Positions 1 to 64,000 of a stretch of 64,000 nucleotides of DNA are shown piece after piece. The translations under genes and the position numbers were made by a program. Numbering within the stretch: the stretch's first letter is position 1; the number at the start of each line of letters is the position of its first letter. The notes beneath the pieces were generated by a model. That model had not been told where the DNA came from and searched no databases. It saw only the letters and a list, made by a program, of their open reading frames with translations. This DNA comes from an uncultured Planctomycetia bacterium (GTDB lineage: Bacteria > Omnitrophota > Gorgyraeia > VGKN01): the NCBI GenBank assembly GCA_964506845.1, contig CAZDNS010000001.1, forward strand, positions 5,618 to 69,617, read 5' to 3'.

Positions 1-675
1 TTTACCGGTGAGGCAATATCAAGGCTCGATATGGATGACAGGTTTACAATGTGTAATATGGCAATAGAGGCAGGCGCTAAAAACGGTATTATAGCTCCGG
101 ATAAAAAAACAATTGAATATGCAAAAACCAGGCCCGCTAAAAGAAAATACAGGATTTATTCCTCTGATAAGGATGCGAGATTTTCTTTGATAAAGGAGTT
201 TAACCTTTCAAAACTCCAGCCGCAGGTGTCAGAGCCGCCGCTTCCGAGCAATACCAGGCCTGTGGGAGAATTAAATAAGGTAAGGATTGACCAGGCGGTA
301 ATAGGCTCCTGCACAAACGGAAGGATATCGGATTTAAGGATTGCGGCGCAGATTTTAAAAGGAAAAAAGGCGCATAAGGATGTCAGGGTAATTGTAATTC
401 CTGCTACGCAGAACATATACCTTCAGGCGATAAAGGAAGGATTGATTAATATATTTATTGAATCAGGTTGTGTGGTCTCAACTCCGACCTGCGGTCCTTG
501 TTTAGGCGGCCATATGGGTATATTGGCAGAGGGAGAATCCGCCATATCCACTACCAACAGGAATTTTGTAGGCAGAATGGGGAGTGTAAAAAGCAGGGTG
601 TATCTCGCAAGCCCTGCGGTTGCAGCCGCTTCAGCGATAAAGGGTAGAATTACGCATCCAGAAGAGGTTAAATGA
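1..675 (+). CDS. leuC: 3-isopropylmalate dehydratase large subunit, C-terminal part (gene continues upstream of the window)
   Basis: Frame is open from base 1. Aconitase-family C-terminal motifs ([25 protein letters not shown]). Followed by leuD with a 4-bp overlap. Confidence 0.8.
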
Positions 676-1166
676 AACTCAAAGGCGAAGCCCATATATT
701 TGGGAACAACATAAATACGGACGAGATTATCCCTGCAAAGTATCTTAAAACCCTGGATAGAAATCTCCTCGGTGGATATTGTATGTCAGGAATAGACGAG
801 GATTTTTCAAAAAAGATAAGAAAGGGCGATATAATCGTTGCAGGGCAAAACTTCGGCTGCGGTTCGAGCCGTGAGCAGGCGCCTATCGCCATAAAATCAG
901 CAGGTATTTCCTGCGTCATAGCCCGGAGTTTTGCGAGGATATTCCTAAGAAACAGTATAAATATAGGGCTTCCCATACTTGAGGTTAAGGAAGGACTTGA
1001 TATTAAGGACCAGGATTTATTAGAGGTGGATTTAAAAGAAGGGGTTATACTGAATAAATCCACCAATAAAACCTATCAGGCAACGAAATTTCCTGAGTTT
1101 CTTGAGGAGATTATAAAAGCAGGCGGGCTTATAGAGTGGGTCAGGAAAACAAGGAGCGGAAGATGA
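672..1166 (+). CDS. leuD: 3-isopropylmalate dehydratase small subunit
   Basis: 164 aa with the LeuD swivel-domain motif ([14 protein letters not shown]). Sits directly after leuC. Confidence 0.85.
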
Positions 1167-1444
1167 AGGTCAGTAAGGAACAGGTAAAAATAGTCGCTTT
1201 TTCTGACAAGTATAAAATTATCGGAACCGGGCATAAATTTCCAGAGGGAAGGTTCTCTGATTTTGTAGACAGCCTGCAAAAAGGTTACATCACCGTTACG
1301 GATGCCAGGATATATTCTGTATCAACTGATGAGCTTCTGTATGAAAGCAAATTTATGAAACTCAATCTGGCTTATGTAGAAATGATAATGCCTTTATCCG
1401 AATTTACCGAAAGAAGGAGCACCGATAAGTCATATGAGCTCTAA
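1163..1444 (+). CDS. hypothetical small protein inserted between leuD and leuB
   Basis: Chosen start is the ATG at 1163 preceded by AGGAGC. 93 aa with no recognisable motif. Overlaps the leuB start. Confidence 0.3.
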   Translation: MKVSKEQVKIVAFSDKYKIIGTGHKFPEGRFSDFVDSLQKGYITVTDARIYSVSTDELLYESKFMKLNLAYVEMIMPLSEFTERRSTDKSYEL

Positions 1445-2495
1445 GCAATACGATATTGCGGTTATTCCCGGCGATGGAACCGGACCGGAGGTAATAAGGG
1501 AGGGTATTAAGGTATTGGAGGCGGTAAGCGAAAAAACCGGTTTTAAATATTCGACTCAAACATTCGACTTTGGCGGAGAGAGATATTTAAAGACAGGTGA
1601 GACCCTGCCTGATTCTGCTGTGGAGGAATTAAAAAAATTCTCTGCGATATACTTAGGCGCAATCGGCCACCCTGATGTAAAACCCGGAATTTTAGAAACA
1701 GGGATACTCTTAAAACTTAGGTTTTCCTTAGACCAGTACATAAACCTTCGGCCTGTGAAACTATATAATGCCGAGTTTTGCCCCCTGAAGGATAAAACAC
1801 CGAAGGACATCGATTTTGTGGTGGTGCGCGAAAACTCAGAAGGCCTTTACAAGGGTATGGGCGAGTTTCAGAAAAAGGGAACAAAAGAGGAAACTGCCAT
1901 ACAGATATCTCATAATACCCGGAAGGGTGTTGAGCGCTGTATCCGCTATGCCTTTGAATACTGCAAGAAAAGGAATAAAGATAAAAAACTTACACTTTGC
2001 GGGAAAACCAATGTGTTAACTTATGCCTGGGATTTATGGCAGAGGACATTTAATGAGGTGGCAAAGGAATATCCCGGTATAACCACAGACTATGCCCATG
2101 TGGATGCCACCACAATGTGGTTTGTAAAAAACCCGGAGTGGTTTGACGTTATTGTAACCGATAATATGTTCGGCGATATTATTACCGACCTCGGTGCAAT
2201 GATTCAGGGCGGAATGGGAATTGCCGCAGGCGGAAATATCAATCCCGAAGGCGTGTCAATGTTTGAGCCAATAGGCGGAAGCGCTCCAAAATATACCGGT
2301 AAAAATATCATAAATCCCCTGGCGGCAATCTGCGCGCTGGGTATGCTGTTAGAAAATCTGGGCGAAACAGAGGCTTCTAAATTAGTGGAGAATTCGGTTA
2401 TAAGGATAGTCAGCGAAAAATTAAAATCCCTTGCTGCAGGAAAGATGGGTTACTCAACTTCTGAAGTGGGAGATTTGGTGGTGAAAAACTTATGA
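1434..2495 (+). CDS. leuB: 3-isopropylmalate dehydrogenase
   Basis: 353 aa isocitrate/isopropylmalate dehydrogenase family ([10 protein letters not shown] near N-terminus, NMFGDIITD). leu context. Confidence 0.8.
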
Positions 2496-3637
2496 AAAAA
2501 TCAAAGTATAACGTAGCAGTAGTTGGTGTAGGTGCAGTAGGGATAGAGATGCTCCGCTGTTTAAGACAGCGCAATTTCCCTGTAGGTGAACTCCGCATTT
2601 TTGCCCGCTCAGAACGGATTATTGAGGTGGACGGCGAAAACTACGCGGTTAAAAGCATATCGCCTGACGGATTTAACAACATAGACATAGCGCTATTTGC
2701 CGGAACTGAGGGTGAGAAGGGAGCGGCAGTAACCTATGCTAAAGAAGTGATAAAAAGGGGTGCAGTGGTTATAGACAACGGCGCGGATTTCAGGATGGAC
2801 CCGGATGTGCCTTTAGTTGTACCAGAAGTAAACGCCAAGGATTTGGATCTCATTAGAAATTGGTTACTTGGAAAAAAACACAGGCCAGAAGGCCGTGGTT
2901 TGGCTTCCAATAGCCAAAGCCACAGGCCAGAAGGCCGTGGTTTGGCTTCCAATAGCCAAAGCCATAAGGGCATAATAGCAAATCCAAACTGCTCCACCAT
3001 TCAAATGGTGGTGGCATTATGGCCTATATATAAAAAGGTCGGTATTAAGAGAATAATTGTAACCACCCTGCAGGCGGCCTCCGGCGCAGGAAGGCAGGCA
3101 GTGGAGCAGTTAAGAAGAGAGTTGATGGAGTTAGGTAAAACAGAGTATCAGAGAATCGGGGTATCAGAAAATCAGGAAAGGGCTTTGCCGCAGCAACTTG
3201 CCCTTAACGTCTTTCCGCATATAGGAAGTTTTACTGAATGTAATTATACCAATGAGGAATGGAAACTGGTAAAGGAAACCCATAAGATTATGCACGCTTA
3301 TAAAATCAAAATCTCGGCAACCACTGTAAGGGTGCCTGTAAGAACAGGCCATTCGGAATCAGTCTATATCGAAACTGAAAAACCGATTGAGCCTGAAAAG
3401 GTAAAGCAGGTTCTCTCAAAGGCTTCCGGAATAATCGTGGTTGACGATATAAAGAATAATCTCTATCCGATGCCGAAGGACACAGAGGGAAAAGATGAGG
3501 TTTTTGTGGGAAGGATACGCAAGGACCCCTTCATTAAAAATGGCCTGTGGCTGTGGATAGTGTCGGATAATCTGAGAAAGGGCGCGGCCCTTAATGCGGT
3601 TCAGATTGCGGAATATTTAATCGGCTTAAAGAAATGA
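2492..3637 (+). CDS. asd: aspartate-semialdehyde dehydrogenase carrying a 28-aa in-frame repeat insertion
   Basis: VGVGAVG N-terminal NAD motif and IANPNCSTI active-site region. 381 aa instead of ~340 because of a duplicated 14-aa insert HRPEGRGLASNSQS x2. Confidence 0.85.
   Translation: MKKSKYNVAVVGVGAVGIEMLRCLRQRNFPVGELRIFARSERIIEVDGENYAVKSISPDGFNNIDIALFAGTEGEKGAAVTYAKEVIKRGAVVIDNGADFRMDPDVPLVVPEVNAKDLDLIRNWLLGKKHRPEGRGLASNSQSHRPEGRGLASNSQSHKGIIANPNCSTIQMVVALWPIYKKVGIKRIIVTTLQAASGAGRQAVEQLRRELMELGKTEYQRIGVSENQERALPQQLALNVFPHIGSFTECNYTNEEWKLVKETHKIMHAYKIKISATTVRVPVRTGHSESVYIETEKPIEPEKVKQVLSKASGIIVVDDIKNNLYPMPKDTEGKDEVFVGRIRKDPFIKNGLWLWIVSDNLRKGAALNAVQIAEYLIGLKK
2879..2962 (+). repeat. perfect 42-bp x2 tandem duplication, internally palindromic, in frame inside asd
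   Basis: Unit cacaggccagaaggccgtggtttggcttccaatagccaaagc at 2879-2920 is repeated exactly at 2921-2962. It contains GGCCagaaGGCC and TTGGCT..AGCCAA arms. Confidence 0.9.
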
Positions 3638-5199
3638 GTCCTGATAAAAAAAGACAGAGCTGGGCATCCCGGCTTGGCATAATACTGGCAGTTGCAGGAA
3701 GCGCAGTAGGGCTTGGAAATTTCCTGAGGTTTCCTGTGCAGGCGGCCTCAAACGGCGGCGGCGCCTTTATGATACCCTATTTCATATCCCTGCTTCTGCT
3801 CGGCATACCGCTTATGTGGATAGAATGGACAATAGGCCGTTTTGGAGGAGGTTTTGGCCACGGGACTGCGCCGGGGATATTCCATTCCCTATGGGAGAAA
3901 AACAGGTTCATCAAATATTTCGGAGTAATTGGAATATTCGGGCCATTAGTCATTTTTATATACTATACCTATATAGAATCCTGGACGCTTGGATACAGTT
4001 TTTTTGCGCTTTTGGGGAAATACGAGGGGATAAAGACCCAGGCGGGTATGCAGAGTTTCCTGAGCGCCTATCAGGGCTTGGAGAAAAACCAGTTTTTTAA
4101 CAGTATTCTGCCTGCATATATCTTCTTTTTGATAACCTTTATATCGAATATTGTAGTGGTATATTTTGGCGTATCAGGAGGGACTGAAAGGCTATGTAAA
4201 ATTGCGATGCCTGTCCTGCTAATAGCGGGAATTATTATGGCTATAAGGGTCCTGACCTTGGGTATCCCTGATTTGTCAAGGCCTGACTGGAATTTGGTAA
4301 ACGGCCTGGGGTTTTTATGGAACCCGGATTTTTCGGTCCTAAAAAGCGCAAGAGTATGGCTTGCTGCATCCGGCCAGATATTTTTTACATTGAGTGTGGG
4401 AATAGGCGTGATTTTAACCTATGCCAGTTACTTAAAAAAGGCGGATGATGTGGCGCTCTCGGGGCTGACTGCCGTAAGCACAAATGAATTTGCCGAGGTA
4501 ATCTTGGGAGGAAGCATAGTAATCCCTGCCGCATACGTATTTTTTGGCCCGGTTGAGATAGCAAATATCGCAAAGGGCGGCGCCTTCAACTTAGGTTTTG
4601 TAACGATGCCTTTAGTCTTACAGCAAATAAACTTCAGCGCCTTTTTTGGCTTTGTATGGTTTTTGCTTTTGTTTCTGGCAGGCGTTACCTCCAGCGTCTC
4701 TTTGATGGAACCTGCTATCGCATTTATGGAGGATGAGTTCGATATTGGCAGAAAAAAAGCGGTTATCATATTTGCAGGAATTTCCTTTATCCTGTGCCAG
4801 CCTGCGATATTCCTTTTAAAACACGGGGTGGTAAACGAGCTGGATTTCTGGGGAGGGACATTCTGCCTGGTTCTGTTCGGGACAGTCGAGGTTATATTAT
4901 TTGCCTGGGTATTCGGAATGGAGAATGCCTGGACGGAAATACACCACGGCGCGGATATAAGGATACCGGATATTTATAAATTCATCATAAAATACATAAC
5001 CCCGCTATTTTTATTCCTTATACTCGGATTCTGGTTTATTCAAGAAGGAATTCCCACCATATTTATGAAGAACGTTGCGGCCGCTGATAAACCCTTTGTC
5101 TTAGGAACAAGGATAGGGCTTTTCATTATCCTTTTGATATTTGCAATAATGGTTAAAATCGCCTGGCGTAAAAAGAGAATTAACCCCGTTAGAGAATAA
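3634..5199 (+). CDS. sodium-dependent transporter, neurotransmitter:sodium symporter (SNF) family
   Basis: 521 aa, multi-TM. N-terminal motif RLGIILAVAGSAVGLGNFLRFP is typical of NSS family. Confidence 0.8.
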   Translation: MSPDKKRQSWASRLGIILAVAGSAVGLGNFLRFPVQAASNGGGAFMIPYFISLLLLGIPLMWIEWTIGRFGGGFGHGTAPGIFHSLWEKNRFIKYFGVIGIFGPLVIFIYYTYIESWTLGYSFFALLGKYEGIKTQAGMQSFLSAYQGLEKNQFFNSILPAYIFFLITFISNIVVVYFGVSGGTERLCKIAMPVLLIAGIIMAIRVLTLGIPDLSRPDWNLVNGLGFLWNPDFSVLKSARVWLAASGQIFFTLSVGIGVILTYASYLKKADDVALSGLTAVSTNEFAEVILGGSIVIPAAYVFFGPVEIANIAKGGAFNLGFVTMPLVLQQINFSAFFGFVWFLLLFLAGVTSSVSLMEPAIAFMEDEFDIGRKKAVIIFAGISFILCQPAIFLLKHGVVNELDFWGGTFCLVLFGTVEVILFAWVFGMENAWTEIHHGADIRIPDIYKFIIKYITPLFLFLILGFWFIQEGIPTIFMKNVAAADKPFVLGTRIGLFIILLIFAIMVKIAWRKKRINPVRE

Positions 5200-5335
5200 A
5201 GTTCTTTAACCCCGTTAGAAAAGAATTTTGTAATTGGGCGAGTGGTGCGCAATGACGATGATTTTAAAACTCATTATAAGTAATCTACGCATAACGACTA
5301 AAAGTCAAAGGTTTTCTCTAACGGGGTAAAACCCC
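5182..5335. repeat. MITE-like inverted-repeat element, copy 1 (AACCCCGTTAGAGAA ... TTCTCTAACGGGGT)
   Basis: Left arm at 5182-5196 also supplies the last codons (INPVRE*) of the transporter. Partial second left arm at 5208-5225. Right arm at 5314-5327. Confidence 0.6.
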
Positions 5336-5368
5336 AGCAAAAGCTAACCTCTAGCCTTCCATCATACA

Positions 5369-6118
5369 ATGCGGAATATCAAACTTATTATTGAATACGA
5401 CGGAACTGATTTTTGCGGCTGGCAGGTCCAGACCAGAAATAAGGATAAGGAGTCTATTCAGAGCGTAATACAGGATGCTCTAAAAATCATCTTAAAAGAA
5501 AGTGTCAGATTAACAGGCTCTGGCAGGACCGACAGCGGCGTCCACGCAAAAGGACAGGCGGCAAATTTCAAGACAAAATCCTGCCTGCCGTTAAGAAAAC
5601 TGCATAAATCCCTTAACGGCATACTGCCCGGGCAAATAAGGATATTGAAAGTAGAAAATGTACCGCTTAATTTTAATTCAAGATTCGACGCAAGCTCAAA
5701 AACATACAGGTATACAATTTTAAACCGGAGGGTGTCATCGCCTTTTTGTGAGAGGTTTTCTTATTTTGTCCCACAGGCGCTAAATCTGAATGCTATGAAA
5801 AAAACCTCCGGATTTTTTATAGGAAACAGAAATTTTAAGGCATTCCACACCAGAGAAAAAACAAAAAGATATTCTTCCGTAAGAAGAATAGATAGGCTCG
5901 CGGTAACGAAAAATGGTGATTTTGTTTACATCGACATCAAGGCAAGCGGTTTTCTCCATAATATGGCAAGGCGCATTGCGGGCGCGCTTATACAGGTGGG
6001 CTCAGGAAAGATTTCGCCTGAAGCAATCAAAAAATCGCTTACTAAAGGGTGCGATTTACCCTTAAAATACAATGCGCCGAGTAAAGGATTATGTCTTATA
6101 AGGGTCAAGTATGCTTAA
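5369..6118 (+). CDS. truA: tRNA pseudouridine(38-40) synthase
   Basis: 249 aa. IEYDGTDFCGWQVQ and GRTDSGVHA catalytic-Asp motif. Confidence 0.85.
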   Translation: MRNIKLIIEYDGTDFCGWQVQTRNKDKESIQSVIQDALKIILKESVRLTGSGRTDSGVHAKGQAANFKTKSCLPLRKLHKSLNGILPGQIRILKVENVPLNFNSRFDASSKTYRYTILNRRVSSPFCERFSYFVPQALNLNAMKKTSGFFIGNRNFKAFHTREKTKRYSSVRRIDRLAVTKNGDFVYIDIKASGFLHNMARRIAGALIQVGSGKISPEAIKKSLTKGCDLPLKYNAPSKGLCLIRVKYA

Positions 6119-6198
6119 AATTTTGTCCTTGACACCAAAGAATCTATATGATAGGTTTAATAAATTAATTTATACAACCTCTTAAAAAGGAGAAAATC

Positions 6199-6912
6199 AT
6201 GGATGCAGAAACCAAGCCAGAACAGGAAATAAAGCCTCAACAGGTAGCATGGGAGGATAGAAAGAATACTGGAGTTTTAGGTGGCTGGATAACCACATGG
6301 AAAGAGGTAGTATTTAGCCCGGCTGCATTTTTCAACAGGGTAAGCCCTCAGGGCAAGATTACTGACGCTCTTACCTTCGGGATAATACCGGTATCCATAT
6401 CCATCATAGTTTCTGCTGTAATAGCAATTCTGTATCAGGTTATAGCCAAGACTCCGCCTGTAGGGATGACAAGTCAGCAGGTAATACTAATTAATGCAAT
6501 ACTTATTGTTACATCCCCTCTTCTTGCCACAATAGGCCTGTTTATAGGAAGCGCCATTTACCATTTGTTTGTCCTTTTGTGCGGCGGCAGAAAGGGCTTC
6601 CGCGCCACCTTCAGGACAATGGGCTATACCAATGCCATTGCATTATTCAGCCCTATTCCGATAGCAGGGCCATTGTTTGTGGGGATATATTCTATTGTTC
6701 TGCTTACCAAAGGCTTTAAGCGGGTCCACGCTATAAGCACTGCAAGAGCAGTATGGGCGGTCCTTATACCTGTTATTCTTGGTATTCTGCTTTTTGTAAT
6801 TGCGGCTGTATTATTAGGCCTATTTTTAACGCTTACTCCGGGAGCTGCCGGCACAATAGCTCCGCCTGCTGGCACTGGCACAGGACAGGTAACTCCGCCA
6901 CCGACACAATAA
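6199..6912 (+). CDS. Yip1-like multi-pass membrane protein with Pro/Thr/Gly-rich C-terminal tail
   Basis: 237 aa with ~5 predicted TM helices after a soluble N-terminus. Assignment to Yip1/DUF1282 is by general architecture only. Confidence 0.35.
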   Translation: MDAETKPEQEIKPQQVAWEDRKNTGVLGGWITTWKEVVFSPAAFFNRVSPQGKITDALTFGIIPVSISIIVSAVIAILYQVIAKTPPVGMTSQQVILINAILIVTSPLLATIGLFIGSAIYHLFVLLCGGRKGFRATFRTMGYTNAIALFSPIPIAGPLFVGIYSIVLLTKGFKRVHAISTARAVWAVLIPVILGILLFVIAAVLLGLFLTLTPGAAGTIAPPAGTGTGQVTPPPTQ

Positions 6913-6916
6913 GATA

Positions 6917-7351
6917 ATGAGGACATTTGTAGCAAAACCCAAGGATATAAATCGGAAATGGTTTTTAGTTGACGCTAACGGCATAGTGCTTGGCAGGCTT
7001 GCCGTCAATGTCGCAAAAATCCTATCCGGAAAGACAAAAGAGGAATTTACCCCTCATGTGGATAGCGGCGATGGCGTCATTGTAATAAATGCAAATAAGA
7101 TAAAGGTAACAGGGAAAAAAAACCAGGATAAGATTTATACCAGATATTCGGGGTATCCTTCAGGGTTAAAGAAATTTACCCTTGAAGAACTGCTGAAGAA
7201 TAAACCTGAAGAGGTTATTGGCCGGGCAGTCAAAGGGATGCTTCCGCATAACAAATTAGGAAACCATATGCTTAAGAGGTTAAGGGTGTATGCAGATAGC
7301 AACTTCAAACAAAGCGTCCAAAACCCGATAAGGTTAGATATAAAGGAATGA
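6917..7351 (+). CDS. rplM: 50S ribosomal protein L13
   Basis: 144 aa, N-terminus MRTFVAKPKDINRKWFLVDA matches L13. Confidence 0.9.
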   Translation: MRTFVAKPKDINRKWFLVDANGIVLGRLAVNVAKILSGKTKEEFTPHVDSGDGVIVINANKIKVTGKKNQDKIYTRYSGYPSGLKKFTLEELLKNKPEEVIGRAVKGMLPHNKLGNHMLKRLRVYADSNFKQSVQNPIRLDIKE

Positions 7352-7749
7352 AAATGGGAGAAAACAGGCTTACAACAACAGGCAGAAGAAAAGAATCAAT
7401 CGCAAGGATACAATTAATCCCCTCTGATAAACCAGGCGTCATCGTAAACAACAGACAACTTGATAAGTATTTTGCCCGGGAAGACCTCCGGGTCATAGTC
7501 AAACAGCCTCTTGTGCTTACCAATACAACGGATAAGCTGGCTATTATAGCCAATGTGGCAGGAGGAGGAGAAAGGGGCCAGGCAGAGGCAATAAGGCACG
7601 GCATTAGCAGGGCGCTGGTGTTGCTCAACCAGACATATAAGTCCATCCTAAAGCAGTATAAACTCCTTACAAGAGACCCCAGGATGAGGGAAAGAAAAAA
7701 ATTCGGACAGGAGGGTGCAAGGAAGAGATTCCAGTTCTCTAAACGCTAA
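7348..7749 (+). CDS. rpsI: 30S ribosomal protein S9
   Basis: 133 aa, C-terminus KKFGQEGARKRFQFSKR typical of S9. Overlaps rplM by 4 bp. Confidence 0.9.
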   Translation: MKMGENRLTTTGRRKESIARIQLIPSDKPGVIVNNRQLDKYFAREDLRVIVKQPLVLTNTTDKLAIIANVAGGGERGQAEAIRHGISRALVLLNQTYKSILKQYKLLTRDPRMRERKKFGQEGARKRFQFSKR

Positions 7750-7759
7750 TTAACATATC

Positions 7760-7816
7760 AGACCTATTTTGTCTTTGTATCGAGAAAATCCTTGACGAAA
7801 TAGGTCTTTTTATTTT
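7760..7816 (+). terminator. rho-independent terminator after rpsI
   Basis: Stem AGACCTATTTTGTC / GACGAAATAGGTCT followed by TTTTTATTTT. Confidence 0.6.
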
Positions 7817-7857
7817 AAAATTAGGCTTTACAATATATTAGACCATCCTCTAAAGGT

Positions 7858-7950
7858 GTTAGTCCCTTCCTTTAAGAGGTATCAGGAAGGACTACCCTGC
7901 TGGGTTAGACCCTTCCTTTAAGGTATAGGAAGGTCTATCCCGCTGGATTA
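7858..7950. repeat. two tandem ~45-bp hairpin units
   Basis: gttagtcccttcctttaagaggtatcaggaaggactaccctgctgg, then gttagacccttcctttaaggtataggaaggtctatcccgctgg. Confidence 0.5.
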
Positions 7951-8051
7951 GAACAAGGAAATGATGCTATAACAGAAACAGATCCCTCGCTTATTCACCC
8001 TGAAAATCTCGAAGATATTTTCAGGGTAAGCTCGGGATTAATTCCGACATA

Positions 8052-8075
8052 TCCTTGACGCTTTGCGTCAAGGGT
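8052..8075. promoter_or_regulatory. palindrome CCTTGACGCtttGCGTCAAGG upstream of argC, possible operator
   Basis: Perfect 9-bp arms about 20 bp upstream of the argC RBS. Same CCTTGAC..GTCAAGG architecture as the palindromes at 29891, 35951 and 38024. Confidence 0.35.
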
Positions 8076-8096
8076 GTCGTCATTAAGGAGAATAAA

Positions 8097-9122
8097 TTGA
8101 TTAAATGTGCGGTTGTGGGCGCAACAGGCTATGCGGGAGAAGTTCTATTAGAACTTTTATTAAAACACCCTAAGGTAAAACTGACCAGCCTTTATGCCAA
8201 GGTAGATTCTGCTCAACCAATATATAATTTTTTCCCCAAGTTTTATGGACGGCTTAATCTATTATGTAAGCCTTTGGAAATAAAAGAGTTAAATAAAAAC
8301 TCTGATTTTATCTTTCTGGCTTTACCCCATAAGGTGTCAATGGAGATTGTTCCGCATATATTACAAAAGGGGAAACGGATAATAGACTTAAGCGCTGACT
8401 ACAGGCTCACGGATTTAGCGATTTATAAAAAATATTATGGGGTAGCTCATCAGGATAATGGAAACATTAAAAAGGCAGTTTATGGTATTCCGGAACTGTA
8501 TAGAAAGAAAATAAAAACCGCTACACTAATAGCAAATCCGGGGTGTTATCCTACAGCCGCAATTTTAGGACTTGCGCCGTTATTTGCTAAAAAGAACCTG
8601 ATAGATATTAACTCCGTCATAATAGACGCAAAATCCGGCTTTACCGGCGCAGGCAGAAATCCAATTGCTCATTTTATATTCTCCGAGGTAAACGAGGCTA
8701 TTAAACCGTATAAGGTTAATGTCCATCAGCATTCTCCTGAAATAGAGCAACAACTCGGCCTTATCGCAGGTGAAAAAATAAGGGTAACATTTGTTCCGCA
8801 CCTTATTCCTATTGACAGGGGAATAATCAGCACGATCTATATAAGGTTAAAGAAGTTAGCAGGCATAGAAGAATTGTTTAGACTATATGAAAATTTCTAC
8901 AAGGGTGAAAAATTTGTAAGAATACTTCAAAGCGGTAAATTCCCTAATTCAAAGGATGTATTAGGAACCAATTTCTGCGACATTGCGCTAAGCCTGGATA
9001 TAGAAAAAAAACAGCTAATAGTAATAAGCGCTATTGATAACCTTATGAAAGGCGCAGCAGGACAGGCCCTTCAGAATATGAATATAATGTGCGGTTTTGA
9101 CGAAACCATTGCTCTAAAGTAA
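8097..9122 (+). CDS. argC: N-acetyl-gamma-glutamyl-phosphate reductase
   Basis: AVVGATGYAGEVL N-terminus. Likely TTG start at 8097 after AAGGAG. The track ORF begins at 8055. Confidence 0.85.
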   Translation: MIKCAVVGATGYAGEVLLELLLKHPKVKLTSLYAKVDSAQPIYNFFPKFYGRLNLLCKPLEIKELNKNSDFIFLALPHKVSMEIVPHILQKGKRIIDLSADYRLTDLAIYKKYYGVAHQDNGNIKKAVYGIPELYRKKIKTATLIANPGCYPTAAILGLAPLFAKKNLIDINSVIIDAKSGFTGAGRNPIAHFIFSEVNEAIKPYKVNVHQHSPEIEQQLGLIAGEKIRVTFVPHLIPIDRGIISTIYIRLKKLAGIEELFRLYENFYKGEKFVRILQSGKFPNSKDVLGTNFCDIALSLDIEKKQLIVISAIDNLMKGAAGQALQNMNIMCGFDETIALK

Positions 9123-9262
9123 ACCCCGTTAGAGAACTTTGTTTTCTAACGGTATTGTGTTGATGATGGCTTTCCTGTCTACCGACAGGTAGAAAACCAC
9201 CATCGAACTTATAAGGTGAAAGCAGTTGGTTAAGTCAGTGGTTTTCTCTAACGGGGTAAAAA
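9122..9262. repeat. MITE-like inverted-repeat element, copy 2
   Basis: AACCCCGTTAGAGAA at 9122-9136 and TTCTCTAACGGGGT at 9244-9257. Internal palindrome CCTGTCTACCGACAGGTAG. Lies between argC and argJ. Confidence 0.6.
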
Positions 9263-9270
9263 ACTTACGA

Positions 9271-10473
9271 ATGAGATTATGTGATGGCGGTATTTGCGCG
9301 CCAAGGGGATTTCTGGCTTGCGGGGTATATTCGGGGATAAAGAATAAAGGGCTTGACCTTGCCTTAATCTATACAAAGTCTTGGGCAAAAACCTTTGTCC
9401 TGTTTTCCGAAAATCAGATACAGGCTGCGCCAAACCTGATTACCAGAAAGAGAATTTCAAGAAATAAATCTGCCTGCGCAGTTCTGATAAACAGCGGAAA
9501 TGCAAATTGCCTTACCGGAAAAAGGGGGTTGCTTGATGCAGAGGAAATCACTGCCTCTCTGGCTAAAGCCCTGGGGATAAACAAAGAGCTGGTAATCTGC
9601 GCCTCTACCGGAATAATCGGAAGAAGGCTTCCTGTTGAAAAAATAAAAAGGGCTATTCCTAAATTAGTTGACAGTTTAAGCGCAAATGGAAGCAATCTTG
9701 CTGCAAGGGCAATTATGACCACAGATATAGCCAGCAAGGAAATAGCCGTAATTTTTGAAATAGGCGGTATTTCGGTAAAGATAGGGGCTATTGCAAAGGG
9801 AGCAGGTATGATTTCGCCTAACTTAGCTACAATGCTCTGCTTTATCTCAACGGATGCAAATATAACGTATAATGCCCTTAAAAAGGCGCTTAAAGAAGCA
9901 GTAGGGTCTTCATTTAACAGAATAACAATTGACGGCCAGATGAGCACAAACGATATGGTTACAATAACAGCAAATGGCATAGCAGGAAATCCTGTTATAA
10001 AATCTGATACAAGGGATTTTAAAATATTCTGCTCGGCACTAAGTTTTGTCTGTGAGCGCCTTGCGAAGAGTATTGTTAAGGACGCTGAGGGCGCTACCAA
10101 GTTTATAGAGATATCTGTAAAAAATGCGCTTACAAAACAAGAAGCTTTTAATATCGCAAGGGCTATAGCAAATTCGCCGCTGGTTAAGACTGCCTTTTAC
10201 GGAGAGGATCCGAATTTCGGGAGGATACTTGCAGCAGCAGGCGCTGCTTCAAAGAGAATAAATTTAGAAAGATTAAAACTTTTTATACAGGGCGTGCCTG
10301 TGTTTAAGAACGGGGCTATCTCTAACTTTAATTTTAATAAACTCAGGCAGAAACTAAAAAAAGAAAATATAAACGTAACACTGGATCTGGAAACAGGAAA
10401 AGAAACCTTCAGGCTCTGGACCTCGGACCTGACAGAGGAATATGTGAGGATAAACTCGGCTTATTCAACCTGA
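9271..10473 (+). CDS. argJ: bifunctional ornithine acetyltransferase / N-acetylglutamate synthase
   Basis: ATML autocatalytic cleavage motif (PNLATMLCFISTDA). Start moved to ATG 9271 (MRLCDGG...) so the CDS does not cover the repeat. Confidence 0.85.
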   Translation: MRLCDGGICAPRGFLACGVYSGIKNKGLDLALIYTKSWAKTFVLFSENQIQAAPNLITRKRISRNKSACAVLINSGNANCLTGKRGLLDAEEITASLAKALGINKELVICASTGIIGRRLPVEKIKRAIPKLVDSLSANGSNLAARAIMTTDIASKEIAVIFEIGGISVKIGAIAKGAGMISPNLATMLCFISTDANITYNALKKALKEAVGSSFNRITIDGQMSTNDMVTITANGIAGNPVIKSDTRDFKIFCSALSFVCERLAKSIVKDAEGATKFIEISVKNALTKQEAFNIARAIANSPLVKTAFYGEDPNFGRILAAAGAASKRINLERLKLFIQGVPVFKNGAISNFNFNKLRQKLKKENINVTLDLETGKETFRLWTSDLTEEYVRINSAYST

Positions 10474-10475
10474 AA

Positions 10476-11330
10476 ATGGAAAAATTTATCAAGAAGGCGG
10501 ATGTGCTTATTGAGGCAATCCCCTATATAAAAGCATTTAGAGACAGAATATTCGTGATAAAAATCGGCGGAGAGAACATCGAGAAAAAATCCGTTTTTGA
10601 TAGTTTTCTTCTGGATGTTGCCTTCTTAAATTTTGTAGGGATAAAGGTGGTTTTAATCCATGGCGGTGGCCAATTCATAAGTAAAAGGATGAGGCTCTCT
10701 GGAATAAAGCCTAAATTTATCGGAGGTCTGCGTATCACCTGCAAGGATACAATCGTGATAGTGGAAGAGGCATTATATAAGTTAAATCAAGTTATAGTAA
10801 AAAAATTCAGAGGGTTGGGCGTAAACAGTATAGGCCTTACGCCCAGAGAAGATACTGCCGTATTTGCACGTAAGAAACCCTCCGGGCTTGACCTCGGATT
10901 TGTAGGAGAGGTAAGCCGCATAGATACAAAAAGGCTCTTTTGCTTATTAAAGAATGGCTGCGTGTTGGTGGTTTCGCCGGTAGGGCTTGGTGCAAATTCC
11001 ATGTTTTACAACATAAATGCCGACTTGGTTGCCTCCTGCATTGCCTCTGAGCTAACGGCAGAAAAACTTATTCTTATGACCAATGTGGACGGCATACTTT
11101 CGGGCACAAAAAGAAACCGGCTTCTTCCAACGGTAACAGAAAAAATGGCAAGAAGGCTGATTAAAAACAAGACGGTTGACGGAGGTATGATACCCAAGGT
11201 TGAGGCGGCTCTGAATGCCTTAAAAGCAGGGGTTAAAAAGGTCCATATAATAAACGCTCAATTAAAACATGCCCTTTTACTTGAAATCTTTACAAACAAG
11301 GGCATAGGAACCGAACTGATAAGGATATAA
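10476..11330 (+). CDS. argB: acetylglutamate kinase
   Basis: VIKIGGE and VLIHGGG amino-acid kinase motifs, 284 aa. Confidence 0.85.
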   Translation: MEKFIKKADVLIEAIPYIKAFRDRIFVIKIGGENIEKKSVFDSFLLDVAFLNFVGIKVVLIHGGGQFISKRMRLSGIKPKFIGGLRITCKDTIVIVEEALYKLNQVIVKKFRGLGVNSIGLTPREDTAVFARKKPSGLDLGFVGEVSRIDTKRLFCLLKNGCVLVVSPVGLGANSMFYNINADLVASCIASELTAEKLILMTNVDGILSGTKRNRLLPTVTEKMARRLIKNKTVDGGMIPKVEAALNALKAGVKKVHIINAQLKHALLLEIFTNKGIGTELIRI

Positions 11331-12511
11331 TGAATACTAATGACGTAATAAAACTCTATGACGAATACGTGATGCCGACTTATCTTAAGAGCCCTCTTGT
11401 GCTTGTGAGGGGAAGGAATACGAAGGTCTGGGATATAGAAGGCAAGGAATACTTAGATTTTTTTCCAGGTTGGGCAGTTAGCGGGCTTGGGCACTGCCAT
11501 CCCTTTGTGGTGAGGGCGCTGAAGAGACAACTTTCAAAGATTATGCATGTTTCGAATAATTTTTATAATGAACTCCAGGGTGCCCTGGCAAAGGTTATAT
11601 CGGCTAACTCCTTTGACGGAAAGGTATTTTTCGCTAACAGCGGCGCCGAAGCAAACGAGGCAGCAGTAAAACTGGCAAGATTATACGGTAATCCGAAGAG
11701 ATTCGAAATTATAAGTATGGAAAACTCCTTTCACGGAAGAACGCTTGCAACGCTTACGCTTACAGGCCAGAAAAAACACAGACAAGGCTTTGACCCATTG
11801 CCTGCCGGATTTAATACAGTCCCGTTTAACGATATAAAGGCAATCGAAGAGGCGGTCAGCGATAAAACCATAGCCATAATAATAGAACCTGTCCAAGGAG
11901 AGGGCGGAATAAACATGGTTTCCAAAGAATACATAAGATTCTTGAGACGGTTTTGCACAAAAAAGGACATTTTACTGATATTTGATGAGGTTCAGACAGG
12001 AATGGGAAGGACCGGAAAGATGTTCTGCTTTCAGAATTTTGATATAGAGCCTGACCTGATGAGCCTGGCAAAAACATTAGGCGGAGGATTCCCTATCGGC
12101 GCTCTGGTTGCCAAAAGAAAATTTGCCAATGTATTCGGTCCGGGAATGCACGCCTCTACCTTTGGGGGAAACCCGCTGGCTTGCGCATCTAGCCTGGCGG
12201 TTTTTGAGGCAATCGAAGCCAATAACCTGCTCTTAAACGTAGTAAGGATGGGCGATTACTTATTTAAAAAAATAAAGGTATTAAAGGAAAAATTCTCATT
12301 CATAAAGGAGATAAGGGGAATAGGTCTTATGCTGGGAATTGAACTCTCCAGACCCGGAAAACCTATTGTTGAAGCCTGTATGAAGGAGGGCCTGCTTATC
12401 AACTGCACCCAGGAAAGGGTATTGAGGCTGCTTCCGCCCATAACTATAAATAAGAAAGAGATAGATAGCGGAATAAAAATACTTGAAAAAGGTTTTTTAA
12501 GCCAATTATGA
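11330..12511 (+). CDS. argD: acetylornithine aminotransferase
   Basis: Class-III aminotransferase (DEVQTGMGRTGKMF PLP-lysine region). Confidence 0.85.
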   Translation: MNTNDVIKLYDEYVMPTYLKSPLVLVRGRNTKVWDIEGKEYLDFFPGWAVSGLGHCHPFVVRALKRQLSKIMHVSNNFYNELQGALAKVISANSFDGKVFFANSGAEANEAAVKLARLYGNPKRFEIISMENSFHGRTLATLTLTGQKKHRQGFDPLPAGFNTVPFNDIKAIEEAVSDKTIAIIIEPVQGEGGINMVSKEYIRFLRRFCTKKDILLIFDEVQTGMGRTGKMFCFQNFDIEPDLMSLAKTLGGGFPIGALVAKRKFANVFGPGMHASTFGGNPLACASSLAVFEAIEANNLLLNVVRMGDYLFKKIKVLKEKFSFIKEIRGIGLMLGIELSRPGKPIVEACMKEGLLINCTQERVLRLLPPITINKKEIDSGIKILEKGFLSQL

Positions 12512-13434
12512 AAAAAGATTTAATCTCAATAAACGATTTGACCGCAGGAGAAATTACTGAAATTTTTGAGCTTGCCGACGAGATCAAGGGCAATGGAAAA
12601 AAATTCGAAAATCACCTTTCTAAGAAAACCCTTGGACTTATATTCCAGAAGCCTTCGAACAGGACAAGGGTTTCTTTTGAGGTAGGTATGACCCAATTAG
12701 GAGGCCATTCAGTTTATCTTGGGCCTGAGGATATAAAATTAGGGGTAAGGGAAGCGGTAAAAGACGTGGCAAGGGTCTTGTCAAAGTATCTTGACGCAAT
12801 TGTGGCAAGGACATTTTCCCATAGCGATATTGCGGAACTTGCGAAATTCTCTGCTATTCCTGTTATAAACGGTTTAAGCGACCTTATGCATCCCTGCCAG
12901 GCGCTCAGCGATATCTACACCATAAGAGAAAAAACTGCAAAAATCAGGAATATCAAACTTGCTTATATCGGAGACGGAAACAACGTGTTAAATTCACTCA
13001 TGGAGGCGGTAAGTAAGTTAGGATTATATATATCCATAGCGACCCCTAAGGGTTACGAGCCCGATAAAGAGATTTTAAAAACCTCAAAGAAAAATGCTCT
13101 AAAGAGCGGTGCAAGGATAACTTTTTCCAATAATCCAACTGAAGCAGTAAAGGATGCGGATTTTATATACACCGATGTCTGGACCAGCATGGGAAAGGAG
13201 CATGAAAGAAAGGCAAGGCTAAAGGCGTTCAAGGGTTTTCAGGTTAATTCAAGCCTAATAGCAGGGTGCAAAAAAAAATGCCTTATAATGCACTGCCTGC
13301 CTGCCCACAGGCAGGAGGAGATTACCGATGAGGTCCTGGACAGCCCTAATTCCATAGTCTTTGAGCAGGCAGAAAACAGGCTTCACGTTCAAAAGGCAGT
13401 TCTGATACTGCTTCTGGAGAGACGGAGAAAATAA
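12508..13434 (+). CDS. argF: ornithine carbamoyltransferase
   Basis: STRTRVSFE carbamoyl-phosphate motif and HCLPA ornithine-binding motif. Confidence 0.8.
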   Translation: MKKDLISINDLTAGEITEIFELADEIKGNGKKFENHLSKKTLGLIFQKPSNRTRVSFEVGMTQLGGHSVYLGPEDIKLGVREAVKDVARVLSKYLDAIVARTFSHSDIAELAKFSAIPVINGLSDLMHPCQALSDIYTIREKTAKIRNIKLAYIGDGNNVLNSLMEAVSKLGLYISIATPKGYEPDKEILKTSKKNALKSGARITFSNNPTEAVKDADFIYTDVWTSMGKEHERKARLKAFKGFQVNSSLIAGCKKKCLIMHCLPAHRQEEITDEVLDSPNSIVFEQAENRLHVQKAVLILLLERRRK

Positions 13435-14351
13435 TGTTCCCGAAGATTCTCGGTAGTTTAGTTTTTCTAAACGTATTTTTTGGCCTCGGCTTATTTTCCT
13501 TTTCCCAGGAAAATACAGCAAAACAAGAGGGACAAAAGGTACTGTTTGAGGATGAAATTGCTGCGGTCGTAAACGAAGAGGTTATTACCTCTAATGCACT
13601 GGATGAGAGGATAAACCTTATAAAATCGGTTAACAAAACTCAAGCATCTAAAGACAAACCAAGCAGTATCCCTGAGAGCCTGCGAAAAAATGCCATTGAG
13701 CAATTAATCGAAGAAACTATACTTTTGCAGGAGGCAAAGAAACAGAACATAACGGTAACCGATGAAGAACTTGAGCCCACAAGGGTTCAAATTTTAATCT
13801 CGAAACTTTTAAGCCGTGAGGTTGACTCAAGGATAGAGGTTTCAGACAGCGAGATTGCTTCCTATTACGAGGCAAATAAGAATCTATTTGTTGAACCGGA
13901 GCGTGTAAAGATAGATGAGGTTTTTCTAATGGTAAGACCCGGTTCAAAATTAGACGAGTGGCAATCAGCCCAAAAAGGAATGGAGGAACTGTATCTAAAG
14001 GTAAAAGACTCAAGCGATTTTGCTATGATGGCAAAGGAACTGGATAATAGAGTATCCATAGGAAGGTCCGGTTTTCTAAAAATGGGAGAGCTTCCGCCGG
14101 AGGTGGAGGAATTTGCCTTTAGCAGTCCGACTGGTAAGCTAAGTCCGCTGGTAAAATCCCCCATAGGTTTTCATATAGTAAGAGTGGTGGATAAAAAGGA
14201 GGCAAGGCAAAAAGACCTTACGGAGGTAAAAGAGGATATCAGGGACATTATTTTTAAACTCAAGGCAAGGCAGAGATACGAAGAGTGGATTGCAAAACTA
14301 AAGGCAAGCTCAAATATCGATGTAAGAGAAGATAAAGCTGCTCTTAAATGA
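13434..14351 (+). CDS. SurA-like periplasmic chaperone / parvulin-type peptidyl-prolyl isomerase
   Basis: Signal peptide, then a SurA N-terminal-like region and a PpiC/parvulin domain (SPIGFHIVRV). Confidence 0.6.
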   Translation: MFPKILGSLVFLNVFFGLGLFSFSQENTAKQEGQKVLFEDEIAAVVNEEVITSNALDERINLIKSVNKTQASKDKPSSIPESLRKNAIEQLIEETILLQEAKKQNITVTDEELEPTRVQILISKLLSREVDSRIEVSDSEIASYYEANKNLFVEPERVKIDEVFLMVRPGSKLDEWQSAQKGMEELYLKVKDSSDFAMMAKELDNRVSIGRSGFLKMGELPPEVEEFAFSSPTGKLSPLVKSPIGFHIVRVVDKKEARQKDLTEVKEDIRDIIFKLKARQRYEEWIAKLKASSNIDVREDKAALK

Positions 14352-16570
14352 AATGGCTTTTTTTTATTTCCATTTTTTTAGTTTTTGTTTCTTATGGACA
14401 TAAAAACTCTCTTGCGCAAAATAATGGCCAGGTATCAAAAATAGAAGTAGATGGAAACGTAAACATCGAGAAAGAGGAAGTAGTGAAAACGCTAAAAACG
14501 TATATCGGCGAAGAGATTGACCGCAAAAAACTTCAGAAAGGAATAGCTTCGCTTTATGAACTCGGATTCTTTGAAGATGTTAAAATGAGAGCGGTTGAAA
14601 CTGACGAGGGCATAGCCATCATTACTACTGTCCAGGAAAAACCCGAGCTTAAGAACCTGCGTTTCAGGGGGAATAAATTTGTTTCTCCCCGGCTTATTCA
14701 GAGGGTTCTTATGCTTCAACCTCAGGAGAGGAAGTTTGTTGACCGTAAGCTCTTGGATAACTGCACCGATAGGATACTTAGGCTTTACAGAGACTCGGGA
14801 TATTATTTTGCGCGGGCATATCCCAGGGCGGAAATAGACGAAAAGACTAATGAGGCGTCTGTTACATATATGATCGAAGAGGGTAAACGGATAAAGGTAA
14901 AACGGATAATGGTAGCGGGAAATAAGCGCTTCGCAAGCGGGGAAATTCTTAAATCGATGTCTACCAAAGCCGGCGGCTTTTTTTCTAATGATATATTTTC
15001 CGATGAAGAGCTATCGGCGGATATAAAGAAAATCAGCTCTTTATACCATTCTGACGGATACATAAAGGCAAAGGTTTCGCACAGCCTGTTCTTCGATGAA
15101 AAAAATGAGCATGTTGCGATTCTTATAGTAATTGACGAGGGTATCCGCTATAGCGTGGGTAAAATCTCTGCAAGGGGTAATACCGCTTTAGAGGGGGCAA
15201 AATTTGAAGAGTTGTTTCTGCTAAAAGAGGGGGAGGTTTTTAACCACGATAAACTACTCAAAGGTATAAACAACCTGAATTCCTTTTATTCCAGAAACGG
15301 CTTTCTACTTTCCCGCATTGAATATGCTTTAACTTACCACGATAATGAGCTTAAGGCGGATGTGGAGGTAAAGATAATTGAAAACAATCCCTATACCATA
15401 AACAGGATAATCGTAAAGGGAAACCAAAAGACAAAGGAGCGGATAATAAAGAGGTTTTTGCTTGTCAGAGAGCAGGAAATCTTTGACGGCTATAAGATAT
15501 TCCTTACCCAGAGGCGGTTACAGGAATTAGGTTATTTTAAAAAGGTATCCATTTTAACGCAACAAACCAAATTTCCCGATAAAAGAGACCTTTTAATTGA
15601 CTTGGAGGAGGGCGGCACAAATATGTTTGAGGCAGGGCTTAAATACAGCACTGCCTACGACCTGGGATTTTATGCCAGATTCGATGAAAAAAATCTATTT
15701 GGAAGGGCTCAGAGATTAACCCTTAAAAGCCAAGTCGGAGGAAAGAAAGAGAACGTAACCTTAAGTTTTATTGAGCCTTATTTATTCGAAAGGGATTTAA
15801 GGCTAAAAACCGACCTCTATGGAACCGAGTTAAATATTCCGAGAAGATACTTTAAGGAGAGAAGAGCAGGCGGAGACATTATTTTTACAAAACCGTTGTT
15901 TGGATACACATTTGGCAATCTATCCTACAGATTCGAGGAGGTAAAGGTATTTGATGTAGGGACTGAGGTAAGTGACTATATATTGCCCGGAAAGACAAAT
16001 CTTGCAAGTGTAACAGGTGCCTTGGTAAGGGATACGCGGGATAGTTATTTTTATCCCTTGAGGGGCTCACTTAATAGCGTAGACTTTGAAACCTCAGGAG
16101 ATTTCTTAGGCAGCGATTATAATTTTATTAAATCTGCAGGTGAATCAAATTATTACTTTAATTTGTTAGGCCAGACTGTATTTCTGGTTCGCCTAAGGCT
16201 AGGAATAGTCAGCGGATTCAATGAAAAAAAAGTGCCCCTCTTTGAGAGGTTCTATCTGGGTGGCGCAAACACTATCAGGGGATACGAGGAGGGTGAAATT
16301 GCGCCACGCTTTGGCGGAAAGGCAATGGGTATTGTGAATTTGGAATACAGAATACCGCTTACAAAGAATAAGACGTTTATAAACAGCCTTTTCTACGATG
16401 CGGGTAATTCCTGGGAGGCTATCAGAGACCTTGACATCGGAGACCTAAAGCAGGGATTGGGAACTGCTTTAACATATAATTCCAGATTTGGAAGAGTAGG
16501 TTTGACTTATGGATATGGCATAGATAAACACAAGGATGAAATATACGTAAATATCGGAAATAACTTTTAA
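14348..16570 (+). CDS. bamA: outer membrane protein assembly factor BamA (Omp85 family)
   Basis: 740 aa. Signal peptide, repeated POTRA-like modules, C-terminal beta-barrel ending in aromatic-rich strands. Sits directly after surA-like. Confidence 0.75.
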   Translation: MKWLFFISIFLVFVSYGHKNSLAQNNGQVSKIEVDGNVNIEKEEVVKTLKTYIGEEIDRKKLQKGIASLYELGFFEDVKMRAVETDEGIAIITTVQEKPELKNLRFRGNKFVSPRLIQRVLMLQPQERKFVDRKLLDNCTDRILRLYRDSGYYFARAYPRAEIDEKTNEASVTYMIEEGKRIKVKRIMVAGNKRFASGEILKSMSTKAGGFFSNDIFSDEELSADIKKISSLYHSDGYIKAKVSHSLFFDEKNEHVAILIVIDEGIRYSVGKISARGNTALEGAKFEELFLLKEGEVFNHDKLLKGINNLNSFYSRNGFLLSRIEYALTYHDNELKADVEVKIIENNPYTINRIIVKGNQKTKERIIKRFLLVREQEIFDGYKIFLTQRRLQELGYFKKVSILTQQTKFPDKRDLLIDLEEGGTNMFEAGLKYSTAYDLGFYARFDEKNLFGRAQRLTLKSQVGGKKENVTLSFIEPYLFERDLRLKTDLYGTELNIPRRYFKERRAGGDIIFTKPLFGYTFGNLSYRFEEVKVFDVGTEVSDYILPGKTNLASVTGALVRDTRDSYFYPLRGSLNSVDFETSGDFLGSDYNFIKSAGESNYYFNLLGQTVFLVRLRLGIVSGFNEKKVPLFERFYLGGANTIRGYEEGEIAPRFGGKAMGIVNLEYRIPLTKNKTFINSLFYDAGNSWEAIRDLDIGDLKQGLGTALTYNSRFGRVGLTYGYGIDKHKDEIYVNIGNNF

Positions 16571-16574
16571 AAGA

Positions 16575-16706
16575 GGTAACCGCAAAAGCGCAGAATAACC
16601 ATCAAAACGCAAAATATCCTATAGAAGCGCAAAGAAAGACTTCCGCGTTTCAGTGTTTACTAATTTAGCGATTTAATGGTTACAAATTTTGCGTTTCAGC
16701 GGTTGT
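16575..16706 (+). promoter_or_regulatory. conserved upstream cassette, copy A (GGTAACCGCAAAAGCGC ... AGCGGTTACAAATTTTG ... CGTTTCAGCGGTTG)
   Basis: Member of a 4-copy family (46234, 48355, 61877). Ends 18 bp before the ATG at 16724. Confidence 0.6.
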
Positions 16707-16723
16707 AAAGTAGGAGTGTGTAA

Positions 16724-17344
16724 ATGAAAAAAAATCGTTTAGTACCGGTAACGGTAATATGTATATTTATGGCTACAGGTAATTTATATGCGGAAAAACT
16801 GATAATAGCCGATTTTAACAGGGCGACACACAGAAACAATCTTGGAGATGATTTTGGCGTATGGGGACCTGATCCTGCGTACTGTGTTGTAGGAATAAAA
16901 GATAGTTTTGACGGTAATACCAAGCATGGCGATGAAGGAAATTCGCTCAGGCTTGAATATGACATAGAAACTGAGGACAATTATGGGGGTTATTCGGATG
17001 TTTCGAACCCTTCGGAAGAAGCATATAATGGTTTCTGGATGAAGCTAGGAAAGGCAGATACAGAGGGTTTCAATAAGTTGGTATTTTTTGTAAAAGGTGA
17101 TGAAACAACAGATTATACCAGCAGATTCAGGGTTGAAATAAGAAACTCAAAAAATGAGTTGGGCCGTTACCTGATCACCGATATTACGGATGAGTGGAAA
17201 ATGGTTACAATACCATTTTCCGATAAGGCAGGCATTAGAGATTGGTCAAGGCTTGCAGAATTTAATATAAAATTTGATACGACAAATTGCGATACCAAGG
17301 TTGGAGCCATGTATATTGACGATATTTATCTATCAAACGAATAA
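16724..17344 (+). CDS. secreted hypothetical protein (possible jelly-roll / carbohydrate-binding fold)
   Basis: Signal peptide MKKNRLVPVTVICIFMATGNLYA, 206 aa. No catalytic motif. Confidence 0.4.
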   Translation: MKKNRLVPVTVICIFMATGNLYAEKLIIADFNRATHRNNLGDDFGVWGPDPAYCVVGIKDSFDGNTKHGDEGNSLRLEYDIETEDNYGGYSDVSNPSEEAYNGFWMKLGKADTEGFNKLVFFVKGDETTDYTSRFRVEIRNSKNELGRYLITDITDEWKMVTIPFSDKAGIRDWSRLAEFNIKFDTTNCDTKVGAMYIDDIYLSNE

Positions 17345-17361
17345 AAGCATAGGGGGAGGAT

Positions 17362-18066
17362 ATGAAAAGGTTATTTTTAGTCCTTTTATTGGTAGCCACG
17401 CCCGTTAAATGTCTGGCAGAGGGTTCCAGCTGGGACTGGTGGAACGACTGGGTGGAAAGGTCATACTTTTATGTGTATGCGCAAAAAAAACAGATGGATT
17501 ACGAATGGCCGAATTCCTGGTACACGTACGTTCAGGGAAAATACGATTTTTCTCCGACAATCTACGGAGCGGAATGGGATCTGGCAGACAGGTATGTCGG
17601 CAAGGGCAGGCTTTCAAATCTGTACTTTAAGGTAAAGCATCAACCTGAGGTAAAATATCCGAGAGATGAGGAGAGTTACTACGAAAACTACGGCTACACA
17701 GATGCAGAGCTTAATACCGACATAAGACTGATAGGAAACTGGAACCTTGCCTTAGGTTATGGCCTGGAAAAAAGAATTTACGATTATCCTGACCCATCTG
17801 AGTTCAGGGGAAAAGAAAGGTGGGTGTATGATGCTACCTTAAATCATTGGAGATTACGGACAGCCGCAGAACTCGATGCTGCAGGGTTCACTACAAACCC
17901 GCAACCTATGCCTTTTGCGGATGAGTCAGAATGGACCAACCATACGTTCACGGTGGGCCTAAAATACTATGGCAGCGCATACGTGGATATAAAATACGGC
18001 ACAAGCTGGTGGCCGCCGATATATGGAGCAGTCAGAACAATACCTGCTGAGACAGAATTAGAATGA
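17362..18066 (+). CDS. secreted Trp/Tyr-rich hypothetical protein
   Basis: Signal peptide, 234 aa, WDWWNDW-type aromatic-rich sequence. Confidence 0.4.
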   Translation: MKRLFLVLLLVATPVKCLAEGSSWDWWNDWVERSYFYVYAQKKQMDYEWPNSWYTYVQGKYDFSPTIYGAEWDLADRYVGKGRLSNLYFKVKHQPEVKYPRDEESYYENYGYTDAELNTDIRLIGNWNLALGYGLEKRIYDYPDPSEFRGKERWVYDATLNHWRLRTAAELDAAGFTTNPQPMPFADESEWTNHTFTVGLKYYGSAYVDIKYGTSWWPPIYGAVRTIPAETELE

Positions 18067-18132
18067 GCAGTCGGGGATTTTTATATAAAGTCGACTGCTC
18101 ATGAGAGGTCGTGGAAAATTCCCCGACCTCTC
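18062..18132. repeat. two consecutive hairpins after the secreted-protein gene
   Basis: TGAGCAGTCG..CGACTGCTCA and GAGAGGTCG..CGACCTCTC. The arms are shared with the hairpins at 59915-60010. Confidence 0.5.
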
Positions 18133-18156
18133 AATTAGAATAGAAAGGATTCCGGT

Positions 18157-19350
18157 ATGTCAAAAAAAATTATACTTGCCTACTCCGGAGGCTTAGATAC
18201 CTCCTGTGCTATAAGATGGCTAAAGGAACGGGGTTTTGAGGTTATCTGTTTTATTGCCGATCTTGGGCAGGGTGAAAATTTCCAGCAGATTGACAAGAGA
18301 GCCCTGGTTGCAGGCGCATCCAGGGTATATATAAAGGATATTCAGGATGAGTTTATAAATGATTTTATCCTGTCTGCCTTAAAGGCAAATGCAATCTATG
18401 AGGGTAAATATCTCCTTGCAACTGCATTGGGAAGACCCTTGATAGCTAAATACCTTGTTGAGATAGCTCATAAGGAAAGGGCAGGTGCAGTTGCTCACGG
18501 CTGCACAGGCAAGGGAAATGACCAGGTGAGGCTCGAGGTAACAGTGGGCATATTGGACCCTGACCTTGAGATAATTGCCCCTCTAAGGGAATGGAAATTT
18601 AAATCGCGGGAGGAAGAGATAGAATATGCAAAACTCCACAATATCCCCATAGATATAACAAAGAAAAAACCTTACAGTATAGACAGGAATATCTGGGGAA
18701 TAAGTATTGAGGCAGGTGTTCTCGAAGACCTTAGCAAGGAACCGCCTGAGAATGCCTATTTGATAACAAAAAACCCTGTTAATGGACCTAAAACTCCTAA
18801 ACATATCGAGATTTATTTTGAAAAGGGTGTGCCTAAAAAAATAAATGGGAAAACTTATAAGCTAAGGGATTTGATTAACTCATTGAACAAGGCAGGCGGG
18901 CTTTATGGTATTGGAAGAACAGACCTAGTTGAAAACAGGCTCGTTGGGATTAAATCAAGGGAGATTTATGAGGCGCCAGCTGCCACCATACTCTATACTG
19001 CTCATAAGGAACTGGAGAGCCTGGTCTTGGACAGGGAGGTGCTACATTTTAAGGAAATTATTTCGCTTAAATACTCTGAGCTGGTATATTATGGGTTATG
19101 GTATTCCAAATTAAAAGAGGCATTGGATAGCTTTGTCAATTCAACCCAGGAATATGTTACTGGCTCTATAAGATTAAAATTGACAAATGGAAACTGTGTT
19201 GCCGTAGGAAGAGAATCGCCTTTCTCTCTCTATAAAAAGGAAATGGCAACATACGGCAAAGAGGATAAATTTAACCAAAAACTGGCAGAGGGTTTTATTA
19301 AAATATGGGGAATGCCATATAAAATCCAAAATCCAAAAATTAAAAATTAA
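18157..19350 (+). CDS. argG: argininosuccinate synthase
   Basis: AYSGGLDTS PP-loop motif, 397 aa. Confidence 0.9.
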   Translation: MSKKIILAYSGGLDTSCAIRWLKERGFEVICFIADLGQGENFQQIDKRALVAGASRVYIKDIQDEFINDFILSALKANAIYEGKYLLATALGRPLIAKYLVEIAHKERAGAVAHGCTGKGNDQVRLEVTVGILDPDLEIIAPLREWKFKSREEEIEYAKLHNIPIDITKKKPYSIDRNIWGISIEAGVLEDLSKEPPENAYLITKNPVNGPKTPKHIEIYFEKGVPKKINGKTYKLRDLINSLNKAGGLYGIGRTDLVENRLVGIKSREIYEAPAATILYTAHKELESLVLDREVLHFKEIISLKYSELVYYGLWYSKLKEALDSFVNSTQEYVTGSIRLKLTNGNCVAVGRESPFSLYKKEMATYGKEDKFNQKLAEGFIKIWGMPYKIQNPKIKN

Positions 19351-19366
19351 AAACAGAGAGACAGAC

Positions 19367-20719
19367 ATGGCGAAGAAATTGTGGGGTGGAAGGTTTACTA
19401 AAAAAACAAATCCATCTGTTGAAGAATTTACCAAGTCTATTCAATACGATTATAAACTTGCTAAGTATGATTTGCTCGGTTCTATGGCGCATGTAGAGAT
19501 ATTAAAAAAGAGTGGATATCTAACCCATTATGAATCAGAAAGGCTTCAGAAAGAATTGGACGATATTTATGAACAGGTCGAAAAAAATAATTTTAAACCT
19601 GATAAAAAATGCGAAGATATTCATACTAACATTCAGAATATCCTGGAAAAAAGACTCGGCGCTTTGGCGTTAAAACTCCATACTGCAAGGTCAAGGAACG
19701 ACCAGGTTGTGTTTTCGACAAAATTGTATTGCAAAATGGCTATTTCTAAACTATTGGTTGATATTGCTGCGCTGGATTATGCAATAACAAAACTAGTTGT
19801 AAATAACGCTGATATAATTATTCCGGGCTTTACACACATGCAACATGCTCAACCGGTTTATTTGAAAGATTATCTTGAAGCGTATTCAAAAATGTTAGAA
19901 AGAGATATCGATAGATTGAAACACATTGAAGCAAATATGAAAATAACTTTAGGTGCAGGCGCACTTGCAGGAACACCCATTAATGTAGATACATATAAGA
20001 TGAAGACTTCGGATTTCATAAAGGAAGCAAAATTAGATGAAGCATTTAATATCCAGGCAACTACTAATTCTATAGATTCTGTAAGCGACAGGGATTTTGT
20101 TATTGACATTATAAGCGCACTATCTATCCTCGCTATGCACCTTTCAAGACTGGCAGAGGACCTGATAATCTGGTCTACGAAGGAATTCAATTTTATTGAA
20201 ATAGACGAGGCCTTCTGTACCGGCAGTTCTCTTATGCCGCAGAAGAAGAATCCGGATGTCTTGGAATTGATAAGAGGCTACGCAGGCAGATTATACGGCA
20301 ATTTGGTAAGCGTTTTAACTATGATGAAGGGCCTGCCTTTAACCTACAACAGGGATATGCAGTTAGATAAGGAATCCCTGTTTAATTCCCTTGAAATAGT
20401 ATCTTCCCAATTAAGGGTATTGACAGGGCTGGTAAAAACATTAAAATTCAATAAATCCGTGATAGATGAGCAACTGAAGGATGAGTCATTATATGCTACC
20501 GACATTGTATATTATCTTGTTAAAAAAGGGATGGCATTTAAGGAAGCCCATACCACTGTAGGTAAACTAATCAGATATTCCATTGAGAATTCTATAAAGA
20601 TAAAAAATATGCCGGAATCTCTTCTTAAGAAATTTTCAAAAAAATTTACCAGAGGCGAGATATTAAAGTTATTCGACCCGGTTGTTTCGGTGAAATCAAA
20701 AAAATCTATTAAAAGATAA
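19367..20719 (+). CDS. argH: argininosuccinate lyase
   Basis: Fumarate-lyase family signature region GSSLMPQKKNPD. Confidence 0.9.
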   Translation: MAKKLWGGRFTKKTNPSVEEFTKSIQYDYKLAKYDLLGSMAHVEILKKSGYLTHYESERLQKELDDIYEQVEKNNFKPDKKCEDIHTNIQNILEKRLGALALKLHTARSRNDQVVFSTKLYCKMAISKLLVDIAALDYAITKLVVNNADIIIPGFTHMQHAQPVYLKDYLEAYSKMLERDIDRLKHIEANMKITLGAGALAGTPINVDTYKMKTSDFIKEAKLDEAFNIQATTNSIDSVSDRDFVIDIISALSILAMHLSRLAEDLIIWSTKEFNFIEIDEAFCTGSSLMPQKKNPDVLELIRGYAGRLYGNLVSVLTMMKGLPLTYNRDMQLDKESLFNSLEIVSSQLRVLTGLVKTLKFNKSVIDEQLKDESLYATDIVYYLVKKGMAFKEAHTTVGKLIRYSIENSIKIKNMPESLLKKFSKKFTRGEILKLFDPVVSVKSKKSIKR

Positions 20720-20720
20720 A

Positions 20721-21989
20721 ATGCACGAATTTAAATATAAAAGAAATCAATTATATTGTGAAAATATAAAGGCCTTAGACTTATCCGGGCGTTTCGGAAC
20801 ACCTCTTTATGTGTATAGCTATAAGACTCTTATAGACCATTTTCTTAAATTAAAAGCAGCCTTTAGAGAAATTAATCCCATTATATGTTATTCGGTTAAG
20901 GCAAATTCCAATCTGGCTATTCTAAGGGCGCTTGTAGCTAAAGGCGCGGGCCTTGATATAGTTTCAGGCGGAGAGCTATTCCGCGCGATGAGGGTTGGTT
21001 GCCCGGCAAATAAAATTGTTTACGCCTCTGTAGGCAAAACCGAGACGGAGATAGAGACCGCTATAAAAATAGGCGTACGTTTTTTTAACGTGGAATCCCT
21101 GCAGGAATTGGAAAATATAAACCGTATAGCAGCGAGACTAAACCGAACGGCAAATGCGGCGATACGTATAAATCCGGACATAGAACCCAAAACTCACAAA
21201 TTCATTACCACGGGGAAACTGACCAACAAATTCGGGATTGATTTTAAAAGCGCCGGCGATATTCTCCTTAAGCGCGAAAAAATCCCCAACCTTTCAATTA
21301 AGGGGTTGCATATCCACATCGGCTCGCAGATTACCGAAAGCACCCCGTTTATAGCGGCGATTTCGCGGATACTCTCATTTATAAAAAAATTGAAAAAAAA
21401 TTCAATTGATATAAAATACTTGAATATCGGCGGCGGGCTTGGAATAGTATATGATAGGGAAACGCCCCAGACTGCCGATGAATTTGCCAAAAAGATATTG
21501 CCTTTACTAAAAGATACGAACCTGAAAATAATAATAGAGCCCGGAAGGTTTATTGTGGGAAATGCCGGAATACTGGTTACAAAGGTCTTGTATGTTAAAA
21601 ATACCCCTAAAAAGAAATTCATTATTGTTGACGCAGGAATGAACGACCTGATTAGGCCTTCTCTTTATGGCGCTTACCACAATATACTTCCCTTAACGAG
21701 AAATGGGCAACGAGAAATGGGCAACGAGAAATACGATGTAGTAGGTCCTATCTGTGAAAGTGGCGATTTCTTTGCCAAGGATAGAACCTTACCTGTAATT
21801 AAAAAAGAGGACTATCTTGCAATAATGGGTGCCGGCGCCTACGGATTTAGTATGTCCTCCAATTATAATTCAAGGCTAAGGGTAGAAGAGGTTATGGTGT
21901 TTGGTAATAATGCCTACTCAATTCGAAAAAGAGAAAGCTATAAGGATTTGATTCGAGGAGAAACCATACCACCTGTTTTAAAACCTTAA
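20721..21989 (+). CDS. lysA: diaminopimelate decarboxylase
   Basis: Fold-III PLP decarboxylase. YSVKAN and GPICESGD motifs. Confidence 0.85.
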   Translation: MHEFKYKRNQLYCENIKALDLSGRFGTPLYVYSYKTLIDHFLKLKAAFREINPIICYSVKANSNLAILRALVAKGAGLDIVSGGELFRAMRVGCPANKIVYASVGKTETEIETAIKIGVRFFNVESLQELENINRIAARLNRTANAAIRINPDIEPKTHKFITTGKLTNKFGIDFKSAGDILLKREKIPNLSIKGLHIHIGSQITESTPFIAAISRILSFIKKLKKNSIDIKYLNIGGGLGIVYDRETPQTADEFAKKILPLLKDTNLKIIIEPGRFIVGNAGILVTKVLYVKNTPKKKFIIVDAGMNDLIRPSLYGAYHNILPLTRNGQREMGNEKYDVVGPICESGDFFAKDRTLPVIKKEDYLAIMGAGAYGFSMSSNYNSRLRVEEVMVFGNNAYSIRKRESYKDLIRGETIPPVLKP

Positions 21990-21991
21990 AG

Positions 21992-22864
21992 ATGAATAAA
22001 ATAACTTTTGTTAAAACTGTTGCTTCTGGAAATGATTTTGTGATAGTAGAAAATTTACAAAAGGACTCGTATAACCTGCCAGGACTTGCAAGGGAAATCT
22101 GTAACCGAAAATTTGGCATAGGTGCAGATGGTCTGCTTATATTGAAAAAATCAAAAAAGGCAGATATAAGGATGCGCATATTTAACGCTGATGGCTCTGA
22201 GGCCCAGATGTGCGGAAACGGCGCTAGGTGTACCGCTCTATATATGAATAAAAGAAACGTTAAAATAGAGACAGGTGCAGGAATGATTGAATCCATAGTA
22301 AATGGCGATAACGTGAGAATAAAACTAACGGAGCCAAAAAACTTAAAGGTAGATATGCCCATAAAGATTAATGACAGAACTTTGCATATAAACTTTATCG
22401 ATACGGGCGTCCCGCATACCGTAATATTTGTAAAAGACATAGATAAAATTGATGTATTTGGTATAGGTAAGAGGATTAGATGCCACAAAAGGTTTAAACC
22501 CCGCGGGACAAATGTGGACTTTGTAGAAATACTGAATGACAACTCCATAAAAATCAGAACCTACGAAAGGGGCGTAGAGGATGAAACACTTGCCTGCGGA
22601 ACTGGAGCAGTGGCTGCCGCGTTAGTTGCAAATAGCAAATGGTCCCGAATGCAGTTATTCAAAGAGGTTACACTTCGGGATCCCGAAGCTAAGCAGAAGC
22701 AGTCGCTACATTCGGGACAAATTACAAGTTACGAAAAAATAAACGTCTATACAAAGACTGGCGAATTGCTAAAAGTATGTTTTGAAAAAATGTATAATAA
22801 ATTTACTAACGTCTGGCTGGAAGGAAAGGCAAAAATCGTCTACAAAGGAGCGTATTATGTTTAA
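21992..22864 (+). CDS. dapF: diaminopimelate epimerase
   Basis: ASGNDFVIV N-terminal motif and catalytic CGNGARC. Confidence 0.85.
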   Translation: MNKITFVKTVASGNDFVIVENLQKDSYNLPGLAREICNRKFGIGADGLLILKKSKKADIRMRIFNADGSEAQMCGNGARCTALYMNKRNVKIETGAGMIESIVNGDNVRIKLTEPKNLKVDMPIKINDRTLHINFIDTGVPHTVIFVKDIDKIDVFGIGKRIRCHKRFKPRGTNVDFVEILNDNSIKIRTYERGVEDETLACGTGAVAAALVANSKWSRMQLFKEVTLRDPEAKQKQSLHSGQITSYEKINVYTKTGELLKVCFEKMYNKFTNVWLEGKAKIVYKGAYYV

Positions 22865-23732
22865 GGGTTCTATTGTCGCCTTGGTCACACCCTTTAAAAA
22901 TCATAAAGTGGATGAAAAAAAACTTAGGGAGTTGATTTCATGGCATATCAAGGAAGGCACTGACGGAATTGTACCGTGCGGAACCACTGGAGAATCCGCA
23001 ACCCTTTCCTGGGCAGAACACGAGAGAGTGGTTGAAATAGCGGTGGAGATTGCCAAGAAAAAAATCCCGATTATAGCCGGAACCGGTTCAAATTCAACCG
23101 AGGAGGCTATAATGCTTACAAAACATGCAGAAAAAATCGGAGCCGATGGCTCGCTTCAGGTTTCGCCCTATTATAACCGGCCCACGCAAAAGGGTCTTTA
23201 TCTCCATTTCAAGGCAATTGCCGAGGCTGTAGATATACCTATAATCCTCTATAATATTGCCTCGCGCACGGGCGTAAACATAGAGCCAGAGACTATTGCA
23301 AAGTTGGCTTATGAATGCAAAAATATTGTGGGAGTAAAAGAGGCGTCAGGAAATCTTGACCAGATGAGCAGGATAAAAGCCATGTGTCCGGAGAATTTTA
23401 TACTTCTTTCCGGAGACGACAGCCTCACCTTGCCAATTATGGCTTTAGGCGGAAAGGGCATTATCTCAGTTGTGGCTAATATAGTCCCCAGGGATGTTAA
23501 GAATATGGTCTTGGCATTCGAGAAGGGCAATATCAAAGAGGCGCAGAGGCTGCATTATAAACTGCTATCTCTGATAAAGGCTATGTTTATCGAAACAAAT
23601 CCTATCCCTGTAAAAACAGCGATGGGTATTTTAAAATTATGCGACCCGCATCTTAGGCTTCCGCTATGCTCAATGAGCGAAGAAAATCTTGAGAAATTGA
23701 AAAAGGCTCTGAAGGAATACAGGTTAATCTGA
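22857..23732 (+). CDS. dapA: 4-hydroxy-tetrahydrodipicolinate synthase
   Basis: MFKGSIVALVTPF start after AAAGGAG. CGTTGES motif. The track ORF starts earlier at 22782. Confidence 0.85.
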   Translation: MFKGSIVALVTPFKNHKVDEKKLRELISWHIKEGTDGIVPCGTTGESATLSWAEHERVVEIAVEIAKKKIPIIAGTGSNSTEEAIMLTKHAEKIGADGSLQVSPYYNRPTQKGLYLHFKAIAEAVDIPIILYNIASRTGVNIEPETIAKLAYECKNIVGVKEASGNLDQMSRIKAMCPENFILLSGDDSLTLPIMALGGKGIISVVANIVPRDVKNMVLAFEKGNIKEAQRLHYKLLSLIKAMFIETNPIPVKTAMGILKLCDPHLRLPLCSMSEENLEKLKKALKEYRLI

Positions 23733-23755
23733 TTCTAAATATCGAGGGGGAATTT

Positions 23756-24475
23756 TTGATAAAACTGGCTATCAGCGGTTGTTGCGGCAGGATGGGTCTA
23801 AGAATTGCAGGGTTGGCCTTCCAAGACAAATCCTTTGCCGTAAATGTGCTTATAGAGAAAAAGGGGCATCCTAAAATAGGAACCCTTTGGGAGGGAATTC
23901 CTATTACCGACAACCCCAATGAAATAAGAAACGGAGACTGCCTTATTGAATTTACCTTTCCCGAGGTAACCCTTGCGCACCTTGAGATTGCACTAAAATA
24001 TGGAAAGGCAGTAGTTATAGGCACAACCGGTTTAACAGAGGAGCAAAAAGGGATTATAAAGTCTGCTTCTCGACAAATACCTATTGTCTTATCTCCAAAT
24101 ATGTCTGTGGGGGTGAATCTGCTATTTAAACTTGTCAAAGAGGCAACTTGTGCCTTAAAGGCCTACAGGGTAAATATAGTTGAGGCGCATCATATACATA
24201 AAAAAGATGCACCCTCGGGGACAGCAAAGCGAATAGCAGAGATAGTTAAAAAGATATCCCAAGATGAAGTCGCTGACATAAAATCAATAAGGGAAGATGA
24301 GATAGTGGGAGATCATGAGGTTATATTCGACAGTTCCTTAGATACTATAAAGCTAAGTCATTCTGCAAAAACCAGGGATATCTTTGCCGAAGGCGCTCTT
24401 TGCGCTGCAAAATGGCTCATAAAAAAGAAAAGCGGCCTTTTTGATATGCAGGATGTCGTAGAGGGAGGTTTTTAG
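23756..24475 (+). CDS. dapB: 4-hydroxy-tetrahydrodipicolinate reductase
   Basis: TTG start after GAGGGGG. GCCGRMG NAD motif and EAHHIHKKDAPSGTA catalytic region. Confidence 0.8.
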   Translation: MIKLAISGCCGRMGLRIAGLAFQDKSFAVNVLIEKKGHPKIGTLWEGIPITDNPNEIRNGDCLIEFTFPEVTLAHLEIALKYGKAVVIGTTGLTEEQKGIIKSASRQIPIVLSPNMSVGVNLLFKLVKEATCALKAYRVNIVEAHHIHKKDAPSGTAKRIAEIVKKISQDEVADIKSIREDEIVGDHEVIFDSSLDTIKLSHSAKTRDIFAEGALCAAKWLIKKKSGLFDMQDVVEGGF

Positions 24476-24479
24476 ACAT

Positions 24480-25010
24480 ATGAATAAACCCATTTTAATT
24501 ATTGTTTGTTTTAGCCTTGCATTACTTTTAACAGGGGAGGTGAGCGTTATGGCCTTAGAGTTAAAATGCGACTCATTTGAAGCAAATGAGGAAATCCCTT
24601 TAAAGCACTCATATAATGATGAGAATCTCTCTCCGGGCTTAAGCTGGTATGATGTGCCGCCAGGGGCAAGGAGTTTTGTCCTAATCTGCGATGATCCAGA
24701 CGCGCCTATTAAGACATTCGTTCACTGGGTCATATTCAACATCCCAAAGGATACAAGAGAACTAAAAGAAGGTATACCTGAACAGGAAATTTTAGATGAC
24801 GGTGCAATACAGGGAACGAACGACTTTGGCCAGATAGGCTACGCTGGGCCTGCTCCGCCGCCAGGATCTAGTCACAGGTATGTATTTAAGCTCTACGCGG
24901 TGGATACCACTCTTAACCTAAAACCAAGGGCAACAAAAAACCAGGTTTTAAAGGCGATGGAGGGACATATCCTTGCTGAAGCGAAATTTATCGGAAGATT
25001 CGGAAGATAA
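24480..25010 (+). CDS. YbhB/YbcL-family (PEBP / Raf kinase inhibitor-like) secreted protein
   Basis: Signal peptide, 176 aa, PEBP signature HWVIFNIP and GYAGPAPPPGSSHRY. Confidence 0.7.
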   Translation: MNKPILIIVCFSLALLLTGEVSVMALELKCDSFEANEEIPLKHSYNDENLSPGLSWYDVPPGARSFVLICDDPDAPIKTFVHWVIFNIPKDTRELKEGIPEQEILDDGAIQGTNDFGQIGYAGPAPPPGSSHRYVFKLYAVDTTLNLKPRATKNQVLKAMEGHILAEAKFIGRFGR

Positions 25011-25019
25011 CCTAAAGAA

Positions 25020-26183
25020 ATGAATATTGATTTGTCCGAGAGATTAAAAAAAATACCGCCGTATCTCTTTGTTGAAATAGACAGGATAAAAAGGAAATTG
25101 AAAGAGGATGGCAGGGACATAATTGACTTAGGTATTGGCGACCCCGACCAACCAACTCCACAGTTTATTATTGCCAGCCTTAATGAGGCGGCATCTGACT
25201 CCTCAAATCATAGATATGCCCTGGATACCGGAATGCAGGCTTTCAGGGAGGCGATTTCAGCCTGGTACGCCAATAGGTTTAAAGTCATTTTAGACCCAGA
25301 GACAGAAATTCTGCCCTTGATCGGCTCAAAGGAAGGAATAGCGCATTTTCCCCTTGCTATTTTAAACAGGGGTGATTATGCTCTCCTGCCAGAGCCCTGT
25401 TATCCGCCGTATAAGGGAGGCACTATATTAGCAGACGGAAAGATATATCCTTTGCCCCTTTTAGCAAAAAATGATTTTCTTCCTGACTTAAAAAGAATAC
25501 AACCGTCTGTCCTGAAAAAGGCAAAGCTGATTTTTGTAAATTACCCTAATAACCCTACCTCCGCGGTTGCAACAGACGAATTCTACAAAGAGCTGATTCA
25601 GTTTGCGCTCAGGAATAACATAATAGCTGTCTCTGACCTGGCTTATTCCGAAATTACGTTTGAGGGTTATAGGCCAAGAAGCCTTCTTGAATTTGACGGC
25701 GCCAGGGAGTGCGTTATCGAGTTTCATTCCCTATCCAAAACCTACAATATGACGGGATGGCGCAGCGGCTGGGCATGCGGAAACAGTAGTCTAGTAGGTT
25801 TACTCGGAAAGGTAAAATCTAATATTGACTCAGGTATATTTCAGGCTATACAGATAGCAAGCATAGCAGCGCTTAAAAGCGACACAGCGCATATAAATTC
25901 AATGTGTAGCCTGTATCAGGAGCGCCGGGATATTTTAATTAAGGGGCTTAAATCCATAGGATTAAGGCCTAACATACCAAAGGCTACCTTTTATGTCTGG
26001 ACAAAGGTTCCAAGAGGTAAGGATTCCTCAGGTTTTGCCAGATTGCTGCTGGAAGAGGCGAGCATAGTGGTAACCCCTGGGGTAGGCTTCGGCAAAAGTG
26101 GAGAGGGTTATATACGCATGGCTTTGACTATCCCGAAAGAAAGAATTCTGGAGGCAATAGAAAGACTACGAAAGATAATCTGA
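25020..26183 (+). CDS. class-I aminotransferase, probably LL-diaminopimelate aminotransferase (DapL-type)
   Basis: N-terminus IPPYLFVEIDRIKRK...IIDLGIGDPDQPTP resembles DapL. PLP Lys region SLSKTYNMTGWR. Sits next to dapF/dapA/dapB/lysA. Confidence 0.6.
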   Translation: MNIDLSERLKKIPPYLFVEIDRIKRKLKEDGRDIIDLGIGDPDQPTPQFIIASLNEAASDSSNHRYALDTGMQAFREAISAWYANRFKVILDPETEILPLIGSKEGIAHFPLAILNRGDYALLPEPCYPPYKGGTILADGKIYPLPLLAKNDFLPDLKRIQPSVLKKAKLIFVNYPNNPTSAVATDEFYKELIQFALRNNIIAVSDLAYSEITFEGYRPRSLLEFDGARECVIEFHSLSKTYNMTGWRSGWACGNSSLVGLLGKVKSNIDSGIFQAIQIASIAALKSDTAHINSMCSLYQERRDILIKGLKSIGLRPNIPKATFYVWTKVPRGKDSSGFARLLLEEASIVVTPGVGFGKSGEGYIRMALTIPKERILEAIERLRKII

Positions 26184-26206
26184 TAACTCAGGTCAATTAA
26201 ATAGTA

Positions 26207-26623
26207 ATGGGAGGGGTAAATAAAAAGGTATTGGTTTTTCTGGGAATAGGCTCTAACCTGGGAAACAGGTTTAATAATATAAAAAAAGCAATCTATCTGC
26301 TTAAAGAGACACCCTGTATAAGATTTAGAAAACTATCGAGGTTATATGAGACTGCCCCTGACGGCGGACCGCGGCAGAGGAACTTTATAAATGGCGCGAT
26401 AAAGATAGAGACGCAGCTTTCACCCTTAAAACTCCTTGAACGTTTAAAGCAAATAGAGCGTATTCTGGGCAGAAAAAAAACGCTTAAGAATGGACCAAGG
26501 TCCATAGACCTTGATATTCTATTCTACGGAACTCGGATAATTAACATTAAAAAACTAAGAATCCCGCATCCCCGTATGTTTGAAAGGGAATTTGTCCTAA
26601 AGCCCTTGCGAGAAATAATATGA
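26207..26623 (+). CDS. folK: 2-amino-4-hydroxy-6-hydroxymethyldihydropteridine pyrophosphokinase
   Basis: 138 aa. HPPK motifs GSNLGN and RSIDLDILFYG, PHPRMxER. Confidence 0.8.
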   Translation: MGGVNKKVLVFLGIGSNLGNRFNNIKKAIYLLKETPCIRFRKLSRLYETAPDGGPRQRNFINGAIKIETQLSPLKLLERLKQIERILGRKKTLKNGPRSIDLDILFYGTRIINIKKLRIPHPRMFEREFVLKPLREII

Positions 26624-27465
26624 TAATAATTAAAGATATGCGCCGGATGGCTGAATGGGTAAAGTCTCAGAAAAAGAAAGGCGGGAAAATAGGCTTTGTC
26701 CCTACAATGGGTTATTTACACGAAGGCCATCTCTCACTTTTTCGAAAAGCAAAACAGGAGTGCAGCGCAGTAGTAATGAGTATATTTGTGAATCCCATCC
26801 AGTTTGGGCCTAAGGAAGATTTTAAAAAGTATCCCAGAGATTTAAAAAGGGATATAAAATTAGCAAGCTCAGCCGGGGTAGATGTGTTCTTTTATCCGCA
26901 GACCCGTATTATGTATCCCGTTGATTTTCTTACCTACGTAAATGTGGATAAGCTTACGGATACACTCTGCGGAAGGTCTCGTCCGGGTCATTTCAAGGGG
27001 GTCACGACCGTAGTTGCAAAACTATTTAACATTGTTCAACCGGACATTGCTTATTTCGGCCAGAAGGATAGCCAGCAGGCAGTTGTCATAAAACAGATGG
27101 TAAGGGATTTGAATTTTCCTCTCAAAGTTAAGGTTATGCCTATAGTCAGAGAAAAAGACGGGCTGGCTATGAGTTCAAGAAACGCCTACCTTTCCGAGTC
27201 CGAAAGGCGCGATGCCCTTATTATCTATCAGGCGCTAAAATCGGCTAAAAGATTAATTTTATCTGGAGAATTGGATATAAATATGGTAAAATCTCATATC
27301 AAAAATTTGCTTAGAAAAAAAAGGTTAATGCGAATAGACTATATTGAGATACTAAACGCGGAAAATCTCAAAACCCTGGACAGGGCCTGCGGGAAGGTTC
27401 TTATTGCCATTGCGGCATTCGCTGGAAAAACAAGACTCATAGATAATATTACTCTAAGGGTATAA
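26620..27465 (+). CDS. panC: pantoate--beta-alanine ligase
   Basis: VPTMGYLHEGHLSL HIGH-type motif. Confidence 0.9.
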   Translation: MIIIKDMRRMAEWVKSQKKKGGKIGFVPTMGYLHEGHLSLFRKAKQECSAVVMSIFVNPIQFGPKEDFKKYPRDLKRDIKLASSAGVDVFFYPQTRIMYPVDFLTYVNVDKLTDTLCGRSRPGHFKGVTTVVAKLFNIVQPDIAYFGQKDSQQAVVIKQMVRDLNFPLKVKVMPIVREKDGLAMSSRNAYLSESERRDALIIYQALKSAKRLILSGELDINMVKSHIKNLLRKKRLMRIDYIEILNAENLKTLDRACGKVLIAIAAFAGKTRLIDNITLRV

Positions 27466-27466
27466 T

Positions 27467-27817
27467 ATGTTAAGGATAATCTGCAAATCAAAGATACATA
27501 ATGCCACTGTTACGGATGCTAATCTGAAATACACCGGCTCTATAACCATAGACAAAAAACTCCTAAAAGAAGCGGACATATTAGAATGGGAAAGGGTGCA
27601 GATAGTAAACCTTAATAACGGTTCCAGGGTTGAAACCTATGTTATGGCGGGCAAGGAGAATTCCGGCACTATCTGTATGAACGGCGCGGCTGCCAGATGG
27701 GCACAGGTAGGAGACAATGTTATAATCATTTCATATTGTATGGCCGAAAAAAAAGAGATTAAAAAATTCAAACCCAAAATAGTTTTTGTTGATAAAAAAA
27801 ACAGGATTACAAAATGA
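27467..27817 (+). CDS. panD: aspartate 1-decarboxylase
   Basis: 116 aa, MLRIICKSKIHNATVTDANLKYTGSITID (self-cleaving G-S site). Confidence 0.9.
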   Translation: MLRIICKSKIHNATVTDANLKYTGSITIDKKLLKEADILEWERVQIVNLNNGSRVETYVMAGKENSGTICMNGAAARWAQVGDNVIIISYCMAEKKEIKKFKPKIVFVDKKNRITK

Positions 27818-28785
27818 TAGTAAAAGAGGATAAAGAAAGAAAATATAGAGCGGAAATAAAGAGGAAAATAGCCATCCTAAAGAAAAACCGCGATGCCGTT
27901 ATCATAGTGCATAATTATCAGCGGGATGAAATCCAGGATATCGCCGATATAAGCGGGGATTCGCTCGCCCTTTCGCAGGCGGCTGTTAGGACAGATGCCA
28001 GGGTTATAGTATTCTGCGGCGTTCATTTTATGGCGGAAAGCGCCTCTATCCTAAACCCGGATAAAACCGTTCTCTTGCCTGTGGCTGAAGCAGGATGCCC
28101 TATGGCAGATATGATTACGCCGGAAAAACTGCACGCCAAAAAATCAGAATATCCGGATGCGGCTGTAGTCTGCTACGTAAACTCCTCCGCACAGGTAAAA
28201 GCCGAAAGCGATATCTGCTGCACCTCCAGCAATGCAATAGAGATAGTAAGGTCGCTTAATAACAAGAGGATAATATTTGTCCCGGATAAAAACCTTGCCA
28301 GATACGTACAGTCGCAGATTCCCGAAAAAGAGATAATTCCCTGGAATGGCTTCTGCCCCACCCATATAAGGCTCCAGGAAGAGGATGTTTTGAATACCAA
28401 ACGGCTCCATCCGGAAGCGGAGTTCATTGCCCATCCTGAATGTCAACCCGAGGTCCTTTTGCTGGCTGACCATATATGTTCCACGGGGGGTATGTTCACC
28501 TATGTAAAAAAATCTCCCAAAAAAGAGTTTATAATAGGGACAGAGAGCGGTATGCTTTATAAACTAAAAAAGGAAAATCCGCAAAAGAAATTTTATCTTC
28601 CCACGGCTCATCTCATATGCCCGAGTATGAAGTTAACCACCCTTGGCTGGGTGGCGCATTCTCTGGAGTATATGGTAAACGAGGTAAGGGTAAATGATAC
28701 GATAAGGCATAAAGCAAAGCGCTCCCTGGGCAGGATGCTTGAAATATCGGGCGAAAAAAAATGGATGGCAGTCAGCGGATATTAG
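27814..28785 (+). CDS. nadA: quinolinate synthase
   Basis: NadA N-terminal VHNYQRDEIQDIAD and a three-fold repeat with conserved Cys. Confidence 0.85.
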   Translation: MIVKEDKERKYRAEIKRKIAILKKNRDAVIIVHNYQRDEIQDIADISGDSLALSQAAVRTDARVIVFCGVHFMAESASILNPDKTVLLPVAEAGCPMADMITPEKLHAKKSEYPDAAVVCYVNSSAQVKAESDICCTSSNAIEIVRSLNNKRIIFVPDKNLARYVQSQIPEKEIIPWNGFCPTHIRLQEEDVLNTKRLHPEAEFIAHPECQPEVLLLADHICSTGGMFTYVKKSPKKEFIIGTESGMLYKLKKENPQKKFYLPTAHLICPSMKLTTLGWVAHSLEYMVNEVRVNDTIRHKAKRSLGRMLEISGEKKWMAVSGY

Positions 28786-29609
28786 ACCAGAGAATAAAAA
28801 AAATAAAGGTGGGGCTTGTAGGATGCGGTGCTATTGGAAGGGTAATTGCTCAATACATACGAACCCGCTTTGCTGATAAAGCTGTATTATACGCAATAAC
28901 CGAGCCCGACATAAGTAAAATAAGGGTATTAAAGAAACAACTTAAGAGAAGATTAAGGGTTTTAGACATAGATACCCTGATAAAAAAGTCTGACCTTGTA
29001 ATAGAGGCGGCTAACCCGTATGTAGCAAGAGAGGTCGTAAATAAAACCCTGCATTTTAAAAAGGATGCTATGATTTTAAGCAGTGGTGGGCTCATAAATG
29101 AGTATAAAAATTTTTTTGCCAAGGCTGAGAAAAACAGATGCAGACTCTTTGTCCCGAGCGGTGCCTTAAGCGGCGTTGATGCGCTTAAAGCTGCCTCATT
29201 CGGGAAAATTAAAAGGATTGTCCTTACATCCAGAAAACCAGTTAAAGCGTTATTGGACGCACCTTATGTAGTAAAGAAACATCTGAATCTAAAAGGCATA
29301 AGGGGAGAAAAGATAATCTTTGAGGGTTCTGTAAGAGAGGCTGTAAAGGGTTTTCCTAAGAACATAAACGTATCTGCCACGGTAAACCTGTCAAGCCTTG
29401 CAGGAAAAAACATAGTCATAAGGATAGTCACCTCTCCCAGATACAGGCTAAACAGTCATGAGCTTACGGTAGAAGGAGATTTTGGAAAGGTATCAAGCAG
29501 GGTTGAAAGCAAACCTTGTAAGGATAACCCTAAAACATCCCAAATAGCCGTCTTATCCGTCCTGGCGACACTCAGGGATATTTTAGGTTATATAAGGGTG
29601 GGAACATAA
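28761..29609 (+). CDS. nadX: L-aspartate dehydrogenase (NadX-type)
   Basis: [10 protein letters not shown] Rossmann start, ~280 aa. Directly follows nadA. Confidence 0.55.
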
Positions 29610-29809
29610 TGAAGGAATGTATAAATCTTAAAAAGAATATACAGGGGTGTAACTGCACATACGAGCTATGCGAAAGAAAAGGAAGATGCTGCGAATGTTT
29701 ATCCTATCACAGGGTGAGGGAAGAATTTCCGGCTTGTTTCTTTCCGGCTCGATACGAAAAAACCTATGACAGGTCGCTTAATAATTTGCTTCTGGCTTAC
29801 GGACGTTAG
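29609..29809 (+). CDS. small Cys-rich hypothetical protein
   Basis: 66 aa with CNC..C..CCEC cluster. Translationally coupled to nadX. Confidence 0.3.
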
Positions 29810-29857
29810 GACTTAAGGGATTTTAAAAAATTCAAATGAAACCCAGACTTATGGAAC

Positions 29858-29997
29858 GAAGTGACTATAAATATGCTGGTTGAATTTGACCCTTGACATT
29901 TTACCTTAGAAAAGTTGCATCCATAGCAAAATGTCAAGGGTTTAATTCGCAGACGCCCCAAAACTTCGGAGCTACAATTTACGTCACTACGTTCCAT
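29858..29997. promoter_or_regulatory. nested inverted-repeat cassette, copy 1 (outer TTATGGAACG.. / ..CGTTCCATAA; inner CCCTTGACAT..ATGTCAAGGG)
   Basis: Inner palindrome at 29891-29941. About 40 bp upstream of the RBS and ATG at 30037. Confidence 0.45.
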
Positions 29998-30036
29998 AAA
30001 TTGTCTGCTCATTGAAAAAAGGAGGTGAGAATCTAA

Positions 30037-30270
30037 ATGGCGGAAAAAGTCGCAAAGGCTGGCATCAAGAGAGAGAAGGGCTACCTGTATTATCTTGATA
30101 AGCAGGGTGACATCTCAAAGGCAAAGATGGCAAGAGGCGGAAAAAAGGGCGGAAATCCAAGTAAGGTCACAAAGCTTGGCGTAAAAAGAGCTGAAGGCTA
30201 TCTTTATTTTATTGACAAACACGGCGATGTCTCAAGAGCAAAGATGGCCCGAAAAGGAAAGAAAAGATAA
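30037..30270 (+). CDS. small lysine-rich basic protein with internal duplication
   Basis: 77 aa. Two ~30-aa halves, KREKGYLYYLDKQGDISKAKMARGGKKGG and KRAEGYLYFIDKHGDVSRAKMARKGKKR. AAGGAGG RBS. Confidence 0.4.
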   Translation: MAEKVAKAGIKREKGYLYYLDKQGDISKAKMARGGKKGGNPSKVTKLGVKRAEGYLYFIDKHGDVSRAKMARKGKKR

Positions 30271-30287
30271 TCTTTTTAAAAAAATAA

Positions 30288-30330
30288 TTTGAGCCCCCCT
30301 ATAAACTTTGACGGGGGCTCAAATTTTTAC
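30288..30330 (+). terminator. rho-independent terminator
   Basis: TTTGAGCCCCC..GGGGGCTCAAA stem followed by TTTTTAC. Confidence 0.6.
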
Positions 30331-30454
30331 CCCATACCAAGTTTGCTTTGGTGCGGGGCACGCTTGCCACAGTGGTATGAGCCATATGGTACATACCAGT
30401 AGGATACCCCACGCGGTGTCTCATAAAGGCGTGGTACGGGGTTTACGGCACAAA

Positions 30455-33256
30455 ATGACAAATCAAAAAGAATACCTGATTATTAAAGGCGCAAGGCAGC
30501 ACAACCTGAAAAACATCAACTTAAGGATTCCTAAGAATTCCCTAACAGTTATAACGGGTATAAGCGGCTCAGGCAAAAGTTCTCTTGCCTTCGACACAAT
30601 ATATGCCGAGGGGCAGCGCCGCTATGTGGAAAGCCTGTCAAGTTATGCGCGGCAGTTTATGGAACAGCTTCAAAAACCCGATTACGATTATATGGAGGGC
30701 TTATCCCCTGCCATAGCAATAGAACAACGCACTGCAAGTTCCAACCCGCGTTCAACCGTGGCAACCCAAACTGAAATATACGACTATCTGCGTCTTTTGT
30801 TTGCGCGTATCGGAATTCCCTATTGCCATATCTGCGGGAAAAAGATTGTGCGTCAGACATCACAGGAAATTGTAGAGAAGATTATGGCTCTCTCTAACGC
30901 TACGAAACTGATAATACTTGCGCCCTTAGTAAGGTCGAGAAAGGGTGAATTCCAGACACTCCTTGAAAAGGCAAGAAGGGAGGGTTTTACGAGAGTCAGG
31001 ATAGACGGAAGACTATTAGAACTCTCCGAGACTATATCCCTTGAAAAAAATAAAAGGCACACAATAGAGGTGGTGGTGGATAGGCTTATCCTTAAGCCAG
31101 AGATAAAAAAACGCCTCAACGACTCTGTTGAAACCGGCCTAAGGACATCTAATGGTTTAATACTTATTCAGGATGTAGACAGAAAGACTGAACATATTTT
31201 TAACGAACAATACACCTGTATAGATTGCGGCATAAGTTTTGAGGAAATCTCGCCAAGGATGTTTTCTTTTAACAGCCCTTATGGCGCCTGCACGAGCTGC
31301 CTGGGTCTTGGCACAAGGCTGGAAATAGACCCTGACCTCGTAGTTCCGGATAAAACCAAATCTCTGAGAGAGGGCGCTATAGAACCCTGGAGAAAGATAG
31401 GTAAGTCCTCAGTCATATATTACGGTGCTTTGCTGCACGAACTCTCGCGGCAATATAATTTTAGTCTCGATACACCTTTTAACAAATTAAACAAGGAAAC
31501 GAGGAATATTATACTCTACGGCTCCGACACTCCCCTATTTGGCAGACCCTTTGAAGGGGTAATAGCAAATCTGGAAAGAAGATTCAGCCAGACAGACAGC
31601 GACTACATAAAGGCAGAACTTCATAAATATATGAGTATGCTCGCCTGCCCCTCCTGCAAGGGCGCAAGACTAAAAGCAGAAAGCTTATCCGTAAGGATAG
31701 GCGACAAAAATATAATTGATGTCACCCGATTAACCGCTGAAGAAGCCCTAAATTTTTTCAAAAATCTCTCCCTTTCAGAGACCGAATATAAAATTTCATA
31801 CCAAATCCTGAAAGAGATTAAACTCAGGCTTACTTTTATGCTGGATGTCGGTATCGGATACCTCACGCTTGACAGACAGAGTTCCACCCTTTCCGGCGGT
31901 GAGGCGCAGAGAATAAGGCTTGCCACACAGATAGGCTCCGGGCTTACAGGAGTGCTTTATATATTGGACGAACCGAGTATCGGACTTCATCAAAGGGATA
32001 ATGCGAAACTCCTTGCTACACTAAAGGCACTGCGCGACCTCGGTAATACCCTGATAGTGGTAGAGCATGATGAGTTTACTATAAGAAATGCTGATTATAT
32101 TGTTGACCTCGGCCCTGGTGCCGGCAAACACGGAGGCCATATTGTAACATGCGGCAACCTAAGCGAGGTGCTTAAAGACAATGACTCCCTTACCGCAAGG
32201 TATCTAAAAGGCGTCCTTAGAATAGGCGTGCCAAAACGAAGGGATTTAAGAAACAGGGAGCACCTTATAGTAAAAGGAGCGGCTGAACATAATCTAAAAA
32301 ATATCGATGTTAAAATTCCAGTGGGCTTATTTATATGCATAACAGGGGTTTCTGGCTCAGGAAAGAGCACCTTGATTTACGAAATTCTATACAGAGCCCT
32401 TGCGCAAAAATTATACAAATCAAAAATCAAACCCGGAAGATTCAGCGAGATAACAGGACACAATCTCATAGATAAGGTAATTGTTATAGACCAATCGCCT
32501 ATAGGCAGGACCCCGCGTTCAAACCCCGCCACTTATACCGAAACCTTTGGTTTAATAAGGGATTTATTCTCCAAAACAAAGGAATCAAGAATAAGAGGAT
32601 ACAGGCCCGGAAGGTTCAGTTTTAACGTTAAGGGCGGAAGGTGCGAGGCGTGCAGGGGCGACGGGTTAAAACACATAGAGATGCACTTTCTGCCGGATGT
32701 CTACGTAGTCTGTGAGGTATGCAAGGGAAAAAGATTTAACGAGCAAACACTAGAGATAAAATACAAGGGGAAATCCATTGCCGATGTGCTCGAGATGACT
32801 GTTGAAGACGCACTTATTCTATTTAGCGACATCCCAAGAATAAAACAGAAACTATCAACTATCAACGATGTGGGCTTAGGATATATAGAACTCGGGCAAA
32901 ATGCAACTACCCTATCCGGAGGGGAAGCCCAGCGTATAAAATTGGCTGCTGAATTAAGCCATCGCGCCACAGGAAAAACCCTCTATATACTTGATGAGCC
33001 TACAACCGGACTGCACTTTGCCGATATAGAAAAACTGCTCAAAATACTACAGGCCCTTGCGGACGGCGGCAATACGGTTATCGTAATTGAGCATAATCTT
33101 GACATAATAAAATGCGCTGATTATATAATAGATCTTGGCCCTGAGGGTGGTTCAAACGGCGGATTTATAGTTGCAGAAGGCTCTCCGGAAGAAATTTCTG
33201 AAAATCCAAAATCATATACAGGTCAATATATTAAAAGTTTGCTGGCTCGAAGGTAA
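30455..33256 (+). CDS. uvrA: excinuclease ABC subunit A
   Basis: Two ABC ATPase modules ([10 protein letters not shown] / [10 protein letters not shown]), zinc-finger Cys pairs, LSGGEAQR signatures. Start moved to ATG 30455 ([18 protein letters not shown]). Confidence 0.9.
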
Positions 33257-33400
33257 CCCCCTGCTCCCATAAAACCTCGTTCTTCAGAACAGGTATGAAG
33301 GCCTGTGATTAAGATATCTTTCCCAAAAACCCACAGGTAAAAAGATATTGAATAAAAAGAATAAAAATGATAAAATTACAAGATTATTATATAAGTTTTT

Positions 33401-35872
33401 ATGAGAAAATTTTTAATTTTTAGTATAATTGTATCAAGCGTATTCTTTTCATATAACCAAGATGGTATTACGCAACCCACTGATACAGAAGATTTTACGG
33501 CTATAAAAAAATCTTTTCAGGATGGGTTTTATAAAATAACCCTGAGTCAACTTGAAGACTTTATAAAAAAATACCCGACTTCGGATGAAATAAGCGAGGC
33601 CCACCTATTATTAGGGATATCGCTATATTATTTGGAAAAATATGAAAAAGCCGCTTTCGAATTTGAATATCTGATAAATTCTGCCGGGGGAAGCCTCTTT
33701 GAAGATGAAATCCTTTACTGGCTTGGCGAGACTTATATCAAGCGCTCTGACTTTAAGAGTTCTTTAGAGTCCTTTCAAAAACTTATAGACAGATTCCCAA
33801 ATTCAAAATTTTTAGAACATGCGTATTATTCAAAGGGTTTTTGCCTTTTTAACCAAAAGGAATATGCTAAAGCCTTTGAAGTGTTTGAGGAATTTTTAAA
33901 GACCTTTCCGGCGAGCGCGCTTTCACAGGATGTAAAGTTTATGCGTTCAGACTCCCTTTTCAACCTGAAGGCTTACGAAGAGGCTTTAAAAAAAATAGAC
34001 GAATTTATGGAAGATTTTCCCATGAGTAAATACACACTACAGTGCTATCTACGAAAGGGTGATATATATTTTAATATAGGCCAATATGACAAAGCGCAAT
34101 CCTTTTACCAAAGGGTTATCTCTATGCAGTCAAAAACACACTTTGCTATGTATGCCACCTATGGACTGGCACAGTCCTATTTTAAGCAGGCCCGTTACAA
34201 AGATGCCCTTACCAATTACGAGACAGTAAAGGAATACTTCTACAAGGAGCCTATAGCTATCTCTGCCTTATTTTCGATAGCGAGATGCTTTGACAACCTT
34301 GGAGAATACGAAAACTCGCTAGGAGTGTATAATGAAATCATTTCAAAATACCCAAAAAGTGAATTTAGTGACGATGCCTTTTTCTGGAAGGCGAACTGTT
34401 ATTTTGAAATGAAGAAATATGAGGAGAGCATATCGGTATATAACGATGCTATAATAAGATTCCCTAATAGCGATTTGATAGACGATATGTATTATAACAT
34501 TGCATGGTCATACCTGAAAATAAAGGACTATAAAAATGCCATAGAGTCTTTTAGAACTGTTTTAAATAAATCCGATGATAATCTATTTAAAATTGGAGCG
34601 CTTTGCAGAATTGGCGATATATATCTGGAAACTGATAATCCCGGCCAGGCCTTAGATACATACGACCAGGCACTAAGGGAATATGCCTCTAATCCCTATA
34701 GCGATTATGCCCAGTATCAACTCGGAGTTTCACTCTCAAAACTAAACAGAATTGATTCGGCGATTCTGGCATTTTCAAGCCTTATATCAAATTTCCCAAA
34801 CAGCAAACTTAAGGACGATTCCCGCTTCCAATTGGGACAGCTTTACCTATCCAAGGGAAACTATGCACAGGCAAAGCAGGAATTCAAAGAGATAATCAAT
34901 GATATTATCGAAAGCCCGCTAAAAAAAGAGGCTTTTTTTGCAACCGGAATATGTCTTTATAACGAGAGGGATTACTCAAGGGCGGTAAAAACCTTTAAGC
35001 AAATAATAAAAGACTATGCCGACGAACCTATAGTTGACAGGGCAAGATACCAACTTATTTACTGCTACATTCAATCTGGTTTTGAGAAAGAAGCCCTGAA
35101 TGAATTTAAGGAGATGTTATCTAAAAATCCCGCAAGTCTCGTATGTGCGGATACGTATTTTCTGCTAGGTGAATATTTTTTAAGTATTAATAAATTTGAC
35201 AGGGCAGAAGATTTTTTTTCCAAGGTTATCTTGAATTTTCCAAATCACGAACTTATAGATAAGGCGCTCTACTTAAGCGGTGTAAGCCTATACAGGACAG
35301 GTAAAATAAACTTGGCGATAAAAAAATTTGAAGCGGTGTACCATAATTATCCATCCAGCACCTTTGCGGCTGAGTCTATGCTAATGAGCGCCGATATACT
35401 TATTTCAAGGGGAAAGCTCGAATCTGCGATGCAACGGCTTGATGACATTATAACAAAATTACCAAATACAAATTACTCCCTCCTGGCATATAAGAAGAAA
35501 GCGGAGATCTTAAAATCAACTGGTAAGCCAGGCTCTGCAATCGAATACTTTAATAAAGCAATAGGAGGATTGGGAAATGATATAGACGCCGAAATACAGT
35601 TTATGATAGGTGAATCTTATGAAGATGTGCACCGCTACGAGGAGGCAATAAGGGAATATCTAAGGGTAACCTATTTGTACCCCTATTCAAGCTATTGGAC
35701 CATAAAATCACTTTTCAGGACAGCCGGTATTTTTGAGCGCCTGGAAAAATGGGGAGAGGCTAAAAAGCTTTATGAAAAATTAGTGATTTTGAATGTAGAT
35801 GAATCAAAATACGCAAAAGAAAAACTCGAATGGATAGAAACCAAAATAACTAACCAAAATCTAACTTACTAG
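33401..35872 (+). CDS. secreted tetratricopeptide-repeat protein (many TPRs)
   Basis: Signal peptide, 823 aa of recurring TPR-like repeats (A..Y..G). Confidence 0.7.
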   Translation: MRKFLIFSIIVSSVFFSYNQDGITQPTDTEDFTAIKKSFQDGFYKITLSQLEDFIKKYPTSDEISEAHLLLGISLYYLEKYEKAAFEFEYLINSAGGSLFEDEILYWLGETYIKRSDFKSSLESFQKLIDRFPNSKFLEHAYYSKGFCLFNQKEYAKAFEVFEEFLKTFPASALSQDVKFMRSDSLFNLKAYEEALKKIDEFMEDFPMSKYTLQCYLRKGDIYFNIGQYDKAQSFYQRVISMQSKTHFAMYATYGLAQSYFKQARYKDALTNYETVKEYFYKEPIAISALFSIARCFDNLGEYENSLGVYNEIISKYPKSEFSDDAFFWKANCYFEMKKYEESISVYNDAIIRFPNSDLIDDMYYNIAWSYLKIKDYKNAIESFRTVLNKSDDNLFKIGALCRIGDIYLETDNPGQALDTYDQALREYASNPYSDYAQYQLGVSLSKLNRIDSAILAFSSLISNFPNSKLKDDSRFQLGQLYLSKGNYAQAKQEFKEIINDIIESPLKKEAFFATGICLYNERDYSRAVKTFKQIIKDYADEPIVDRARYQLIYCYIQSGFEKEALNEFKEMLSKNPASLVCADTYFLLGEYFLSINKFDRAEDFFSKVILNFPNHELIDKALYLSGVSLYRTGKINLAIKKFEAVYHNYPSSTFAAESMLMSADILISRGKLESAMQRLDDIITKLPNTNYSLLAYKKKAEILKSTGKPGSAIEYFNKAIGGLGNDIDAEIQFMIGESYEDVHRYEEAIREYLRVTYLYPYSSYWTIKSLFRTAGIFERLEKWGEAKKLYEKLVILNVDESKYAKEKLEWIETKITNQNLTY

Positions 35873-35950
35873 GTCAAATGAAGACGCAGTTTATGAAACG
35901 ATAGTGAACATAAATTGCATGGCAGACGTCCCGAAGTTTCGGGACTATAC

Positions 35951-35975
35951 TTGACATCTTCGATGTCAAGTATCT
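35951..35975. promoter_or_regulatory. palindrome ACTTGACATCTTCGATGTCAAGT, cassette copy 2
   Basis: Perfect TTGACAT-N5-ATGTCAA, 21 bp before the exbB ATG. Preceded by GTCCCGAAGTTTCGGGAC at 35926-35945. Confidence 0.5.
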
Positions 35976-35995
35976 ACTCATTAAAGGAGGTTTTT

Positions 35996-36628
35996 ATGCT
36001 CAATATGATACAAAAGGGCGGGCCTGTGATGTATCCGATAACACTCTGTTCGATTCTTTCGCTGGCCATAATTATCGAAAGATTATACCATCTTTATACC
36101 GCAAAAATTGATACCAAAAAATTTATGTCTAGCATCCTAAACACCTTAAAGAGAAACAGAATAATGGAGGCAATAGATTTATGCGATAAAACGCCGGGGC
36201 CTATCGCCCGCATCCTTAAGGCAGGGATGCTCAAACATGACCGCACGAGGCAGGAAATACGAGAGGCTATAGAAGATGCGGGACTACATGAAGTGCCGAG
36301 GCTTGAGCGAAATCTGGGCGCCCTTGCAACAATAGCGCATATATCGCCGCTCTTGGGGCTTCTGGGAACAGTAACAGGTATGGTGCGGTGTTTTCAGGTA
36401 ATTCAGCAGAAAGCCACTACCTTAAACCCTGTAAGTCCGGGCGACCTTGCAGGAGGCATATGGGAGGCTCTGATAACTACCGTAGCAGGCCTTATCGTCG
36501 CCATACCAACCTATGTGGCTTATAATTATCTCATCAGTCAGGTAGACAATCTGGTGCTGGATATGGAAACCTCCGCAACCGAACTGACAAATATCCTTTC
36601 CCAGAGGAGAGAATCCCATGAGGCTTAA
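35996..36628 (+). CDS. exbB: MotA/TolQ/ExbB proton-channel family protein
   Basis: 3 TM helices, 210 aa. Start at ATG 35996 after AAGGAGG. Track ORF extends upstream. Confidence 0.8.
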   Translation: MLNMIQKGGPVMYPITLCSILSLAIIIERLYHLYTAKIDTKKFMSSILNTLKRNRIMEAIDLCDKTPGPIARILKAGMLKHDRTRQEIREAIEDAGLHEVPRLERNLGALATIAHISPLLGLLGTVTGMVRCFQVIQQKATTLNPVSPGDLAGGIWEALITTVAGLIVAIPTYVAYNYLISQVDNLVLDMETSATELTNILSQRRESHEA

Positions 36629-37031
36629 AAGACATTTAGAGATAGAAAAGGGGCTTAAGCAACTCGATATTGCACCTTTGATAGATGTGGTGTTCCAACT
36701 TTTGATATTTTTTATGCTGACCTCAAGTTTCATATTCCAGCCCGGCATAAAGATAAATCTCCCTAAGGCGGTGACATCTGAAATCGTAAAAGAAAAAAAT
36801 CTGCTTATAACTGTTACCTCTGAGAATCTTATATACTTAAACAACAGGCCGGTAACTACCCGCGAGTTGGTGAATGAATTAAAAACAGCTGCCAAAGAAA
36901 ACAGGCCGCTCTTAATAAACGCAGATAGAAAAGCCTCGTTAGGAAGAGTGGTGGAGATATGGGACCTCTGTCGTGCCCAGGGTATTTCTCAGGTAAATAT
37001 TGCGACAAACCAGGAAATACCGGCAAGGTAA
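36618..37031 (+). CDS. exbD: biopolymer transport protein ExbD/TolR
   Basis: 137 aa, single N-terminal TM (DIAPLIDVVFQLLIFFM). Confidence 0.8.
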   Translation: MRLKRHLEIEKGLKQLDIAPLIDVVFQLLIFFMLTSSFIFQPGIKINLPKAVTSEIVKEKNLLITVTSENLIYLNNRPVTTRELVNELKTAAKENRPLLINADRKASLGRVVEIWDLCRAQGISQVNIATNQEIPAR

Positions 37032-37032
37032 T

Positions 37033-37719
37033 ATGACTATAAAAAAACCTTTTTTATTAGCTTTAATTCTTTCTGCTATCTGGCATTTTATTTGGATGAT
37101 TTCAATAAACGTAGTTGTGCTGCCAAGCAATTTGCTTTTTATGAAGAATACAGATGTCTCATTCCTTGGCTCCTTTCTAAATGAAGTATTTGTGGAAAGA
37201 GTGCATATAAAAGAAACCGCTTTTTTTACAAAACCTAAGATCGTTCCTTCGTATATGCTTAAAACTCCCAAGCCGGATGAAAACCTAATCGCCCTTACTA
37301 ATTCACCGCGGTACCAGAATATTATTTACGAAAGATATTTTTTTACAGAGTCAAAACCCTTTATAAAAAAAATTAACCCTGAATATACCTTTGTCAATGA
37401 AAGTATATCCCCTCCGAAGGGAAATGAACTAATAGGCGAGGAGGCACGTTCAAGGATCCTCTTTACAAAACCGCCCTTTCCAAGATATACCAAGGCTTAT
37501 CAAGAACTTGAGGGCACTTTTGAGATAGACGTTGATTTTCTGGTTACGCCTTATGGCGAGGTTTATTTTCCAAGGGTAATCCGTTCCTCGGGTTATCCTG
37601 ACATAGACCGCTTAGCGGTTGATTATACGAGAAGGCTAAAATTTAACCCCTTATCATTAAACCAAAAACAAAAAGACCAGAGAGGGACTATAAAGGTCAA
37701 CGTTTCTTGCGACAAATGA
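37033..37719 (+). CDS. TonB-family energy transducer
   Basis: N-terminal TM, C-terminal TonB domain (EGTFEIDVDFLVTPYGEV...). Follows exbBD. Confidence 0.6.
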   Translation: MTIKKPFLLALILSAIWHFIWMISINVVVLPSNLLFMKNTDVSFLGSFLNEVFVERVHIKETAFFTKPKIVPSYMLKTPKPDENLIALTNSPRYQNIIYERYFFTESKPFIKKINPEYTFVNESISPPKGNELIGEEARSRILFTKPPFPRYTKAYQELEGTFEIDVDFLVTPYGEVYFPRVIRSSGYPDIDRLAVDYTRRLKFNPLSLNQKQKDQRGTIKVNVSCDK

Positions 37720-37952
37720 TAAAGCTGGATTTATCCACTTTCGTGTCGCTCCATATTTTTATCTCAGTGATCGTGGTATTAATATGCTGGATCTTCTTTG
37801 AGATAAGGGCACGCATAGACGGAATAAAAAGCGAGGAAAAACATATATGGCGTTGCAATATATGCGCTAACGTATATATCGACAGCCTGAGCGATGAATT
37901 ATCAAAATGTCCTAACTGCGGCAGTTTTATAAAAAGACAACAGCAAAATTAA
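37707..37952 (+). CDS. small membrane protein with C-terminal CxxC..CxxC zinc ribbon
   Basis: 81 aa. TM helix, then WRCNICANVY...CPNCGSF. Confidence 0.35.
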   Translation: MRQMIKLDLSTFVSLHIFISVIVVLICWIFFEIRARIDGIKSEEKHIWRCNICANVYIDSLSDELSKCPNCGSFIKRQQQN

Positions 37953-37956
37953 ATGA

Positions 37957-38098
37957 AGACACAACTTATGCCTGCCTGTCGGCAGACAGGGAATGCAATG
38001 ACATAAGCTGTGTGTCTGAATTTACCCTTGACATCTTCGATGTCAAGGGTCCAACTCGCACAGCAACTTATGTTCACTTTGTTCCATAAGTTGTGTGC
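37957..38098. promoter_or_regulatory. nested inverted-repeat cassette, copy 3, carrying an inserted GC palindrome
   Basis: CCCTTGACATCTTCGATGTCAAGGG at 38024-38048. CCTGCCTGTCGGCAGACAGG at 37971-37990. Outer arms GAAGACACAACTTATG / CATAAGTTGTGTGCT. Confidence 0.5.
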
Positions 38099-38115
38099 TC
38101 ATAGGAGGTTATAAA

Positions 38116-38388
38116 ATGTCACAACATTCGAGCCTAAGATCAAGAGGAGTGAGTAAAAGACATAGAAGTGTCTTTAAAAGATTCGAAAGAATTAAAATAC
38201 TTAAGAAAGAGGGTAAGTGGACACAGAACGATTCGATATTCGGCCTTCCTAAGGTTAAATCCATTAAAATCAAGGTCAAGAAAGAAAAAGCACTGGAAGA
38301 AAAAACCGCCGAAGCAACAGTCCAGCCAACCCCGGCAGTTAGTGCTCCACCTGAAACCAAAAAAAAGGAAGAGAAGCCAAAGAAATGA
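38116..38388 (+). CDS. small Lys/Arg-rich basic protein
   Basis: Start MSQHSSLRSRG after TAGGAGG. ~90 aa, basic N-terminus and KKKEEKPKK tail. Confidence 0.4.
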   Translation: MSQHSSLRSRGVSKRHRSVFKRFERIKILKKEGKWTQNDSIFGLPKVKSIKIKVKKEKALEEKTAEATVQPTPAVSAPPETKKKEEKPKK

Positions 38389-39539
38389 GGAGTTTATTTC
38401 TAGTATTTACTATATTCTTTTTCTTTTCCATGGCAGCAAGCCCCGTTAGAGAACAAAATTCTCTAACTGCCTGGGCTGATAATGATTTTAAATCACCATT
38501 GGCTTTAAACAGTAACGACCCCAGATTAAAGTCGGCGGCTTTCTCTAACGGGGTAAACGGACAGGAGAACAAGCCTTTTATTGGAGAGATAACTTCTGAC
38601 AGGGTAAATGTAAGGGCAGGCCCGGATTTAAACTTCGAGATAATATATAGCCTCGATAAAGGCCAGAAGATAGAGGTTAAAGAGGAACAGTTCGGCTGGT
38701 ACAGGATACAGCTGCCAGAAGAGTGTGTTCTTTATATAAATAAGGAATTCGTAAGCAAGGATGCGGATAATTACCTGGCAAAAGCGGAAGGGGTAAACGT
38801 AAGGTCGGGGGCAGGTTTTGAATTTAACGTAGTGGGGCAATTATCAAAGGGAAGCAAAATCGAGGTTATCAGGGAGGAGCTTAAGTGGTACGGTATAAAA
38901 GCGACGCCCGATTGCTCCGGATGGGTCAATTCAAAATATATAAGATTTTATGAAACTATGGAGAAGTATAAGCTCGACCTGGCGAGGAAAGAGGCGGCAG
39001 GGAAAAATTATTCTAAGATACTATCAAATTATACCCGCGAGTTAAAACAAAATATATCCGATATGAAACTTGAGCCAATCCGTGCGGATTTTGAAAGATT
39101 TCTTGTTGATTATCCCGATACGCCCCAGGCAAAACTAGCCCAAGAAAAAATAGACGAAATAAATTTAAAATTACTCGAAATAGAACATCTAAAGACGAGG
39201 GAGAGTTTAAAAGAAGCCCGGCAGGAATTTAGAGAGGCGAAGAGACTAATAGATGAAAAAATATCTCTCATAGATAATATAGCCCAAATAAAAACTAACG
39301 TAAGAAAGGACCCGCCAGCCTACGTTGGGACAATAGAGGATGTCGGTATTTTATGGAACAGGCCTGCCAGGCATAAACTCTGCAATGAGAATAAAGAAAT
39401 CTTATGTTATCTTGCATCAGAAAAAATAGATTTAAACCGATTCATTTACAGAAAGGTAAGACTATGGGGAAAGGCTGAACCCCTACCCAACTCAGAGAAG
39501 AAATTGCTAAGGGTAAGTTATCTGGAAGAAATGGATTAA
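38385..39539 (+). CDS. secreted protein with two bacterial SH3 domains and a coiled-coil C-terminal region
   Basis: Signal peptide. SH3b-like VNVRAGPDLNFEII..WYRI and VNVRSGAGFEF..WYGI. MITE-like element copy 3 lies in frame after the signal peptide. Confidence 0.55.
   Translation: MRSLFLVFTIFFFFSMAASPVREQNSLTAWADNDFKSPLALNSNDPRLKSAAFSNGVNGQENKPFIGEITSDRVNVRAGPDLNFEIIYSLDKGQKIEVKEEQFGWYRIQLPEECVLYINKEFVSKDADNYLAKAEGVNVRSGAGFEFNVVGQLSKGSKIEVIREELKWYGIKATPDCSGWVNSKYIRFYETMEKYKLDLARKEAAGKNYSKILSNYTRELKQNISDMKLEPIRADFERFLVDYPDTPQAKLAQEKIDEINLKLLEIEHLKTRESLKEARQEFREAKRLIDEKISLIDNIAQIKTNVRKDPPAYVGTIEDVGILWNRPARHKLCNENKEILCYLASEKIDLNRFIYRKVRLWGKAEPLPNSEKKLLRVSYLEEMD
38439..38558. repeat. MITE-like inverted-repeat element, copy 3 (inside the SH3-protein reading frame)
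   Basis: AGCCCCGTTAGAGAA at 38439-38453 plus adjacent hairpin partner TTCTCTAAC. Right arm TTCTCTAACGGGGT at 38541-38554. Confidence 0.55.
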
Positions 39540-39540
39540 T

Positions 39541-40170
39541 ATGCCTGCTACATTTATATTATCAGTGCCGATTTTTTTGTTTGCGATAATAGCGCACGAA
39601 TATTCGCATGGGCTTACCGCATATCTTCTAGGAGACCCCACCCCCAAGCTTTATAGACGGCTTACCCTTAATCCAATTTATCATATCGACCTTTTCGGCA
39701 CTGTTATATTGCCACTGATTTTAGTTGCAGGACACTCCCCTGTGGTCTTCGGCTGGGCAAAGCCTGTTCCCATAAATTTTTCGAATTTTAAAAACCCCAG
39801 AATGGATACAGTTCTGGTAGGCCTTTCCGGCCCGCTTGCGAATTTAGGAATGGCAATTTTTATTTCCTTGTTATTAAGGCTGGGTATTGGATTTTTAAGC
39901 GAGGAAGTTATATTTTTTATTAAACTTTCTGTTTTAATAAATCTTGTTTTGGCTATTTTTAATCTGCTGCCAATTCCGCCGTTAGACGGTTCAAAGGTGG
40001 TTTTGGGAATCCTGCCCAAGAGAGCTATAAAAACCTTCCTGTTTTTAGAACCCTACGGAATAATAGTCCTTGTTATCCTTTTGTGGATAGGCATAATAAA
40101 TAAATTTGTCCTTCCTATTGTATTGTATCTCGCAAAAATACTATGCGGTTCCGTTGATATCGGATTATGA
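39541..40170 (+). CDS. site-2 protease (peptidase M50)-family membrane metalloprotease
   Basis: HEXXH within first TM (IAHEYSHG), polytopic, 209 aa. Confidence 0.6.
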   Translation: MPATFILSVPIFLFAIIAHEYSHGLTAYLLGDPTPKLYRRLTLNPIYHIDLFGTVILPLILVAGHSPVVFGWAKPVPINFSNFKNPRMDTVLVGLSGPLANLGMAIFISLLLRLGIGFLSEEVIFFIKLSVLINLVLAIFNLLPIPPLDGSKVVLGILPKRAIKTFLFLEPYGIIVLVILLWIGIINKFVLPIVLYLAKILCGSVDIGL

Positions 40171-40952
40171 GGAAAAGGGATTATCTTTTGGCGTTCTTTG
40201 TTTGTTTATACCTTGTGAGTTTTATCGGATGTTCAACCGTATACAACACACAAAGGCATAAGGAAGAGGTAATATTTATCGATTCTGAGAAAGAGGCAAG
40301 GATCGGAGAAAACGTCTCAGAACAGGTAAAAAAAAGGTTTAAATTTTCAGAGGATAAACAGGTATGGGAAAGGATATCAGCCATCGGGAAAAAAATCGCA
40401 GAGGCCTGTAACAGAAAAGAAATATACTTTCAGTTCTTTGTTCTGGAGGAGGATGAGGTCAACGCCTTTTCATTGCCGGGAGGGTTTGTCTACCTAAATA
40501 CCGGTCTTATTAAAAAGGCTAAAAACGATGATGAACTTGCCGCTGTTGTTGCCCATGAGGTCGCTCATATAGCAGAGCGCCACGCGATGAAGCGGCTGGA
40601 GAACACCATCGGTTATTCAGCCTTAAAAATTTTAACCTTGAACATCCCCCAAGATGCAGCCTCGATAAGGAATTCTAACATTGCATTTACCCAGCTCTTG
40701 CTTTCCTATTCAAGAGAAGATGAGATAGAGGCAGATATTCTCTCAGTCAAATATCTAAATACTGCGGGCTTTAACCCTGCCGGTATACTCAGTTTTCTTA
40801 ACACCTTAAGAGAGATACAGATAAAGGAGCCACCTAAACCAAAAATTAGATTCAGGACACATCCTTATATTTCCGAAAGAATTGCCGCAGTAAAAAAAGA
40901 AATCTACGGCAAAAGGGATTTTAGCGACTATATAAACGTTATGGAAAACTAA
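40167..40952 (+). CDS. M48-family zinc metallopeptidase, probable lipoprotein
   Basis: Lipobox-like FIGCSTV. HEXXH motif VAHEVAHIAERH. Confidence 0.75.
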   Translation: MRKRDYLLAFFVCLYLVSFIGCSTVYNTQRHKEEVIFIDSEKEARIGENVSEQVKKRFKFSEDKQVWERISAIGKKIAEACNRKEIYFQFFVLEEDEVNAFSLPGGFVYLNTGLIKKAKNDDELAAVVAHEVAHIAERHAMKRLENTIGYSALKILTLNIPQDAASIRNSNIAFTQLLLSYSREDEIEADILSVKYLNTAGFNPAGILSFLNTLREIQIKEPPKPKIRFRTHPYISERIAAVKKEIYGKRDFSDYINVMEN

Positions 40953-40962
40953 GGAGGTTAAG

Positions 40963-41319
40963 ATGTTTCTTAAATTGTTTAAAAGAAAAAGCAAGAAAGC
41001 ATCGACCCGGCCTGTTAAAAAGACAAAGCCTAAAAAACTGTTAAAAAAGAAAAAGGTATGCGAGAAAAAAATTGGAGTGGTTACGCACTATTTTCCAAAG
41101 GTAAAAGCCGGGGTGGTTAAAATAACAAGCGGTTCTGTAAAGATAGGTGATACTATTCGCATAAAGGGGCATACCACCGATTTTAAACAAAGGGCAACCT
41201 CTATTCAGATAAATAATAAACCTGTTCAAAAAGGTCAATTACATAAAGAGATTGGCATTCTGGTAAAGGGGAGGGTGAGAATAAAAGACACTGTTTATAA
41301 ATTAATCGAGTCCGCTTAA
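40963..41319 (+). CDS. hypothetical protein with Lys-rich N-terminus
   Basis: 118 aa, KRKSKKASTRPVKKTKPKKLLKKKK tail then a probable small beta-rich domain. Confidence 0.35.
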   Translation: MFLKLFKRKSKKASTRPVKKTKPKKLLKKKKVCEKKIGVVTHYFPKVKAGVVKITSGSVKIGDTIRIKGHTTDFKQRATSIQINNKPVQKGQLHKEIGILVKGRVRIKDTVYKLIESA

Positions 41320-41338
41320 AGCAACGGAGAAAAAACAT

Positions 41339-41983
41339 ATGAATAGAAAAAATCAAAAAAATAACTTCACAAGCGAGGATCCATGGAGAATCTTCAGGAT
41401 AATGTCAGAGTTCGTTGAGGGCTTTGACGTCCTTTCAAAAATAGGACCGGCGGTTTCCATATTCGGCTCAGCAAGAACCAAGCAAAATAATAAATATTAC
41501 AAACTGGCAACAGAGATTGCCGCGGTCCTATCCAAGGAAGGATTTGCCATAGTCACCGGCGCAGGACCCGGAATAATGGAAGCTGCAAACAAAGGCGCAA
41601 TAAAGGCAAAAGGGAAATCCATAGGCCTTAACATCCAGGTCCCTATAGTGCAGAAACCAAATAAATACATCGAGACCCTGCTTGATTTTAGATACTTTTT
41701 CTGCCGAAAGGTTATGTTCGTCAAATACAGCAATGCCTTTATTATCATGCCTGGGGGATTCGGCACAATGGATGAGCTCTTAGAGGCCATAACCCTTATT
41801 CAAACAGAAAGGATAAAACTCTTTCCCGTGATACTCGTGGGTAAGGAGTACTGGTCTGGCTTAATAGAGTGGATTAAAAATAAGATGCTCAAAGATGGAA
41901 ATATTTCAAAAGAAGACCTGCGCCTTTTTAAAATATCCGACGACCCTAAAGAAATAGTCTCCATAATCAAAAATTTTAATTAA
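41339..41983 (+). CDS. LOG-family protein (TIGR00730, cytokinin riboside 5'-monophosphate phosphoribohydrolase-like)
   Basis: GSARTK..., GAGPGIMEA and PGGFGTMDEL motifs. Confidence 0.8.
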   Translation: MNRKNQKNNFTSEDPWRIFRIMSEFVEGFDVLSKIGPAVSIFGSARTKQNNKYYKLATEIAAVLSKEGFAIVTGAGPGIMEAANKGAIKAKGKSIGLNIQVPIVQKPNKYIETLLDFRYFFCRKVMFVKYSNAFIIMPGGFGTMDELLEAITLIQTERIKLFPVILVGKEYWSGLIEWIKNKMLKDGNISKEDLRLFKISDDPKEIVSIIKNFN

Positions 41984-42078
41984 AAACGATAAATTATTAA
42001 AAATTGAAAATGAATAAAAATAATGCTATTATAAATAGTGTTATTACCTGTTAAAAAGCTATATTTTCAGTTAATAGT

Positions 42079-42627
42079 ATGCTAAAAAAAGGATTCTTAA
42101 TAATAGCAATAACTCATTTAATCCTAATTCAGTGTGCCTTTGCCCAGATAAGCAGTTCCAGGGAAAAAAACTTAAACGACTCAATTAAAAAACTGGAAAA
42201 CAGCCAAGAGCAGATTCGCCTTGATGCGGTAAATTCCCTGGGTTTTTTTGAAGACAGAAGAGTCCTGCCATATCTGATAAAAACCCTGGATGATAACAGT
42301 ACCGAGGTAAAAAAGGCAACGATTTTAGCATTGGGCAACCTTGGGGATAAGTCTGCTGTAGCGCCTATTAAAAAATTCCTGCAGGAGCCGACATTGGCCT
42401 GGTATGCGGCATTTTCTTTAGGTATGCTGCAAGACGAGGAGATTCTTGAGACCCTCAGCACCTATCTAAATGACAAAAGCATAACCAAAAGAAAATTTGC
42501 CGCCTACGCTATTTCCTGCATAAAGAGCGAGGCGGCCATAAAAACCCTAAATACTGAAATGGCTAAGGAAGGTCAGGAAGAACTCAGAAAGGAAATTGAG
42601 AAAATCCTGAAAAAATCAAAAGAATAA
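42079..42627 (+). CDS. secreted HEAT/PBS-lyase-repeat protein
   Basis: Signal peptide and repeated VR..A..ALG..GD..A units. Confidence 0.6.
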   Translation: MLKKGFLIIAITHLILIQCAFAQISSSREKNLNDSIKKLENSQEQIRLDAVNSLGFFEDRRVLPYLIKTLDDNSTEVKKATILALGNLGDKSAVAPIKKFLQEPTLAWYAAFSLGMLQDEEILETLSTYLNDKSITKRKFAAYAISCIKSEAAIKTLNTEMAKEGQEELRKEIEKILKKSKE

Positions 42628-42634
42628 ATCCCGC

Positions 42635-44464
42635 ATGAAAAATCCTATCTCTCTGCCAATCTTCACCATATCAGCATATAGGTCTTTTAGGGCACTGCTT
42701 ATAATTACCTCTGTCTTTATTTATACTATTTCTTTCAACTGGTATAATCCTTCATTTTATCTATTTATGTTATGCTGCTACAGCTATTGCTTTTCTTCTG
42801 TTGCGAGCCTCTTCGCCCATTTTCTGATTTATATCTTCTCTAAAGGTGTTATTCTTAATGAGAAGGAGGAAATAATAAATCCTGGGATCCAGCCATCGGT
42901 AAATATCGCCTTTTTCAGGCCAATATTTGCAAAAACAACGCAAGAAATGGATATCCTGCTTAACAGCATGGAAAAGGACATCATTAATAATCAGGAGCCC
43001 TCTAAGAATCTAAAGTTTATATTAATAGATAATACGAGGGACGAGTCGGTTAAGGCATATGCAAGAAAACGAATAAGGGAGCTTGAGGAGAAATTTGGAG
43101 ACGAGGTCGTCTATTATTTTCATAGGAATCCAAAATGCGATTTCTTTAAAAAGGTGGGGATATTAGAGGATGCTATAATGCTTCTTTCCTACGGATGGAC
43201 AAAACCAAGGGTTTATACCTCTAAAAAATGGGACACATGGACTAAAGGTACTAGAAATCCTAATGAACCCATCTTTGATGAAATCCTTGGTGAACCTACT
43301 GCTTTTGGCCTTGAGGCAAGAGCCGAAGATATAATTAAGGGAAATGATATCACGGTAGATGAAAAGAAAAAAATAAAAATAGCCTTTGTCTGCGATGCAG
43401 ACAACTACTGGCCAGCCGGCCAGATAAGAAAAATAGTGGCAAAAATATTACATCCCGACAATAAGGATATCGTAATATACCAGCCGTCTATCGAGATTTC
43501 AAACCCGGAGGACAACGGCTACATAAAACTCACGGTTCTGGCAAGGCTTATGTACGGGTTTGACTCTCTTGTAAAATGGAGGTTGTTTAGATTTTCTCCT
43601 TTCTACGGAAAGGGGGCTATAGTTGTAGAGCCCTATATAGACGGGATTATCTTGAAGGAGTGGCTCCATCCAGGAAAGGCGGCGAGCCACGATTTCCAAG
43701 AATCACTTAATGCTTGGACGGCTTTAGTGGAAGATGTATATATTATGGAAAAAACCTTTTCTAACAAAATATCCGAACTCATAAGAAATGCTCTGTGGAG
43801 CTGGGGAGACATGGAGACAGTCAAGCAGTTTTTATTTAAAAAGTTCCGGGCAGGCAAGAAGACCCACTTATTTGTCCTCCTTAGGAACGTAATCGGCCCA
43901 ATGGTATTTAGCCTTTGGCTAATAGGCACTACTGTTTCTTTTCTTGTAAAAGGGCTTAGCGAACTAAAGAATCCGGGTCTTTTATTTTCGCTCTTTAGCA
44001 TAATAATCTTTATCTCTGCGGTGATTCCGAAATTTGGGGTTCCTTTTATTTATAAATACAAGGCTAAAACCTATGCGCCTCCTACGCTACTACCGTTGGA
44101 TTTTTTAAGCATAATTAAAAACGGTCTAATAGAGTTTTTATTCTCGGTCGGAATACACGGCCTTGATTTAGTATACAAGCCTATTGCTTCTGTTCAAAAC
44201 CTCATAAAGCAATTCTTGGGTGTATCGTATGTATGGAAAACGGGGGCGATGGGCGAGATAGAAACTGCTGATATATCCCTGATTAAGACGTACAAAATCC
44301 TGCATCTGTCAACTGTTATCGGCGTAATGTTGTTTCTTTTGGCGATTTTTAAGGTTTTCCCGGTAATTCTAAGCATTATATTGTCTCCATTTATATTCTC
44401 TTTTATTCTTGGGCCTTGTTTAATCTGGGCTACTTCGAAACGAGTAAAATATCTTAACGCATAG
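42635..44464 (+). CDS. polytopic membrane glycosyltransferase, GT2 / OpgH-like (tentative)
   Basis: 609 aa. N- and C-terminal TM bundles flank a cytoplasmic domain with FILIDNTRDE and VCDADNYW (DxD-like) and GFDSLVKWR. Confidence 0.4.
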   Translation: MKNPISLPIFTISAYRSFRALLIITSVFIYTISFNWYNPSFYLFMLCCYSYCFSSVASLFAHFLIYIFSKGVILNEKEEIINPGIQPSVNIAFFRPIFAKTTQEMDILLNSMEKDIINNQEPSKNLKFILIDNTRDESVKAYARKRIRELEEKFGDEVVYYFHRNPKCDFFKKVGILEDAIMLLSYGWTKPRVYTSKKWDTWTKGTRNPNEPIFDEILGEPTAFGLEARAEDIIKGNDITVDEKKKIKIAFVCDADNYWPAGQIRKIVAKILHPDNKDIVIYQPSIEISNPEDNGYIKLTVLARLMYGFDSLVKWRLFRFSPFYGKGAIVVEPYIDGIILKEWLHPGKAASHDFQESLNAWTALVEDVYIMEKTFSNKISELIRNALWSWGDMETVKQFLFKKFRAGKKTHLFVLLRNVIGPMVFSLWLIGTTVSFLVKGLSELKNPGLLFSLFSIIIFISAVIPKFGVPFIYKYKAKTYAPPTLLPLDFLSIIKNGLIEFLFSVGIHGLDLVYKPIASVQNLIKQFLGVSYVWKTGAMGEIETADISLIKTYKILHLSTVIGVMLFLLAIFKVFPVILSIILSPFIFSFILGPCLIWATSKRVKYLNA

Positions 44465-44475
44465 AGAGGGGAAAA

Positions 44476-44874
44476 ATGAAAGAGAGACGAAGATATGCAC
44501 GCATAGGCATTGCTCTACCAATAAAATATAAAATTATAAATAAGAGCGGCTGGCATAAAACCTCCTCGTTAAATATAAGTGCCGGTGGAGTGCTTATTCC
44601 TACAGTGCCTTACCTGGATGTAGGAACCAAGTTGGACTTACAGATTTACCTGCCGGGTGAAAAAAAACCTATAAAAGCAATCGGAAGAGTAATATGGAGA
44701 AAACCTGCCGAGATATGGGAAGGTTTTAAGTTAAGCCATGAGATGAACGGATTTTTCGCAGGGATTGAATTTGCCAAGTTTACAAAAATCAAGGAGGACA
44801 ATACCGTTAAAATCATGGAATTTATCTACGAATGTCTCCATGATAAAGATTTTATGAAAAAATTTAAGGAATAA
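44476..44874 (+). CDS. PilZ-domain c-di-GMP-binding protein
   Basis: RRRYAR (RxxxR) and NISAGG (D/NxSxxG) motifs, 132 aa. Confidence 0.65.
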   Translation: MKERRRYARIGIALPIKYKIINKSGWHKTSSLNISAGGVLIPTVPYLDVGTKLDLQIYLPGEKKPIKAIGRVIWRKPAEIWEGFKLSHEMNGFFAGIEFAKFTKIKEDNTVKIMEFIYECLHDKDFMKKFKE

Positions 44875-44889
44875 GCAGTAATAGAGAAG

Positions 44890-45040
44890 GGCAATCTATC
44901 CCGTTGCCAGAGGACCATGGCCTATGGCCATGGGTGAATGGTGGTCCGGGACGTCGCGCCCCACGAGGGGCGTAAAAGTTTTAGGGGACCACGTGCATGC
45001 ACGTGGGGCTCCAGTTATCAAAATGACTGCCTACCAAATG
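44890..45040. other. GC-rich segment of three consecutive strong hairpins (candidate structured RNA or REP cluster)
   Basis: CCATGGCCtaTGGCCATGG, CGCCCCacgaGGGGCG, CCACGTGCATGCACGTGG. GC content far above surroundings. Confidence 0.25.
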
Positions 45041-45041
45041 G

Positions 45042-45857
45042 ATGGAATACGAACAGCAACTTGTTTTATTAAAAAGGGTGAGAGACGTATCTGTAGCAGC
45101 AGGAGAGCTTATAAAAAGCCGCTTAGGAAGATTTGGAAATATATTCTTTAAGGGCCGGATAAACCTGGTTACAGATATAGACAAGGCCTCGCAGGAACTG
45201 ATAATTAAAAGGCTGAAAAAACTACTCCCAGAGGCTGATTTTCTGGCAGAAGAAGAGAAAAATACAATAAAAAGGACCAGAGAATTCAGGTGGATAGTAG
45301 ACCCCCTTGATGGCACCACAAATTTTGTCCACGGATTTCCCTTCTTTTGCGTTTCCATAGCCCTGCAGAAAGACTCTGAAATAGTTTTAGCCTCTGTTTA
45401 TGACCCCATACGAAAGGAGCTGTTTCATTCGCTTAAAAATAGCGGTTCTTTTTTAAACAAAAAACGAATCTCTGTTTCAAAAACCAAAACCCTGAAAGAA
45501 AGCCTGCTTGCTACAGGGTTTTCTTATAAATTCAGGAAATCAAGAGATAACAATATCGCAAATTTCATAAAACTGCTTGTTTCTTCTCAGGCTATAAGAC
45601 GGGCGGGTTCAGCAGCGCTGGACCTATGTTACGTGGCCTGCGCTAGATTTGACGGCTTCTGGGAACTAGACCTGAATCCCTGGGACACAGCAGCCGGTAT
45701 ACTTATTGTGAAAGAAGCGGGAGGGAAGGTTTCAAATTTTAAAGATAGGGAATATTCGCTTAAGGATAAGCAAATACTTGCCACTAACGGTTTAATACAT
45801 AAACAGATGCTGGGGTTACTCTGCAGGGATAAAAAAAGATTTTTGAGGTTCGTATAA
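45042..45857 (+). CDS. inositol monophosphatase family protein
   Basis: WIVDPLDGTTNFVHGFP metal-binding motif, 271 aa. Confidence 0.8.
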   Translation: MEYEQQLVLLKRVRDVSVAAGELIKSRLGRFGNIFFKGRINLVTDIDKASQELIIKRLKKLLPEADFLAEEEKNTIKRTREFRWIVDPLDGTTNFVHGFPFFCVSIALQKDSEIVLASVYDPIRKELFHSLKNSGSFLNKKRISVSKTKTLKESLLATGFSYKFRKSRDNNIANFIKLLVSSQAIRRAGSAALDLCYVACARFDGFWELDLNPWDTAAGILIVKEAGGKVSNFKDREYSLKDKQILATNGLIHKQMLGLLCRDKKRFLRFV

Positions 45858-45989
45858 ATTTAGTGCCAGAAGAGCAGGATAAGAAGCCGTATGATTTAGA
45901 AACAAAACTTAGGATATTACGCATCAAATTCATTAATAAACTCGACCAAACCATAGGAGAAGAAAAACGCATCCTAAAGAAATATATAA

Positions 45990-46150
45990 GGATTAGTGGA
46001 GTCCCTCGGCCTATCCCTCGCAACTTGGCTCGGGATGGTGAGCGAAGTCGAACCAAAGGCCGAGGCTCCCTCCCGAGCAGAAAGAACAATATGGCATTCA
46101 TCCCTCGGGCTAAAGCCTGTGGATTCCTGCGAGGGATTGATAATTTTTTA
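45990..46150. other. GC-rich region with long-range complementary segments ending in a T-run (candidate small RNA)
   Basis: TCCCTCGCA(46010)/TGCGAGGGA(46128), CCTCGGCC/GGCCGAGG, GCTCGGGA/TCCCGAGC, then TTGATAATTTTTTAA. The overlapping ORFs 45863..46168(+) and 45784..46101(-) are low-complexity. Confidence 0.25.
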
Positions 46151-46233
46151 ACCCACAGAGCCGTATAAAGTTAAGATAATATAAAAGACTCTTGACATAT
46201 AAACGCGCAAATATTAAAATAAAGCAAAAAAAG

Positions 46234-46402
46234 GGTAACCGCAAAAGCGCAGAATAACCACCAAAGCGCAAAATATCCCTGCCTGTCGCCTGCCTGACGG
46301 TAGTCAGGGCAGGCGCAAAGAAAGACTTCTGCGTTTCGGCGTTTACTAATTTCGCTATTTAGCGGTTACAAATTTTGCGTTTCAGCGGTTGCAAAAAAGG
46401 AG
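46234..46402 (+). promoter_or_regulatory. conserved upstream cassette, copy B (with palindromic insert CCTGCCTGACGGTAGTCAGGGCAGG)
   Basis: Collinear with copies A, C and D. Followed by hairpin GTGCT..AGCAC, then GAAGGAGG and the ATG at 46440. Confidence 0.6.
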
Positions 46403-46439
46403 TGCTTTGACTACGCTCAGCACTTCGAAGGAGGTAAAA

Positions 46440-46823
46440 ATGGATAATGTATATACAGGCGAAGAAAAAAGACAGTTCTACAGGGTTAACTATGAAAAAG
46501 AACTTAATTTTGACAAATTTATTGGCTCAAGCGTGTCTGGTACCAACTCAGGGATAAGCAAAAATATAAGCCAGTCAGGGATATTAATCCAGACAGATAA
46601 CCCGCCATCTATATCAAACTTATTATGGATAAGCCTTGATTTAAGGACACTCAATATCTGCCAGGAAATAGAGCAGAATGCCCTGATTATCAAAAACGGA
46701 GTAGTTGGAAAGGTTGTCAGGCTTGAAGAATCTAAAACTGCTGAAGGAAGCTACGATGTAGGTGTGTGTTTTCTTAAAAAAGGCTCATCCATGGAAGAAA
46801 AACTGGCAAAAGCGCTTGTTTAA
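46440..46823 (+). CDS. PilZ-domain protein
   Basis: KRQFYR (RxxxR) and NISQSG motifs. Start at ATG 46440 after GAAGGAGG. Confidence 0.6.
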   Translation: MDNVYTGEEKRQFYRVNYEKELNFDKFIGSSVSGTNSGISKNISQSGILIQTDNPPSISNLLWISLDLRTLNICQEIEQNALIIKNGVVGKVVRLEESKTAEGSYDVGVCFLKKGSSMEEKLAKALV

Positions 46824-46830
46824 GCATTTC

Positions 46831-46986
46831 CAATGCTAATAGTCGGTTTTATTATTCTAATAGTAACGTTCGTTGCAGTTATTTTTAGCATAGACCCCAC
46901 CATAAAAGAATGTCAGCACTGTAAAAGCCAAATCCGCTTAAAAGAGCTTTTCACGCACAAAAACTCCTGCCCTGAATGTAACAAAT
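46831..46986 (+). CDS. small membrane protein with zinc ribbon (not in ORF track, <60 aa)
   Basis: 51 aa, MLIVGFIILIVTFVAVIF TM helix then CQHC...CPEC. 8 bp after the PilZ stop. Confidence 0.35.
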
Positions 46987-47357
46987 AGGCTAAATATTAA
47001 TTTTTAATCAAAATCAATGACTTCTATTGGATATTCTATTAACGTCCTATAATATATCTTATGTTAACTATAATCACACAATAAATTTTATGTAAGTTAT
47101 TGTAATTAAAGAAGATATGTTAAAAAATGCGCAAGCTGTTAATATATGGCAGGAATTACTTTCTAGTTCTTATCTCAACAGGTAAATAACCACTATCTAA
47201 TTGGGGAAGTCTTACCCCATTTATTGAGACTATGTTCACATCATTTGCTGTAACCGCATTGGCCGATATGGGGTGAAAAATACCCTTAATCAGATTAAAA
47301 AAAAGGCCAATTGCTATCAGGGTTAAAATTACCTTTGAATAGGTATCCAGTTCAATT

Positions 47358-47894
47358 TTACTCTTCATAGAGATATCTCCTCCTTTTTTTGGCAATTTCT
47401 CTTATTCTGGTTCTATCAAACAACCTATCTATATCGAACTTGTTATATATCCTGAATAATAAAAAATAGGTAAAGGGCGATGCAGTTTTATTATTTATGA
47501 GGTCTAAAAGTAAATGGTGAGAATATCCGATACTTATTCCCAATACTACCATATTTTTGCTAAAAAATAACAGCCATAACCATAATGCTAAAACTATCTC
47601 AAAAGAGTGTAGGAATAAATAAACCTTATCAAAATTAACCTCAAAAAAAAGGCGCATTACTTTCCTGGGTTTCAACTTATAACAACCATACCTAAAATAC
47701 TCAAAAAGATGGTCTATGTCTATAAATACGCCACAAACAAGGTTAGAGATAGATATGGAAAGACAGTTAAAATAATTTAGCAGTAAAAGGCTAAATCCAC
47801 CTGAAATTACCAGATGATGTAATGGCCCTATGGGAAAAATCTCCTTAAGATTTATCCGCCTTCGCACTTGCCTGCCGCAGACAGGGAAAGCCAC
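47358..47894 (-). CDS. polytopic membrane protein (possibly DUF457/YdjM-like metal-dependent hydrolase)
   Basis: 178 aa, 4-5 TM helices, conserved His/Asp cluster (IDIDHLFEY, HHLLLD). Confidence 0.35.
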   Translation of the reverse strand: MAFPVCGRQVRRRINLKEIFPIGPLHHLVISGGFSLLLLNYFNCLSISISNLVCGVFIDIDHLFEYFRYGCYKLKPRKVMRLFFEVNFDKVYLFLHSFEIVLALWLWLLFFSKNMVVLGISIGYSHHLLLDLINNKTASPFTYFLLFRIYNKFDIDRLFDRTRIREIAKKRRRYLYEE

Positions 47895-48050
47895 ACCTGT
47901 CCTTCGACGAGCTCAGTATGGTGAGCCCTTCGACTCCGCTCAGGGCAGTGAGCCTGTCGAACTGCATGGTCGAACCATAAAGGTGTGGATGTCCGCCACG
48001 AATCTTGGCGGATGCTTCGGCGGGTTTCGCCCGATATGTTCATATGGGGC
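47895..48050. repeat. GC-rich intergenic segment with ~28-bp imperfect tandem units and hairpins
   Basis: CCTTCGACGAGCTCAGTATGGTGAGCC / CTTCGACTCCGCTCAGGGCAGTGAGCC / TGTCGAAC, CCGCCACGAATCTTGGCGG. Confidence 0.4.
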
Positions 48051-48051
48051 T

Positions 48052-48354
48052 TCACTTCTTGGCAGGAATCTCGATGCCCCCTGCATTCATTTTCTCAAAA
48101 ACAGGGCAACTTTTTACAAGGTTACATCTTTTTAATTCAAAACAGGCCTTTTTTGCTCCTATATAGAGAAGTCCTCCAAGACTACAAACTATTATGACAA
48201 TGGAGACAAAAACGCCAAGTTTTTTTGCTGCCCCCTTCTCTTTTATAGCCGTGATAAATACCTTATACCCCAGCGCAAGGGTAAGTAAATACAGCGCCCA
48301 GTTTATACCTGTGAATTTGCCATGATGCCAGAAAAAACCTTTTAAATCCTCCAT
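48052..48354 (-). CDS. small membrane protein, hypothetical
   Basis: 100 aa, two TM helices. Start at 48354 with AAGGAGG RBS, directly preceded by cassette copy C. Confidence 0.35.
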   Translation of the reverse strand: MEDLKGFFWHHGKFTGINWALYLLTLALGYKVFITAIKEKGAAKKLGVFVSIVIIVCSLGGLLYIGAKKACFELKRCNLVKSCPVFEKMNAGGIEIPAKK

Positions 48355-48503
48355 ATCCCCTCCTTTTTTGCAACCGCTGAAACGCCTGTCTGCCGACAGG
48401 CAGACAAAATTTGTAACCGCTAAATAGCAAAATTAGTAAACGCCAAAACGCAGAAGTCTTTCTTTACGCCTCTGCCGATATTTTGCGCTTTGGCGGTTAC
48501 CCC
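48355..48503 (-). promoter_or_regulatory. conserved upstream cassette, copy C (contains GTCTGCCTGTCGGCAGACAGG insert)
   Basis: Reverse complement aligns with copies A, B and D. 20-nt palindrome at 48385-48406. Confidence 0.6.
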
Positions 48504-48694
48504 TTTTGTTTGGTTAATTACATACAAAAAAGGCTGCGAGACTTTGGGTTCGCTCAAACTTGTGACAGCCGGGTCACCTTTTTAAATTTCCTTAGCGCTC
48601 AATAGTCTCACAGCCAGCTAAACTCTACCATATCGAACAGATTTTGTCAATAGCAGTATTTAAAATTTAAGAAACGAGAAATATTTATAATTAA

Positions 48695-48875
48695 CCGAGG
48701 GGTCGGGAAGTTTTTGTGTTTTTAGACCCCTCATCCTGAGGAGTAAAGCAACGAAGGATCTCATAGATCCTTCAGCCCTTCGGGCTTCCCCGGCCCGCTC
48801 CGCTTTGCCGGGGCGGGCAGGATGAGAGCCCTCGGCGAAAAAATAGAGAAAAAACTCCCCGAGAGCTCAATTAAC
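48695..48875. repeat. GC-rich ~100-nt structured repeat, copy 1 (CTCATCCTG ... GAAGGATCTcataGATCCTTC ... CAGGATGAG), terminator-like position
   Basis: Core at 48730-48827. Flanked by CCGAGGGG / CCCCGAGAGCTC arms. Lies 3' of the 48888..49961(-) gene. Confidence 0.5.
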
Positions 48876-48887
48876 TACCCCGATTGT

Positions 48888-49961
48888 TCAGACGTCAATG
48901 AGCTCATACTCTGAGTTTCCTATTCCAAGCTCCTGGGAATATTTTAGTTGAACAGTATAATCAATCTCAGGAAACATTTCTTTAAAAAGGTCTTTCCCTG
49001 AGGTACTATTTACTATATCAATGGAGGCACGGTCAATTGCAACCGGGTCTAAGGAAGCAAGAATTCCAATATCCTCAAATAGAGGCTCAGTTTCCTTTGA
49101 CATGCAATCGCATTCCTTAGTAAAGTGGGTAATGAAGTTTATACACGCCAATTTAAGATTTCTGGTTTTTAAAACGCCGTATACATATTCAGCCATTTTT
49201 TCCTGAATCTGGCTGGAGGTGGTTGACCATGAAATTTCGATGGCGCCGGTCCTGCATAAAACTGTGCAATTGCCACAACCTATGCATAGGTTTTTTGAAA
49301 TTAATGCTTTATTTTCATTTGTCATAACTATTGCATTCACAGGACATCTGTTTATACATATTAAACAACCTGTGCACTTTTTAGGCCTTACAGTAGGCAG
49401 GACATTTGAATGCTGATTAAGCTTGCCTGCTCGCGAGGCAAGCCCCATCCCAATATTCTTCAGAACCCCCGCATATCCTGTCAGTATATGGCCGGTTACG
49501 TGAGAAAGTGCGATGATGCAATCAACATCCTTTAAAAAAGAAGCCAGTCTTAACTTTTTGAAATATTTTAGGTCAACTTCCAGTTCCAATTGGTCATAAC
49601 CCATAAGCCCGTCTCCGATTATTAACGGCGCGCCCAGTTCTTTTGGATTAAAACCGTGCGAAACAGCCAGATTCAGATGATCCACGGCATTTGACCGCTG
49701 GCCCTTATACAATGTGTTAGTCTCTACGATAAATGGTTTTGCGTTTCTTTTCTTTATAAGCCCAACCGCCTCTTTAACCAATAGCGGATTTATGTAGCCC
49801 TTATTATTCTCCTCGCCAAATGTAAGTTTTATCCCTACAAAATCGTCTTTGCTTATTAAATCGGCTAATTTTGAGGCGCTTAAAACCGTTTTTAAGACCT
49901 CGGTTGGTTCCTTATGGGAAGTCTTGTTATTAAATCTCTTTAAATAAACCTTACTTTTCAT
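48888..49961 (-). CDS. DUF362-domain protein with embedded 2x[4Fe-4S] ferredoxin domain
   Basis: CTGCLICINRCP and CIGCGNCTVLC clusters within a 357-aa DUF362-like protein. Confidence 0.65.
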   Translation of the reverse strand: MKSKVYLKRFNNKTSHKEPTEVLKTVLSASKLADLISKDDFVGIKLTFGEENNKGYINPLLVKEAVGLIKKRNAKPFIVETNTLYKGQRSNAVDHLNLAVSHGFNPKELGAPLIIGDGLMGYDQLELEVDLKYFKKLRLASFLKDVDCIIALSHVTGHILTGYAGVLKNIGMGLASRAGKLNQHSNVLPTVRPKKCTGCLICINRCPVNAIVMTNENKALISKNLCIGCGNCTVLCRTGAIEISWSTTSSQIQEKMAEYVYGVLKTRNLKLACINFITHFTKECDCMSKETEPLFEDIGILASLDPVAIDRASIDIVNSTSGKDLFKEMFPEIDYTVQLKYSQELGIGNSEYELIDV

Positions 49962-51000
49962 CTTTATCTAAAATATCGCGCATCCATTGTGGTTCCATAC
50001 AAAGTACTATCTTAGCCATTTTATCAATTCTTCGTATCAGGGATTTTATCCTTTTGTACACCCTCAGGCGTATGTCTCTGAAATACCTGAATTTTCCATC
50101 ACTGCATCGGATAAATTCGTCTTCAAGTATTTTTATACCCTTAAATCGTGTCTGGATAACCTCCTTCAATTCTTTTGTATACCTGAAACATCCTAAAGAA
50201 TACATTATTCCATTTTCTTGACCTATAAAGTTATATATATAATTTATGAGGCTTTCATATTCTTCTTTCCACTCAGAAAGGTGAAAGATCGGATCAAGCC
50301 GCAGACCTATTTTTACGCCGGAGCCTTTTACCCTTTTAATGGCAGAGAGCCTTTCTTCAAGGGTTGGGGTTTTAAATTCAAGGCGCCTTATAAAATAAGC
50401 AGGGTTTATAGTCCAGAAGACAGAGATATTATCTTTTCTAAAAGAACCCTTTGGCAGAAATTCTGTCTCTGAGCTTTTTGTTCTGAGTTCCAGTTTCGAG
50501 TTCTCATTAGAAAAAAAATTTATTAGAAATTCCGTATAGCCGTTTAAACCTTCCAGCGCAAGGCTATCGCTTAGCTCGCCTGTCGTAAAGATACATCTTT
50601 TAAGATCGGCCTGTTTTTTTAAGGAGAGGAATTCGTCTTTAAATTTATTTAGGTTTACGTAAATGGTTATTACATGATGACTCAGATAGGACTGAAGATA
50701 GCAATAGGCGCAGTCAAATATGCAACCACTTATCAGGTCAATCCTATATTCTCCGGAATTTGTTACATCTTTATTATCAACGAATCTCTTAATAAAATTT
50801 CCTTTCTGTTTTGTTAAAAAGAGTATCCTTTTTGAACTCCCTATATGCATATTTAGGCCGGCGCCATCAGTATGTATCTCTTCTATATCATTTACCAGAT
50901 TTATGGATTTTGGATTTAGTTTTTCAAGGATTAAAGCCGTCTGTTTAAGATTTTTTACACCTCCATCAACATACACCTCTTTGAAATACGGGTTATACAT
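49951..51000 (-). CDS. radical SAM enzyme, spore-photoproduct-lyase (SplB)-like
   Basis: CIFDCAYCYLQ (CxxxCxxC followed by Y..LQ, as in SplB). N-terminal MYNPYFKEVYV resembles the SplB start. 349 aa. Confidence 0.65.
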   Translation of the reverse strand: MYNPYFKEVYVDGGVKNLKQTALILEKLNPKSINLVNDIEEIHTDGAGLNMHIGSSKRILFLTKQKGNFIKRFVDNKDVTNSGEYRIDLISGCIFDCAYCYLQSYLSHHVITIYVNLNKFKDEFLSLKKQADLKRCIFTTGELSDSLALEGLNGYTEFLINFFSNENSKLELRTKSSETEFLPKGSFRKDNISVFWTINPAYFIRRLEFKTPTLEERLSAIKRVKGSGVKIGLRLDPIFHLSEWKEEYESLINYIYNFIGQENGIMYSLGCFRYTKELKEVIQTRFKGIKILEDEFIRCSDGKFRYFRDIRLRVYKRIKSLIRRIDKMAKIVLCMEPQWMRDILDKDEK

Positions 51001-51001
51001 T

Positions 51002-51979
51002 TTAATTTAATAATTTAAATAAATCCATAAAAAATGCTTCTTTCTTTTTTAGCATATTCATAAGACTGTTCAATTCATAATATGAAGCGGGTTTAAGTAA
51101 AATATTGACAAAATTCCCTTCGAAATTCTCCGGTGCAGTTATACGCAGTTTATTATCGATGTTCATAGGTTCGGCTATTTTTAAAAATTTTCTGCTCTTT
51201 GCCATAAGCATCGGATACCTGAGTGTCCTTAAAATATTTAATAAAGCGATGGTTTTTTGCCTTGAATTTAATTCTTTAGAAAAAAGGGCATCTTTAATTA
51301 TTTTTTTATTAAAAATTTCTTTGTAGGTTTTAGCGCACCTTTGAGTTACAAACCTTAGGTTCTCCATAATTTCTTTAAATTCATTCAGGTTTGGCCTGCA
51401 GTTTAGCAATACCTTATTATATATATTGAGCCTTTCGCTGCTGGTTAGCCTCGCTAAAATCAATAACTGTCCAAGGCTTACTTTAGCCTGGAGAAAACTC
51501 TCTTTTATACCATCTTCAAGTTCGGCAATCTTAAGATAATTATCAATAACCTCCCTAGATTTAGGTAAGCCTAAAAGCGGGGAAATGAGCTCTGACAGTG
51601 CCTCTTCTTCGATTAAAAAATGTACGCTTAATTTTTTTAAGGTCTCGGCTTTATCAAGGTCATTTAAACTATTTACAGAATGATTATCGTTCAACGCCAG
51701 GAGAATGCAGTCCATATCTTCTGTTTCGCTACCGAGCACAAAGGCCTCTATCGATTTCTTCCTTAAGAGTTTAAATGTGAGCACTCTTCTAAAACCAGAT
51801 ACAATATGAAGGGTCTTTCTCTGCCTTAAGACCACGGGGTTTATCAGTCCCACTTGCTCTATTAAGCCTGATAAATTTCCTGCCTCCACTCTGTGTCTAA
51901 ACAAAAATGTTGAGTCTTTAGAGTCTATATCGTTAAGGGGGATTTTTACCGGCGCGTGGTCTGGTATTAAGATTCCCAT
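51002..51979 (-). CDS. ParB/Srx-fold N-terminal domain protein with long helical C-terminal region
   Basis: LINPVVLRQRKTLHIVSGFRRVLTFKLL (ParB-like GxRR motif). 325 aa. Confidence 0.5.
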   Translation of the reverse strand: MGILIPDHAPVKIPLNDIDSKDSTFLFRHRVEAGNLSGLIEQVGLINPVVLRQRKTLHIVSGFRRVLTFKLLRKKSIEAFVLGSETEDMDCILLALNDNHSVNSLNDLDKAETLKKLSVHFLIEEEALSELISPLLGLPKSREVIDNYLKIAELEDGIKESFLQAKVSLGQLLILARLTSSERLNIYNKVLLNCRPNLNEFKEIMENLRFVTQRCAKTYKEIFNKKIIKDALFSKELNSRQKTIALLNILRTLRYPMLMAKSRKFLKIAEPMNIDNKLRITAPENFEGNFVNILLKPASYYELNSLMNMLKKKEAFFMDLFKLLN

Positions 51980-52539
51980 CTTATCAGATTTTTACAGTTA
52001 TCGCAAAAACTGGATTCCTTGGTGTCTGTATCAGCCAGGCTATTTGAAAACGCCATTACGCATTTTAAATCTTTGCAATGGTTAAGCCCTAAAATATGCC
52101 CTAACTCATGCACGGCTTCCTTTAATGTCCTTTCGAGAAATATATTTTTATCGGATTTTGAAATGTAAAACTCGGGCCTGAGTCTGTATAGAGATACAAC
52201 ACAAATCCTGCTGTATAGGTCCGCTTGCCCAAAGATAAAGTTGAGTCCCTCGCAATAAAGGTCAATGTCGCTTATTGCAAGTAATATATCCTTCTCGGAG
52301 GTCTTTCTTTCAGCAAGTCTTTCAAGTAAAATACTTGCGTTAAATTGATTCCTGAGAGGATTGAATGCGGCATATGGAACTTCCGCATCTTTAGTTATTT
52401 CTATATGCCTTCCAAATTTTATCTCTAGAGAATTTTTCAAATAAGATAAAACCCTTTCTTCTATGTTTCCAAAAGGTGTTAGGTAAATTACCCTTTCTGG
52501 TTTTTTATCGTTCATTTCTGGGTGATGTATGGAACACAA
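51967..52539 (-). CDS. archaemetzincin-family zinc metalloprotease
   Basis: HELGHILGLNHCKDLKCVMAFSNSLADTDTKESSFCDNC matches HExxHxxGxxHCx4CxMx17CxxC. 190 aa. Confidence 0.75.
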   Translation of the reverse strand: MCSIHHPEMNDKKPERVIYLTPFGNIEERVLSYLKNSLEIKFGRHIEITKDAEVPYAAFNPLRNQFNASILLERLAERKTSEKDILLAISDIDLYCEGLNFIFGQADLYSRICVVSLYRLRPEFYISKSDKNIFLERTLKEAVHELGHILGLNHCKDLKCVMAFSNSLADTDTKESSFCDNCKNLIRWES

Positions 52540-52559
52540 GACTATATATGAAACAATCA

Positions 52560-52600
52560 GATATATAATACCTTATTTGGATTTGATTTTCAAGTGGGGT
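52560..52600 (-). promoter_or_regulatory. putative sigma70-like promoter for the 4-gene operon
   Basis: On the minus strand: TTGAAA, 17 nt, TATTAT, about 30 nt upstream of the archaemetzincin start. Confidence 0.3.
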
Positions 52601-52614
52601 TAAAATATAAGAAT

Positions 52615-54648
52615 CTATACTGCGGATTCAATCGGAGGGACAAAAAGAGAGGTATTTTTTCTTTCTTTTGAAATCTGTTCTTTCTTAATCAAATCAATCA
52701 ATATCCTTGTAATCTCAGGATCAAACTGGCTTCCTGAATTTCTTTCTAACTCCAGCAGGGCTTCTTCTACAGTCAGGCTTTTCCTATAAGGCCTATCGCT
52801 GGTCATAGCATCAAAGGAATCCGCAACTGATATAATCCTGTCAAAGAGTGGTATATCATCTTTTTTAAGCCCACCGGGATAACCCTGTCCGTCAAACCTT
52901 TCATGGTGGTGCTTTATAAGCGAGATATAGGGTGAAAAAAAGTCTATTTGAGATAAAAGTTCTGCTCCCTTAACAGGATGTAATTCAATCTCTGCACGTT
53001 CCTTTATCGACAAGGTATCGGGTTTATTCAATATTGCATCGGATATGGCTAATTTTCCTATATCGTGTATCCTGCCCAAGTGCCGTAATATCTCTATGTG
53101 CTCATCGTGGAGTTTCATCTTTCTGGCGATCAGGACTGCCAGCTTTGACACCCTCTCAGAATGACCGCGCGAATAAGGATCTTTTGCTTCAATTGCCAAT
53201 ATTAAGGTATTTATCATATTCAGGTAATCCACATGGATTTTATTATGGAGCTTGGCGTTATTTATGGCTATTGCCGCCTGAGTTGCGAATGTAGATAAGA
53301 GCCTTATCTCTTCCTCCTTAAATCTTCGCTTTGTGAGGTTGTAGGTAATTATAACCCCGAGCAATTCGTTTTTAAACTGTATTGGAACACCCAGAACTGA
53401 CCTGAAGCCTTCTTTGCAAAGCAAATCCGAATACTTAACCCTTTCATCCCTTTCTGTATTATATATATTTATCGGTTCCTTCAACTTTGCTATAAGCCCG
53501 GCAACTCCTTCTCCTATAACCTGCGGTGTCCTTTCAAGGTATTTTTTTGTTATGCCGAACGAGGCGCTCGGGATAAGTTTATTTGTCTGAGAATCGAATA
53601 ACCTGAGGGTACAGGCATGCGTATCTATTATAACGCAGGTCATTTTTGCTATCATATCCAGGACTTCCTGCAGATTGAGCGTGGAGATAATGCCCTTACT
53701 TACCTCAAATATGGTCATAAGTTCTTTGTTTGCCAAACGGAGCTCTCTTGTGCGTCTTTCAACCCTTCTTTCGAGGTTTAAATTCAGACTTTTTATCTTT
53801 TTCCAGGTTGATTTTAACTCTCTGGTCCTCAAAATCAATTCCCTGTTAGCAGACTGTAGCTGGGTGTTTGAATTTTTCAGGGCATTTTCATTGGCCTTTA
53901 GTTTGCTAATATCCTGTGATACACCCACCAAGGCTATCGTCTTTCCGCTGGCGTCTTTTACGGTAGAAGTAATCAGATGTACTATAAATTCTTCTGCCGA
54001 TTTTTTTACATTCAGAACCTCTCCCTCCCATCCCCCTTTTAGCGTGGCGTCAAATATCTTTTTTGATAAACCCTGCGGGTTGTTTTTTGAGTGCATTACA
54101 GAAACATTTTGTCCTATTAATTCTCTCGCCTCATAACCAAAGATCTTTTCTGTCTGGGGGTTTACGTATAGAATACTTCCTGACAGGTTGGTTATTGTAA
54201 CCATCTCTCTCATAGAATTAACTGCGCAGGCCATCTTCTTCAATTCCTCTTCAAGATTTAACTTCTCGGTTATATCCTGCGTTAACTCTAATACAAGTGT
54301 TATGTCTCCCTTATCATCTTTTATCGGGGTGGTGGTAAGAAGGTAGGAACGCTCTTCATCGGAAATTGTAATCCCTGACTGTATCGCCTGTTCTACCTTA
54401 CCACTCTTAAACGATTTATATGTAGGGCATCCTTCGCATATTCTTTTTTTCTTCTGGTAAGTACTATAACAGTGGGAGCCTTTAATCTTTTCTAACGGAC
54501 CAAACCACCTTTCCAACTCTTCATTTACCCACACAATCCGCATATCTCTGTCTACCAGAGATATGCCCGCGCCTATGTTGTTCAACAATGTCAGGGTTAT
54601 GTCCCTTGACAATTCAAAGGGATTATGGTTTTGCGCTACTTTTTTCAT
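52615..54648 (-). CDS. PAS/GAF-containing HD-GYP c-di-GMP phosphodiesterase
   Basis: HD..HHERFDGQGYPGGL HD-GYP signature at the C-terminus. Two PAS-like modules, coiled coil and GAF-like region N-terminally. 677 aa. Confidence 0.8.
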   Translation of the reverse strand: MKKVAQNHNPFELSRDITLTLLNNIGAGISLVDRDMRIVWVNEELERWFGPLEKIKGSHCYSTYQKKKRICEGCPTYKSFKSGKVEQAIQSGITISDEERSYLLTTTPIKDDKGDITLVLELTQDITEKLNLEEELKKMACAVNSMREMVTITNLSGSILYVNPQTEKIFGYEARELIGQNVSVMHSKNNPQGLSKKIFDATLKGGWEGEVLNVKKSAEEFIVHLITSTVKDASGKTIALVGVSQDISKLKANENALKNSNTQLQSANRELILRTRELKSTWKKIKSLNLNLERRVERRTRELRLANKELMTIFEVSKGIISTLNLQEVLDMIAKMTCVIIDTHACTLRLFDSQTNKLIPSASFGITKKYLERTPQVIGEGVAGLIAKLKEPINIYNTERDERVKYSDLLCKEGFRSVLGVPIQFKNELLGVIITYNLTKRRFKEEEIRLLSTFATQAAIAINNAKLHNKIHVDYLNMINTLILAIEAKDPYSRGHSERVSKLAVLIARKMKLHDEHIEILRHLGRIHDIGKLAISDAILNKPDTLSIKERAEIELHPVKGAELLSQIDFFSPYISLIKHHHERFDGQGYPGGLKKDDIPLFDRIISVADSFDAMTSDRPYRKSLTVEEALLELERNSGSQFDPEITRILIDLIKKEQISKERKNTSLFVPPIESAV

Positions 54649-54671
54649 AAATTCAATTTTTTAAAGAAATA

Positions 54672-54712
54672 AAAAACCAGATTTGGTACTTTAAAATCTG
54701 GTTGAGATGATG
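54672..54712 (-). terminator. rho-independent terminator (minus strand) after the 54785..55276 gene
   Basis: Minus-strand AACCAGATTT..AAATCTGGTT stem followed by TTTTTATTT. Confidence 0.45.
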
Positions 54713-54784
54713 CTTAATAAAAATATATCCTATGGAAATGAATTTGTCAATAGTGGGATTAAAGTTTATCCCTTTGGCGAAGCA

Positions 54785-55276
54785 CTACTTAGTCTCCGAT
54801 TTATTCTTTGTTTCTGTCAATATCTCCTTAATCTCCTTAAATACGGGGTGTTTTTCTCTTATTTTAACCTTAACTATCTTACTGTGTCTTTTATATTGCA
54901 TGGAGGGTTTCACAAATAGATTTATTATTTTATTCTCTTCCGTAACCTCGAATTCCAGAACAATCTCATGGTCAATTGTGCCCACAATTCTATACCATAG
55001 TTCTTTTAACACAAAAGGATCGGGTTCTCTTTTGGCAATAAGTTTTAGTTCCTTTTGATTGGAATCGCTTATTAGGAAATAATGCGCTTTTAAAACTGCG
55101 GATAGGTTATCGTATAAGGTTTTCTTATCGCATTTAATCTGGATATAGAAGCTACCTGCGGTGTCTTTTTCCTTACCGGCTGAGCCTAAAATGCCCAGCA
55201 CAGATACCCCAATAAGAACCGCAAAAATTGTTTTCTTTGTAATGCGATAAAAAATTTTTAATAGCCCGATATTCAT
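54785..55276 (-). CDS. hypothetical secreted/membrane-anchored protein
   Basis: 163 aa, N-terminal hydrophobic segment, no known motif. Confidence 0.3.
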   Translation of the reverse strand: MNIGLLKIFYRITKKTIFAVLIGVSVLGILGSAGKEKDTAGSFYIQIKCDKKTLYDNLSAVLKAHYFLISDSNQKELKLIAKREPDPFVLKELWYRIVGTIDHEIVLEFEVTEENKIINLFVKPSMQYKRHSKIVKVKIREKHPVFKEIKEILTETKNKSETK

Positions 55277-55644
55277 AGTTTAAATCTAAATTCTCTTTTT
55301 AAAGCACCCCGCAGGTCAAAAACAGCCTTGAAATCTTCTTTTGAATCTGAATCGGTTTTTAAAAGAAGTCCCTGGTCAATCAGGTTAAAAACTATTTCAC
55401 CGAAATCGTCTGTTTTTTCTATCCCCCAGTGTTCAAAAACCTCAAGCGCCATTGGCCCAAACTGCTCTATGCCGAAATCCTTTACACCCTCAAGAAGTTC
55501 TGAAGCCGAGATATGCCTTGGCTTTGGTAATTTTGAAATGGTATAACCTAAGGCATCCAGGACAAAATTATACGCGTTCTTCTTATACCTTCTGTCCTTC
55601 TCGAGAATTTTATCGATTTTCTTTGAAAAATCTGAATAAGCCAT
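55273..55644 (-). CDS. hypothetical protein
   Basis: 123 aa, acidic, no known motif. Translationally coupled to the downstream gene. Confidence 0.3.
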   Translation of the reverse strand: MAYSDFSKKIDKILEKDRRYKKNAYNFVLDALGYTISKLPKPRHISASELLEGVKDFGIEQFGPMALEVFEHWGIEKTDDFGEIVFNLIDQGLLLKTDSDSKEDFKAVFDLRGALKREFRFKL

Positions 55645-55658
55645 TTGGACTAAATATT

Positions 55659-56357
55659 CTATCTTTGACGTACAAAGGCGTCAGAAAAATTCTCCTCACT
55701 CCTAAGCCTATTTAAAATACCCTGCGCACCTGCTTCATCCTGATAAACCCCTACATAAATCCTGTACCTCTGCCTTCCCTGCCGCGATTCGGTTGTAAAG
55801 ATATGCGCCTGAAAACCTTTATTTTTTAGATATGCGATGAGGTTATTCGCCTCTGGAAAGCGTTCATACTCGGCTACCTGAATAGTGAATCCCTTTTTAG
55901 AATTCTCCTGTTTGGAAGGTCTGTCCGTCTTTACAGTTAACGGTAAGTTTTTGTAAAGCAAGGGGATAAGATATAATAAAAAAATTATAGCTATTAATGC
56001 AAATGTAAATTTTAAAGATATTCTTAAAAAGCTAATGGAATTTAAAATAGAGTTTGAAAAAGATATTTTTCTTTGACTTAAGGCCGATGTGCTAGAAGAG
56101 GTGATCTTTTTATCAAGGTCCTTTTTCTGTCTGTCCATTTTTAAAAAGGCCTTCTTCGCATCCTCTATCTCGTGCTTTATAAGCCCTATTTCCTGTTTAA
56201 GTATCTCTTTTTTCTGTTTCTCCTGCCTGGTATCGTTTAAAGTTGCTGCTTTCTTCTTCTGATCAGATTTATAAAAATTTATCAGCGTATACTCGCCGTA
56301 AAGTTTATCGCGGATTTCCTTCTCGCTCAGTTTCTTAAAGATTATCTTCTGAGGCAT
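55659..56357 (-). CDS. SPOR-domain (peptidoglycan-binding) protein
   Basis: TM anchor and coiled coil. C-terminal SPOR fold (GFTIQVAEYERFPEANNLIAYLKNKGFQAHIF...YRIYVGVY). Confidence 0.65.
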   Translation of the reverse strand: MPQKIIFKKLSEKEIRDKLYGEYTLINFYKSDQKKKAATLNDTRQEKQKKEILKQEIGLIKHEIEDAKKAFLKMDRQKKDLDKKITSSSTSALSQRKISFSNSILNSISFLRISLKFTFALIAIIFLLYLIPLLYKNLPLTVKTDRPSKQENSKKGFTIQVAEYERFPEANNLIAYLKNKGFQAHIFTTESRQGRQRYRIYVGVYQDEAGAQGILNRLRSEENFSDAFVRQR

Positions 56358-56838
56358 ACTGTTTTAGGTTTAAAACAAACTTTATTATCTGAAAATTCTC
56401 AAACAAAATCTTTTCCTTTTCTACAAAGCCGTTCTGCTGGCAAAGTCTTATTGCAGAATTCATCCTATCAGTGGTGCGGAATACCACTTCATGAAACCCC
56501 TTTTCCCTGCAGAAGTTAATAGCCTTCTTAAGTAGTAATACACCAAAACCTCTTCTGCGGAATTTAGGCGAAACAAAAAACCTTCTTAGAAGCGCAATAA
56601 ACTTGCTATCCTCCTTTATGGCAACAGTGCCAATAGGTTCATCTCCCATGGTCAATATAAAAAAAGTATCCCTTTGGCCCCCATAGGAACTACCGATATG
56701 CTCCAGGTCGGTATCCGGGTATGCGCTTTTTTCTATTGCAAACTCTTTTAATAATATAGAACTTATGAGATTTTTGACTTTTTCGCTGTCCTGTTCTTTA
56801 AATTTTCTTATCTGGATATCGTTACTCGTCTTTTTCAC
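56335..56838 (-). CDS. GNAT-family N-acetyltransferase
   Basis: VSPKFRRRGFGVLLL acetyl-CoA binding motif. Confidence 0.75.
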   Translation of the reverse strand: MKKTSNDIQIRKFKEQDSEKVKNLISSILLKEFAIEKSAYPDTDLEHIGSSYGGQRDTFFILTMGDEPIGTVAIKEDSKFIALLRRFFVSPKFRRRGFGVLLLKKAINFCREKGFHEVVFRTTDRMNSAIRLCQQNGFVEKEKILFENFQIIKFVLNLKQYASEDNL

Positions 56839-57929
56839 TTTTTACTCCTGTTTTTAACAACGCCTTCTATTAGCCTTAGAGAGACTCCCTCAATCACTTT
56901 TACCTTTCCAATCCTAACAGGCAGTACAAACCGTGTTTTTCCATGTATAAATTTTTTGTCCAGCACAATAGAAGTCATAATATTGCGTATATCTGCTCCT
57001 TTAATCTCTACAGGAAGCCCGAGGTTTATCAAAAGTTTTTCAAGCCTTGCCTTGGTGTTTTTATTGCAGAGCCCTATCTTTTTGGATATATCTGCTGCGC
57101 ATACCATACCAAAGGATATTGCCTCTCCGTGGGAGTAAAGACTGCTATATCCTGTAGCCGCCTCAAGGGCATGACCTATTGTGTGACCAAGGTTTAATAC
57201 GGTTCTTAAACCCTTTTTTTCTTTTTCGTCCCTTTCCACAATCCTCGATTTTATCATAACGCTGCTGTAAATTATCTTCTCAAGATGCAGGTGGTCTAAT
57301 TTAAGTATTTCCCTGTAATTTTCCTCAAGGTATTCAAACAATTGCTGATCAGAGATTACTCCATATTTAACCACCTCGGCAAGACCGCTTTTTATATGCC
57401 TTAAAGAGAGGCTGTTCAATAAGCCTGAATCAATTATTACAAGCCTCGGCTGATAGAAAGTGCCTATAAGGTTTTTCCCATCCTTAAGATCTACGCCTAC
57501 CTTTCCGCCAATTGCAGAATCCACCTGCGAAAGAAGGGTGGTTGGAATATTTATACATGGTATACCTCTCTTATATATCGAGGCTACAAATCCCGCCAGA
57601 TCGCCAACAACACCGCCGCCTAAGGCTATCACAAACGGATTTTTAAGGTTTTCCTGTTTTACTAAAAAATTTATGAGTTTTATTGAGGTATCTAACGATT
57701 TGCTCCTTTCGGAATCTGCTATTATAAAATCCTCCGCCTCTCTATAATTTAATCTTAGAATTCTTTTTAATCTTTTGCCGATAAGTACGTTTATCTTGGG
57801 ATTGGTTACAATTATAGGCCGATTCCCCAAGCTTAAGTTTTTCAAGGAATTATGAATCTTATCGATTATATTCCTGCCTATCAGAATATCGTAAGAATTC
57901 TCACGAAGTTTAACTTTAATTTTTTTCAT
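56835..57929 (-). CDS. aroB: 3-dehydroquinate synthase
   Basis: GGGVVGDLAGF and metal-binding His motifs, 364 aa. Confidence 0.85.
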   Translation of the reverse strand: MKKIKVKLRENSYDILIGRNIIDKIHNSLKNLSLGNRPIIVTNPKINVLIGKRLKRILRLNYREAEDFIIADSERSKSLDTSIKLINFLVKQENLKNPFVIALGGGVVGDLAGFVASIYKRGIPCINIPTTLLSQVDSAIGGKVGVDLKDGKNLIGTFYQPRLVIIDSGLLNSLSLRHIKSGLAEVVKYGVISDQQLFEYLEENYREILKLDHLHLEKIIYSSVMIKSRIVERDEKEKKGLRTVLNLGHTIGHALEAATGYSSLYSHGEAISFGMVCAADISKKIGLCNKNTKARLEKLLINLGLPVEIKGADIRNIMTSIVLDKKFIHGKTRFVLPVRIGKVKVIEGVSLRLIEGVVKNRSKK

Positions 57930-58032
57930 TTGCGTTTTAGTATAACAGCCAAAACTGGATTAGTCAAGAATGAAAGATTTAGCGATTTTGAAAAAAAGAG
58001 CATGACTTGAGTCTGAATAAAACTGGCGGGTT

Positions 58033-58509
58033 TTAATGCCCTTTACCGCGCAGCATATCAACGCTATGCGGTAAGAGACTAAGTATTACCTTTAAAGATT
58101 CCTTTACAGCCCGGATGCTGCCGGGAAGGTTAATTACGAGGGTCTTTTTACGTATGCCGCAAACACCCCTAGAGAGCATAGCCCTTTTGTTCTTATTTAA
58201 AAGAGAAATGCGCATCGCCTCAGGTATGCCGGGCACAACCTTATTTATAACACCCAGAGTAGCCTCTGGGGTAACGTCTCGCGGAGAAAAACCTGTTCCC
58301 CCATTGGTCAAAACTATATCTAATTTCAAATTATCCGAGTAAAATTTAAGCTTATTTTTTATTACCTTAATTTCATCAGGCACTACTTCATACTTAATAA
58401 TTCTAGCATCTATCCTTTTAAGCATCTTTATTACCGCAGGCCCGGATTCATCCTTATAGATACCCTTAAAACACCTATCGCTTATGGTAAGCACCCCGAT
58501 TTTTATCAT
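58033..58509 (-). CDS. mogA: molybdopterin adenylyltransferase-type MogA/MoaB protein
   Basis: GGTGFSPRDVTPEAT motif, 158 aa. Confidence 0.8.
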   Translation of the reverse strand: MIKIGVLTISDRCFKGIYKDESGPAVIKMLKRIDARIIKYEVVPDEIKVIKNKLKFYSDNLKLDIVLTNGGTGFSPRDVTPEATLGVINKVVPGIPEAMRISLLNKNKRAMLSRGVCGIRKKTLVINLPGSIRAVKESLKVILSLLPHSVDMLRGKGH

Positions 58510-58514
58510 ACTTA

Positions 58515-58705
58515 GTCGCGCTTTCTAATGAAGCTCCGCGGGTTTATCCCGTGGTATCTTCAAATGCTTCGGCGAAATCCGCTGAAGCATACCCGCCTCA
58601 GCTTTAGCTACGGCGGGTTATCCGCTTCGCATTTCCAACAGAGGCGAGACGTCGCCGTAAGGCGGGCATCCGCGGCTTTACAGCTGCGGTCTTCTGCGTA
58701 GGCGG
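58515..58705. repeat. GC-rich cluster of ~7 consecutive hairpins between moaC and mogA
   Basis: CCGCGGGtttatcCCGTGG, GCTTCGGCGaaatccGCTGAAGC, CCCGCC..GGCGGG, GGCGAgacgTCGCC, GCGGgcatCCGC, CCGCGGCtttacaGCTGCGG, AGGCGG..CCGCCT. Recurring GCGGGTTATCCGC-like motif. Confidence 0.45.
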
Positions 58706-59172
58706 ATAAAATGCCCACTTTTACCGCCTGATTTTTCCAGCAACTTAACCCCTTTAACCGTAATAGATTTATCTAAGGCCTTACACATATCGTAAATAGT
58801 TAGGGCGCTTATTGCTACTGATACCATTGCCTCCATTTCAACCCCTGTTTTACCCTGGGATTTTATTTCAGAAGTAACTATTATCTCAGAGTTTTTTCTG
58901 TCTATCCTAAAATTTACAGCAATACTATTTAACGATATGGGATGACACAGGGGAATAATTTCTGAGGTCTTCTTTGCCGCCATTATGCCTGATAGCCTTG
59001 CACAGGAAAAGACATCGCCCTTTGGCGAACCGCTTTTTATTATTCTGGCTAAAATCGACTTTGTTAGAGAAACCCTGGCCTGGGCTATTGCTTTTCTGAC
59101 CGTTATTTTTTTTTGCGATATATCTACCATTTTGGGATAGCCTTTTTTATCTAAATGGGTTAGTCTATTCAT
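58678..59172 (-). CDS. moaC: cyclic pyranopterin monophosphate synthase accessory protein
   Basis: MoaC family N-terminus LTHLDKKGYPKMVDIS. C-terminal tail extends into the hairpin cluster. Confidence 0.85.
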   Translation of the reverse strand: MNRLTHLDKKGYPKMVDISQKKITVRKAIAQARVSLTKSILARIIKSGSPKGDVFSCARLSGIMAAKKTSEIIPLCHPISLNSIAVNFRIDRKNSEIIVTSEIKSQGKTGVEMEAMVSVAISALTIYDMCKALDKSITVKGVKLLEKSGGKSGHFIRLRRRPQL

Positions 59173-59181
59173 CTTTTTTTC

Positions 59182-59898
59182 TTATTCGTTCATTCTAAAC
59201 GAGATTATCACACTCAAGTTTAGAGTTTCTTTATTAAGCCCCTCGGGGAAAGACGGAAAAGGCGAGGCTTCGTTTATTCCCTCCAGAACAACTCTTTTCA
59301 GAAGAGGGTTGTCGGTTGACTCCTCGTCCAATATTGAAATATCTGCTAATTTACCATTTCTTAAAAGAGTAAAGTTTACATATATATCACCCTCTATCCT
59401 CTGCTTCGGATACCTGACAGAATCCTTTATTAACCCTCTGATGAGTTTATAATAATTTTGATATGCCTGATTTTCTTTTAAATCCTGCGTTTCTTTTTCA
59501 GCCTTAACCGTTTCTTCTTTTTTTGGGACATCCTCTTTCCTTATTCTTTCCTGAATCTTAATGTAATTATTATCCGCTTTTGGAATCTGGATTATTTTAT
59601 GGGAAGATATATCCTTTTTCTGCTGTATTTCTTGCGGTGGTGGATTCTGTTTAGGTAAAACCAATTGCTCGCTTAGCTTATTCTCTTTTGGTAAAACCGT
59701 TTCATTCTTAGGAATTGGCTGCTGTTTTAAAAAATCTGCGCTCGGGCTTGAAATCTCTACATAACTAATCTTAGGCTGTATGGTAAATAACCCTTTTGGA
59801 TAAATCCTCATATTGAAAAAGGGTAAAAAAAGAACACCGTGTATAGAAATCGAGATTACAAGCGAAACCTTAAAAGAATTGTCTGGCCGGTTAAACAT
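59182..59898 (-). CDS. TonB-family protein
   Basis: N-terminal TM, Pro/Gln/Lys-rich spacer, C-terminal TonB domain (GDIYVNFTLLRNGKLADISIL). Confidence 0.6.
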   Translation of the reverse strand: MFNRPDNSFKVSLVISISIHGVLFLPFFNMRIYPKGLFTIQPKISYVEISSPSADFLKQQPIPKNETVLPKENKLSEQLVLPKQNPPPQEIQQKKDISSHKIIQIPKADNNYIKIQERIRKEDVPKKEETVKAEKETQDLKENQAYQNYYKLIRGLIKDSVRYPKQRIEGDIYVNFTLLRNGKLADISILDEESTDNPLLKRVVLEGINEASPFPSFPEGLNKETLNLSVIISFRMNE

Positions 59899-59914
59899 AT
59901 TAAAATAATAAAGT

Positions 59915-60010
59915 TTCTACTATTATCTGAGGAGTCGGGGTGTTTTTTATATGTTTTTCCGACCTCTCATGAGCAGTCGACTTATAGAAAAACTCCCTAA
60001 CTGCTCATTA
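59915..60010. repeat. hairpin repeat pair homologous to 18062-18132
   Basis: GAGGAGTCGGGGTGTTTTTTATATG.. and ATGAGCAGTCGAC..ACTGCTCAT. Confidence 0.45.
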
Positions 60011-60034
60011 TTATCTTACCTTTTAAGGATTCTG

Positions 60035-61873
60035 TCAAAATCTTTTCTTTATCCCTGAGTAAAGCGAAAATGCCGCTGTAGCGTATCCCCTTACCTCCTC
60101 GTACTTTTTGTTCAGAAGATTTTCTATCGTGCAAAAAATATCAAGGTCGTCTGATAATTTATATGTAGCGGACAAGTCTACGCGCGCATACGGCTTCATC
60201 TTAAAGGTATTTGCCGTATTATCCCAGCGATGACCAAAATAATTTACGAGGAGTGTGGGCTTTAAATTTTTAATAAAATCCAGGTTTACATTAAGGCTTA
60301 ATTTATCCTTCGGCCTTCTTGCCAGCTCCTTGCCTGTAGAATTATCACGCGTATTCATCCTTGTGTATGAACAGTCTAAACTTAATTTTTCAAAAGGCCT
60401 AAAAGAGGTATTTAGCTCAACCCCTGCGGTCTTTGCCTTTCCTAGATTTTTATATCTGTTCGTATCAAAATCATAATCCACCATATTTTTAAACCTGTTA
60501 TTAAAATAGCCTGCTCCTAAAATAAGGTTCTTGGTAAAACCCTGTTCTATGGCAATATCATAATTTGTGCTTTCATCAGGAGACAAATTTGCATTACCAT
60601 AGGTAGGGTCATAGAGCTGGAAAAGGGAGGGCGCCTTAAAACCTGTTCCAAGGTTTGCCTTAAAGCGGGTATCTGTTTTTTGGATATGATAGGCTGAGGA
60701 TACCTTGTAGTTTGTATCCGAACCAAAGCTTGAGTGCTCATCAACCCTTATGCCCGGAGTAATAAATAATTTCTCCCATAACTTAAGCTGGTTCTGCAGG
60801 TAAAAGGCTTTATTGTTGATATGCCTCCTGTCCACATCTCTATGCGCTCCTCTTTCTTCCTCATATTCAAAGCCACCTGTTAAGGTATCTATTTCTGCGA
60901 TAAAAAGGTTGTGCTGCCAATCTATTTTTTTGTTATTTCCATAATACCAGTCATCATATGCGTCGGTTAAGTCTTTTGAATCAGGGTCATCCCTGTATCG
61001 TCTTTTAACATCAAGCCAGCTAAGGCCTAAGCTTTGCTCCCAAAAATCCTTAATTCTGTCGGTAAACTGGGTTTTAAGGGCAAGGGAATTGTTATTAACG
61101 GTATAATTCGGGTCATCATCATAGGCGGCATCGTCTATATCGGTATCGGAATTCGTATATCGCAAGATGAAATCCAGTTTTTTTTCTTCTGATATATTAA
61201 AACCCATGCGGCTTAAAAGCGTGGAATTTTCGTAACTGTCCTCTTCCTGTCCGTCTTTTGCCTTTGAGAATCCATCGGAATCAACCCTCGAAATAGAAAG
61301 CGAATGGTTTATCTTAGAGTTACCACCGCTTACCGAGAGATACTCCCTAAAGGTCTTGTAGGAACCTGCCTCGCTTGAAATTTCAAATTTAGTCTTGCCT
61401 GCCCCTTTCTTTGTTACTATATTAACCACGCCACCTATGGCATCTGAGCCATAAAGAGTAGATTGGGGCCCCCTTAAAATCTCTATCCTTTCTATGTTGT
61501 CAGGGGTTAAGTAGGCAAAATCAAAAGCCCTTCCTGCTGACATAGGGTCATTCATCTCTATGCCGTCTATCATAACCAGGGTATATTCGGGTTTAGCGCC
61601 CCTTAAAAAAACAGAGGTTTGGCCGCCCAAACCGCCTGTCTGAACAACGTTAAGCGAAGGAACGGTCCTTAATATATCCAAAACCGTGCTCTTAGCGCTT
61701 CTTTTTATATCCTCAACTCCTATTACGCTGACAGATGTGCCTAATCCTTCAATAGCCTCCTCTGTCCTGGTTGCACTCACCACAATCCTCTCAAGCCTCA
61801 CCTCTTCTGCTAAAACAATACCAGCCAAAAATAACACCATAGCCATAACATAAGTCTTTATCAAATACCGCAT
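60035..61873 (-). CDS. TonB-dependent outer-membrane receptor (BtuB-like, cobalamin-riboswitch controlled)
   Basis: Signal peptide, TonB box/plug (ERIVVSATRTEE), 22-strand barrel ending in terminal F. Start at ATG 61873 after GGAGGA. Confidence 0.8.
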   Translation of the reverse strand: MRYLIKTYVMAMVLFLAGIVLAEEVRLERIVVSATRTEEAIEGLGTSVSVIGVEDIKRSAKSTVLDILRTVPSLNVVQTGGLGGQTSVFLRGAKPEYTLVMIDGIEMNDPMSAGRAFDFAYLTPDNIERIEILRGPQSTLYGSDAIGGVVNIVTKKGAGKTKFEISSEAGSYKTFREYLSVSGGNSKINHSLSISRVDSDGFSKAKDGQEEDSYENSTLLSRMGFNISEEKKLDFILRYTNSDTDIDDAAYDDDPNYTVNNNSLALKTQFTDRIKDFWEQSLGLSWLDVKRRYRDDPDSKDLTDAYDDWYYGNNKKIDWQHNLFIAEIDTLTGGFEYEEERGAHRDVDRRHINNKAFYLQNQLKLWEKLFITPGIRVDEHSSFGSDTNYKVSSAYHIQKTDTRFKANLGTGFKAPSLFQLYDPTYGNANLSPDESTNYDIAIEQGFTKNLILGAGYFNNRFKNMVDYDFDTNRYKNLGKAKTAGVELNTSFRPFEKLSLDCSYTRMNTRDNSTGKELARRPKDKLSLNVNLDFIKNLKPTLLVNYFGHRWDNTANTFKMKPYARVDLSATYKLSDDLDIFCTIENLLNKKYEEVRGYATAAFSLYSGIKKRF

Positions 61874-61876
61874 TAT

Positions 61877-62041
61877 ACTATCCTCCTTTTTTGGAACCGC
61901 TGAAACGCCTGTCTGCCGACAGGCAGACAAAATTTGTAACCGCTAAAACGCAAAAGTTTCTTTGCGTCTTTGCGCCTACCTACCCTGACTACCGTTAGGC
62001 AGGCGGCGGGTAGGGATATTTTGCGCTTTTGCGGTTACCCC
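61877..62041 (-). promoter_or_regulatory. conserved upstream cassette, copy D, between the riboswitch and the receptor gene
   Basis: Aligns with copies A-C. Contains GTCTGCCTGTCGGCAGACAGG (61908-61929) and a CCTACCCGCCGCCTGCCTAACGGTAGTCAGGGTAGG insert. Confidence 0.6.
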
Positions 62042-62230
62042 TTTTTAATAAAAAACCCGACCTTCGTTGGCCGGGTGGTTTGTTAATATTTCCTTCCGTC
62101 GAAGGCATTCTCCTGAATGAGTAATGGACCAGACTCATCCCGAAAGTTCGGAATATTACTGTTGCGGGGCAGTGCCCGGAATTCCCTCTAAATTAGGTCA
62201 CCGGGACTTCCTTTACTCACTCGGTAAAAA
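62042..62230 (-). ncRNA. cobalamin (AdoCbl) riboswitch with intrinsic-terminator expression platform
   Basis: Minus strand: AAAGGAAGUCCCGGUGA, GGGAAUUCCGGGCACUGCCCCGCAACAGUAA, B12-box-like GAGUCUGGUCC. Terminator CCCGGCCaacgaaGGUCGGG then UUUUUU. Confidence 0.7.
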
Positions 62231-62273
62231 TTATATCTCTTAAAGAACTCTGTTAAATTAGCGAAACTTATAC

Positions 62274-62452
62274 TAAATGTCAACAGACATTTTAGGACAT
62301 TTTTTTATAATACGACTTATATGACGCTCGCTTAATTTAAACTTATTGGCTATCCTCTTTAACGGTATCCCTTTTTCTCTCAGCCTTATAATCTGGCGAT
62401 TACGCTCGCTTAAAAAATTTGAGAATACCGTTGCTGGTCTTCTTGCTTTCAA
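62274..62452 (-). CDS. possible small HTH DNA-binding protein (TTG start overlapping the cobO stop)
   Basis: About 59 aa, LSERNRQIIRLREKGIPLKRIANKFKLSERHISRII resembles a resolvase/sigma-region-4-type HTH. No ATG start. Confidence 0.25.
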
Positions 62453-62979
62453 AATTCAATGCCCCTTTTAGCCTTTATGCCCCTGTCAAATGGATGCTTA
62501 AGCTTTTTTATATAGCTTACTAAATCTGCCCTTTTGATTATACTAGAGGTCGCTTCCCTACCGGTTAAGATTAAATTTAAAAATGCAGGTTTAGCGTCTA
62601 ATAACATTAAAAGCTCCCTTTCCTTAATATACCCCTCCCTCAATGCGATATTAATCTCATCCAGAACCAGAAGGTCATAACCTTTCTTAAATATCCTATT
62701 TTCTATAAAATCCAGCGCCCTTTTGCATTCAGTCCTTAATTTTTCAGATGAAATTCTTTTATGGAAATGGGGGTGCTGTTTTGCAAAAGCGAAAACATCA
62801 ACGCCCAGTTTTTTTAGAATCTTTAATTCGCCATAACCCCATCTTTTATAATCTTTATGAAAAGAGATATAGCATATTTTTAAGTTATGCCCCAGCGCCC
62901 TTACAATCTGTCCAACTGCTGCAGTGGTTTTTCCTTTTCCGTCTCCTGTATAAAGATAGATTAATCCCTGTTTAGACAT
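62449..62979 (-). CDS. cobO: cob(I)yrinic acid a,c-diamide adenosyltransferase
   Basis: YTGDGKGKTTAAVG P-loop, 176 aa. Confidence 0.8.
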   Translation of the reverse strand: MSKQGLIYLYTGDGKGKTTAAVGQIVRALGHNLKICYISFHKDYKRWGYGELKILKKLGVDVFAFAKQHPHFHKRISSEKLRTECKRALDFIENRIFKKGYDLLVLDEINIALREGYIKERELLMLLDAKPAFLNLILTGREATSSIIKRADLVSYIKKLKHPFDRGIKAKRGIEF

Positions 62980-63778
62980 TTTTTGCCCCTTTTTTTATGG
63001 ATTTTGATACCAATAATACATAAGGTTTATTTGAAATCGGGTTTTTTTCCACAACCACCAGTGTGTTATAAACCTCCTCTATTATCCTGTAATCAATAAC
63101 CTCTGTAGGAGCACCTTGCTTCTTAATTCTACCCTTATCCAATAGAAGTAAATTTCTGCAGTATTCGCTTGCCAAGTTTAAATCATGCAGGATAACAACC
63201 ACAGTTAACCCATTTTTATTAAGACTGCTTAACAACTCCATAAATTCAACCTGATATCTTATGTCCAGGTGACTAACAGGTTCATCCAGAAGAATAAGCC
63301 TTGGCCCCTGGGCGAGTGCCTGGGCAAAAAGAACCCGCTGTCTTTCTCCTATGGAAAGTTGTTTAATCTTTCTGTATCGTATATCCCTTACCCCTGTTTC
63401 ATCCATTGCCTCACATATAACTTCTCGGTCAGACTTATCAAGCGTCATAAATCTATCAAGGTGGGGATATCTGCCCAGAGAAACAAACTCCTCAACCGTA
63501 AATGAAAACGGTATATCCAGAATCTGAGGCATCACGGCAATCTCCCTTGCCATCTCCCTTACCGATAAGCCTAAGATATTCTTCCCCCTGTAGGATATGG
63601 CTCCCTTTGCCGGTTTAATAACCTTGGTGAGTGCCCTGAAAAGGGTTGTCTTACCTGCTCCATTAGGACCTATTATTCCTAAAAATTCGCCCTTCTTAAT
63701 AATAAAAGAAATCTCTCTTATTATTTCCCTGTCTTCATAACCGCAGACAAGATTATCTACTTCCAGTAATCCTTCCAT
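62972..63778 (-). CDS. ABC transporter ATP-binding protein (iron-siderophore/B12 type)
   Basis: GPNGAGKTTL Walker A, LSIGERQRV signature, LLDEP Walker B. Confidence 0.8.
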   Translation of the reverse strand: MEGLLEVDNLVCGYEDREIIREISFIIKKGEFLGIIGPNGAGKTTLFRALTKVIKPAKGAISYRGKNILGLSVREMAREIAVMPQILDIPFSFTVEEFVSLGRYPHLDRFMTLDKSDREVICEAMDETGVRDIRYRKIKQLSIGERQRVLFAQALAQGPRLILLDEPVSHLDIRYQVEFMELLSSLNKNGLTVVVILHDLNLASEYCRNLLLLDKGRIKKQGAPTEVIDYRIIEEVYNTLVVVEKNPISNKPYVLLVSKSIKKGAKNV

Positions 63779-63794
63779 CTTCGTAATTCATTTG

Positions 63795-63965
63795 AGGGAT
63801 CGGGGTGTTTTCTATATGTCTCCCGAGCCCTCATCCTGAGGAGCGAAGCGACGAAGGATCTCATAGATCCTTCAGCCCTTCAGGCTTCCCCGGCCCGCTC
63901 CGCTTTGCCGGGGCGGGCAGGATGAGCCCCGAGACAAAAAATTCCCCGAGGGCTCATTCATTTAA
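63795..63965. repeat. GC-rich ~100-nt structured repeat, copy 2
   Basis: Near-identical to 48728-48830 (CTCATCCTGAGGAG..GAAGGATCTCATAGATCCTTC..GCCGGGGCGGGCAGGATGAG). Confidence 0.5.
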
Positions 63966-64000
63966 GTCTTAAAACACTATCCACTCTTTGCTCTTTAATA

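Follow-up and report, generated by a model that had tools for sequence, protein, structure and literature searches.

In behaviour, the closest known analogue of the repeat described here is, by analogy, the Rickettsia palindromic element (RPE; Ogata et al. 2000). As summarised in a review (PMC10969869), RPEs are short palindromes of about 100-150 bp found in Rickettsia (Alphaproteobacteria), many of which lie in frame in unrelated metabolic and housekeeping genes; the protein fold tolerates the added peptide, which is conserved, and there is no transposase within the element. The unit that we find duplicated in asd, in the 64-kb stretch of DNA analysed here (the window), resembles RPEs in being palindromic and dispersed, and in sitting in frame in many housekeeping genes that are unrelated to one another and for which relatives have empty sites. 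Compared by description only, it differs from them in being 42 nt long, in consisting of two coaxially stacking hairpins, in occurring in Omnitrophota and in commonly forming arrays of 2-4. RPEs are not reported to form tandem arrays with a 42-nt period or nested arrays.

Other described systems share some of these traits. REP and REPIN sequences are mobilised by RAYT transposases, fall into GTAG- and CGTC-tagged families and are extragenic by definition (PMC3733652). Like REPs, the unit is small (the 20-40 nt class), an imperfect GC-rich palindrome that occurs in many copies and in arrays, with stems kept by compensatory change. Unlike REPs, about half of its copies among those listed are intragenic, only 6 of 120 variants contain GTAG and not one contains CGTC, and there is no RAYT next to the units at the loci examined. 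MITEs can also give rise to in-frame fusions, as QMITE1 does in Coxiella (PMC5896051; reviewed in PMC10969869). The unit is like them in being non-autonomous, dispersed and sometimes intragenic with an open frame, and in having short direct repeats at its flanks. However, it lacks terminal inverted repeats (of 10 terminal bases, a mean of 0.84 is complementary), its hairpins being internal, and at 42 nt it falls under the usual MITE range of 50-800 bp. In addition, its direct repeat, AYAR, resembles the element's own end and not a random target.

PARCELs are intragenic tandem repeats with dyad symmetry in the DNA and a 25-residue amphipathic motif (PMC2996958). The unit shares with them intragenic tandem repetition, dyad-symmetric DNA and apparent movement within genomes. 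PARCELs form long tracts, and the ORFs that contain them have no known function and often code for membrane proteins; the unit encodes 14 hydrophilic residues and is mostly single and located in conserved enzymes. In the literature searched, no paper connects Omnitrophota or Omnitrophica with MITE or REP elements, and the 42-nt double-hairpin repeat family is apparently not yet described.

A duplicated 42-nt unit in an intact asd reading frame

The features of the locus are as follows (window coordinates):

1434-2495: leuB, its stop overlapped by the asd start.
2492-3637, plus strand: asd (aspartate-semialdehyde dehydrogenase), an intact ORF of 381 aa, assigned by NCBIfam, PDB and invariant residues.
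2843-2872, plus strand: remnant (left arm and spacer; LDLIRNWLLG) of an older CCCCGTTAGA...TCTAACGGGG hairpin insertion, recognised by comparison with intact 54-nt inserts.
2880-2921, plus strand: copy 1 of the unit, 42 nt in the register ACAGG...AAAGCC; covariance model 70.8 bits, E = 1.4e-17.
2880-2886 and 2891-2896, plus strand: stems of hairpin 1 of copy 1, with loop AGAA at 2887-2890.
2897-2905 and 2912-2921, plus strand: stems of hairpin 2 of copy 1, with loop TCCAAT at 2906-2911.
2922-2963, plus strand: copy 2 of the unit, probably a recent duplicate, 100% identical to copy 1; the related locus L001 has a single copy.
2964-2968, plus strand: ATAAG, terminal direct repeat of AYARG, the five bases with which the unit begins.

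A first-pass annotation of the window had described a perfect 42-bp tandem duplication in frame in asd. This was confirmed: Tandem Repeats Finder returns 2879-2964 with a period of 42, 2.0 copies, 100% matches and a score of 172, a pattern search finds two exact copies of the 42-mer (2879-2920 and 2921-2962, 0 mismatches), and the ORF runs uninterrupted from 2492 to 3637. The translation that it gave, HRPEGRGLASNSQS twice and then HKGIIANPNCSTI, is also correct. Its description of the unit as GC-rich applies only mildly, with 57% GC against about 45% in the surrounding asd (40% in the window). There is no third copy with up to 3 mismatches in the 64-kb window (shuffles giving any match, 0 of 100). 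With the family covariance model and filters off, each asd copy scores 70.8 bits, and the next-best site in the 64 kb scores 11. Fuzzy matching with up to 12 substitutions, half-sites, six-frame peptide motifs, nhmmer and the covariance model all recovered only the asd pair in the window.

The asd product matches NCBIfam PRK14874 (395.9 bits, cut-off 223, E = 1.4e-118) and TIGR01296 asd_B (373 bits, cut-off 324.2, E = 1.3e-111), the NCBIfam match being broken into two stretches, one on each side of the insert. PDB Asd chains are matched as well (E = 7e-76), and their alignments are interrupted exactly by the insert, which places query residues 119 to 157 between residues 117 and 118 of 2gyy. 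All residues that are invariant across 120 Omnitrophota Asd sequences are present, including C167 (NPNC) and H287, which we take to be the catalytic residues of Asd; the IANPNCSTI motif is also present. An AlphaFold model on 120 sequences, which replaced a model on 35 sequences with a mean pLDDT of 57, has a mean pLDDT of 74, a pTM of 0.72 and a confident core. In this model, residues 117-126 (the older remnant) form a short helix, and residues 126-157, which make up the two units, lack secondary structure and have pLDDT values under 50. Modelling had been proposed in the first-pass annotation as a check, and the insert behaves as expected of a tolerated loop; from the prediction, we infer that it is disordered and located at the surface. 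Asd with two units is most likely still functional. The enzymes of relatives presumably function with 0 to 4 units, and the units would seem to be neutral for the enzyme.

Filled and empty sites in asd of relatives

Homologues of this asd carry the name Candidatus Omnitrophota. Asd in Omnitrophota ranges from 338 to 403 aa in length, with most of the variation located at the insert site. We read the state of this site from 84 loci with DNA. In 62 of them it is empty (PEVNAKDVKKHKGIIANPNC); L003, for example, reads AAA CAT AAG GGC. The ATAAG at 2964-2968 doubles as the His-Lys codons CAT AAG, which are already there in the empty site. State A has a 54-nt insert (AAC CCC GTT AGA AAT TGG ... ATT TCT AAC GGG GTA AAA) that is a perfect hairpin with the arms CCCCGTTAGAAAT / ATTTCTAACGGGG. 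This insert is intact in L009, L013, L019, L022 and L033, and L007 has both the state A insert and one 42-nt unit after KKH. In state B, that of the window, the left arm of the hairpin alone is left (..IRNWLL..), followed by KKH and 1-4 units. Asd sequences with 0, 1, 2, 3 and 4 units are known, and many Omnitrophota species have 1-4 units at this same site.

Among the relatives with DNA, L001 is the closest; its protein has 86% identity over the full length (89% in the alignment). Its asd has exactly one unit, the 42 nt of which are identical to both window copies, and the codons that flank it differ from those of the window at synonymous sites. In L003 (protein 90% identical in the alignment) the site is empty, and P0012 likewise has no unit. 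Expansion has occurred separately elsewhere: L085 has two identical copies of a YGQS type, and L002 has four copies. Because L001 has one identical copy and other species are filled at the site, the unit in asd is old and only its second copy new. By this comparison it was acquired long ago, and the recent step is the duplication from one copy to two, with a gain of 14 residues. The first-pass annotation had proposed recent insertion as well as recent duplication, with 28 residues added; the duplication is indeed recent, but the insertion is old, since relatives are filled at the same site, and the gain relative to L001, the nearest unit-bearing relative, is 14 residues. A neighbour-joining tree of the 120 Asd sequences implies that the insert was gained or lost at least 20 times; it is star-like and without support values, and was not used for choosing between loss and transfer.

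The stretch upstream of the units, LDLIRNWLLG, is what remains of an earlier palindromic insertion that the first-pass annotation overlooked. The window still has ATT AGA AAT TGG TTA from the state A hairpin, and the arms of that hairpin match a second dispersed palindromic family (CCCCGTTAGA...TCTAACGGGG), whose inverted-repeat arms recur in dispersed copies. The window contains three copies of this family (5185-5325, 9125-9255 and 38442-38552), and other Omnitrophota loci contain it too, in forms of 41-51 nt and of 111-176 nt with covarying stems. Judging from these matches, the 42-nt unit in asd sits within the remnant of an older second-family insertion.

The insert is conserved at the level of its nucleotides. 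Among 14 species with the canonical unit, 92% of the codons at conserved residues are identical in pairwise comparison within the unit, versus 46% in the upstream and 42% in the downstream block of asd. The first-pass annotation had considered that close relatives might carry the same residues as a conserved loop with diverged DNA; relatives do have the loop, with a nearly identical nucleotide sequence, and given the 92% identical codons we rejected this reading. When the window is compared with species of only about 70% Asd protein identity, the sliding-window identity peaks at 93-100% over the insert, including the hairpin-less remnant (the DLDLIRNWLL subtype), and is back down to 60-80% within about 10 codons. 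Selection on the hairpins alone would leave the near-identity of the insert, with its loops and its hairpin-less remnant, unexplained. Its cause may be short-tract conversion or transfer, concerted evolution with other copies or a sequence-specific function.

Anatomy and dispersal of the unit

The hairpin arms noted in the first-pass annotation are real, both hairpins being recovered by single-stranded DNA folding. They are GGCC-AGAA-GGCC and GGTTTGGCT-TCCAAT-AGCCAAAGCC, with folding energies of -11.2 kcal/mol for the unit (z = -3.4) and -25.8 kcal/mol for the dimer (z = -6.1). In the first hairpin, base 1 is paired with base 17, and in the second, base 18 is paired with base 42. Because the two hairpins are contiguous, the folded unit is a single uninterrupted helix, nicked at the point of entry of the flanking DNA. 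In the tandem dimer, the junction refolds as a single stem of about 15 bp. The stems covary among 114 distinct units at the following pairs:

Hairpin 1, pair 2-16: UA 54, CG 50.
Hairpin 1, pair 6-13: CG 88, UA 24.
Hairpin 1, pair 7-12: CG 91, UA 23.
Hairpin 2, closing (top) pair 26-33: UA 65, CG 23.

Shared descent among subfamilies inflates these counts. The covariation score was reached by none of 500 shuffles, and sliding the partner columns reduced pairing from 94% to 17%-54%. Stem versions include GCC/GGC, GTT/AAC, GCT/AGC, GTC/GAC, GGTC/GACC and GGCT/AGCC, and the number of distinct versions indicates repeated compensatory change. Nothing relevant was detected with Rfam at E <= 1 over positions 2400-9400, or with Rfam at the gathering threshold and a tRNA scan over the whole window.

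The ends of the unit are also characteristic. AYAR occurs at positions 1-4 and again at 43-46, such that most copies have a direct repeat of 3-5 nt, AYAR(G), on either side. Its version at the 5' end correlates with that at the 3' end (T-T 41 and C-C 22, versus C-T 18 and T-C 7). AYAR(G) could be a target-site duplication or part of the element itself. A recurrent (C)AY is found directly 5' of units; by analogy, this feature together with the two hairpins would be compatible with elements derived from IS200/IS605, which have subterminal hairpins recognised by a TnpA and insert 3' of a fixed short target without duplicating it; no TnpA was identified at the loci examined. The frame used in asd is free of stops in 119 of the 120 variants; of the remaining five frames, four are open in 80-87% of variants and the fifth is closed. 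Among the matches listed, 44 of the 68 copies within ORFs use the asd frame. The peptide encoded is a hydrophilic 14-residue loop, ..KPEGxGLASxSQSH...

To evaluate dispersal we scanned public metagenome contigs with the pattern of hairpin 2 alone (GGTTTGGCYTCCNNTRGCCAAA, 22 nt). This returned at least 133 matches in at least 120 stretches. Conservation reaches past the 22 nt searched and covers the whole 42 nt and the terminal AYAR(G), with a sharp drop outside. The first-pass annotation had treated the unit as an insert in asd; it is one, but it is not specific to asd, as about 129 of the 133 matches listed lie elsewhere (123 unique flanks). Units are carried by at least 54 distinct long ORFs among the matches listed, with at least 50 gene contexts other than asd. 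Hosts confirmed by Pfam are ArsA ATPase, glycogen synthase, class II ribonucleotide reductase (RNR), ketol-acid reductoisomerase (KARI), ornithine carbamoyltransferase (OTCase), pyruvate kinase, RnfD, a UvrD-like helicase with eight units in both orientations, and EtfA with a ferredoxin domain, with 1-3 units. GltB, PurL, a CusA-type pump, GspE and EtfB were assigned by eye. Many other copies are intergenic, often directly upstream of a ribosome-binding site. The first-pass label "REP-like" is apt for a member of a dispersed palindromic repeat family, but 68 of the 133 copies among the matches listed, about half, are located within long ORFs, in frame, and the family is not extragenic as REPs are.

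KARI provides a second series of filled and empty sites, with proteins of 330 aa (PNLKKGKALCF), 344 aa (one unit, PNLKKGKPEGSGLASNSQSHKALCF) and 358 aa (two units); all named KARI matches are Omnitrophota or Omnitrophica. By ORF similarity, 50 of the 120 metagenome contigs could be related to Omnitrophota reference loci, at a median identity of 68%. A search of a 5.8-billion-protein set with a peptide of four concatenated units gave 62 candidates, with 11 weak matches; the matches include a DUF1844 protein named Omnitrophica and a PGK fragment. The hairpin 2 pattern had 0 matches in viral contigs and the repeat region had 0 BLAST matches to plasmids and phages, which argues against a phage or plasmid origin. 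Taken from sequence matches, the unit is a dispersed family, as far as sampled in Candidatus Omnitrophota. We found only one extra unit site in 241 kb of asd-anchored unit-bearing loci, and estimate that contigs with units hold roughly one further site per 60 kb; at this density, the lack of a further copy in the 64-kb window is unremarkable.

Arrays are common in the family, with 114 single, 30 double, 4 triple and 1 quadruple sites, and the change from one copy to two in asd is an ordinary event for it. Among 14 distinct neighbouring pairs, 6 are identical, 4 are one base apart and 3 differ by 6-7 bases with compensatory changes. Units are also nested, one lying in the hairpin-2 loop of another at GAT|AGCC, in 14 different contexts; when the inner 42 nt are taken out, a canonical unit is restored. 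In L084, a nested composite occurs at a second asd site, within yet another small insert. Nested and ectopic copies speak for the insertion of discrete units, and not for local slippage alone.

Origin of the second copy and wider meaning

We consider it probable, with good confidence, that the feature in asd is a head-to-tail pair of an old, dispersed miniature palindromic repeat that was duplicated locally, and that the enzyme most likely works. The two hairpins of a unit would stack end to end, its 5' and 3' ends meeting like the nick of a dumbbell. Since it is 14 codons long and free of stops in five of six frames, a unit may survive inside coding sequences as an extra loop. In asd, one unit would have been gained long ago beside the earlier hairpin remnant, in a loop between the NAD-binding domain and the catalytic Cys. 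This resident unit would later have been duplicated locally in the lineage of the window, most likely by slippage or unequal exchange, a process that would be favoured by the hairpins together with the short direct repeat at the unit's end. Local duplication is most likely because neither copy differs from the other or from that of L001, and because neighbouring units in the family are mostly identical or nearly identical. We infer both the slippage mechanism and the route by which units reach new sites. No transposase or other mobilising gene recurs within 2 kb of units, and clustering of the neighbouring ORFs returned only orthologous housekeeping contexts. phmmer searches with approximate IS200, IS608 and RAYT queries gave one weak RAYT-like fragment (L033), without Pfam confirmation; it is flanked by a different repeat and is unrelated to the units.

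The main alternative to slippage is that the second copy represents a fresh transposition-like insertion directly 3' of the first. The ..GCCAY with which the unit ends is also found in front of most units, and in some neighbouring copies (L104, L195, L206) 6-7 bases are different, compensatory changes in the stems among them. The 14 distinct contexts of nesting in hairpin-2 loops and the composite at the second asd site of L084 also point in this direction. Nevertheless, we regard this origin as unlikely: the window copies match each other and the single copy of L001 without a difference, there is no donor copy in the 64-kb window, and 10 of the 14 neighbouring pairs are identical or one base apart, as expected of local duplication. 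Expansion of one copy by the assembler would be a concern in principle, as the source is a metagenome-assembled contig and perfect short tandem repeats are prone to mis-assembly. Yet an 84-bp array is probably spanned by typical short reads (150 nt or so), perfect or near-perfect arrays occur in many independent assemblies and genes (L002 with four copies, L085, L095, L100, L140, L162), and the reading frame is preserved, which makes an artefact extremely unlikely.

The remaining explanations attribute the repeat to asd itself. The peptide is conserved across many Asd sequences, and its copy number varies like that of protein tandem repeats, as would be seen if a variable-number loop were selected for its peptide without any mobile-element nature. 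There is scarcely any likelihood of this, however, given that the 42 nt are found both in intergenic DNA and, in five reading frames and on either strand, in at least 50 genes unrelated to asd, that synonymous sites are more conserved in the unit than elsewhere in asd (0.92 of codons identical, versus 0.42-0.46), and that the stems covary. Similarly, the hairpins could be a functional cis-element of the asd mRNA or DNA, acting in pausing, stability or regulation, with its dosage doubled in the window. The extreme conservation of the nucleotides of the whole insert, loops included, between distant species and the location of the site at a domain boundary agree with such a function. But the unit occurs in either orientation in many unrelated genes and at intergenic sites, matches no Rfam family, and is entirely absent from the close relatives L003 and P0012, and we judge a cis-element very unlikely. 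A terminator or promoter role in asd was considered and rejected, since there is no terminator-like site there.

A local duplication of an old, dispersed repeat is therefore the reading that we prefer. A bolder version of it, which taken as a whole we hold to be speculative and rather unlikely, is that the unit represents a novel kind of ultra-small mobile element, in which single-stranded DNA takes the form of a nicked dumbbell and coaxial hairpins bring its ends together. Such an element might be moved in trans by a candidate enzyme, or might form small circles whose rolling-circle copying gives arrays, as a stop-free 14-codon module adapted to coding sequence. With at least 2 other nesting palindromic families, it would be reshaping the surface loops of much of the Omnitrophota core proteome, and the extreme similarity of its sequence between species would result from a homing-like conversion of empty alleles that is still going on.

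If this is confirmed, Omnitrophota would join Rickettsia as a second large-scale example of essential genes colonised in frame by palindromic repeats, the phylum being uncultivated and the element only 14 codons long. The units may give rise to annotation and alignment artefacts in Omnitrophota proteomes, and the unit could act as a lineage marker for Omnitrophota. The covarying stems and conserved loops point to specific recognition machinery. For the proteins themselves, the length polymorphism of Asd, KARI, EtfA and others, quantised in steps of 14 residues, amounts to a natural experiment in the tolerance and recruitment of inserted loops.

A second dispersed palindromic family

A second dispersed palindromic family, other than the 42-nt double-hairpin unit of the window asd, has arms CCCCGTTAGARA and TYTCTAACGGGG, usually with TAAA after them. 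Hairpins of 41-51 nt and forms of 111-176 nt both occur, and the stems of the family show covariation. Copies were found in 12 other Omnitrophota loci (L009, L013, L019, L033, L063, L090, L105, L116, L130, L132, L158, and L194) and at three places in the window:

Second palindromic family, window copies
5185-5325: supplies INPVRE*, the last codons of the SNF-family transporter ORF (3634-5199)
9125-9255: overlaps the argC stop
38442-38552: falls within the 5' portion of ORF 38385-39539

The ancestral 54-nt asd insert, an older in-frame hairpin, is a member of this family.

Other repeats of the window and a RAYT-like fragment

A leader of ~190 nt, composed of tandem sub-repeats of 19 nt (AAAAGCGCAAAATAACCAT) and 23 nt (GCGTTTCAGYGGTTACAAATTT), is present in four window copies that are 85-96% identical:

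Leader copies
16558-16718 (+)
46217-46404 (+)
48359-48507 (-)
61882-62045 (-)

The downstream genes are unrelated: the one at 16724 codes for a CBM-like protein, the one at 46389 is a small ORF, and the one at 60035-61930 codes for a TonB-dependent receptor. The four copies may represent a shared regulatory region.

Two further tandem units of ~43-46 nt each (7858-7952; 84% identical), both with an internal hairpin GTCCCTTCC...GGAAGGAC, lie within a 1.1-kb stretch (6912-8055) that lacks a long ORF. This pair had no match in Rfam.

In locus L033, a 125-aa ORF fragment (2045-2420) carries the HUH-like motif MPNHIHGII. Its similarity to a RAYT transposase, the class that mobilizes REP elements, is weak (E = 1e-4), and Pfam gave no match at 1e-5. 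The repeat flanking the fragment, AGTTAGGGGACGTTCCCAAA, differs from the 42-nt unit.

In-frame inserts and nested palindromes

Two more Asd sites, besides that of the 42-nt unit, hold in-frame mini-inserts in other Omnitrophota:

asd genes with further mini-inserts
L085, 1039-2196
L084, 8001-9200
L086, 10001-11182

The site 2 insert is SWPVIQLYGQTGKRANGQ, with GGGCAAAC x4 flanked by ACCGTT and AACGGT; in L084 it encloses a composite of 42-nt units. At site 3 the insert is YCAGARTGSSAVAG, palindromic at the DNA level (ACCGGC..GCCGG). Eight 42-nt units, in both orientations, occur in a UvrD-like helicase gene (ORF around 3103 of L140, Ga0315282_10038162), where their translation gives the peptides PEGSGLASYSQSH, AIGSRTTAPWL, and WLGLSETQPPPSGL.

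A third small palindrome, of the CCTGYCTGCCGACAGGCAGRCA type, is also repeated in the window:

Third palindrome, window sites
9163-9186
37961-37990
48385-48414
61908-61937

A sequence related to it encodes the SLHAGRQG insert of one ketol-acid reductoisomerase (KARI; P0200). Relatives of this palindrome also encode LPAGRQ-like inserts within the 42-nt units of some Asd proteins (P0032, P0067, and P0079), and thus palindromic mini-elements nest in each other.

What the first reader, a model, noticed from the sequence alone, without database searches (positions are those of the whole stretch)
5182..5335. MITE-like element with AACCCCGTTAGAGAA / TTCTCTAACGGGGT terminal inverted repeats (3 copies)
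Copies lie at 5182-5335, 9122-9262 and 38439-38558. Each has a 15-nt left arm, immediately followed by its own short hairpin partner (TTCTCTAAC). An 80-100 bp unrelated core follows, then the perfectly complementary right arm. Copy 1 supplies the final six codons and stop of the NSS transporter. Copy 2 sits between argC and argJ. Copy 3 lies inside an ORF. The copies are small and non-coding, have terminal inverted repeats and lie in unrelated contexts. This fits a miniature inverted-repeat transposable element or a structured small RNA family.
Basis: seen in the sequence. Interest (0 to 1): 0.6.

Follow-up and report, generated by a model that had tools for sequence, protein, structure and literature searches.

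The report
Gene-invading miniature transposon family in Omnitrophota
The three repeats are copies of a small, apparently undescribed mobile DNA element of about 113 bases that duplicates 4 bases where it lands, is sized so it can sit inside genes without breaking the reading frame, and in related genomes often lands in the signal region of pilus-protein genes.

Summary
The three copies exist, with perfect 13-nt arms CCCCGTTAGAGAA / TTCTCTAACGGGG. The cores are not unrelated. All three derive from one 113-nt consensus (79-82% identity). Copies 1 and 2 carry small nested hairpin insertions.

Most are Omnitrophota MAGs. The modal length is 113 nt.

- Flanks are TTTA|TTTA in 103 of 132 copies.
- Matched variant flanks, and nested 27-36-nt mini-hairpins that duplicate other tetranucleotides, show a true 4-bp target-site duplication.
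- Relatives have empty sites at all three window positions.
- 113+4 = 117 nt keeps the reading frame.
- The consensus has one open frame in each orientation.
- About 40% of copies lie inside long ORFs.
- About 15-17% sit exactly at the Gly|Phe-Thr cleavage motif of prepilin genes and rebuild that motif.

I found no Rfam, Pfam or NCBIfam match and no mention in the searchable literature. There is no strand bias that would indicate an RNA. I did not find the transposase.

Verdict: a genuine MITE, a new family that behaves like Rickettsia palindromic elements. The enzyme that moves it is inferred, not shown.

The parts
5180..5183 (.). Left flank of copy 1 (TTAA), an imperfect copy of the duplicated target
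   Evidence: The right flank is TAAA. Relatives L120 and L119 have one xAAA here.
5184..5326 (+). Copy 1, 143 nt: the 113-nt element plus a nested insertion. It supplies ...PVRE and the stop (5197-5199) of the SNF-family transporter.
   Evidence: It is absent from the 96% and 94% identical relatives.
5184..5196 (+). Copy 1 left terminal inverted repeat CCCCGTTAGAGAA
   Evidence: exact match
5210..5238 (+). Degenerate nested mini-hairpin element (CCCCGTTAGAAAAGAATTTTGTAATTGGG) inside copy 1
   Evidence: one-mismatch arm at 5210; about 30-nt insertion relative to the consensus; intact examples
5314..5326 (-). Copy 1 right terminal inverted repeat
   Evidence: exact match
5327..5330 (.). Right target-site duplication TAAA of copy 1
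9120..9123 (.). Left target-site duplication TAAA of copy 2. Its TAA (9120-9122) is the argC stop codon.
   Evidence: In 12 other copies an ORF also stops in this TAA.
9124..9256 (+). Copy 2, 133 nt, in the argC-argJ spacer: the 113-nt element plus a 20-nt insertion
   Evidence: Relative L121 has no element between argC and argJ.
9174..9193 (+). Unrelated small hairpin repeat CCTGTCTACCGACAGGTAGA, inserted in the loop of internal hairpin P2 of copy 2
   Evidence: Three more copies lie in the window at 37971, 48385 and 61908.
9257..9260 (.). Right target-site duplication TAAA of copy 2
38437..38440 (.). Left flank of copy 3 (CAAG), a degenerate duplicate of the target
   Evidence: The empty site in L118 reads GCAG-CAAA-TGGACAG.
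38441..38553 (+). Copy 3, canonical 113 nt. With 4 flanking bases it is read in frame as 39 residues (SPVREQNSLT...AAFSNGV), directly after the N-terminal hydrophobic (apparent signal) segment of an SH3-domain protein.
38554..38557 (.). Right target-site duplication TAAA of copy 3

Best explanation
The three repeats are copies of a non-autonomous cut-and-paste DNA transposon (a MITE). The mobile unit is defined by two 13-bp terminal inverted repeats, CCCCGTTAGAGAA. A transposase supplied in trans is inferred to bind these arms. It would cut the target with a 4-nt stagger, preferentially at 5'-TTTA(C)-3', always in the same orientation relative to the element. Repair of the stagger gives the 4-bp duplication. 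The arms alone appear sufficient, because 27-36-nt hairpins made of little more than two arms also insert and duplicate 4 bp. The common form is 113 nt: arms, a second copy of the right arm next to the left arm, and two internal hairpins. Because 113+4 = 117 nt and the consensus has one stop-free frame in each orientation, an insertion into a gene adds 39 residues instead of destroying it. Copies therefore persist inside genes, at gene ends and between genes. Shown here: inverted repeats, duplication, dispersal, presence/absence at orthologous sites, nesting and frame compatibility. Inferred: the type of enzyme. A DDE transposase making 4-bp duplications is the best guess (IS5-, IS701- or IS1380/piggyBac-like). 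No function for the host is implied.
For: Arms and chance. Family size: more than 117 stretches from about 30 MAGs, modal length 113 nt in 70 of 132 copies. Duplication: TTTA|TTTA in 103/132 copies, with matched variants CTTA, TTCA, TGAA, TTTG and TTGA on both sides. Nested mini-elements duplicate tetranucleotides that occur once in the known consensus: TTAG, TCAG, CTAA, CGAG, CTGA. 11 of 25 have identical flanks, against 1/256 each by chance. Empty sites: for copy 3, three orthologues lack exactly 39 aa and the syntenic locus L118 lacks the DNA. For copy 1, relatives with 94-96% identical protein lack about 147 nt. For copy 2, L121 lacks it. Frame compatibility: 105/132 lengths satisfy (length+4) mod 3 = 0. 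One open frame per orientation, and 48-54 of 132 copies inside long ORFs. Frames stay open in 45 and 50 of 61 copies, against 32 and 28 expected under random substitution. No known RNA or protein family matches.
Against: No autonomous element with these arms was found. There was none in 0.85 Mb of loci plus the window, none among 10 large ORFs of the window at 48-64 kb, and none in viral contigs or plasmids. Insertion is orientation-specific at an asymmetric target (C follows the right TTTA in 81% of copies, with nothing conserved on the left), which is unusual for DDE transposases. The flanks of copies 1 and 3 are imperfect duplicates. Internal hairpins show compensatory changes, so something beyond the arms is maintained.
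Confidence: 0.85

Rival explanations
1. A hairpin element moved as single-stranded DNA by an HUH/Y1 enzyme, like REP/REPIN sequences with RAYT or the palindrome-associated derivatives of IS200/IS605. The enzyme would recognise the folded arm stem and the adjacent tetranucleotide.
For: The whole element folds into one long hairpin (-40 to -50 kcal/mol, z -3.4 to -7.2). Minimal versions are simple hairpins. Insertion is orientation-specific next to an asymmetric tetranucleotide. Internal hairpins are kept by compensatory changes without strand bias, as expected for a DNA-level structure. The flanks of copies 1 and 3 fit 'element carries its own TAAA' slightly better than a perfect duplication.
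Against: Mini-elements nested in the known consensus duplicate varied tetranucleotides that are present once in the consensus. Matched variant flanks occur in full-size copies. IS200/IS605 and REP elements make no duplication (my own knowledge of these families). No such gene was noticed near any copy, but the ORFs of the loci were not screened.
Confidence: 0.07
2. A family of structured small RNAs or cis-regulatory RNA hairpins (terminator, processing site or stabiliser) spread by duplication and kept for that function.
For: Strong predicted folds. Some covariation in two hairpins: 45 doubly changed cells against 17.5 in shuffles. The left hairpin of copy 2 is followed by a T-rich stretch and scores as terminator-like. 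12 copies sit directly on a stop codon.
Against: No Rfam match even at permissive thresholds. Copies lie in both orientations relative to genes and inside ORFs. G:U-type mismatches (57) equal A:C-type mismatches (55), so neither strand is favoured. The 3n length constraint and the maintained open frames point to translation, not RNA function. Close relatives do without the element.
Confidence: 0.03
3. A host-owned coding or recombination module: a conserved peptide cassette (for example an extended prepilin leader) or a site for a site-specific recombinase, as with integron attC sites or pilin-switching invertases.
For: 22 of 51 prepilin N-termini in the loci carry it exactly before G|FT, and the motif is rebuilt. 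The arms contain GTTAGAG/CTCTAAC, which resembles attC core sites. CPR genomes hold tandem arrays of short units with the same arms (L070, L074).
Against: Most copies are not in pilin genes. The same DNA is read in two different frames and orientations, giving unrelated peptides. Neither peptide matches any Pfam or NCBIfam model. The core-site order is the reverse of attC (GTTAGAG first, CTCTAAC last), and in Omnitrophota the copies are dispersed rather than arrayed. No inversions between copies were seen.
Confidence: 0.03

Closest known systems
Rickettsia palindromic elements (RPE), MITE-like repeats inserted in frame in protein genes (reviewed in PMC10969869)
   Same: Palindromic and about 100-150 bp. 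Many copies lie inside unrelated housekeeping ORFs as in-frame fusions. Each element carries an open frame. No transposase is known.
   Different: No sequence relation: the element peptides hit no NCBIfam or Pfam model. The hosts are different phyla. This family has clear 13-bp inverted repeats, a clear 4-bp duplication and a defined target TTTA(C). It has 27-36-nt minimal versions and a hotspot in prepilin leaders.
Classical bacterial MITEs such as Correia/NEMIS (Neisseria), RUP (pneumococcus) and ERIC (own knowledge, and PMC10969869)
   Same: Small size, terminal inverted repeats, target duplication, dispersed intergenic and gene-end copies, and a strong hairpin when transcribed.
   Different: Those elements duplicate TA or other short sites, and the first two are tied to known IS families (own knowledge). 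Here the duplication is 4 bp at TTTA(C), the partner IS is unknown, and the length is constrained to 3n-4.
piggyBac superfamily and its prokaryotic relatives, the IS1380 family (PMC10813416; IS1380 features from my own knowledge of ISfinder tables)
   Same: The inverted repeats start with CCC. The duplication is a 4-bp T/A-rich site: TTAA in piggyBac, with reported variants TTAG, TAAA and CTAA, the same tetranucleotides seen here.
   Different: No transposase was found, so this is a resemblance of ends and target only. The main target here is the asymmetric TTTA, not the palindromic TTAA.
REP/REPIN elements with RAYT transposases, and IS200/IS605-derived palindromic elements
   Same: Hairpin-forming repeats, orientation-specific placement, and a conserved tetranucleotide next to the stem.
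   Different: Those elements make no target duplication and carry a GTAG-type motif (own knowledge). Here varied 4-bp duplications are demonstrable. No RAYT-like gene was noticed, but none was searched for.

Membership tests
MITE (prokaryotic miniature inverted-repeat transposable element) | Small size with no room for a transposase gene | tested here: met
   113-143 nt in the window; modal length 113 nt in 70 of 132 copies
MITE (prokaryotic miniature inverted-repeat transposable element) | Terminal inverted repeats | tested here: met
   13/13 complementary arms in all three copies
MITE (prokaryotic miniature inverted-repeat transposable element) | Target-site duplication | tested here: met
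   TTTA|TTTA in 103/132 copies plus matched variants. 11 of 25 mini-elements have identical, varied 4-mers on both sides. The flanks of window copies 1 and 3 are imperfect.
MITE (prokaryotic miniature inverted-repeat transposable element) | Many dispersed copies in unrelated contexts | tested here: met
   More than 117 stretches, with at least 22 loci from one MAG (DeMMO3_19)
MITE (prokaryotic miniature inverted-repeat transposable element) | Presence/absence polymorphism at orthologous sites | tested here: met
   Empty sites for all three window copies
MITE (prokaryotic miniature inverted-repeat transposable element) | An autonomous IS with the same inverted repeats and duplication length | tested here: inconclusive
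   None in about 0.85 Mb of loci plus the window. Whole genomes could not be scanned.
Rickettsia palindromic elements (RPE) | In-frame insertion in ORFs with an element-encoded open frame | tested here: met
   Copy 3. 48-54 of 132 copies are read through. One open frame per orientation.
Rickettsia palindromic elements (RPE) | Sequence homology to RPE families | tested here: not met
   The consensus peptides hit no NCBIfam or Pfam model at E<=1. DNA was not compared directly.
piggyBac / IS1380-type transposon ends | Inverted repeat starting CC(C), with a 4-bp T/A-rich duplication | tested here: met
   CCCC... ends and TTTA/TAAA, TTAG, CTAA duplications. The comparison rests on PMC10813416.
piggyBac / IS1380-type transposon ends | A cognate DDE/DDD transposase of that family bounded by the same ends | not testable with these tools
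   No way to scan whole genomes by protein family. None was seen in the held loci.
REP/REPIN-RAYT or IS200/IS605-derived palindromic elements | No target duplication; insertion next to a fixed tetranucleotide | tested here: not met
   Varied 4-bp duplications of sequences that occur once in the known consensus
REP/REPIN-RAYT or IS200/IS605-derived palindromic elements | An associated Y1/HUH transposase gene flanked by the repeats | not tested
   The ORFs in the loci were not screened systematically.
Rfam structured RNA families | A match to a curated covariance model | tested here: not met
   No hit at gathering score in the window or in 10 loci. Only chance-level hits at E<=10.
Integron attC sites | RYYYAAC ... 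GTTRRRY order, in cassette arrays next to an integrase | tested here: not met
   The order is reversed (GTTAGAG ... CTCTAAC) and the last base does not fit. The copies are dispersed and lie inside genes.
Prepilin-type N-terminal cleavage/methylation motif (for the preferred target genes, not the element) | G|F-T-L-[IV]-E followed by a hydrophobic segment | tested here: met
   The part of the L044 protein downstream of the element hits TIGR02532 at 25.6 bits (cut-off 16.3). It scores 20.2 bits against PF07963 (Pfam cut-off 21.2), which is below threshold. 22 of 51 such motifs in the loci are preceded by an element.

The most novel reading that the evidence does not exclude
The family is adapted to live in the leader peptide of prepilin (type IV pilin and pseudopilin) genes. 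Its target TTT-AC is the Phe-Thr codon pair of the G|FTLxE cleavage motif. Its last bases (ACG GGG) plus the duplicated TTTA rebuild Thr-Gly|Phe-Thr. Its arm plus duplication (TTTACCCCGTTAGAG) is 12-14 of 15 identical to typical pilin N-terminal coding sequence. The 39 extra residues would then be removed with the leader by the prepilin peptidase, which would make this a transposon that hides in a part of a protein that is thrown away. Hosts might use it to vary leader length or translation starts. 27 of 61 canonical copies have CAT at the start of the P2 loop, which on the opposite strand gives an in-frame ATG (checked by translation only in L044 4715), preceded there by GGTGG. In addition, the 27-36-nt hairpins would be among the smallest mobile DNA units known.
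Probability: 0.25. Interest if true: 0.75.

Novelty: new member of a known kind. Interest (0 to 1): 0.5.

Why it matters
It gives a name and an anatomy to a repeat that recurs in many Omnitrophota genomes and in MAGs labelled as other uncultivated lineages. These genomes are known only from metagenomes. There the repeat disturbs gene calling: callers produce spurious 33-64-residue ORFs over it, and they probably mis-start pilin genes. It also adds 39-residue segments to real proteins, including giant ones. It extends in-frame selfish DNA, so far best known from Rickettsia, to free-living and episymbiotic environmental bacteria. Presence/absence between near-identical strains (94-96% protein identity) shows recent activity, so it could serve as a strain marker. 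If the prepilin preference reflects adaptation rather than survivorship, it would be a new way for a transposon to avoid harming its host.

Tried and rejected
- **Known RNA families.** Rfam at gathering score on the window and on 10 loci, and at E<=10 on copy 3, gave nothing relevant.
- **Autonomous partner.**
  - Arm pairs 0.7-3.5 kb apart with a 4-bp duplication only joined neighbouring small copies.
  - All-against-all BLAST of the loci found no IS-like repeats.
  - Pfam on 10 large ORFs of window 48-64 kb found no transposase.
  - Viral contigs gave 0 hits with two patterns.
  - Plasmids gave no match.
- **Protein-level census.** The consensus peptide found only 6 short ORFs. The window peptide found 11 weak hits among 1.84 billion representatives. 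Both searches were insensitive with such short queries.
- **ArgC look-up.** An exact-sequence look-up failed, probably because the start codon was wrong.
- **Terminator idea.** Only copy 2's left hairpin scores as terminator-like. Copy 1 does not.
- **attC and REP models.** Both were rejected on the order of the motifs and on the presence of a duplication.
- **117-nt tandem repeat at 30046-30263.** I suspected degenerate copies. It is a small basic protein with two 39-residue repeats, unrelated to this element.
- **Phylum labels.** I tried to check the labels on non-Omnitrophota MAGs by GC content. It does not discriminate: 0.37-0.52 in both groups.
- **Literature.** No paper holds the arm sequences. 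No paper joins MITEs with Omnitrophica. The two papers that mention both MITEs and prepilin were not read, and their titles are unrelated. Two Omnitrophota genome papers and a 2024 MITE review do not mention this element.
Full report
**1. The observation.**

The three loci were read directly. Each holds CCCCGTTAGAGAA on the + strand and its exact reverse complement 87-117 nt downstream. The arm pairs are 5184-5196 / 5314-5326, 9124-9136 / 9244-9256 and 38441-38453 / 38541-38553. A search for the 13-mer with up to two mismatches gave 8 hits against 1.6 expected, and none of 100 shuffles reached 8.

Pfam confirms the gene contexts:
- Copy 1 ends an SNF-family transporter and precedes a pseudouridine synthase.
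- Copy 2 lies between an ArgC-like semialdehyde dehydrogenase, whose TAA stop is 9120-9122, and ArgJ. The ArgJ Pfam match begins at residue 32 of the TTG-started ORF, so its real start is downstream of the element.
- Copy 3 lies inside an SH3-domain protein.

**2. The cores are related.**

Extracting every arm pair gave 132 elements, of which 70 are exactly 113 nt long. Their consensus, with flanks, is:

GTAAA-CCCCGTTAGAGAACTTCGTTCTCTAACGGTTTGCGCTGACGGTGGCTTTAAACCACCGTCAGCTTTAAAAGGTGATGACCACCGATTAAAGTCGGTGGCTTTCTCTAACGGGG-TAAAC

Each window copy was aligned to it:

| Copy | Identity to consensus | Difference from the 113-nt form |
|---|---|---|
| 3 | 79%, no gaps | none |
| 2 | 80% | 20-nt hairpin (9174-9193) inserted in the loop of the first internal hairpin |
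| 1 | about 82% | degenerate 29-nt mini-hairpin (5210-5238) built from the same arm motif |

So 'unrelated core' is wrong within this family. At a higher level it has some truth. Sister families share the arm motif but have different interiors. Examples are those with arms CCCCGTTAGAGAC (L017, L026, L046), the GC-rich form in an Uhrbacteria MAG (L001, L011), and the short tandem units in Saccharibacteria and Nomurabacteria MAGs (L070, L074).

**3. It is mobile DNA.**

*Flanks.* I oriented all copies by their internal sequence.
- 103 of 132 are flanked by TTTA on both sides.
- The rare variants are often the same on both sides: CTTA twice, TTCA twice, TGAA, TTTG and TTGA.

*Nested mini-elements.* The cleanest proof of duplication comes from 27-36-nt hairpins made of two arms and a short loop. 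Several are nested inside 113-nt copies whose consensus is known. There they are flanked by two copies of a tetranucleotide that the consensus has once:
- TTAG in L072 and L092
- TCAG in L005 and L032
- CTAA in L115

Over all 25 mini-elements, 11 have identical 4-mers on both sides, of seven different sequences. Chance would give 1 in 256 for each.

*Empty sites.* They exist for all three window copies.
- Copy 3: three orthologues of the SH3 protein (47-82% identity in the alignment) lack exactly the 39 residues SPVRE...FSNGV. The syntenic locus L118 reads GCAG-CAAA-TGGACAG where the window reads GCAG-CAAG-[113 nt]-TAAA-CGGACAG.
- Copy 1: transporters 96% and 94% identical end ...RKKRIKARKI and ...RKKRVKAHKG, whereas the window protein ends ...RKKRINPVRE. 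Their DNA lacks about 147 nt.
- Copy 2: in a metagenomic relative (66% ArgJ identity), argC's TAA is followed by 10 nt and then the argJ ATG.

The flanks of copies 1 and 3 are not perfect duplicates (TTAA/TAAA and CAAG/TAAA). For these two alone one could not tell a duplication from an element that carries its own TAAA. The nested cases settle the point for the family.

**4. Target and orientation.**

Outside pilin genes nothing is conserved to the left of the left TTTA. To the right of the right TTTA, C follows in 81% of copies and T in 58%. The element therefore enters an asymmetric site, TTTAC(T), in one orientation. That is unusual for DDE transposases and is the main reason I keep a single-strand, hairpin-based mechanism as a rival.

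**5. Compatibility with coding sequence.**

- 113+4 = 117 nt.
- 105 of 132 copies have a length for which length+4 is a multiple of three. One third would be expected by chance.
- The consensus has exactly one stop-free frame in each orientation, NPVRELRSLTVCADGGFKPPSALKGDDHRLKSVAFSNGV and FTPLEKATDFNRWSSPFKADGGLKPPSAQTVRERSSLTGF.
- Between 48 and 54 of 132 copies lie inside long open frames that continue on both sides. Some are very large ORFs that span the whole 8-kb locus.
- In 22 further copies an ORF ends in the element's flank or arm. Of 23 such stop positions counted in them, 12 use the TAA of the duplication, as argC does here, and 8 use the TAG inside the arm.
- Among 61 canonical copies the two frames are open in 45 and 50. 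That compares with 32±4 and 28±4 if the same number of substitutions were placed at random. Shared ancestry inflates this contrast, but it fits survival of copies that can be translated.
- The two peptides match no Pfam or NCBIfam model.

**6. Prepilin genes.**

In one orientation the right end plus flank reads ...TCT CTA ACG GGG | TTT ACN, that is S-L-T-G|F-T.
- In 19 of 132 copies by a strict pattern, what follows is the prepilin motif FTL[IV]E and a hydrophobic segment. The count is 22 of the 51 prepilin-type N-termini found in the loci when sister families are included.
- What precedes the element in these cases is a normal short leader such as MKKGF or MENKKLKKGF.
- The part of one such protein downstream of the element passes the NCBIfam prepilin N-terminal model (TIGR02532, 25.6 bits against a cut-off of 16.3).

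So the element has landed on the TTT-AC codons of Phe-Thr, has duplicated them, and its own GGGG restores the Gly before the cleavage point. I infer, and have not shown, that the 39 extra residues become part of the leader that the prepilin peptidase removes.

The share of copies in pilin genes (about 15-17%) is far above the share of TTTAC sites such genes can represent. I cannot tell whether that reflects target choice or survival of harmless insertions. Target choice is plausible because arm plus duplication resembles the pilin coding sequence at 12-14 of 15 positions. The window itself has no prepilin motif by this pattern.

**7. Not an RNA gene.**

- The elements fold strongly on either strand.
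- The two internal hairpins show compensatory changes. One pair has A-T in 28 sequences and G-C in 21. There are 45 doubly changed cells against 17.5 in shuffles.
- Mismatches that would be G:U on the aligned strand (57) are as common as those that would be G:U on the other strand (55).
- Copies occur in both orientations relative to transcription.
- No Rfam family matches.

The hairpins are therefore maintained at the DNA level or inherited from a few master copies. Nothing points to a discrete functional RNA.

**8. What moves it.**

I found no autonomous partner. The features point to candidates only, and this step is inference:
- The ends start with CCCC and the duplications are 4-bp and T/A-rich (TTTA/TAAA, TTAG, CTAA).
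- piggyBac elements have inverted repeats starting CCC and TTAA duplications, with exactly these rare variants. IS1380 transposases are their bacterial relatives (PMC10813416).
- From my own knowledge of ISfinder tables, IS1380 ends start CC with 4-5-bp duplications. The IS5 group and IS701 also make 4-bp duplications.
- IS5-family elements are reported in Omnitrophota (bioRxiv 10.64898/2026.06.07.730766).

**9. Distribution and novelty.**

Most loci come from Omnitrophota MAGs, at least 22 of them from one MAG. Others are labelled Planctomycetota, Nitrospirota, Ratteibacteria, Auribacterota, Elusimicrobia, Ignavibacterium, Deltaproteobacteria and several CPR lineages. I could not verify these labels, and GC content does not separate them. 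The distinct subfamilies in CPR MAGs argue that at least part of the spread is real.

The literature check found nothing on this element:
- No paper in the searchable library holds the arm sequences.
- No paper joins MITEs with Omnitrophica.
- The two papers that mention both MITEs and prepilin were not read, and their titles are unrelated.
- A 2024 review of prokaryotic MITEs mentions neither pilin, Planctomycetes nor IS1380.
- Two Omnitrophota genome papers mention no palindromic repeats.

The kind is known: a MITE with the in-frame habit of Rickettsia palindromic elements. The family appears to be new.

**10. Verdict.**

The finding is real, and its main interpretation is right. It is a genuine MITE of a new family with RPE-like in-frame behaviour. 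The transposase is inferred, not shown. Interest is moderate. It would rise if the prepilin association proves to be an adaptation, or if the tiny hairpins are confirmed as independent mobile units.

Noticed in passing
window 9174-9193, 37971-37990 (-), 48385-48404, 61908-61927: A second small hairpin repeat, CCTGTCTRCCGACAGGYAGA, occurs four times against 0 expected. One copy is nested in the loop of copy 2, and no duplication is evident around it.
   Followed up: partly
window 16558-16718, 46217-46404, 48359-48507, 61882-62048: A 150-190-nt repeat family (85-96% identity) that contains the hairpin above. Two copies in inverted orientation (46311-46377 / 48405-48471, 96% complementary) bracket a 2-kb segment. 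That segment holds a PilZ-domain ORF and two ORFs with no family match. It could be another MITE family, a composite element or an invertible segment.
   Followed up: partly
window 48725-48826 / 63825-63926; 59925-59954 / 63790-63819; 18057-18111 / 59960-60014: Further long repeats: a 102-nt direct repeat at 95% identity and a 55-nt inverted repeat at 82%. They lie near TonB-dependent receptor, TonB-like and cobalamin-related genes. Their nature is unknown.
   Followed up: no
window 30038-30271: A small basic protein made of two repeats of about 39 residues (DNA period 117 nt). It is not related to the element, despite the same period.
   Followed up: yes
window 2874-2957: Two tandem 42-nt units (95% identity) within the region of the gene upstream of the transporter.
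   Followed up: no
L070 337-540; L074 3408-3547: In MAGs labelled Saccharibacteria and Nomurabacteria, the same arms bound short units (59 and 72 nt including TTGA) repeated head to tail. In L074 the array lies inside a long ORF (over 700 codons upstream and 294 downstream).
   Followed up: no
L017 1907 and 2945; L026 3472; L046 4138: A sister family of about 125 nt, with arms CCCCGTTAGAGAC...GTCTCTRACGGGG and a different interior, also sits right before G|FT of prepilin genes. In L026 and L046 it lies in tandem with a canonical copy, so that one pilin gene has two insertions in its leader.
   Followed up: partly
L044 3712-3929; L012, L023, L052, L071, L099, L105 (143-nt copies): The loop of the first internal hairpin (TTTAAA) is a hotspot for other small insertions. 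These include a 105-nt insert in L044 and a recurrent 30-nt GC-rich hairpin (…TTCCGCCAGAGGCGGATTCGCCTTTGGCGGAA…) in one MAG.
   Followed up: no
alignment A4 columns 46-52; e.g. L044 4715-4827: 27 of 61 canonical copies have CAT at the start of this loop (22 read CATTAAA). In the prepilin orientation this gives an in-frame ATG; I confirmed the frame by translation only in L044 4715. There the ATG is preceded by GGTGG, and starting from it would give a 16-residue leader (MPPSAKTVRGQSSLTG|F...).
   Followed up: no
L173 3607-3708; L174 8978-9145; proteins P0125-P0130: Gene callers turn intergenic copies of the element into 33-64-residue 'hypothetical proteins' in public records.
   Followed up: partly
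L174 12619-15312: An RtcB gene with weak to faint intein-related Pfam hits (Intein_splicing weak, LAGLIDADG_3 faint) in an Omnitrophota contig.
   Followed up: no

Follow-up and report, generated by a model that had tools for sequence, protein, structure and literature searches.

A repeat element, probably MITE-like, inserted next to Shine-Dalgarno sequences at four loci of a 64-kb bacterial DNA window

Four copies of one sequence element, 132–159 nt in length, are present in the stretch of bacterial DNA analyzed here (64 kb in total, termed the window), each of them close to the start codon of a gene. The question raised by these loci is whether the element was placed before the genes as a regulatory sequence, i.e. 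the portable promoter/5′-leader module or the regulon-defining operator array of the original prediction, or whether it arrived there by transposition. The analysis favors the latter. The cassette is probably a MITE-type transposable element that is non-autonomous; its core measures approximately 130 nt, it has no coding capacity, and the regulatory hypothesis is replaced here by a mobile-element one.

Copy A is found at positions 16575–16706 on the plus strand. It has a length of 132 nt and extends from GGTAACCGC to GCGGTTGT; its left arm consists of two inverted units, the centre is at positions 16627–16647, and three direct units follow (U1, 16645–16660; U2, 16668–16683; U3, 16691–16706). 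Copy B, also on the plus strand, is 159 nt long (positions 46234–46392), with direct units at 46331–46346 (U1), 46354–46369 (U2) and 46377–46392 (U3), and it carries a nested REP-like hairpin at approximately 46279–46313. Copy C (minus strand, positions 48370–48501, 132 nt) has one inverted unit in its left arm and three direct units (U1, 48451–48436; U2, 48428–48413; U3, 48385–48370); a nested 20-nt hairpin is found between U2 and U3 at 48404–48385. Copy D (minus strand, positions 61893–62039, 147 nt) has one inverted unit on the left, only two direct units (61951–61936 and 61908–61893) and two nested hairpins (62003–61979 and 61926–61908).

Aligned positions of the four copies are 89%–97% identical in pairwise comparisons, copy A being the most diverged. 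A search of the 64 kb with a profile made from the four copies (nhmmer) gives exactly these four places, with E-values from 1e-51 to 3e-34. In addition, three conserved blocks show 4–5 matches each in the window at three or fewer mismatches, compared with 0.00–0.15 expected from dinucleotide-preserving shuffles. The presence of four cassettes at these places, as first described, is therefore confirmed over their whole aligned length (E-value = 3e-34 or less). Their closeness to an ATG is confirmed as well: the right end is 15–19 nt before the start codon in copies A, C and D, and 47 nt before it in copy B, where the greater distance is due to a secondary insert of 25 nt. Measured from the GGAG at the right end, the distance to the ATG is 7 nt for A (ATG at 16724), 37 nt for B (ATG at 46440), 5 nt for C (ATG at 48354) and 9 nt for D (ATG at 61873). 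The four copies have one orientation relative to the downstream gene. The GC content of the element is 39%–52% (40% for the window), i.e. the element is not AT-rich.

The collinear blocks described for the cassette are present; they are, however, not separate blocks but iterations of one 16-nt motif (GCGTTTCAGCGGTTAC; also given as GCGnTTnnGCGGTTAC). In the right arm, three copies of the motif are arranged head to tail as direct repeats with a 23-nt period (two copies in D). The motif is inverted in the left arm, which comprises two copies of it in A and B but only one in copies C and D; between the arms there is a short centre, GCGCAAAGAAAGACTTCTGCG. Because the left-arm copies are inverted, the ends of the element (GGTAACCGC...GCGGTTGC) constitute imperfect terminal inverted repeats, GGTAACCGCAAAAGCGC ... 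GCGTTTCAGCGGTTGC. Compared with the reverse-complemented right-end unit GCGTTTCAGCGGTTGC, the left end GGTAACCGCAAAAGCGC is the same at 12 of 17 positions; with the U2-type unit it agrees at 14 of 16. The complementarity previously seen between the first block and a later one (GGTAACCGC vs. GCGGTTAC) holds and represents this inverted-repeat architecture. As its profile also matches the reverse strand of each copy (nhmmer), the element as a whole represents a large imperfect palindrome. The 16-nt unit itself is a direct sub-repeat (GCGTTTCA / GCGGTTAC) and not a palindrome.

An ATG inside the element is found in copy A only, where it begins a 10-codon open reading frame; copy B has no ATG. Since this reading frame is absent from the other copies, the element has no conserved open reading frame. 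The idea of a leader peptide was considered and rejected, as the short reading frame of copy A is confined to that copy and was made by private mutations.

The different palindromic inserts reported between the blocks are also present, but they belong to an independent family of REP-like hairpins (CTGCCTGTCGGCAGACAGG and variants). Hairpins of this type are found at seven sites in the window, three of which are outside the cassettes (positions 9174, 13293 and 37972). Copies C and D have a 20-nt hairpin copy exactly between U2 and U3, and in copies B and D a larger variant adjoins the left arm. The element copies themselves appear to have been targets of this second, smaller hairpin family, and such insertions would explain the modular inserts. 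The secondary insert in copy B is 25 nt long (TGCTTTGACTACGCTCAGCACTTCG, positions 46403–46427, plus strand) and has AAGGAG on both sides. This TGCTTTGACTACGCTCAGCACTTCG insert separates copy B from the Shine-Dalgarno (SD) sequence and ATG (46440) of the gene that follows, and is related to a motif at positions 47928–47944.

The genes downstream of the four copies differ from one another, in agreement with the original prediction. Copy A is followed by a gene for a CBM11-like protein of 206 aa (16724–17344, plus strand), copy B by a gene for a PilZ protein (46440–46823, plus strand), copy C by a gene for a 100-aa protein (48052–48354, minus strand), and copy D by a gene for a TonB-dependent receptor (60035–61873, minus strand). 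Pfam supports the CBM11-like, PilZ and TonB-dependent receptor assignments; the 100-aa protein has no Pfam match.

Three of these genes have native signals of their own upstream of the element, and the fourth is in an operon. A promoter-like site of the PilZ gene (TTGACA-17-TAAAAT, 11 of 12 matches) is at positions 46192–46220 on the plus strand, 14 nt upstream of copy B. Upstream of copy C there is a promoter-like site at 48622–48650 on the minus strand (TTGACA-17-TAGAGT) followed by a conserved structured leader, and copy C is downstream of both. On the minus strand upstream of copy D, an AdoCbl-like riboswitch aptamer at 62237–62085 gives a sub-threshold Rfam match (40.1 bits vs. a gathering score of 50; E-value = 9e-6), and a terminator-like hairpin follows at 62076–62055; copy D is inserted between this hairpin and the SD of the receptor gene. 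The cobalamin riboswitch said to precede copy D is matched below threshold only. Copy A is inside the bamA operon, the bamA stop codon TAA being at 16568–16570. With B and C downstream of native promoters, D downstream of a riboswitch terminator and A within an operon, the element must be co-transcribed and must form part of leader or intercistronic RNA.

Relatives were used to determine what these loci look like without the element. Homologues of the receptor are, as named by their sources, from Candidatus Omnitrophota, and the comparison was made with syntenic contigs of relatives whose proteins show 70%–91% identity where measured. All four orthologous sites are empty in these contigs, and the SD comes straight after the native feature that precedes it, be it a riboswitch terminator, a promoter or the stop codon of the upstream gene. 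At site D, the relative with a receptor of 91% identity (L007) has the sequence ...GGGTTTTTTATTAGGAAGGAGGATGGTATAATG, with the same promoter, AdoCbl-like aptamer and terminator and then directly the SD; a second relative (L008, 70% identity) reads ...GGGTTTTTTAATTTAGAAAGGGGGATAATGTAATG, where the SD again follows the terminator directly. In the window, the 147-nt element is found at this locus between ATTAAAAAGG and AAAAAAGGAGGATAGTATAATG. Sites B and C were compared in a syntenic contig of GCA_016867055.1 (L009), which was reached through a partial receptor of 72% identity. It has the same gene order as the window and no element at either site; the gene for the 100-aa protein is preceded by the same TTGACA promoter and structured leader as in the window, and the PilZ gene by the same TTGACA-17-TAAAAT promoter. 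At site A, a relative with 83% identity (L010) has only 17 nt (AAGAGAGGCGTATATAA) from the bamA stop codon to the ATG.

Since the orthologous sites are empty at all four loci, the cassette came there by insertion and does not represent a regulatory module common to these relatives. The 89%–97% identity among copies, together with the empty site D in a relative whose receptor is 91% identical, points to a recent spread of the element in the lineage of the window. A Logan contig that carries the PilZ gene (L001) breaks inside the element, as is expected of an assembler at a multi-copy repeat. Exact look-ups of the 100-aa protein and the receptor, made for population variants with an empty site, found neither on record.

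The insertions are flanked by short direct repeats. In copy A, the left repeat (AAAAGAGG, positions 16569–16576, plus strand) has the last A of the bamA stop codon as its first base, and the right repeat (AAAGTAGG, 16707–16714, plus strand) overlaps the SD (GGAG, 16713–16716); the two repeats, AAAAGAGG and AAAGTAGG, match at 6 of 8 positions. In copy B both repeats are AAAAAAGG (46227–46234 and 46393–46400, plus strand) and are identical at 8 of 8 positions, and the right one is followed by AG to give GGAG at 46399–46402. The repeats of copy C (ACAAAAGG, 48502–48509, on the left and AAAAAAGG, 48362–48369, on the right; minus strand) are identical at 7 of 8 positions, and so are those of copy D (TAAAAAGG, 62040–62047, and AAAAAAGG, 61885–61892; minus strand). 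The right-hand repeats of C and D overlap the SD (GGAGG) of the gene for the 100-aa protein and of the receptor gene, respectively. The position of the left junction is uncertain by 1–2 nt owing to a run of Gs.

Two observations bear on the origin of these repeats. The left repeat of copy A is native sequence that is also present in the empty site of L010; both flanks of this copy display an interrupted A-run, and the same interrupted sequence is found once in the empty site (AAAAGAGAGG). Loci C and D align best with the empty sites when about 8 nt are removed together with the element, and the reconstructed D sequence has exactly the length of the L007 sequence. The locus-specific flanks of A and the excision fit of C and D argue for a duplication of the target rather than sequence of the element. 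For copy A, the length fit favors a duplication of 6 nt or less. A purine-rich, AAAAAAGG-like target-site duplication of 6–8 bp is thus probable from the sequence comparisons. As the direct repeats in B, C and D are nearly alike, part of the A-run could be the element's own. The right-hand repeat leads into ...AGG, and the genes keep an A-rich GGAGG ribosome-binding site at a normal distance from the ATG.

A relative of the element is present outside the window. A sequence of 93 nt in Candidatus Omnitrophota MAG323, found at L015 1843–1938 and equally at L052 9898–9993, matches the profile (nhmmer, E-value = 1e-9). Two of its units are inverted and two are direct, and its centre is of the same kind. 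This copy is situated between parA and parB; the element includes the stop codon of parA, and its opposite end adjoins the SD of parB (GCGGTTAC|AGGAGGcaatATG). The closest relative compared (L051, ParB 76% identical) has no element there, and its parA TAA is followed by 12 nt and AGGAGG. All five copies examined (four in the window and the one in MAG323) therefore abut a Shine-Dalgarno sequence. By the strand that gives the best profile match, the MAG323 copy is inverted relative to the gene, and no convincing target duplication was found around it.

Broader searches were made for further copies and for a partner element. The exact pattern GGTTACAAATTTTGN{0,30}CGTTTCAGCGGTT gave no match in the genome contigs, a degenerate two-unit pattern gave none in the viral contigs, and the consensus element gave none among PLSDB plasmids (blastn). 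The pattern GCGGTTRCN7GCGNTTNNGCGGTT gave 39 matches in the genome contigs, which is about the number estimated by chance, and only the L015 sequence among them fits the element profile. A relaxed pattern matched four times in metagenome contigs; all four are chance matches in unrelated coding sequence and were rejected. No transposase domain was detected in the 40 window proteins tested, and the profile search of the 64-kb window showed no extra element ends. This suggests that the element is non-autonomous and that its partner is elsewhere or has been lost.

A course of insertion can be proposed for such a MITE. A transposase would make staggered cuts at a purine-rich target consisting of an A-rich stretch and the first Gs of the Shine-Dalgarno sequence, and insertion would duplicate approximately 6–8 bp of AAAAAAGG-like sequence. 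One duplicate would be left upstream as an orphan, and the other would still be joined to ...AGG-N5-9-ATG, so that the gene would keep its ribosome-binding site. The element would be co-transcribed and would form a hairpin, with the ribosome-binding site still accessible. Since the duplicated target is A-rich on the sense strand, As and not Us would follow the hairpin, and sense transcription should not terminate. B12 control should be retained at locus D, where the insertion is downstream of the riboswitch terminator. A regulatory effect on mRNA stability, processing or translation, if any, would be a by-product.

A different mode of transposition could be considered, namely that of a single-strand (Y1/HUH) element, derived from IS200/IS605 or of the REPIN/RAYT type. 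Such an element would insert 3′ of a short sequence, e.g. AAGG, in a fixed orientation to the target strand and without target duplication, and the A-run at the right end would be element sequence. Several features agree with this: the left flank (AAAAGG) and the right flank (AAAAAAGG) hardly vary, the four window copies are alike in orientation to gene strand and to GC skew, the element folds into hairpins, the MAG323 copy has no recognizable duplication, and copy A fits models with little or no duplication slightly better. However, the ends of the element are inverted repeats of each other and not two different subterminal hairpins, and the 16-nt motif, unlike REP units, is not a palindrome. 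Without a duplication, indels of 3 nt (D) and 5 nt (C) are needed, compared with 0 and 1 nt when one is assumed; the flanks of copy A share locus-specific sequence that is present once in the empty site; and the MAG323 copy is inverted relative to the gene and to the presumed direction of replication. A single-strand mechanism is therefore considered unlikely. From REPIN and REP-RAYT systems the element is further distinguished by its flanking direct repeats, and none of the proteins tested has a Y1 transposase domain.

In the regulatory reading, the cassette is a promoter or an operator array that is portable; a transcription factor would bind its repeated 16-nt motifs, and the genes downstream would make up one regulon. 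Direct and inverted repeats of a motif with a regular 23-nt spacing do resemble multiple protein-binding sites, and the orientation to the downstream gene is the same in all four window copies. Yet a consensus scan for a sigma-70-like promoter (−35/−10, spacing of 16–18 nt) gave no match inside any of the four copies, and the element is downstream of the native promoters at B and C, downstream of the riboswitch terminator at D and within an operon at A. (A sigma-54 promoter was considered by eye and rejected, as the GG...GC spacing in U2–U3 is 1 nt too long.) The orthologous genes of relatives keep the same promoters and leaders without the element. The number of units varies, and hairpins of 20–35 nt between units (C, D) and beside the left arm (B, D) alter the spacing; nested at different internal positions, they would break the spacing of an operator. 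The MAG323 copy, by its best profile match, has the opposite orientation, and there is no functional link among the downstream genes. A regulatory module is thus quite improbable, and the operator array is not sustained. Of the promoter/5′-leader proposal, the portable and leader parts are supported, as the element is absent from relatives at all four loci and should be transcribed; the promoter part is not supported. A passive mobile repeat, which the original prediction named as the opposing case, is essentially what the evidence shows, with the difference that the placement is not random, every copy abutting an SD.

The RNA of the element was analyzed for predicted structure. The copies give folds of −42 to −74 kcal/mol, which are more stable than those of shuffled sequences (z = −3.0 to −6.0). 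For each of the four copies folded alone, a long hairpin is predicted in which the two ends pair with each other and the SD is not part of the closing stem. In longer contexts the predicted accessibility of the SD depends on the context and ranges from 0.05 to 0.77, the SD of copy A being mostly paired. The antisense strand folds about as well (sense minus antisense energies of −2.7, +6.5, −4.1 and −10.9 kcal/mol, without a consistent strand bias), as is expected of an inverted repeat at the DNA level. Conserved RNA structure is not supported by covariation: RNAalifold on five sequences gives a covariation term of +0.16, i.e. none, and the few double changes in the alignment arise where paralogous units were aligned with each other. 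At gathering thresholds the window has no match to an Rfam family, and Rfam searches of the C and D leaders in E-value mode gave only the sub-threshold AdoCbl aptamer. A functional structured leader (a stabilizing 5′ stem-loop, or a processing or protein-binding site) that was spread by duplication and kept by selection for its fold is accordingly very improbable: the stable folds, the exposed SD and the location of all copies in transcribed regions agree with it, but the lack of covariation and of an Rfam match, the equal antisense folding, the paired SD of copy A and the absence of the element from relatives, together with its variable internal architecture, do not.

With the element regarded as a MITE, its position before start codons has to be accounted for. 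About 10% of intergenic positions, with the elements removed, are within 20 nt upstream of a start codon, and four of four copies would fall there by chance with a probability of about 9e-5. The placement of the copies is non-random. The sequence AAAAAAGG is also found at unoccupied intergenic sites that are not ribosome-binding sites, so the adjacency is more than a preference for this 8-mer can fully account for. Either insertions at other places have been removed by selection, or the actual target extends further and takes in GGAGG. It is possible, though we put this forward tentatively, that the transposon family targets the ribosome-binding site itself (an A-rich tract and then GGAGG on the coding strand) and rebuilds a working SD next to the start codon. 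If so, this would be a mobile element fitted to the sole non-coding niche present before nearly every gene of a compact genome, and a strong 5′ stem-loop would be placed before many cistrons. It should be noted that this genome is compact and often offers no non-coding DNA except the SD region, e.g. 17 nt at site A and approximately 25 nt from terminator to ATG at site D.

The uniform orientation of the four window copies may be due to chance (p = 0.125) or may be linked to the strand of the gene or of replication. As the gene strand switches along with the GC skew at about 48 kb, orientation relative to replication is inseparable from orientation relative to gene strand.

The features that define MITEs are small size, terminal inverted repeats, strong secondary structure and target-site duplications (PMC3049150). 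The element is shorter than about 300 bp, has no coding capacity, displays terminal inverted repeats and is present as dispersed similar copies with presence/absence differences among relatives. The exceptions are that it is not AT-rich, that the duplication is only probable, and that there is no partner element within the window. It resembles Correia/NEMIS of Neisseria, ERIC of enterobacteria and RUP of Streptococcus pneumoniae in its size range (100–170 nt), the lack of an open reading frame, the terminal inverted repeats and the base-paired fold, as well as in having many near-identical dispersed copies with flanking direct repeats in transcribed leaders or intercistronic regions. Correia and ERIC are MITEs that sit in co-transcribed 5′ leaders and intercistronic DNA, and the Correia, ERIC and RUP families duplicate TA or other short targets. 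The present element differs from these in its purine-rich repeat of 6–8 bp, in not being AT-rich, and in having no sequence similarity to them. It also differs in its location directly 5′ of the SD in five of five copies, and its arms are made up of repeated 16-nt units, not of a single long inverted repeat.

The BOX element of Streptococcus pneumoniae is modular (boxA-boxB(n)-boxC), intergenic, transcribed and hairpin-forming (PMC3049150). The element described here is likewise modular with a variable number of internal units. Its modules, however, are one motif in direct and inverted copies, its size varies partly by nested foreign hairpins and partly by unit number, its sequence is unrelated, and its host belongs to a different phylum.

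A parent family was sought among insertion sequences. IS66 elements have terminal inverted repeats of 20–30 bp that start with GTAAGCG and are flanked by 8-bp direct repeats (PMC11946415); an example of an IS66 end is GTAAGCGTCCGGCGAACTCACCTT (PMC12888890). The present element starts with G-GTAACCGC and has direct repeats of approximately 6–8 bp. The agreement is limited to 6 of the first 8 bases, which is too short to exclude chance, and there is no IS66 transposase (TnpC) among the window proteins tested. To our knowledge, IS66 ends do not carry iterated subterminal motifs. IS66 as the parent family is a weak lead.

The ends of Tn7, Mu and IS21 have several transposase-binding sites of a motif of about 20 nt, direct within an arm and inverted between arms, and Tn7 and Mu make a 5-bp duplication. 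The abutting motif copies in one arm of the present element and the spaced copies in the other resemble this arrangement, and by analogy the copies of the 16-nt motif are putative sites at which a transposase encoded elsewhere would bind, acting in trans. Unlike Tn7, Mu and IS21, the element has no TGT...ACA or TG...CA termini and no associated genes, it is approximately 130 nt in total, and its apparent duplication is 6–8 bp.

The element appears to represent a new MITE-like family with a preference for ribosome-binding sites. No paper linking MITEs with Omnitrophota was found in the literature search, and the present copies document a MITE-like family in Candidatus Omnitrophota. Locus D illustrates clearly how a MITE can come to lie between the terminator of a riboswitch and the riboswitch-controlled gene. 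If the preference for ribosome-binding sites holds genome-wide, this would be an unusual choice of target. It could then lead to annotation errors, i.e. false long leaders and assembly breaks upstream of genes as in L001, and could be a source of expression variation between strains.

The genome of the window has at least four small intergenic repeat families that are absent from the compared intergenic sites of relatives. It could be a suitable example for studying how repeats expand in a small genome.

A promoter-like site, TTGACA-17-TAGAGT, is located 5′ of copy C of the repeat element. Downstream of this site comes a conserved RNA structure about 95 nt long, which has an 11-bp closing stem and a U-run and precedes the gene for a 100-aa protein. 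Site and structure encompass positions 48530–48650 of the window (minus strand) and positions 8660–8790 (plus strand) of L009, the syntenic contig of GCA_016867055.1. The structure is almost the same in L009, where the closing stem shows a single compensatory change and a single wobble change. An Rfam search on the strand of this leader gave zero matches, E-values up to 10 included, and the 100-aa protein displays no Pfam hits. The structure is a candidate for an uncharacterised riboswitch or attenuator.

The gene for the TonB-dependent receptor has a B12 riboswitch upstream (window positions 62085–62237, minus strand). This gives 40.1 bits with the AdoCbl model, below the gathering score of 50, and the orthologous leaders in two relatives (L007 and L008) are likewise below the AdoCbl gathering threshold. 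The cobalamin aptamer of this clade seems to be divergent and would escape standard annotation.

In Omnitrophota MAG323, a related element is found between parA and parB at positions 9898–9993 of contig L052 (equivalent to positions 1843–1938 of contig L015). The parA reading frame enters the inserted element and terminates at a TAA within it. Since the element supplies the parA stop codon, the last parA codons have been replaced by the insertion. The spacer downstream of bamA in a 71%-identical relative (contig L011, positions 2602–2721) carries different, GC-rich palindromic repeats, which resemble a repeat at window positions 46100–46137. This different repeat set indicates that the same intergenic site was colonised independently by other repeat families.

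A 25-nt insert is present between copy B and the PilZ start codon (46403–46427) with AAGGAG on either side; it is a further small element that landed on a Shine-Dalgarno sequence, apparently duplicating 6 bp. A related motif is also found at 47928–47944 and 46037–46053.

A second MITE-like family of ~125–150 nt, with inverted repeats CCCCGTTAGAGAA / TTCTCTAACGGGG at its ends, has three copies in the window (5180–5331, 9120–9261 and 38437–38558), the last of them inside the 5′ part of an annotated-length open reading frame for an SH3-domain protein. A GC-rich, hairpin-rich 102-nt repeat is present twice (48725–48826 and 63825–63926, 95% identity). One copy sits in the spacer that separates the DUF362 gene from the C-locus promoter; this spacer measures 533 nt in the window versus 187 nt in L009. 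A REP-like hairpin, CTGCCTGTCGGCAGACAGG and variants, with a 7-bp stem and a GGCA or GGTA loop, is found at 9174–9192, 13293–13315, 37972–37990, 46290–46308, 48385–48403, 61908–61926 and 61984–62002. Other repeats serve as insertion sites for this family, and three of the four copies of the element are among them.

Pfam shows no match at E ≤ 1e-5 for a 609-aa open reading frame (window positions 42635–44464, plus strand), and no hit for a 178-aa open reading frame (47358–47894) or an AT-rich stretch (47000–47350). Near 48 kb, gene strand and GC skew both change from plus to minus, and the genes converge (region ~47000–48000). This could be a replication terminus, or merely a strand switch.

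Follow-up and report, generated by a model that had tools for sequence, protein, structure and literature searches.

A widely conserved ParB-like/radical SAM gene pair within a lineage-specific four-gene cluster of Omnitrophota

The conserved unit at the locus described here is a pair of genes, encoding a ParB-like protein and a radical SAM enzyme (rSAM) related to spore photoproduct lyase (SPL), and not the four-gene operon in which the two were first noticed. The four-gene cluster is shown below to be a lineage-specific arrangement built around this widely conserved two-gene module, and the arrangement found in this window (the whole stretch of DNA analysed, 64,000 nucleotides) is itself of little general significance. 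It is tentatively proposed from the conserved module, with somewhat less than even confidence, that the pair constitutes a DNA-directed radical enzyme targeted by its ParB-type partner.

A first-pass annotation had placed four overlapping genes on the minus strand, and its coordinates for the open reading frames proved exact (Table 1). Overlaps of 13 nt and 11 nt are present at two junctions, whereas the ParB-like and rSAM genes are separated by a 1-nt gap. All four of the domain assignments hold at the family level when checked by profile search.

Table 1. Features of the locus, in window coordinates
Feature	Position	Strand	Remarks
M54 archaemetzincin-type zinc metalloprotease gene	51967..52539	-	190 aa from TTG; 182 aa from likelier ATG at 52515
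ParB-family partner gene	51002..51979	-	325 aa; core component 1
SPL-fold radical SAM gene	49951..51000	-	349 aa; core component 2
DUF362 gene with inserted 2x[4Fe-4S] ferredoxin domain	48888..49961	-	357 aa
Promoter-like TTGAAA-17-TATTAT, upstream of the M54 gene	52565..52593	-	consensus scan, 10/12 matches
Dispersed repeat, GC-rich and structured, shortly after the DUF362 stop codon	48735..48860	-	30-mer match, fold

Conservation of the pair and its neighbors

The neighborhoods of 85 loci encoding rSAM relatives were sampled, 75 of which extend far enough upstream. In 57 of these 75 loci, the gene immediately before the rSAM gene, in the same orientation, is ParB-like, and the pair occurs in Thermodesulfobacteriota, Acidobacteriota, Binatia, Omnitrophota, Aminicenantes, and others. 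A reverse look-up, starting from ParB-like proteins, found the rSAM in three of three cases. The rSAM has no nearby partner at 14 of the 75 loci, including that of Desulfurivibrio dismutans, the only cultured isolate sampled. The combination of genes had been described as novel, and this stands for the ParB-like/SPL-like pair, for which no published description was found and no curated NCBIfam model was reached.

The commonest third gene encodes a family-2 glycosyltransferase (GT2), which precedes the ParB-like gene in 30 of the 85 loci; the order GT2-partner-rSAM was counted in 29–30 of them. Two further arrangements were seen: in locus L011 the GT2 gene abuts the rSAM gene directly, without a partner, while in L054 it lies beside the partner gene, with the rSAM gene 3 kb away. 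GT2 is missing from the window, from the Omnitrophota clade, and from most loci. As a third gene, it is at least as compatible with a glycoconjugate or small-molecule pathway as with DNA.

The radical SAM enzyme

The rSAM shares with SplB (4FHC/4FHD; TIGR04070) a full-length fold, a CxxxCxxC motif, the counterparts of Y96, K174, S195 (as Ser or Thr) and R273, and a C-terminal beta-hairpin. It scored 101.9 bits against PF20903 (cutoff 27), and its family profile matched SPL structures with E = 1e-46. The full-length SPL fold is present in its AF2 model (pLDDT 80.6), which Foldseek aligned with 4FHC/4K9R at TM scores of 0.82–0.85 over ~346 columns; the next fold reached only 0.46. The cluster motif is C93-x3-C97-x2-C100, and all 85 relatives share these cysteines as well as Y99, K175 and R273 (C90/C94/C97, Y96, K174 and R273 in SPL). 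At position 197 (S195 in SPL), 89% of the family have Ser, and the window protein has Thr. The invariant DGKxRY motif (residues 301–306) falls within a predicted beta-hairpin of the AF2 model, which, judged by position and secondary structure, lies at about the place of the SPL hairpin carrying R304 and Y305 (PMC3467042). In SPL, R273 is a proposed contact of the lesion phosphate, and the H-atom donor cysteines are Cys140 in the Bacillus-type and Cys77 in the Clostridium-type enzyme (PMC3467042).

Unlike SplB, however, every one of the 85 relatives carries Glu at the position of the catalytic Cys140 (Glu142 in the window protein). The position of the Clostridium-type donor is occupied by F73 in the window protein, with a Cys within one residue in 75 of 85 other members, and the Tyr that the window protein has at the Y98 position is not conserved across the family. 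Extra cysteines, up to four, occur in most members and are absent from SPL. Against the SPL equivalog model TIGR04070, the window protein scored 116.8 bits, far under the cutoff of 400, typical family members ranging from 110 to 129 bits. Because the catalytic cysteine position holds an invariant glutamate, the rSAM is, as read from its sequence, not a true SP lyase. The match of its Cys motif to SPL, as originally noted, thus extends to the cluster motif and not to the catalytic cysteine. SplB identity was considered and rejected, the cluster and SAM residues and the fold being present, and the donor Cys and an above-cutoff TIGR04070 score being absent.

Relatives of the rSAM are encoded in at least 510 species genomes, and the hosts belong overwhelmingly to non-spore-forming, largely anaerobic lineages; again unlike splB, the gene is accompanied by that of a ParB-like partner and often by GT2. 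To our knowledge, direct repair of DNA is known for no radical SAM enzyme but SPL. Other SplB-like radical SAM genes are under LexA control in several phyla (PMC4951493, PMC8565304), and the rSAM resembles these COG1533 proteins (the Rv2578c and PA0069 families) in being SPL-related and in occurring in non-spore-formers, the latter having been linked to DNA damage through their SOS regulation (PMC4951493, PMC8565304). Those families are nonetheless separate from the present one, with the rSAM scoring 16.8 bits against NF038135 and 13.6 bits against NF033668 (cutoffs of 430 and 360, respectively), and they have no reported ParB-like partner.

The ParB-like partner

The partner comprises a ParB N-domain, a ParB-type helix-turn-helix (HTH; residues ~104–191), and a novel conserved C-terminal domain (~192–325) with RYP and FEG motifs. 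The GxRR motif is G62 F63 R64 R65, and the sequence matches CTP-binding ParB/Noc structures. Among long-form partners, G62 is present in 43 of 44, R65 in 44 of 44, E/D98 in 40 of 44, and N99 in 37 of 44. HTH_ParB exceeds its Pfam gathering score in the window copy (27.9 bits) and ParB_N falls under its own (16.4 bits), PF02195 being the precomputed Pfam annotation of nearly all listed partner-family members. The N-domain of the window protein is divergent, as seen in the sub-threshold ParB_N score, an Asn in place of R103, and an AF2 pLDDT below 50.

While the nucleotide and HTH motifs of ParB are clearly under selection in the two thirds of the partners that keep them, about 30% to one third of the family are short forms (~180–205 aa) without the ParB N-domain and, probably, without the HTH. 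Since ~30% of partners are such short forms, DNA targeting is not a universal role of the partner. The C-terminal domain is the best-conserved part of the protein and the only one common to all partners, and no relative of its ~135 residues was found among solved structures.

Much like the chromosomal CTPase clamps ParB, Spo0J and Noc (4UMK, 6SDK, 7NG0), the partner carries the GxRR and E/D-N motifs in its N-domain and has a ParB-type HTH after it. It differs from them in lacking parA or any partition context, in carrying the novel domain in place of the canonical C-terminal dimerization domain, in the loss of the ParB N-domain from a third of the family, and in being always paired with an rSAM gene. 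It also scored 44.5 bits against the curated parB_part model, under the cutoff of 58.45, with typical members at 44.5–47.6 bits. The ParA Walker A motif KGGxGK[ST] is absent from every frame of the 64-kb window, which bears out the earlier suspicion of a non-canonical context, and no ParA was found among the called genes of related loci. A canonical partition ParB was accordingly rejected as a candidate, given the missing adjacent parA and the parB_part score, even with the GxRR motif and HTH in place. The roles known for ParB-family CTPases lie in partition, nucleoid occlusion and transcription; we know of no member that acts as a partner of redox enzymes.

The outer genes

The M54 protein scored 188.9 bits against NF033823 (cutoff 145), and its zinc motif reads HELGHILGLNHCKDLKCVM-x16-CDNC; the motif had been reported as HExxHxxGxxHCx4CxM...CxxC, which is present, with a spacer of 16 residues instead of 17. 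The NCBIfam model starts only at residue 18, which makes the in-frame ATG at 52515 a likelier start codon than the TTG at 52539. The gene neighbors the rSAM in 0 of 85 homologous loci and was seen only in the 86%-identical L086, where it is split over two frames; L001 and L002, although syntenic, do not have it. The archaemetzincin is thereby shown to be a recent neighbor and a bystander to the conserved module.

The DUF362 protein scored 130.2 bits against PF04015 (cutoff 24) and contains two 4Fe-4S motifs, with Fer4 stretches at residues 190–211 and 220–241. Its gene adjoins or overlaps the rSAM gene in L001, L002, L003 and L086 only, and is not beside it in the other 81 loci. The overlap or abutment holds in genomes of 52% to 86% identity, while DUF362 relatives at 32–48% identity are not adjacent to any rSAM. 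These distributions show the DUF362-2x[4Fe-4S] gene to be an add-on limited to the Omnitrophota clade, within which the protein is a plausible candidate for an electron-transfer partner of the rSAM. Ferredoxin-motif ORFs were found near the rSAM in 3 of 10 loci without an extra Cys triad versus 0 of 75 with the triad, a comparison that represents only about two independent lineages. Both outer genes encode ordinary members of their families, archaemetzincin (peptidase M54) and the DUF362/LarA-clan iron-sulfur proteins, respectively (DUF362 and the LarA N-domain share a Pfam clan; PMC11770544), and outside the narrow lineage the conserved pair is accompanied by neither family.

Possible functions of the module

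As a DNA-directed enzyme, the rSAM would reductively cleave SAM to generate a 5'-deoxyadenosyl radical. The conserved Arg-Tyr-tipped hairpin would flip a base out of the DNA, and the radical would take a hydrogen from this base. The substrate may be a lesion or modification of pyrimidines distinct from the classical spore photoproduct, and the invariant Glu would stand in for the Cys140 of SPL. The partner would dock on the rSAM through its conserved C-terminal domain, and in its long form could target or load the enzyme on DNA by means of the HTH and a CTP-type nucleotide switch. In the Omnitrophota clade, the DUF362-ferredoxin protein may pass electrons to or from the rSAM.

The observations that speak for DNA are the conservation of the pair, the relationship to SPL, the ParB motifs of the partner, and the LexA-regulated SplB-like relatives. 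Those that speak against it are the short partners, the GT2 third gene, the partnerless loci, the search near the loci that found no shared palindrome, and the divergent N-domain of the window protein. Protein charge gives no guidance either way.

It is also conceivable, if on the whole unlikely, that a CTP-switch protein of the ParB type has come to serve an rSAM as its DNA-loading subunit, for oxygen-independent DNA scanning, leading either to repair of a lesion typical of anoxic life or to base modification. In the lineages where it accompanies the pair, GT2 would then glycosylate the modified base, and the extra Cys set of most members, or the DUF362-ferredoxin protein in the Omnitrophota clade, would supply a second electron-transfer center. 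GT2 and the pair, so read, may be likened to an anaerobic analogue of the hydroxylase-plus-glycosyltransferase hypermodification of thymine.

The gene pair provides a testable handle on SPL relatives in non-spore-formers and on new roles of the ParB family. Should the partner deliver a radical enzyme to DNA, the ParB switch would have gained a new use, and the two genes may represent a new pathway of DNA repair or modification that works without oxygen.

A substrate other than nucleic acid has a minor though appreciable chance of being the right one. GT2, the helical partner and the rSAM would then cooperate in the synthesis or tailoring of a glycoconjugate, a sugar nucleotide or some other small molecule. 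The C-terminal domain of the partner would be its scaffold or its carrier, and in partners that have the ParB/Srx-fold N-domain, this would be a module that binds NTP and has an enzymatic or regulatory role. The recurrent GT2-partner-rSAM order and the arrangements at L011 and L054 are in keeping with such chemistry, as are the short partners, the Glu at the SPL catalytic position, and flanking genes that look like housekeeping rather than repair functions. However, the sole characterized relative of the rSAM fold acts on DNA, and fold, R273 and hairpin have all been kept; two thirds of the partners retain their ParB nucleotide and HTH motifs; and GT2 itself is absent from most loci. GT-A-fold enzymes also glycosylate DNA bases, so GT2 is compatible with a DNA substrate too. 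If the substrate is not DNA, the SPL and ParB folds have been jointly recruited for a different chemistry.

It is less probable still that the ParB-like protein is a KorB-like transcriptional regulator of the downstream rSAM gene instead of an enzyme partner. ParB-family CTPases can act as repressors, and the ParB-type HTH and the upstream, same-strand position of the gene wherever it is paired would suit one. Yet the only universal and best-conserved part of the protein is the novel C-terminal domain and not the HTH, which the short forms probably lack. Moreover, a search for a shared palindromic site near the loci found none, and genes coupled so tightly from stop to start, at equal dosage, more typically encode subunits than regulators.

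The proposal that all four genes form one DNA repair, modification or anti-phage system, with the metalloprotease and DUF362 protein as integral parts, is largely refuted by the co-occurrence counts and is now very improbable. It drew on tight one-strand packing with two overlapping junctions, and the same four genes do recur in L086; set against this are the absence of M54 from the 85 loci and from L001 and L002, its split frame in L086, and the restriction of DUF362 to the closest Omnitrophota. The defense reading fared no better: a PADLOC-DB search with the four proteins gave no match for three of them and, for the fourth, only a non-significant ferredoxin-region match to BrxP (E = 0.03), viral contigs yielded no relatives of the rSAM subfamily, and plasmids and phages yielded only distant matches. 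The flanks, compared among the window, L001 and L002, are conserved housekeeping synteny and not an island.

Spore photoproduct is not expected as a major lesion in non-spore-forming, largely anaerobic lineages, and a genuine SPL repairing 5-thyminyl-5,6-dihydrothymine after UV or desiccation is hardly tenable here, for all that SPL is the closest fold and sequence family, the window protein has Tyr at the Y98 position, and most members other than the window protein have a Cys near the Clostridium-type donor position, given the 117 bits against a 400-bit equivalog cutoff, the Glu for Cys140 in 85 of 85, F73 at the Clostridium-type position, and the nature of the hosts.

Flanking sequence elements

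The promoter-like sequence ascribed to the operon does exist. It carries little weight, because such sites are barely commoner than in shuffled sequence (27 found versus 18.1 ± 4.9, a marginal excess). The GC-rich repeat downstream, previously taken for a terminator, is not operon-specific and is instead one copy of a dispersed repeat, a near-identical second copy of which lies at ~63.8–63.9 kb and is alike over ~125 nt. A 30-mer is found in two exact copies in the window (0 expected by chance), and the repeat RNA folds at -60.3 kcal/mol (z = -3.9).

Gene Content of the Locus

The four minus-strand ORFs proposed by a first-pass annotation were recovered at exactly its coordinates, and profile searches bore out the family assignments of all four proteins, including the spore photoproduct lyase (SPL)-family radical SAM enzyme. 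The closest named relative was a Candidatus Omnitrophota MAG. Several details of the proposed operon required revision. The gene boundaries, all described as overlapping, do overlap between the archaemetzincin and ParB-like genes (13 nt) and between the radical SAM and DUF362 genes (11 nt), but a 1-nt gap separates the ParB-like and radical SAM genes. The archaemetzincin gene probably starts at an in-frame ATG at position 52515, rather than at the TTG at 52539, and its zinc motif is present with a spacer of 16 residues, not 17. The suggested promoter, TTGAAA-17-TATTAT, exists as a site, but promoter-like sites barely outnumber those in shuffled sequence (27 vs. 18.1 ± 4.9). As for the GC-rich, terminator-like repeat downstream, it is not a dedicated terminator but a dispersed repeat present in two near-identical copies.

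Features of the window and of loci compared with it (window positions unless a locus is named)
Feature	Position	Strand	Remarks
Archaemetzincin (M54)	52539..51967	minus	NF033823, 188.9 bits vs. cutoff 145
ParB-like protein	51979..51002	minus	HTH_ParB, 27.9 bits, above the Pfam gathering score; ParB_N, 16.4 bits, below it
SPL-family radical SAM protein	51000..49951	minus	PF20903, 101.9 bits vs. 27
DUF362 protein	49961..48888	minus	130.2 bits; two 4Fe-4S motifs
Two-gene insertion	51967..54648		Relative to L001 and L002
GC-rich element, copy 1	48735..48860	minus	~125 nt
GC-rich element, copy 2	~63790..63930	minus	~125 nt
Hairpin element	48527..48650	minus	TG-extended promoter-like site TTGACA-17-TAGAGT, then ~90-nt hairpin with U-tract
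Hairpin counterpart in L086	~3700-3830
Hairpin counterpart in L001	~8130-8270
Extra bases	48360..48530	minus	~150 bases
Predicted membrane-protein gene	48354..48052		100 aa
Skew sign change	~46000..48000
Archaemetzincin pieces in L086	35..579		Residues 9-114 and 75-190
SPL-like protein in L092	3122..4993		623 aa
PfkB-family kinase fusion in L004	8448..9692	minus	Fused to two 4Fe-4S ferredoxin domains

A Conserved Two-Gene Unit

Relatives of the radical SAM enzyme are encoded by at least 510 species genomes, almost all MAGs, with hosts in Thermodesulfobacteriota, Acidobacteriota, Binatia, Omnitrophota, Aminicenantes, Nitrospinota, KSB1, and Calditrichia. Iterated HMM searches of mechanically called six-frame ORFs were used to analyze 85 loci from mostly MAG sources; 80 of these are the genome loci most similar to the query out of at least 510, and the neighbor counts cover the loci only. 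Among the 75 loci whose upstream sequence reaches 1 kb or more, a ParB-like gene lies directly upstream of the radical SAM gene on the same strand in 57, and anywhere upstream in 61. In a reverse look-up, three members of the ParB-like family encoded on long contigs each had an SPL-like gene downstream.

The other two genes behave differently. An archaemetzincin neighbor was found in none of the 85 loci, and a DUF362-ferredoxin gene follows the radical SAM gene in just three, the nearest Omnitrophota relatives L001, L002, and L003; DUF362 relatives at 32–48% identity did not adjoin a radical SAM gene. L001 (65% identity) and L002 (52%) retain the entire surrounding synteny, in the order DHQ synthase, acetyltransferase, SPOR protein, two small genes, and then the ParB-like, radical SAM, and DUF362 genes, but have neither the archaemetzincin gene nor the PAS-GAF-HD-GYP gene found ahead of the window's ParB-like gene. 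These neighbor counts, the synteny comparison, and the reverse look-up identify the ParB-like/radical SAM pair as the conserved unit; the DUF362 gene is an addition specific to one clade, and the protease is a recent bystander. The view of the four genes as one system largely failed the criterion set in the first-pass annotation, namely that the homologues be neighbors in other genomes. The four-gene arrangement is in itself ordinary.

The window's two-gene insertion, which separates the ParB-like gene from the conserved small genes, comprises a PAS-PAS-GAF-HD-GYP (c-di-GMP phosphodiesterase-type) gene and the archaemetzincin gene, with several PilZ-domain genes close by. The only upstream M54-like sequence elsewhere occurs in L086 (86% identity), where it is split across two reading frames, through either pseudogene decay or misassembly of a short Logan contig.

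A Lyase Fold with an Altered Active Site

The radical SAM family profile matches solved SPL structures with an E-value of 1e-46, and an AF2 model of the window protein (pLDDT 80.6, pTM 0.83) superposes full-length on SPL with a TM-score of 0.82–0.85, the runner-up fold scoring 0.46. The functional residues compared are those defined in the SPL structure paper (PMC3467042). All 85 sequences retain the cluster cysteines, Y96, K174, and R273, and most have Ser or Thr for S195. The match of the Cys motif to SPL proposed in the first-pass annotation stands for the cluster motif but does not extend to Cys140, the H-atom donor, whose position is occupied by Glu in all 85 sequences. Y98 is not conserved across the family either, although the window protein itself has Tyr there. 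With Cys140 lost and curated SPL equivalog scores of 110–129 bits against a cutoff of 400, a true spore photoproduct lyase is rejected. An invariant DGKxRY motif sits in a predicted beta-hairpin that, judging by position rather than superposition, would lie at about the place of the SPL R304/Y305 hairpin, which has been linked to base flipping (PMC3467042).

The family splits in two. A 'KPCPG...CC' signature occurs in 75 of the 85 sequences, and its first Cys lies no more than one residue from the position that serves as the alternative donor in Clostridium SPLs; alternatively, these residues and a conserved C-terminal Cys could be auxiliary-cluster ligands. The extra cysteines are missing, with no consistent substitute, from the window enzyme and ten others, including all DUF362-linked ones. 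Ferredoxin-motif ORFs lie near three of ten Cys-less enzymes and none of 75 others, although the three represent only about two independent lineages. In L004, the kinase–ferredoxin fusion adjoins a Cys-less enzyme that is directly followed by a RibD-like deaminase/reductase gene.

Another uncharacterized SPL-like architecture is found in a culturable organism, Fusobacterium vincentii (L092; NZ_CP084075.1, a 2.1-Mb record filed as a plasmid), where the C-terminal half of the protein is an SPL-family radical SAM domain, the N-terminal ~300–380 residues have no Pfam match, and the locus contains no ParB-like or GT2 (family-2 glycosyltransferase) neighbor.

Possible Functions of the Pair

A ParB-family protein is an unprecedented partner for an SPL-fold radical SAM enzyme; no description of the pairing was found in the literature, and no curated model covers either family. 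We tentatively favor a DNA-directed radical enzyme that would process a lesion or modification of pyrimidine distinct from spore photoproduct, with the ParB-type partner using its own C-terminal domain to dock onto it. Long-form partners would bring the enzyme to DNA and, in the window's clade, the DUF362-ferredoxin could serve it as an electron donor or acceptor. The retained SPL architecture, the ParB motifs, and reports of LexA regulation in other SplB-like subfamilies (PMC4951493, PMC8565304) lend the DNA-directed reading indirect support. Simple nucleic-acid-binding tests (protein charge, shared palindromes near loci) gave no informative signal.

The main rival, a glycoconjugate or small-molecule pathway, seems rather unlikely to us. 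It is suggested by short partners devoid of DNA-binding parts, by loci where the radical SAM gene stands alone, and by a link to GT2: in 30 of the 85 loci, unbiased clustering of neighboring ORFs revealed a ~280-aa GT2 gene upstream of the partner gene. GT2 abuts the radical SAM gene directly, without the partner, in one locus (L011), and remains with the partner, 3 kb from the radical SAM gene, in another (L054). The glycosyltransferase is a generic family member with no equivalog match, and no copy was found in the window. In three Thermodesulfobacteriota-type loci, a 113–125-aa protein with a Rho_N (SAP-like) domain is encoded immediately upstream of the GT2-partner-radical SAM cluster, two of them carrying a GH57 gene further upstream; a similar small ORF recurs in 10 of 85 loci.

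A partition locus is rejected for the window's ParB-like gene, no ParA Walker A motif being present in the 64 kb. The defense-related activity raised in the first-pass annotation is likewise rejected, PADLOC yielding no significant match, as is a phage- or plasmid-borne element, since viral contigs contained no relatives and plasmid or phage records matched at only 24–31% identity, mostly to true splB.

Repeats, a Candidate RNA, and Skew

The ~125-nt element is a REP/MITE-like dispersed repeat, both copies of which lie downstream of genes. It is strongly structured (−60.3 kcal/mol, z = −3.9) and GC-rich, whereas the window is otherwise ~40% GC.

The hairpin element, located upstream of the predicted membrane-protein gene, is a candidate for a small RNA or riboswitch-like leader conserved in Omnitrophota. 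Relatives whose proteins are just 65–86% identical have nearly the same DNA here, the outer stem has apparent compensatory changes (GAGAC/GUCUC vs. GAAAC/GUUUC), and Rfam gave no match. In the window, the conserved hairpin/U-tract is set further from the 100-aa ORF by extra bases that are missing from L086, L001, and L002 and hold more hairpin-like sequence, e.g., GTCTGCCTGTCGGCAGACAGG.

Finally, GC and AT skew both switch sign nearby, as does gene orientation, with genes converging from the plus strand on the left and the minus strand on the right. This could mark a replication terminus or simply coding-strand bias; the convergent arrangement is also kept in L001.
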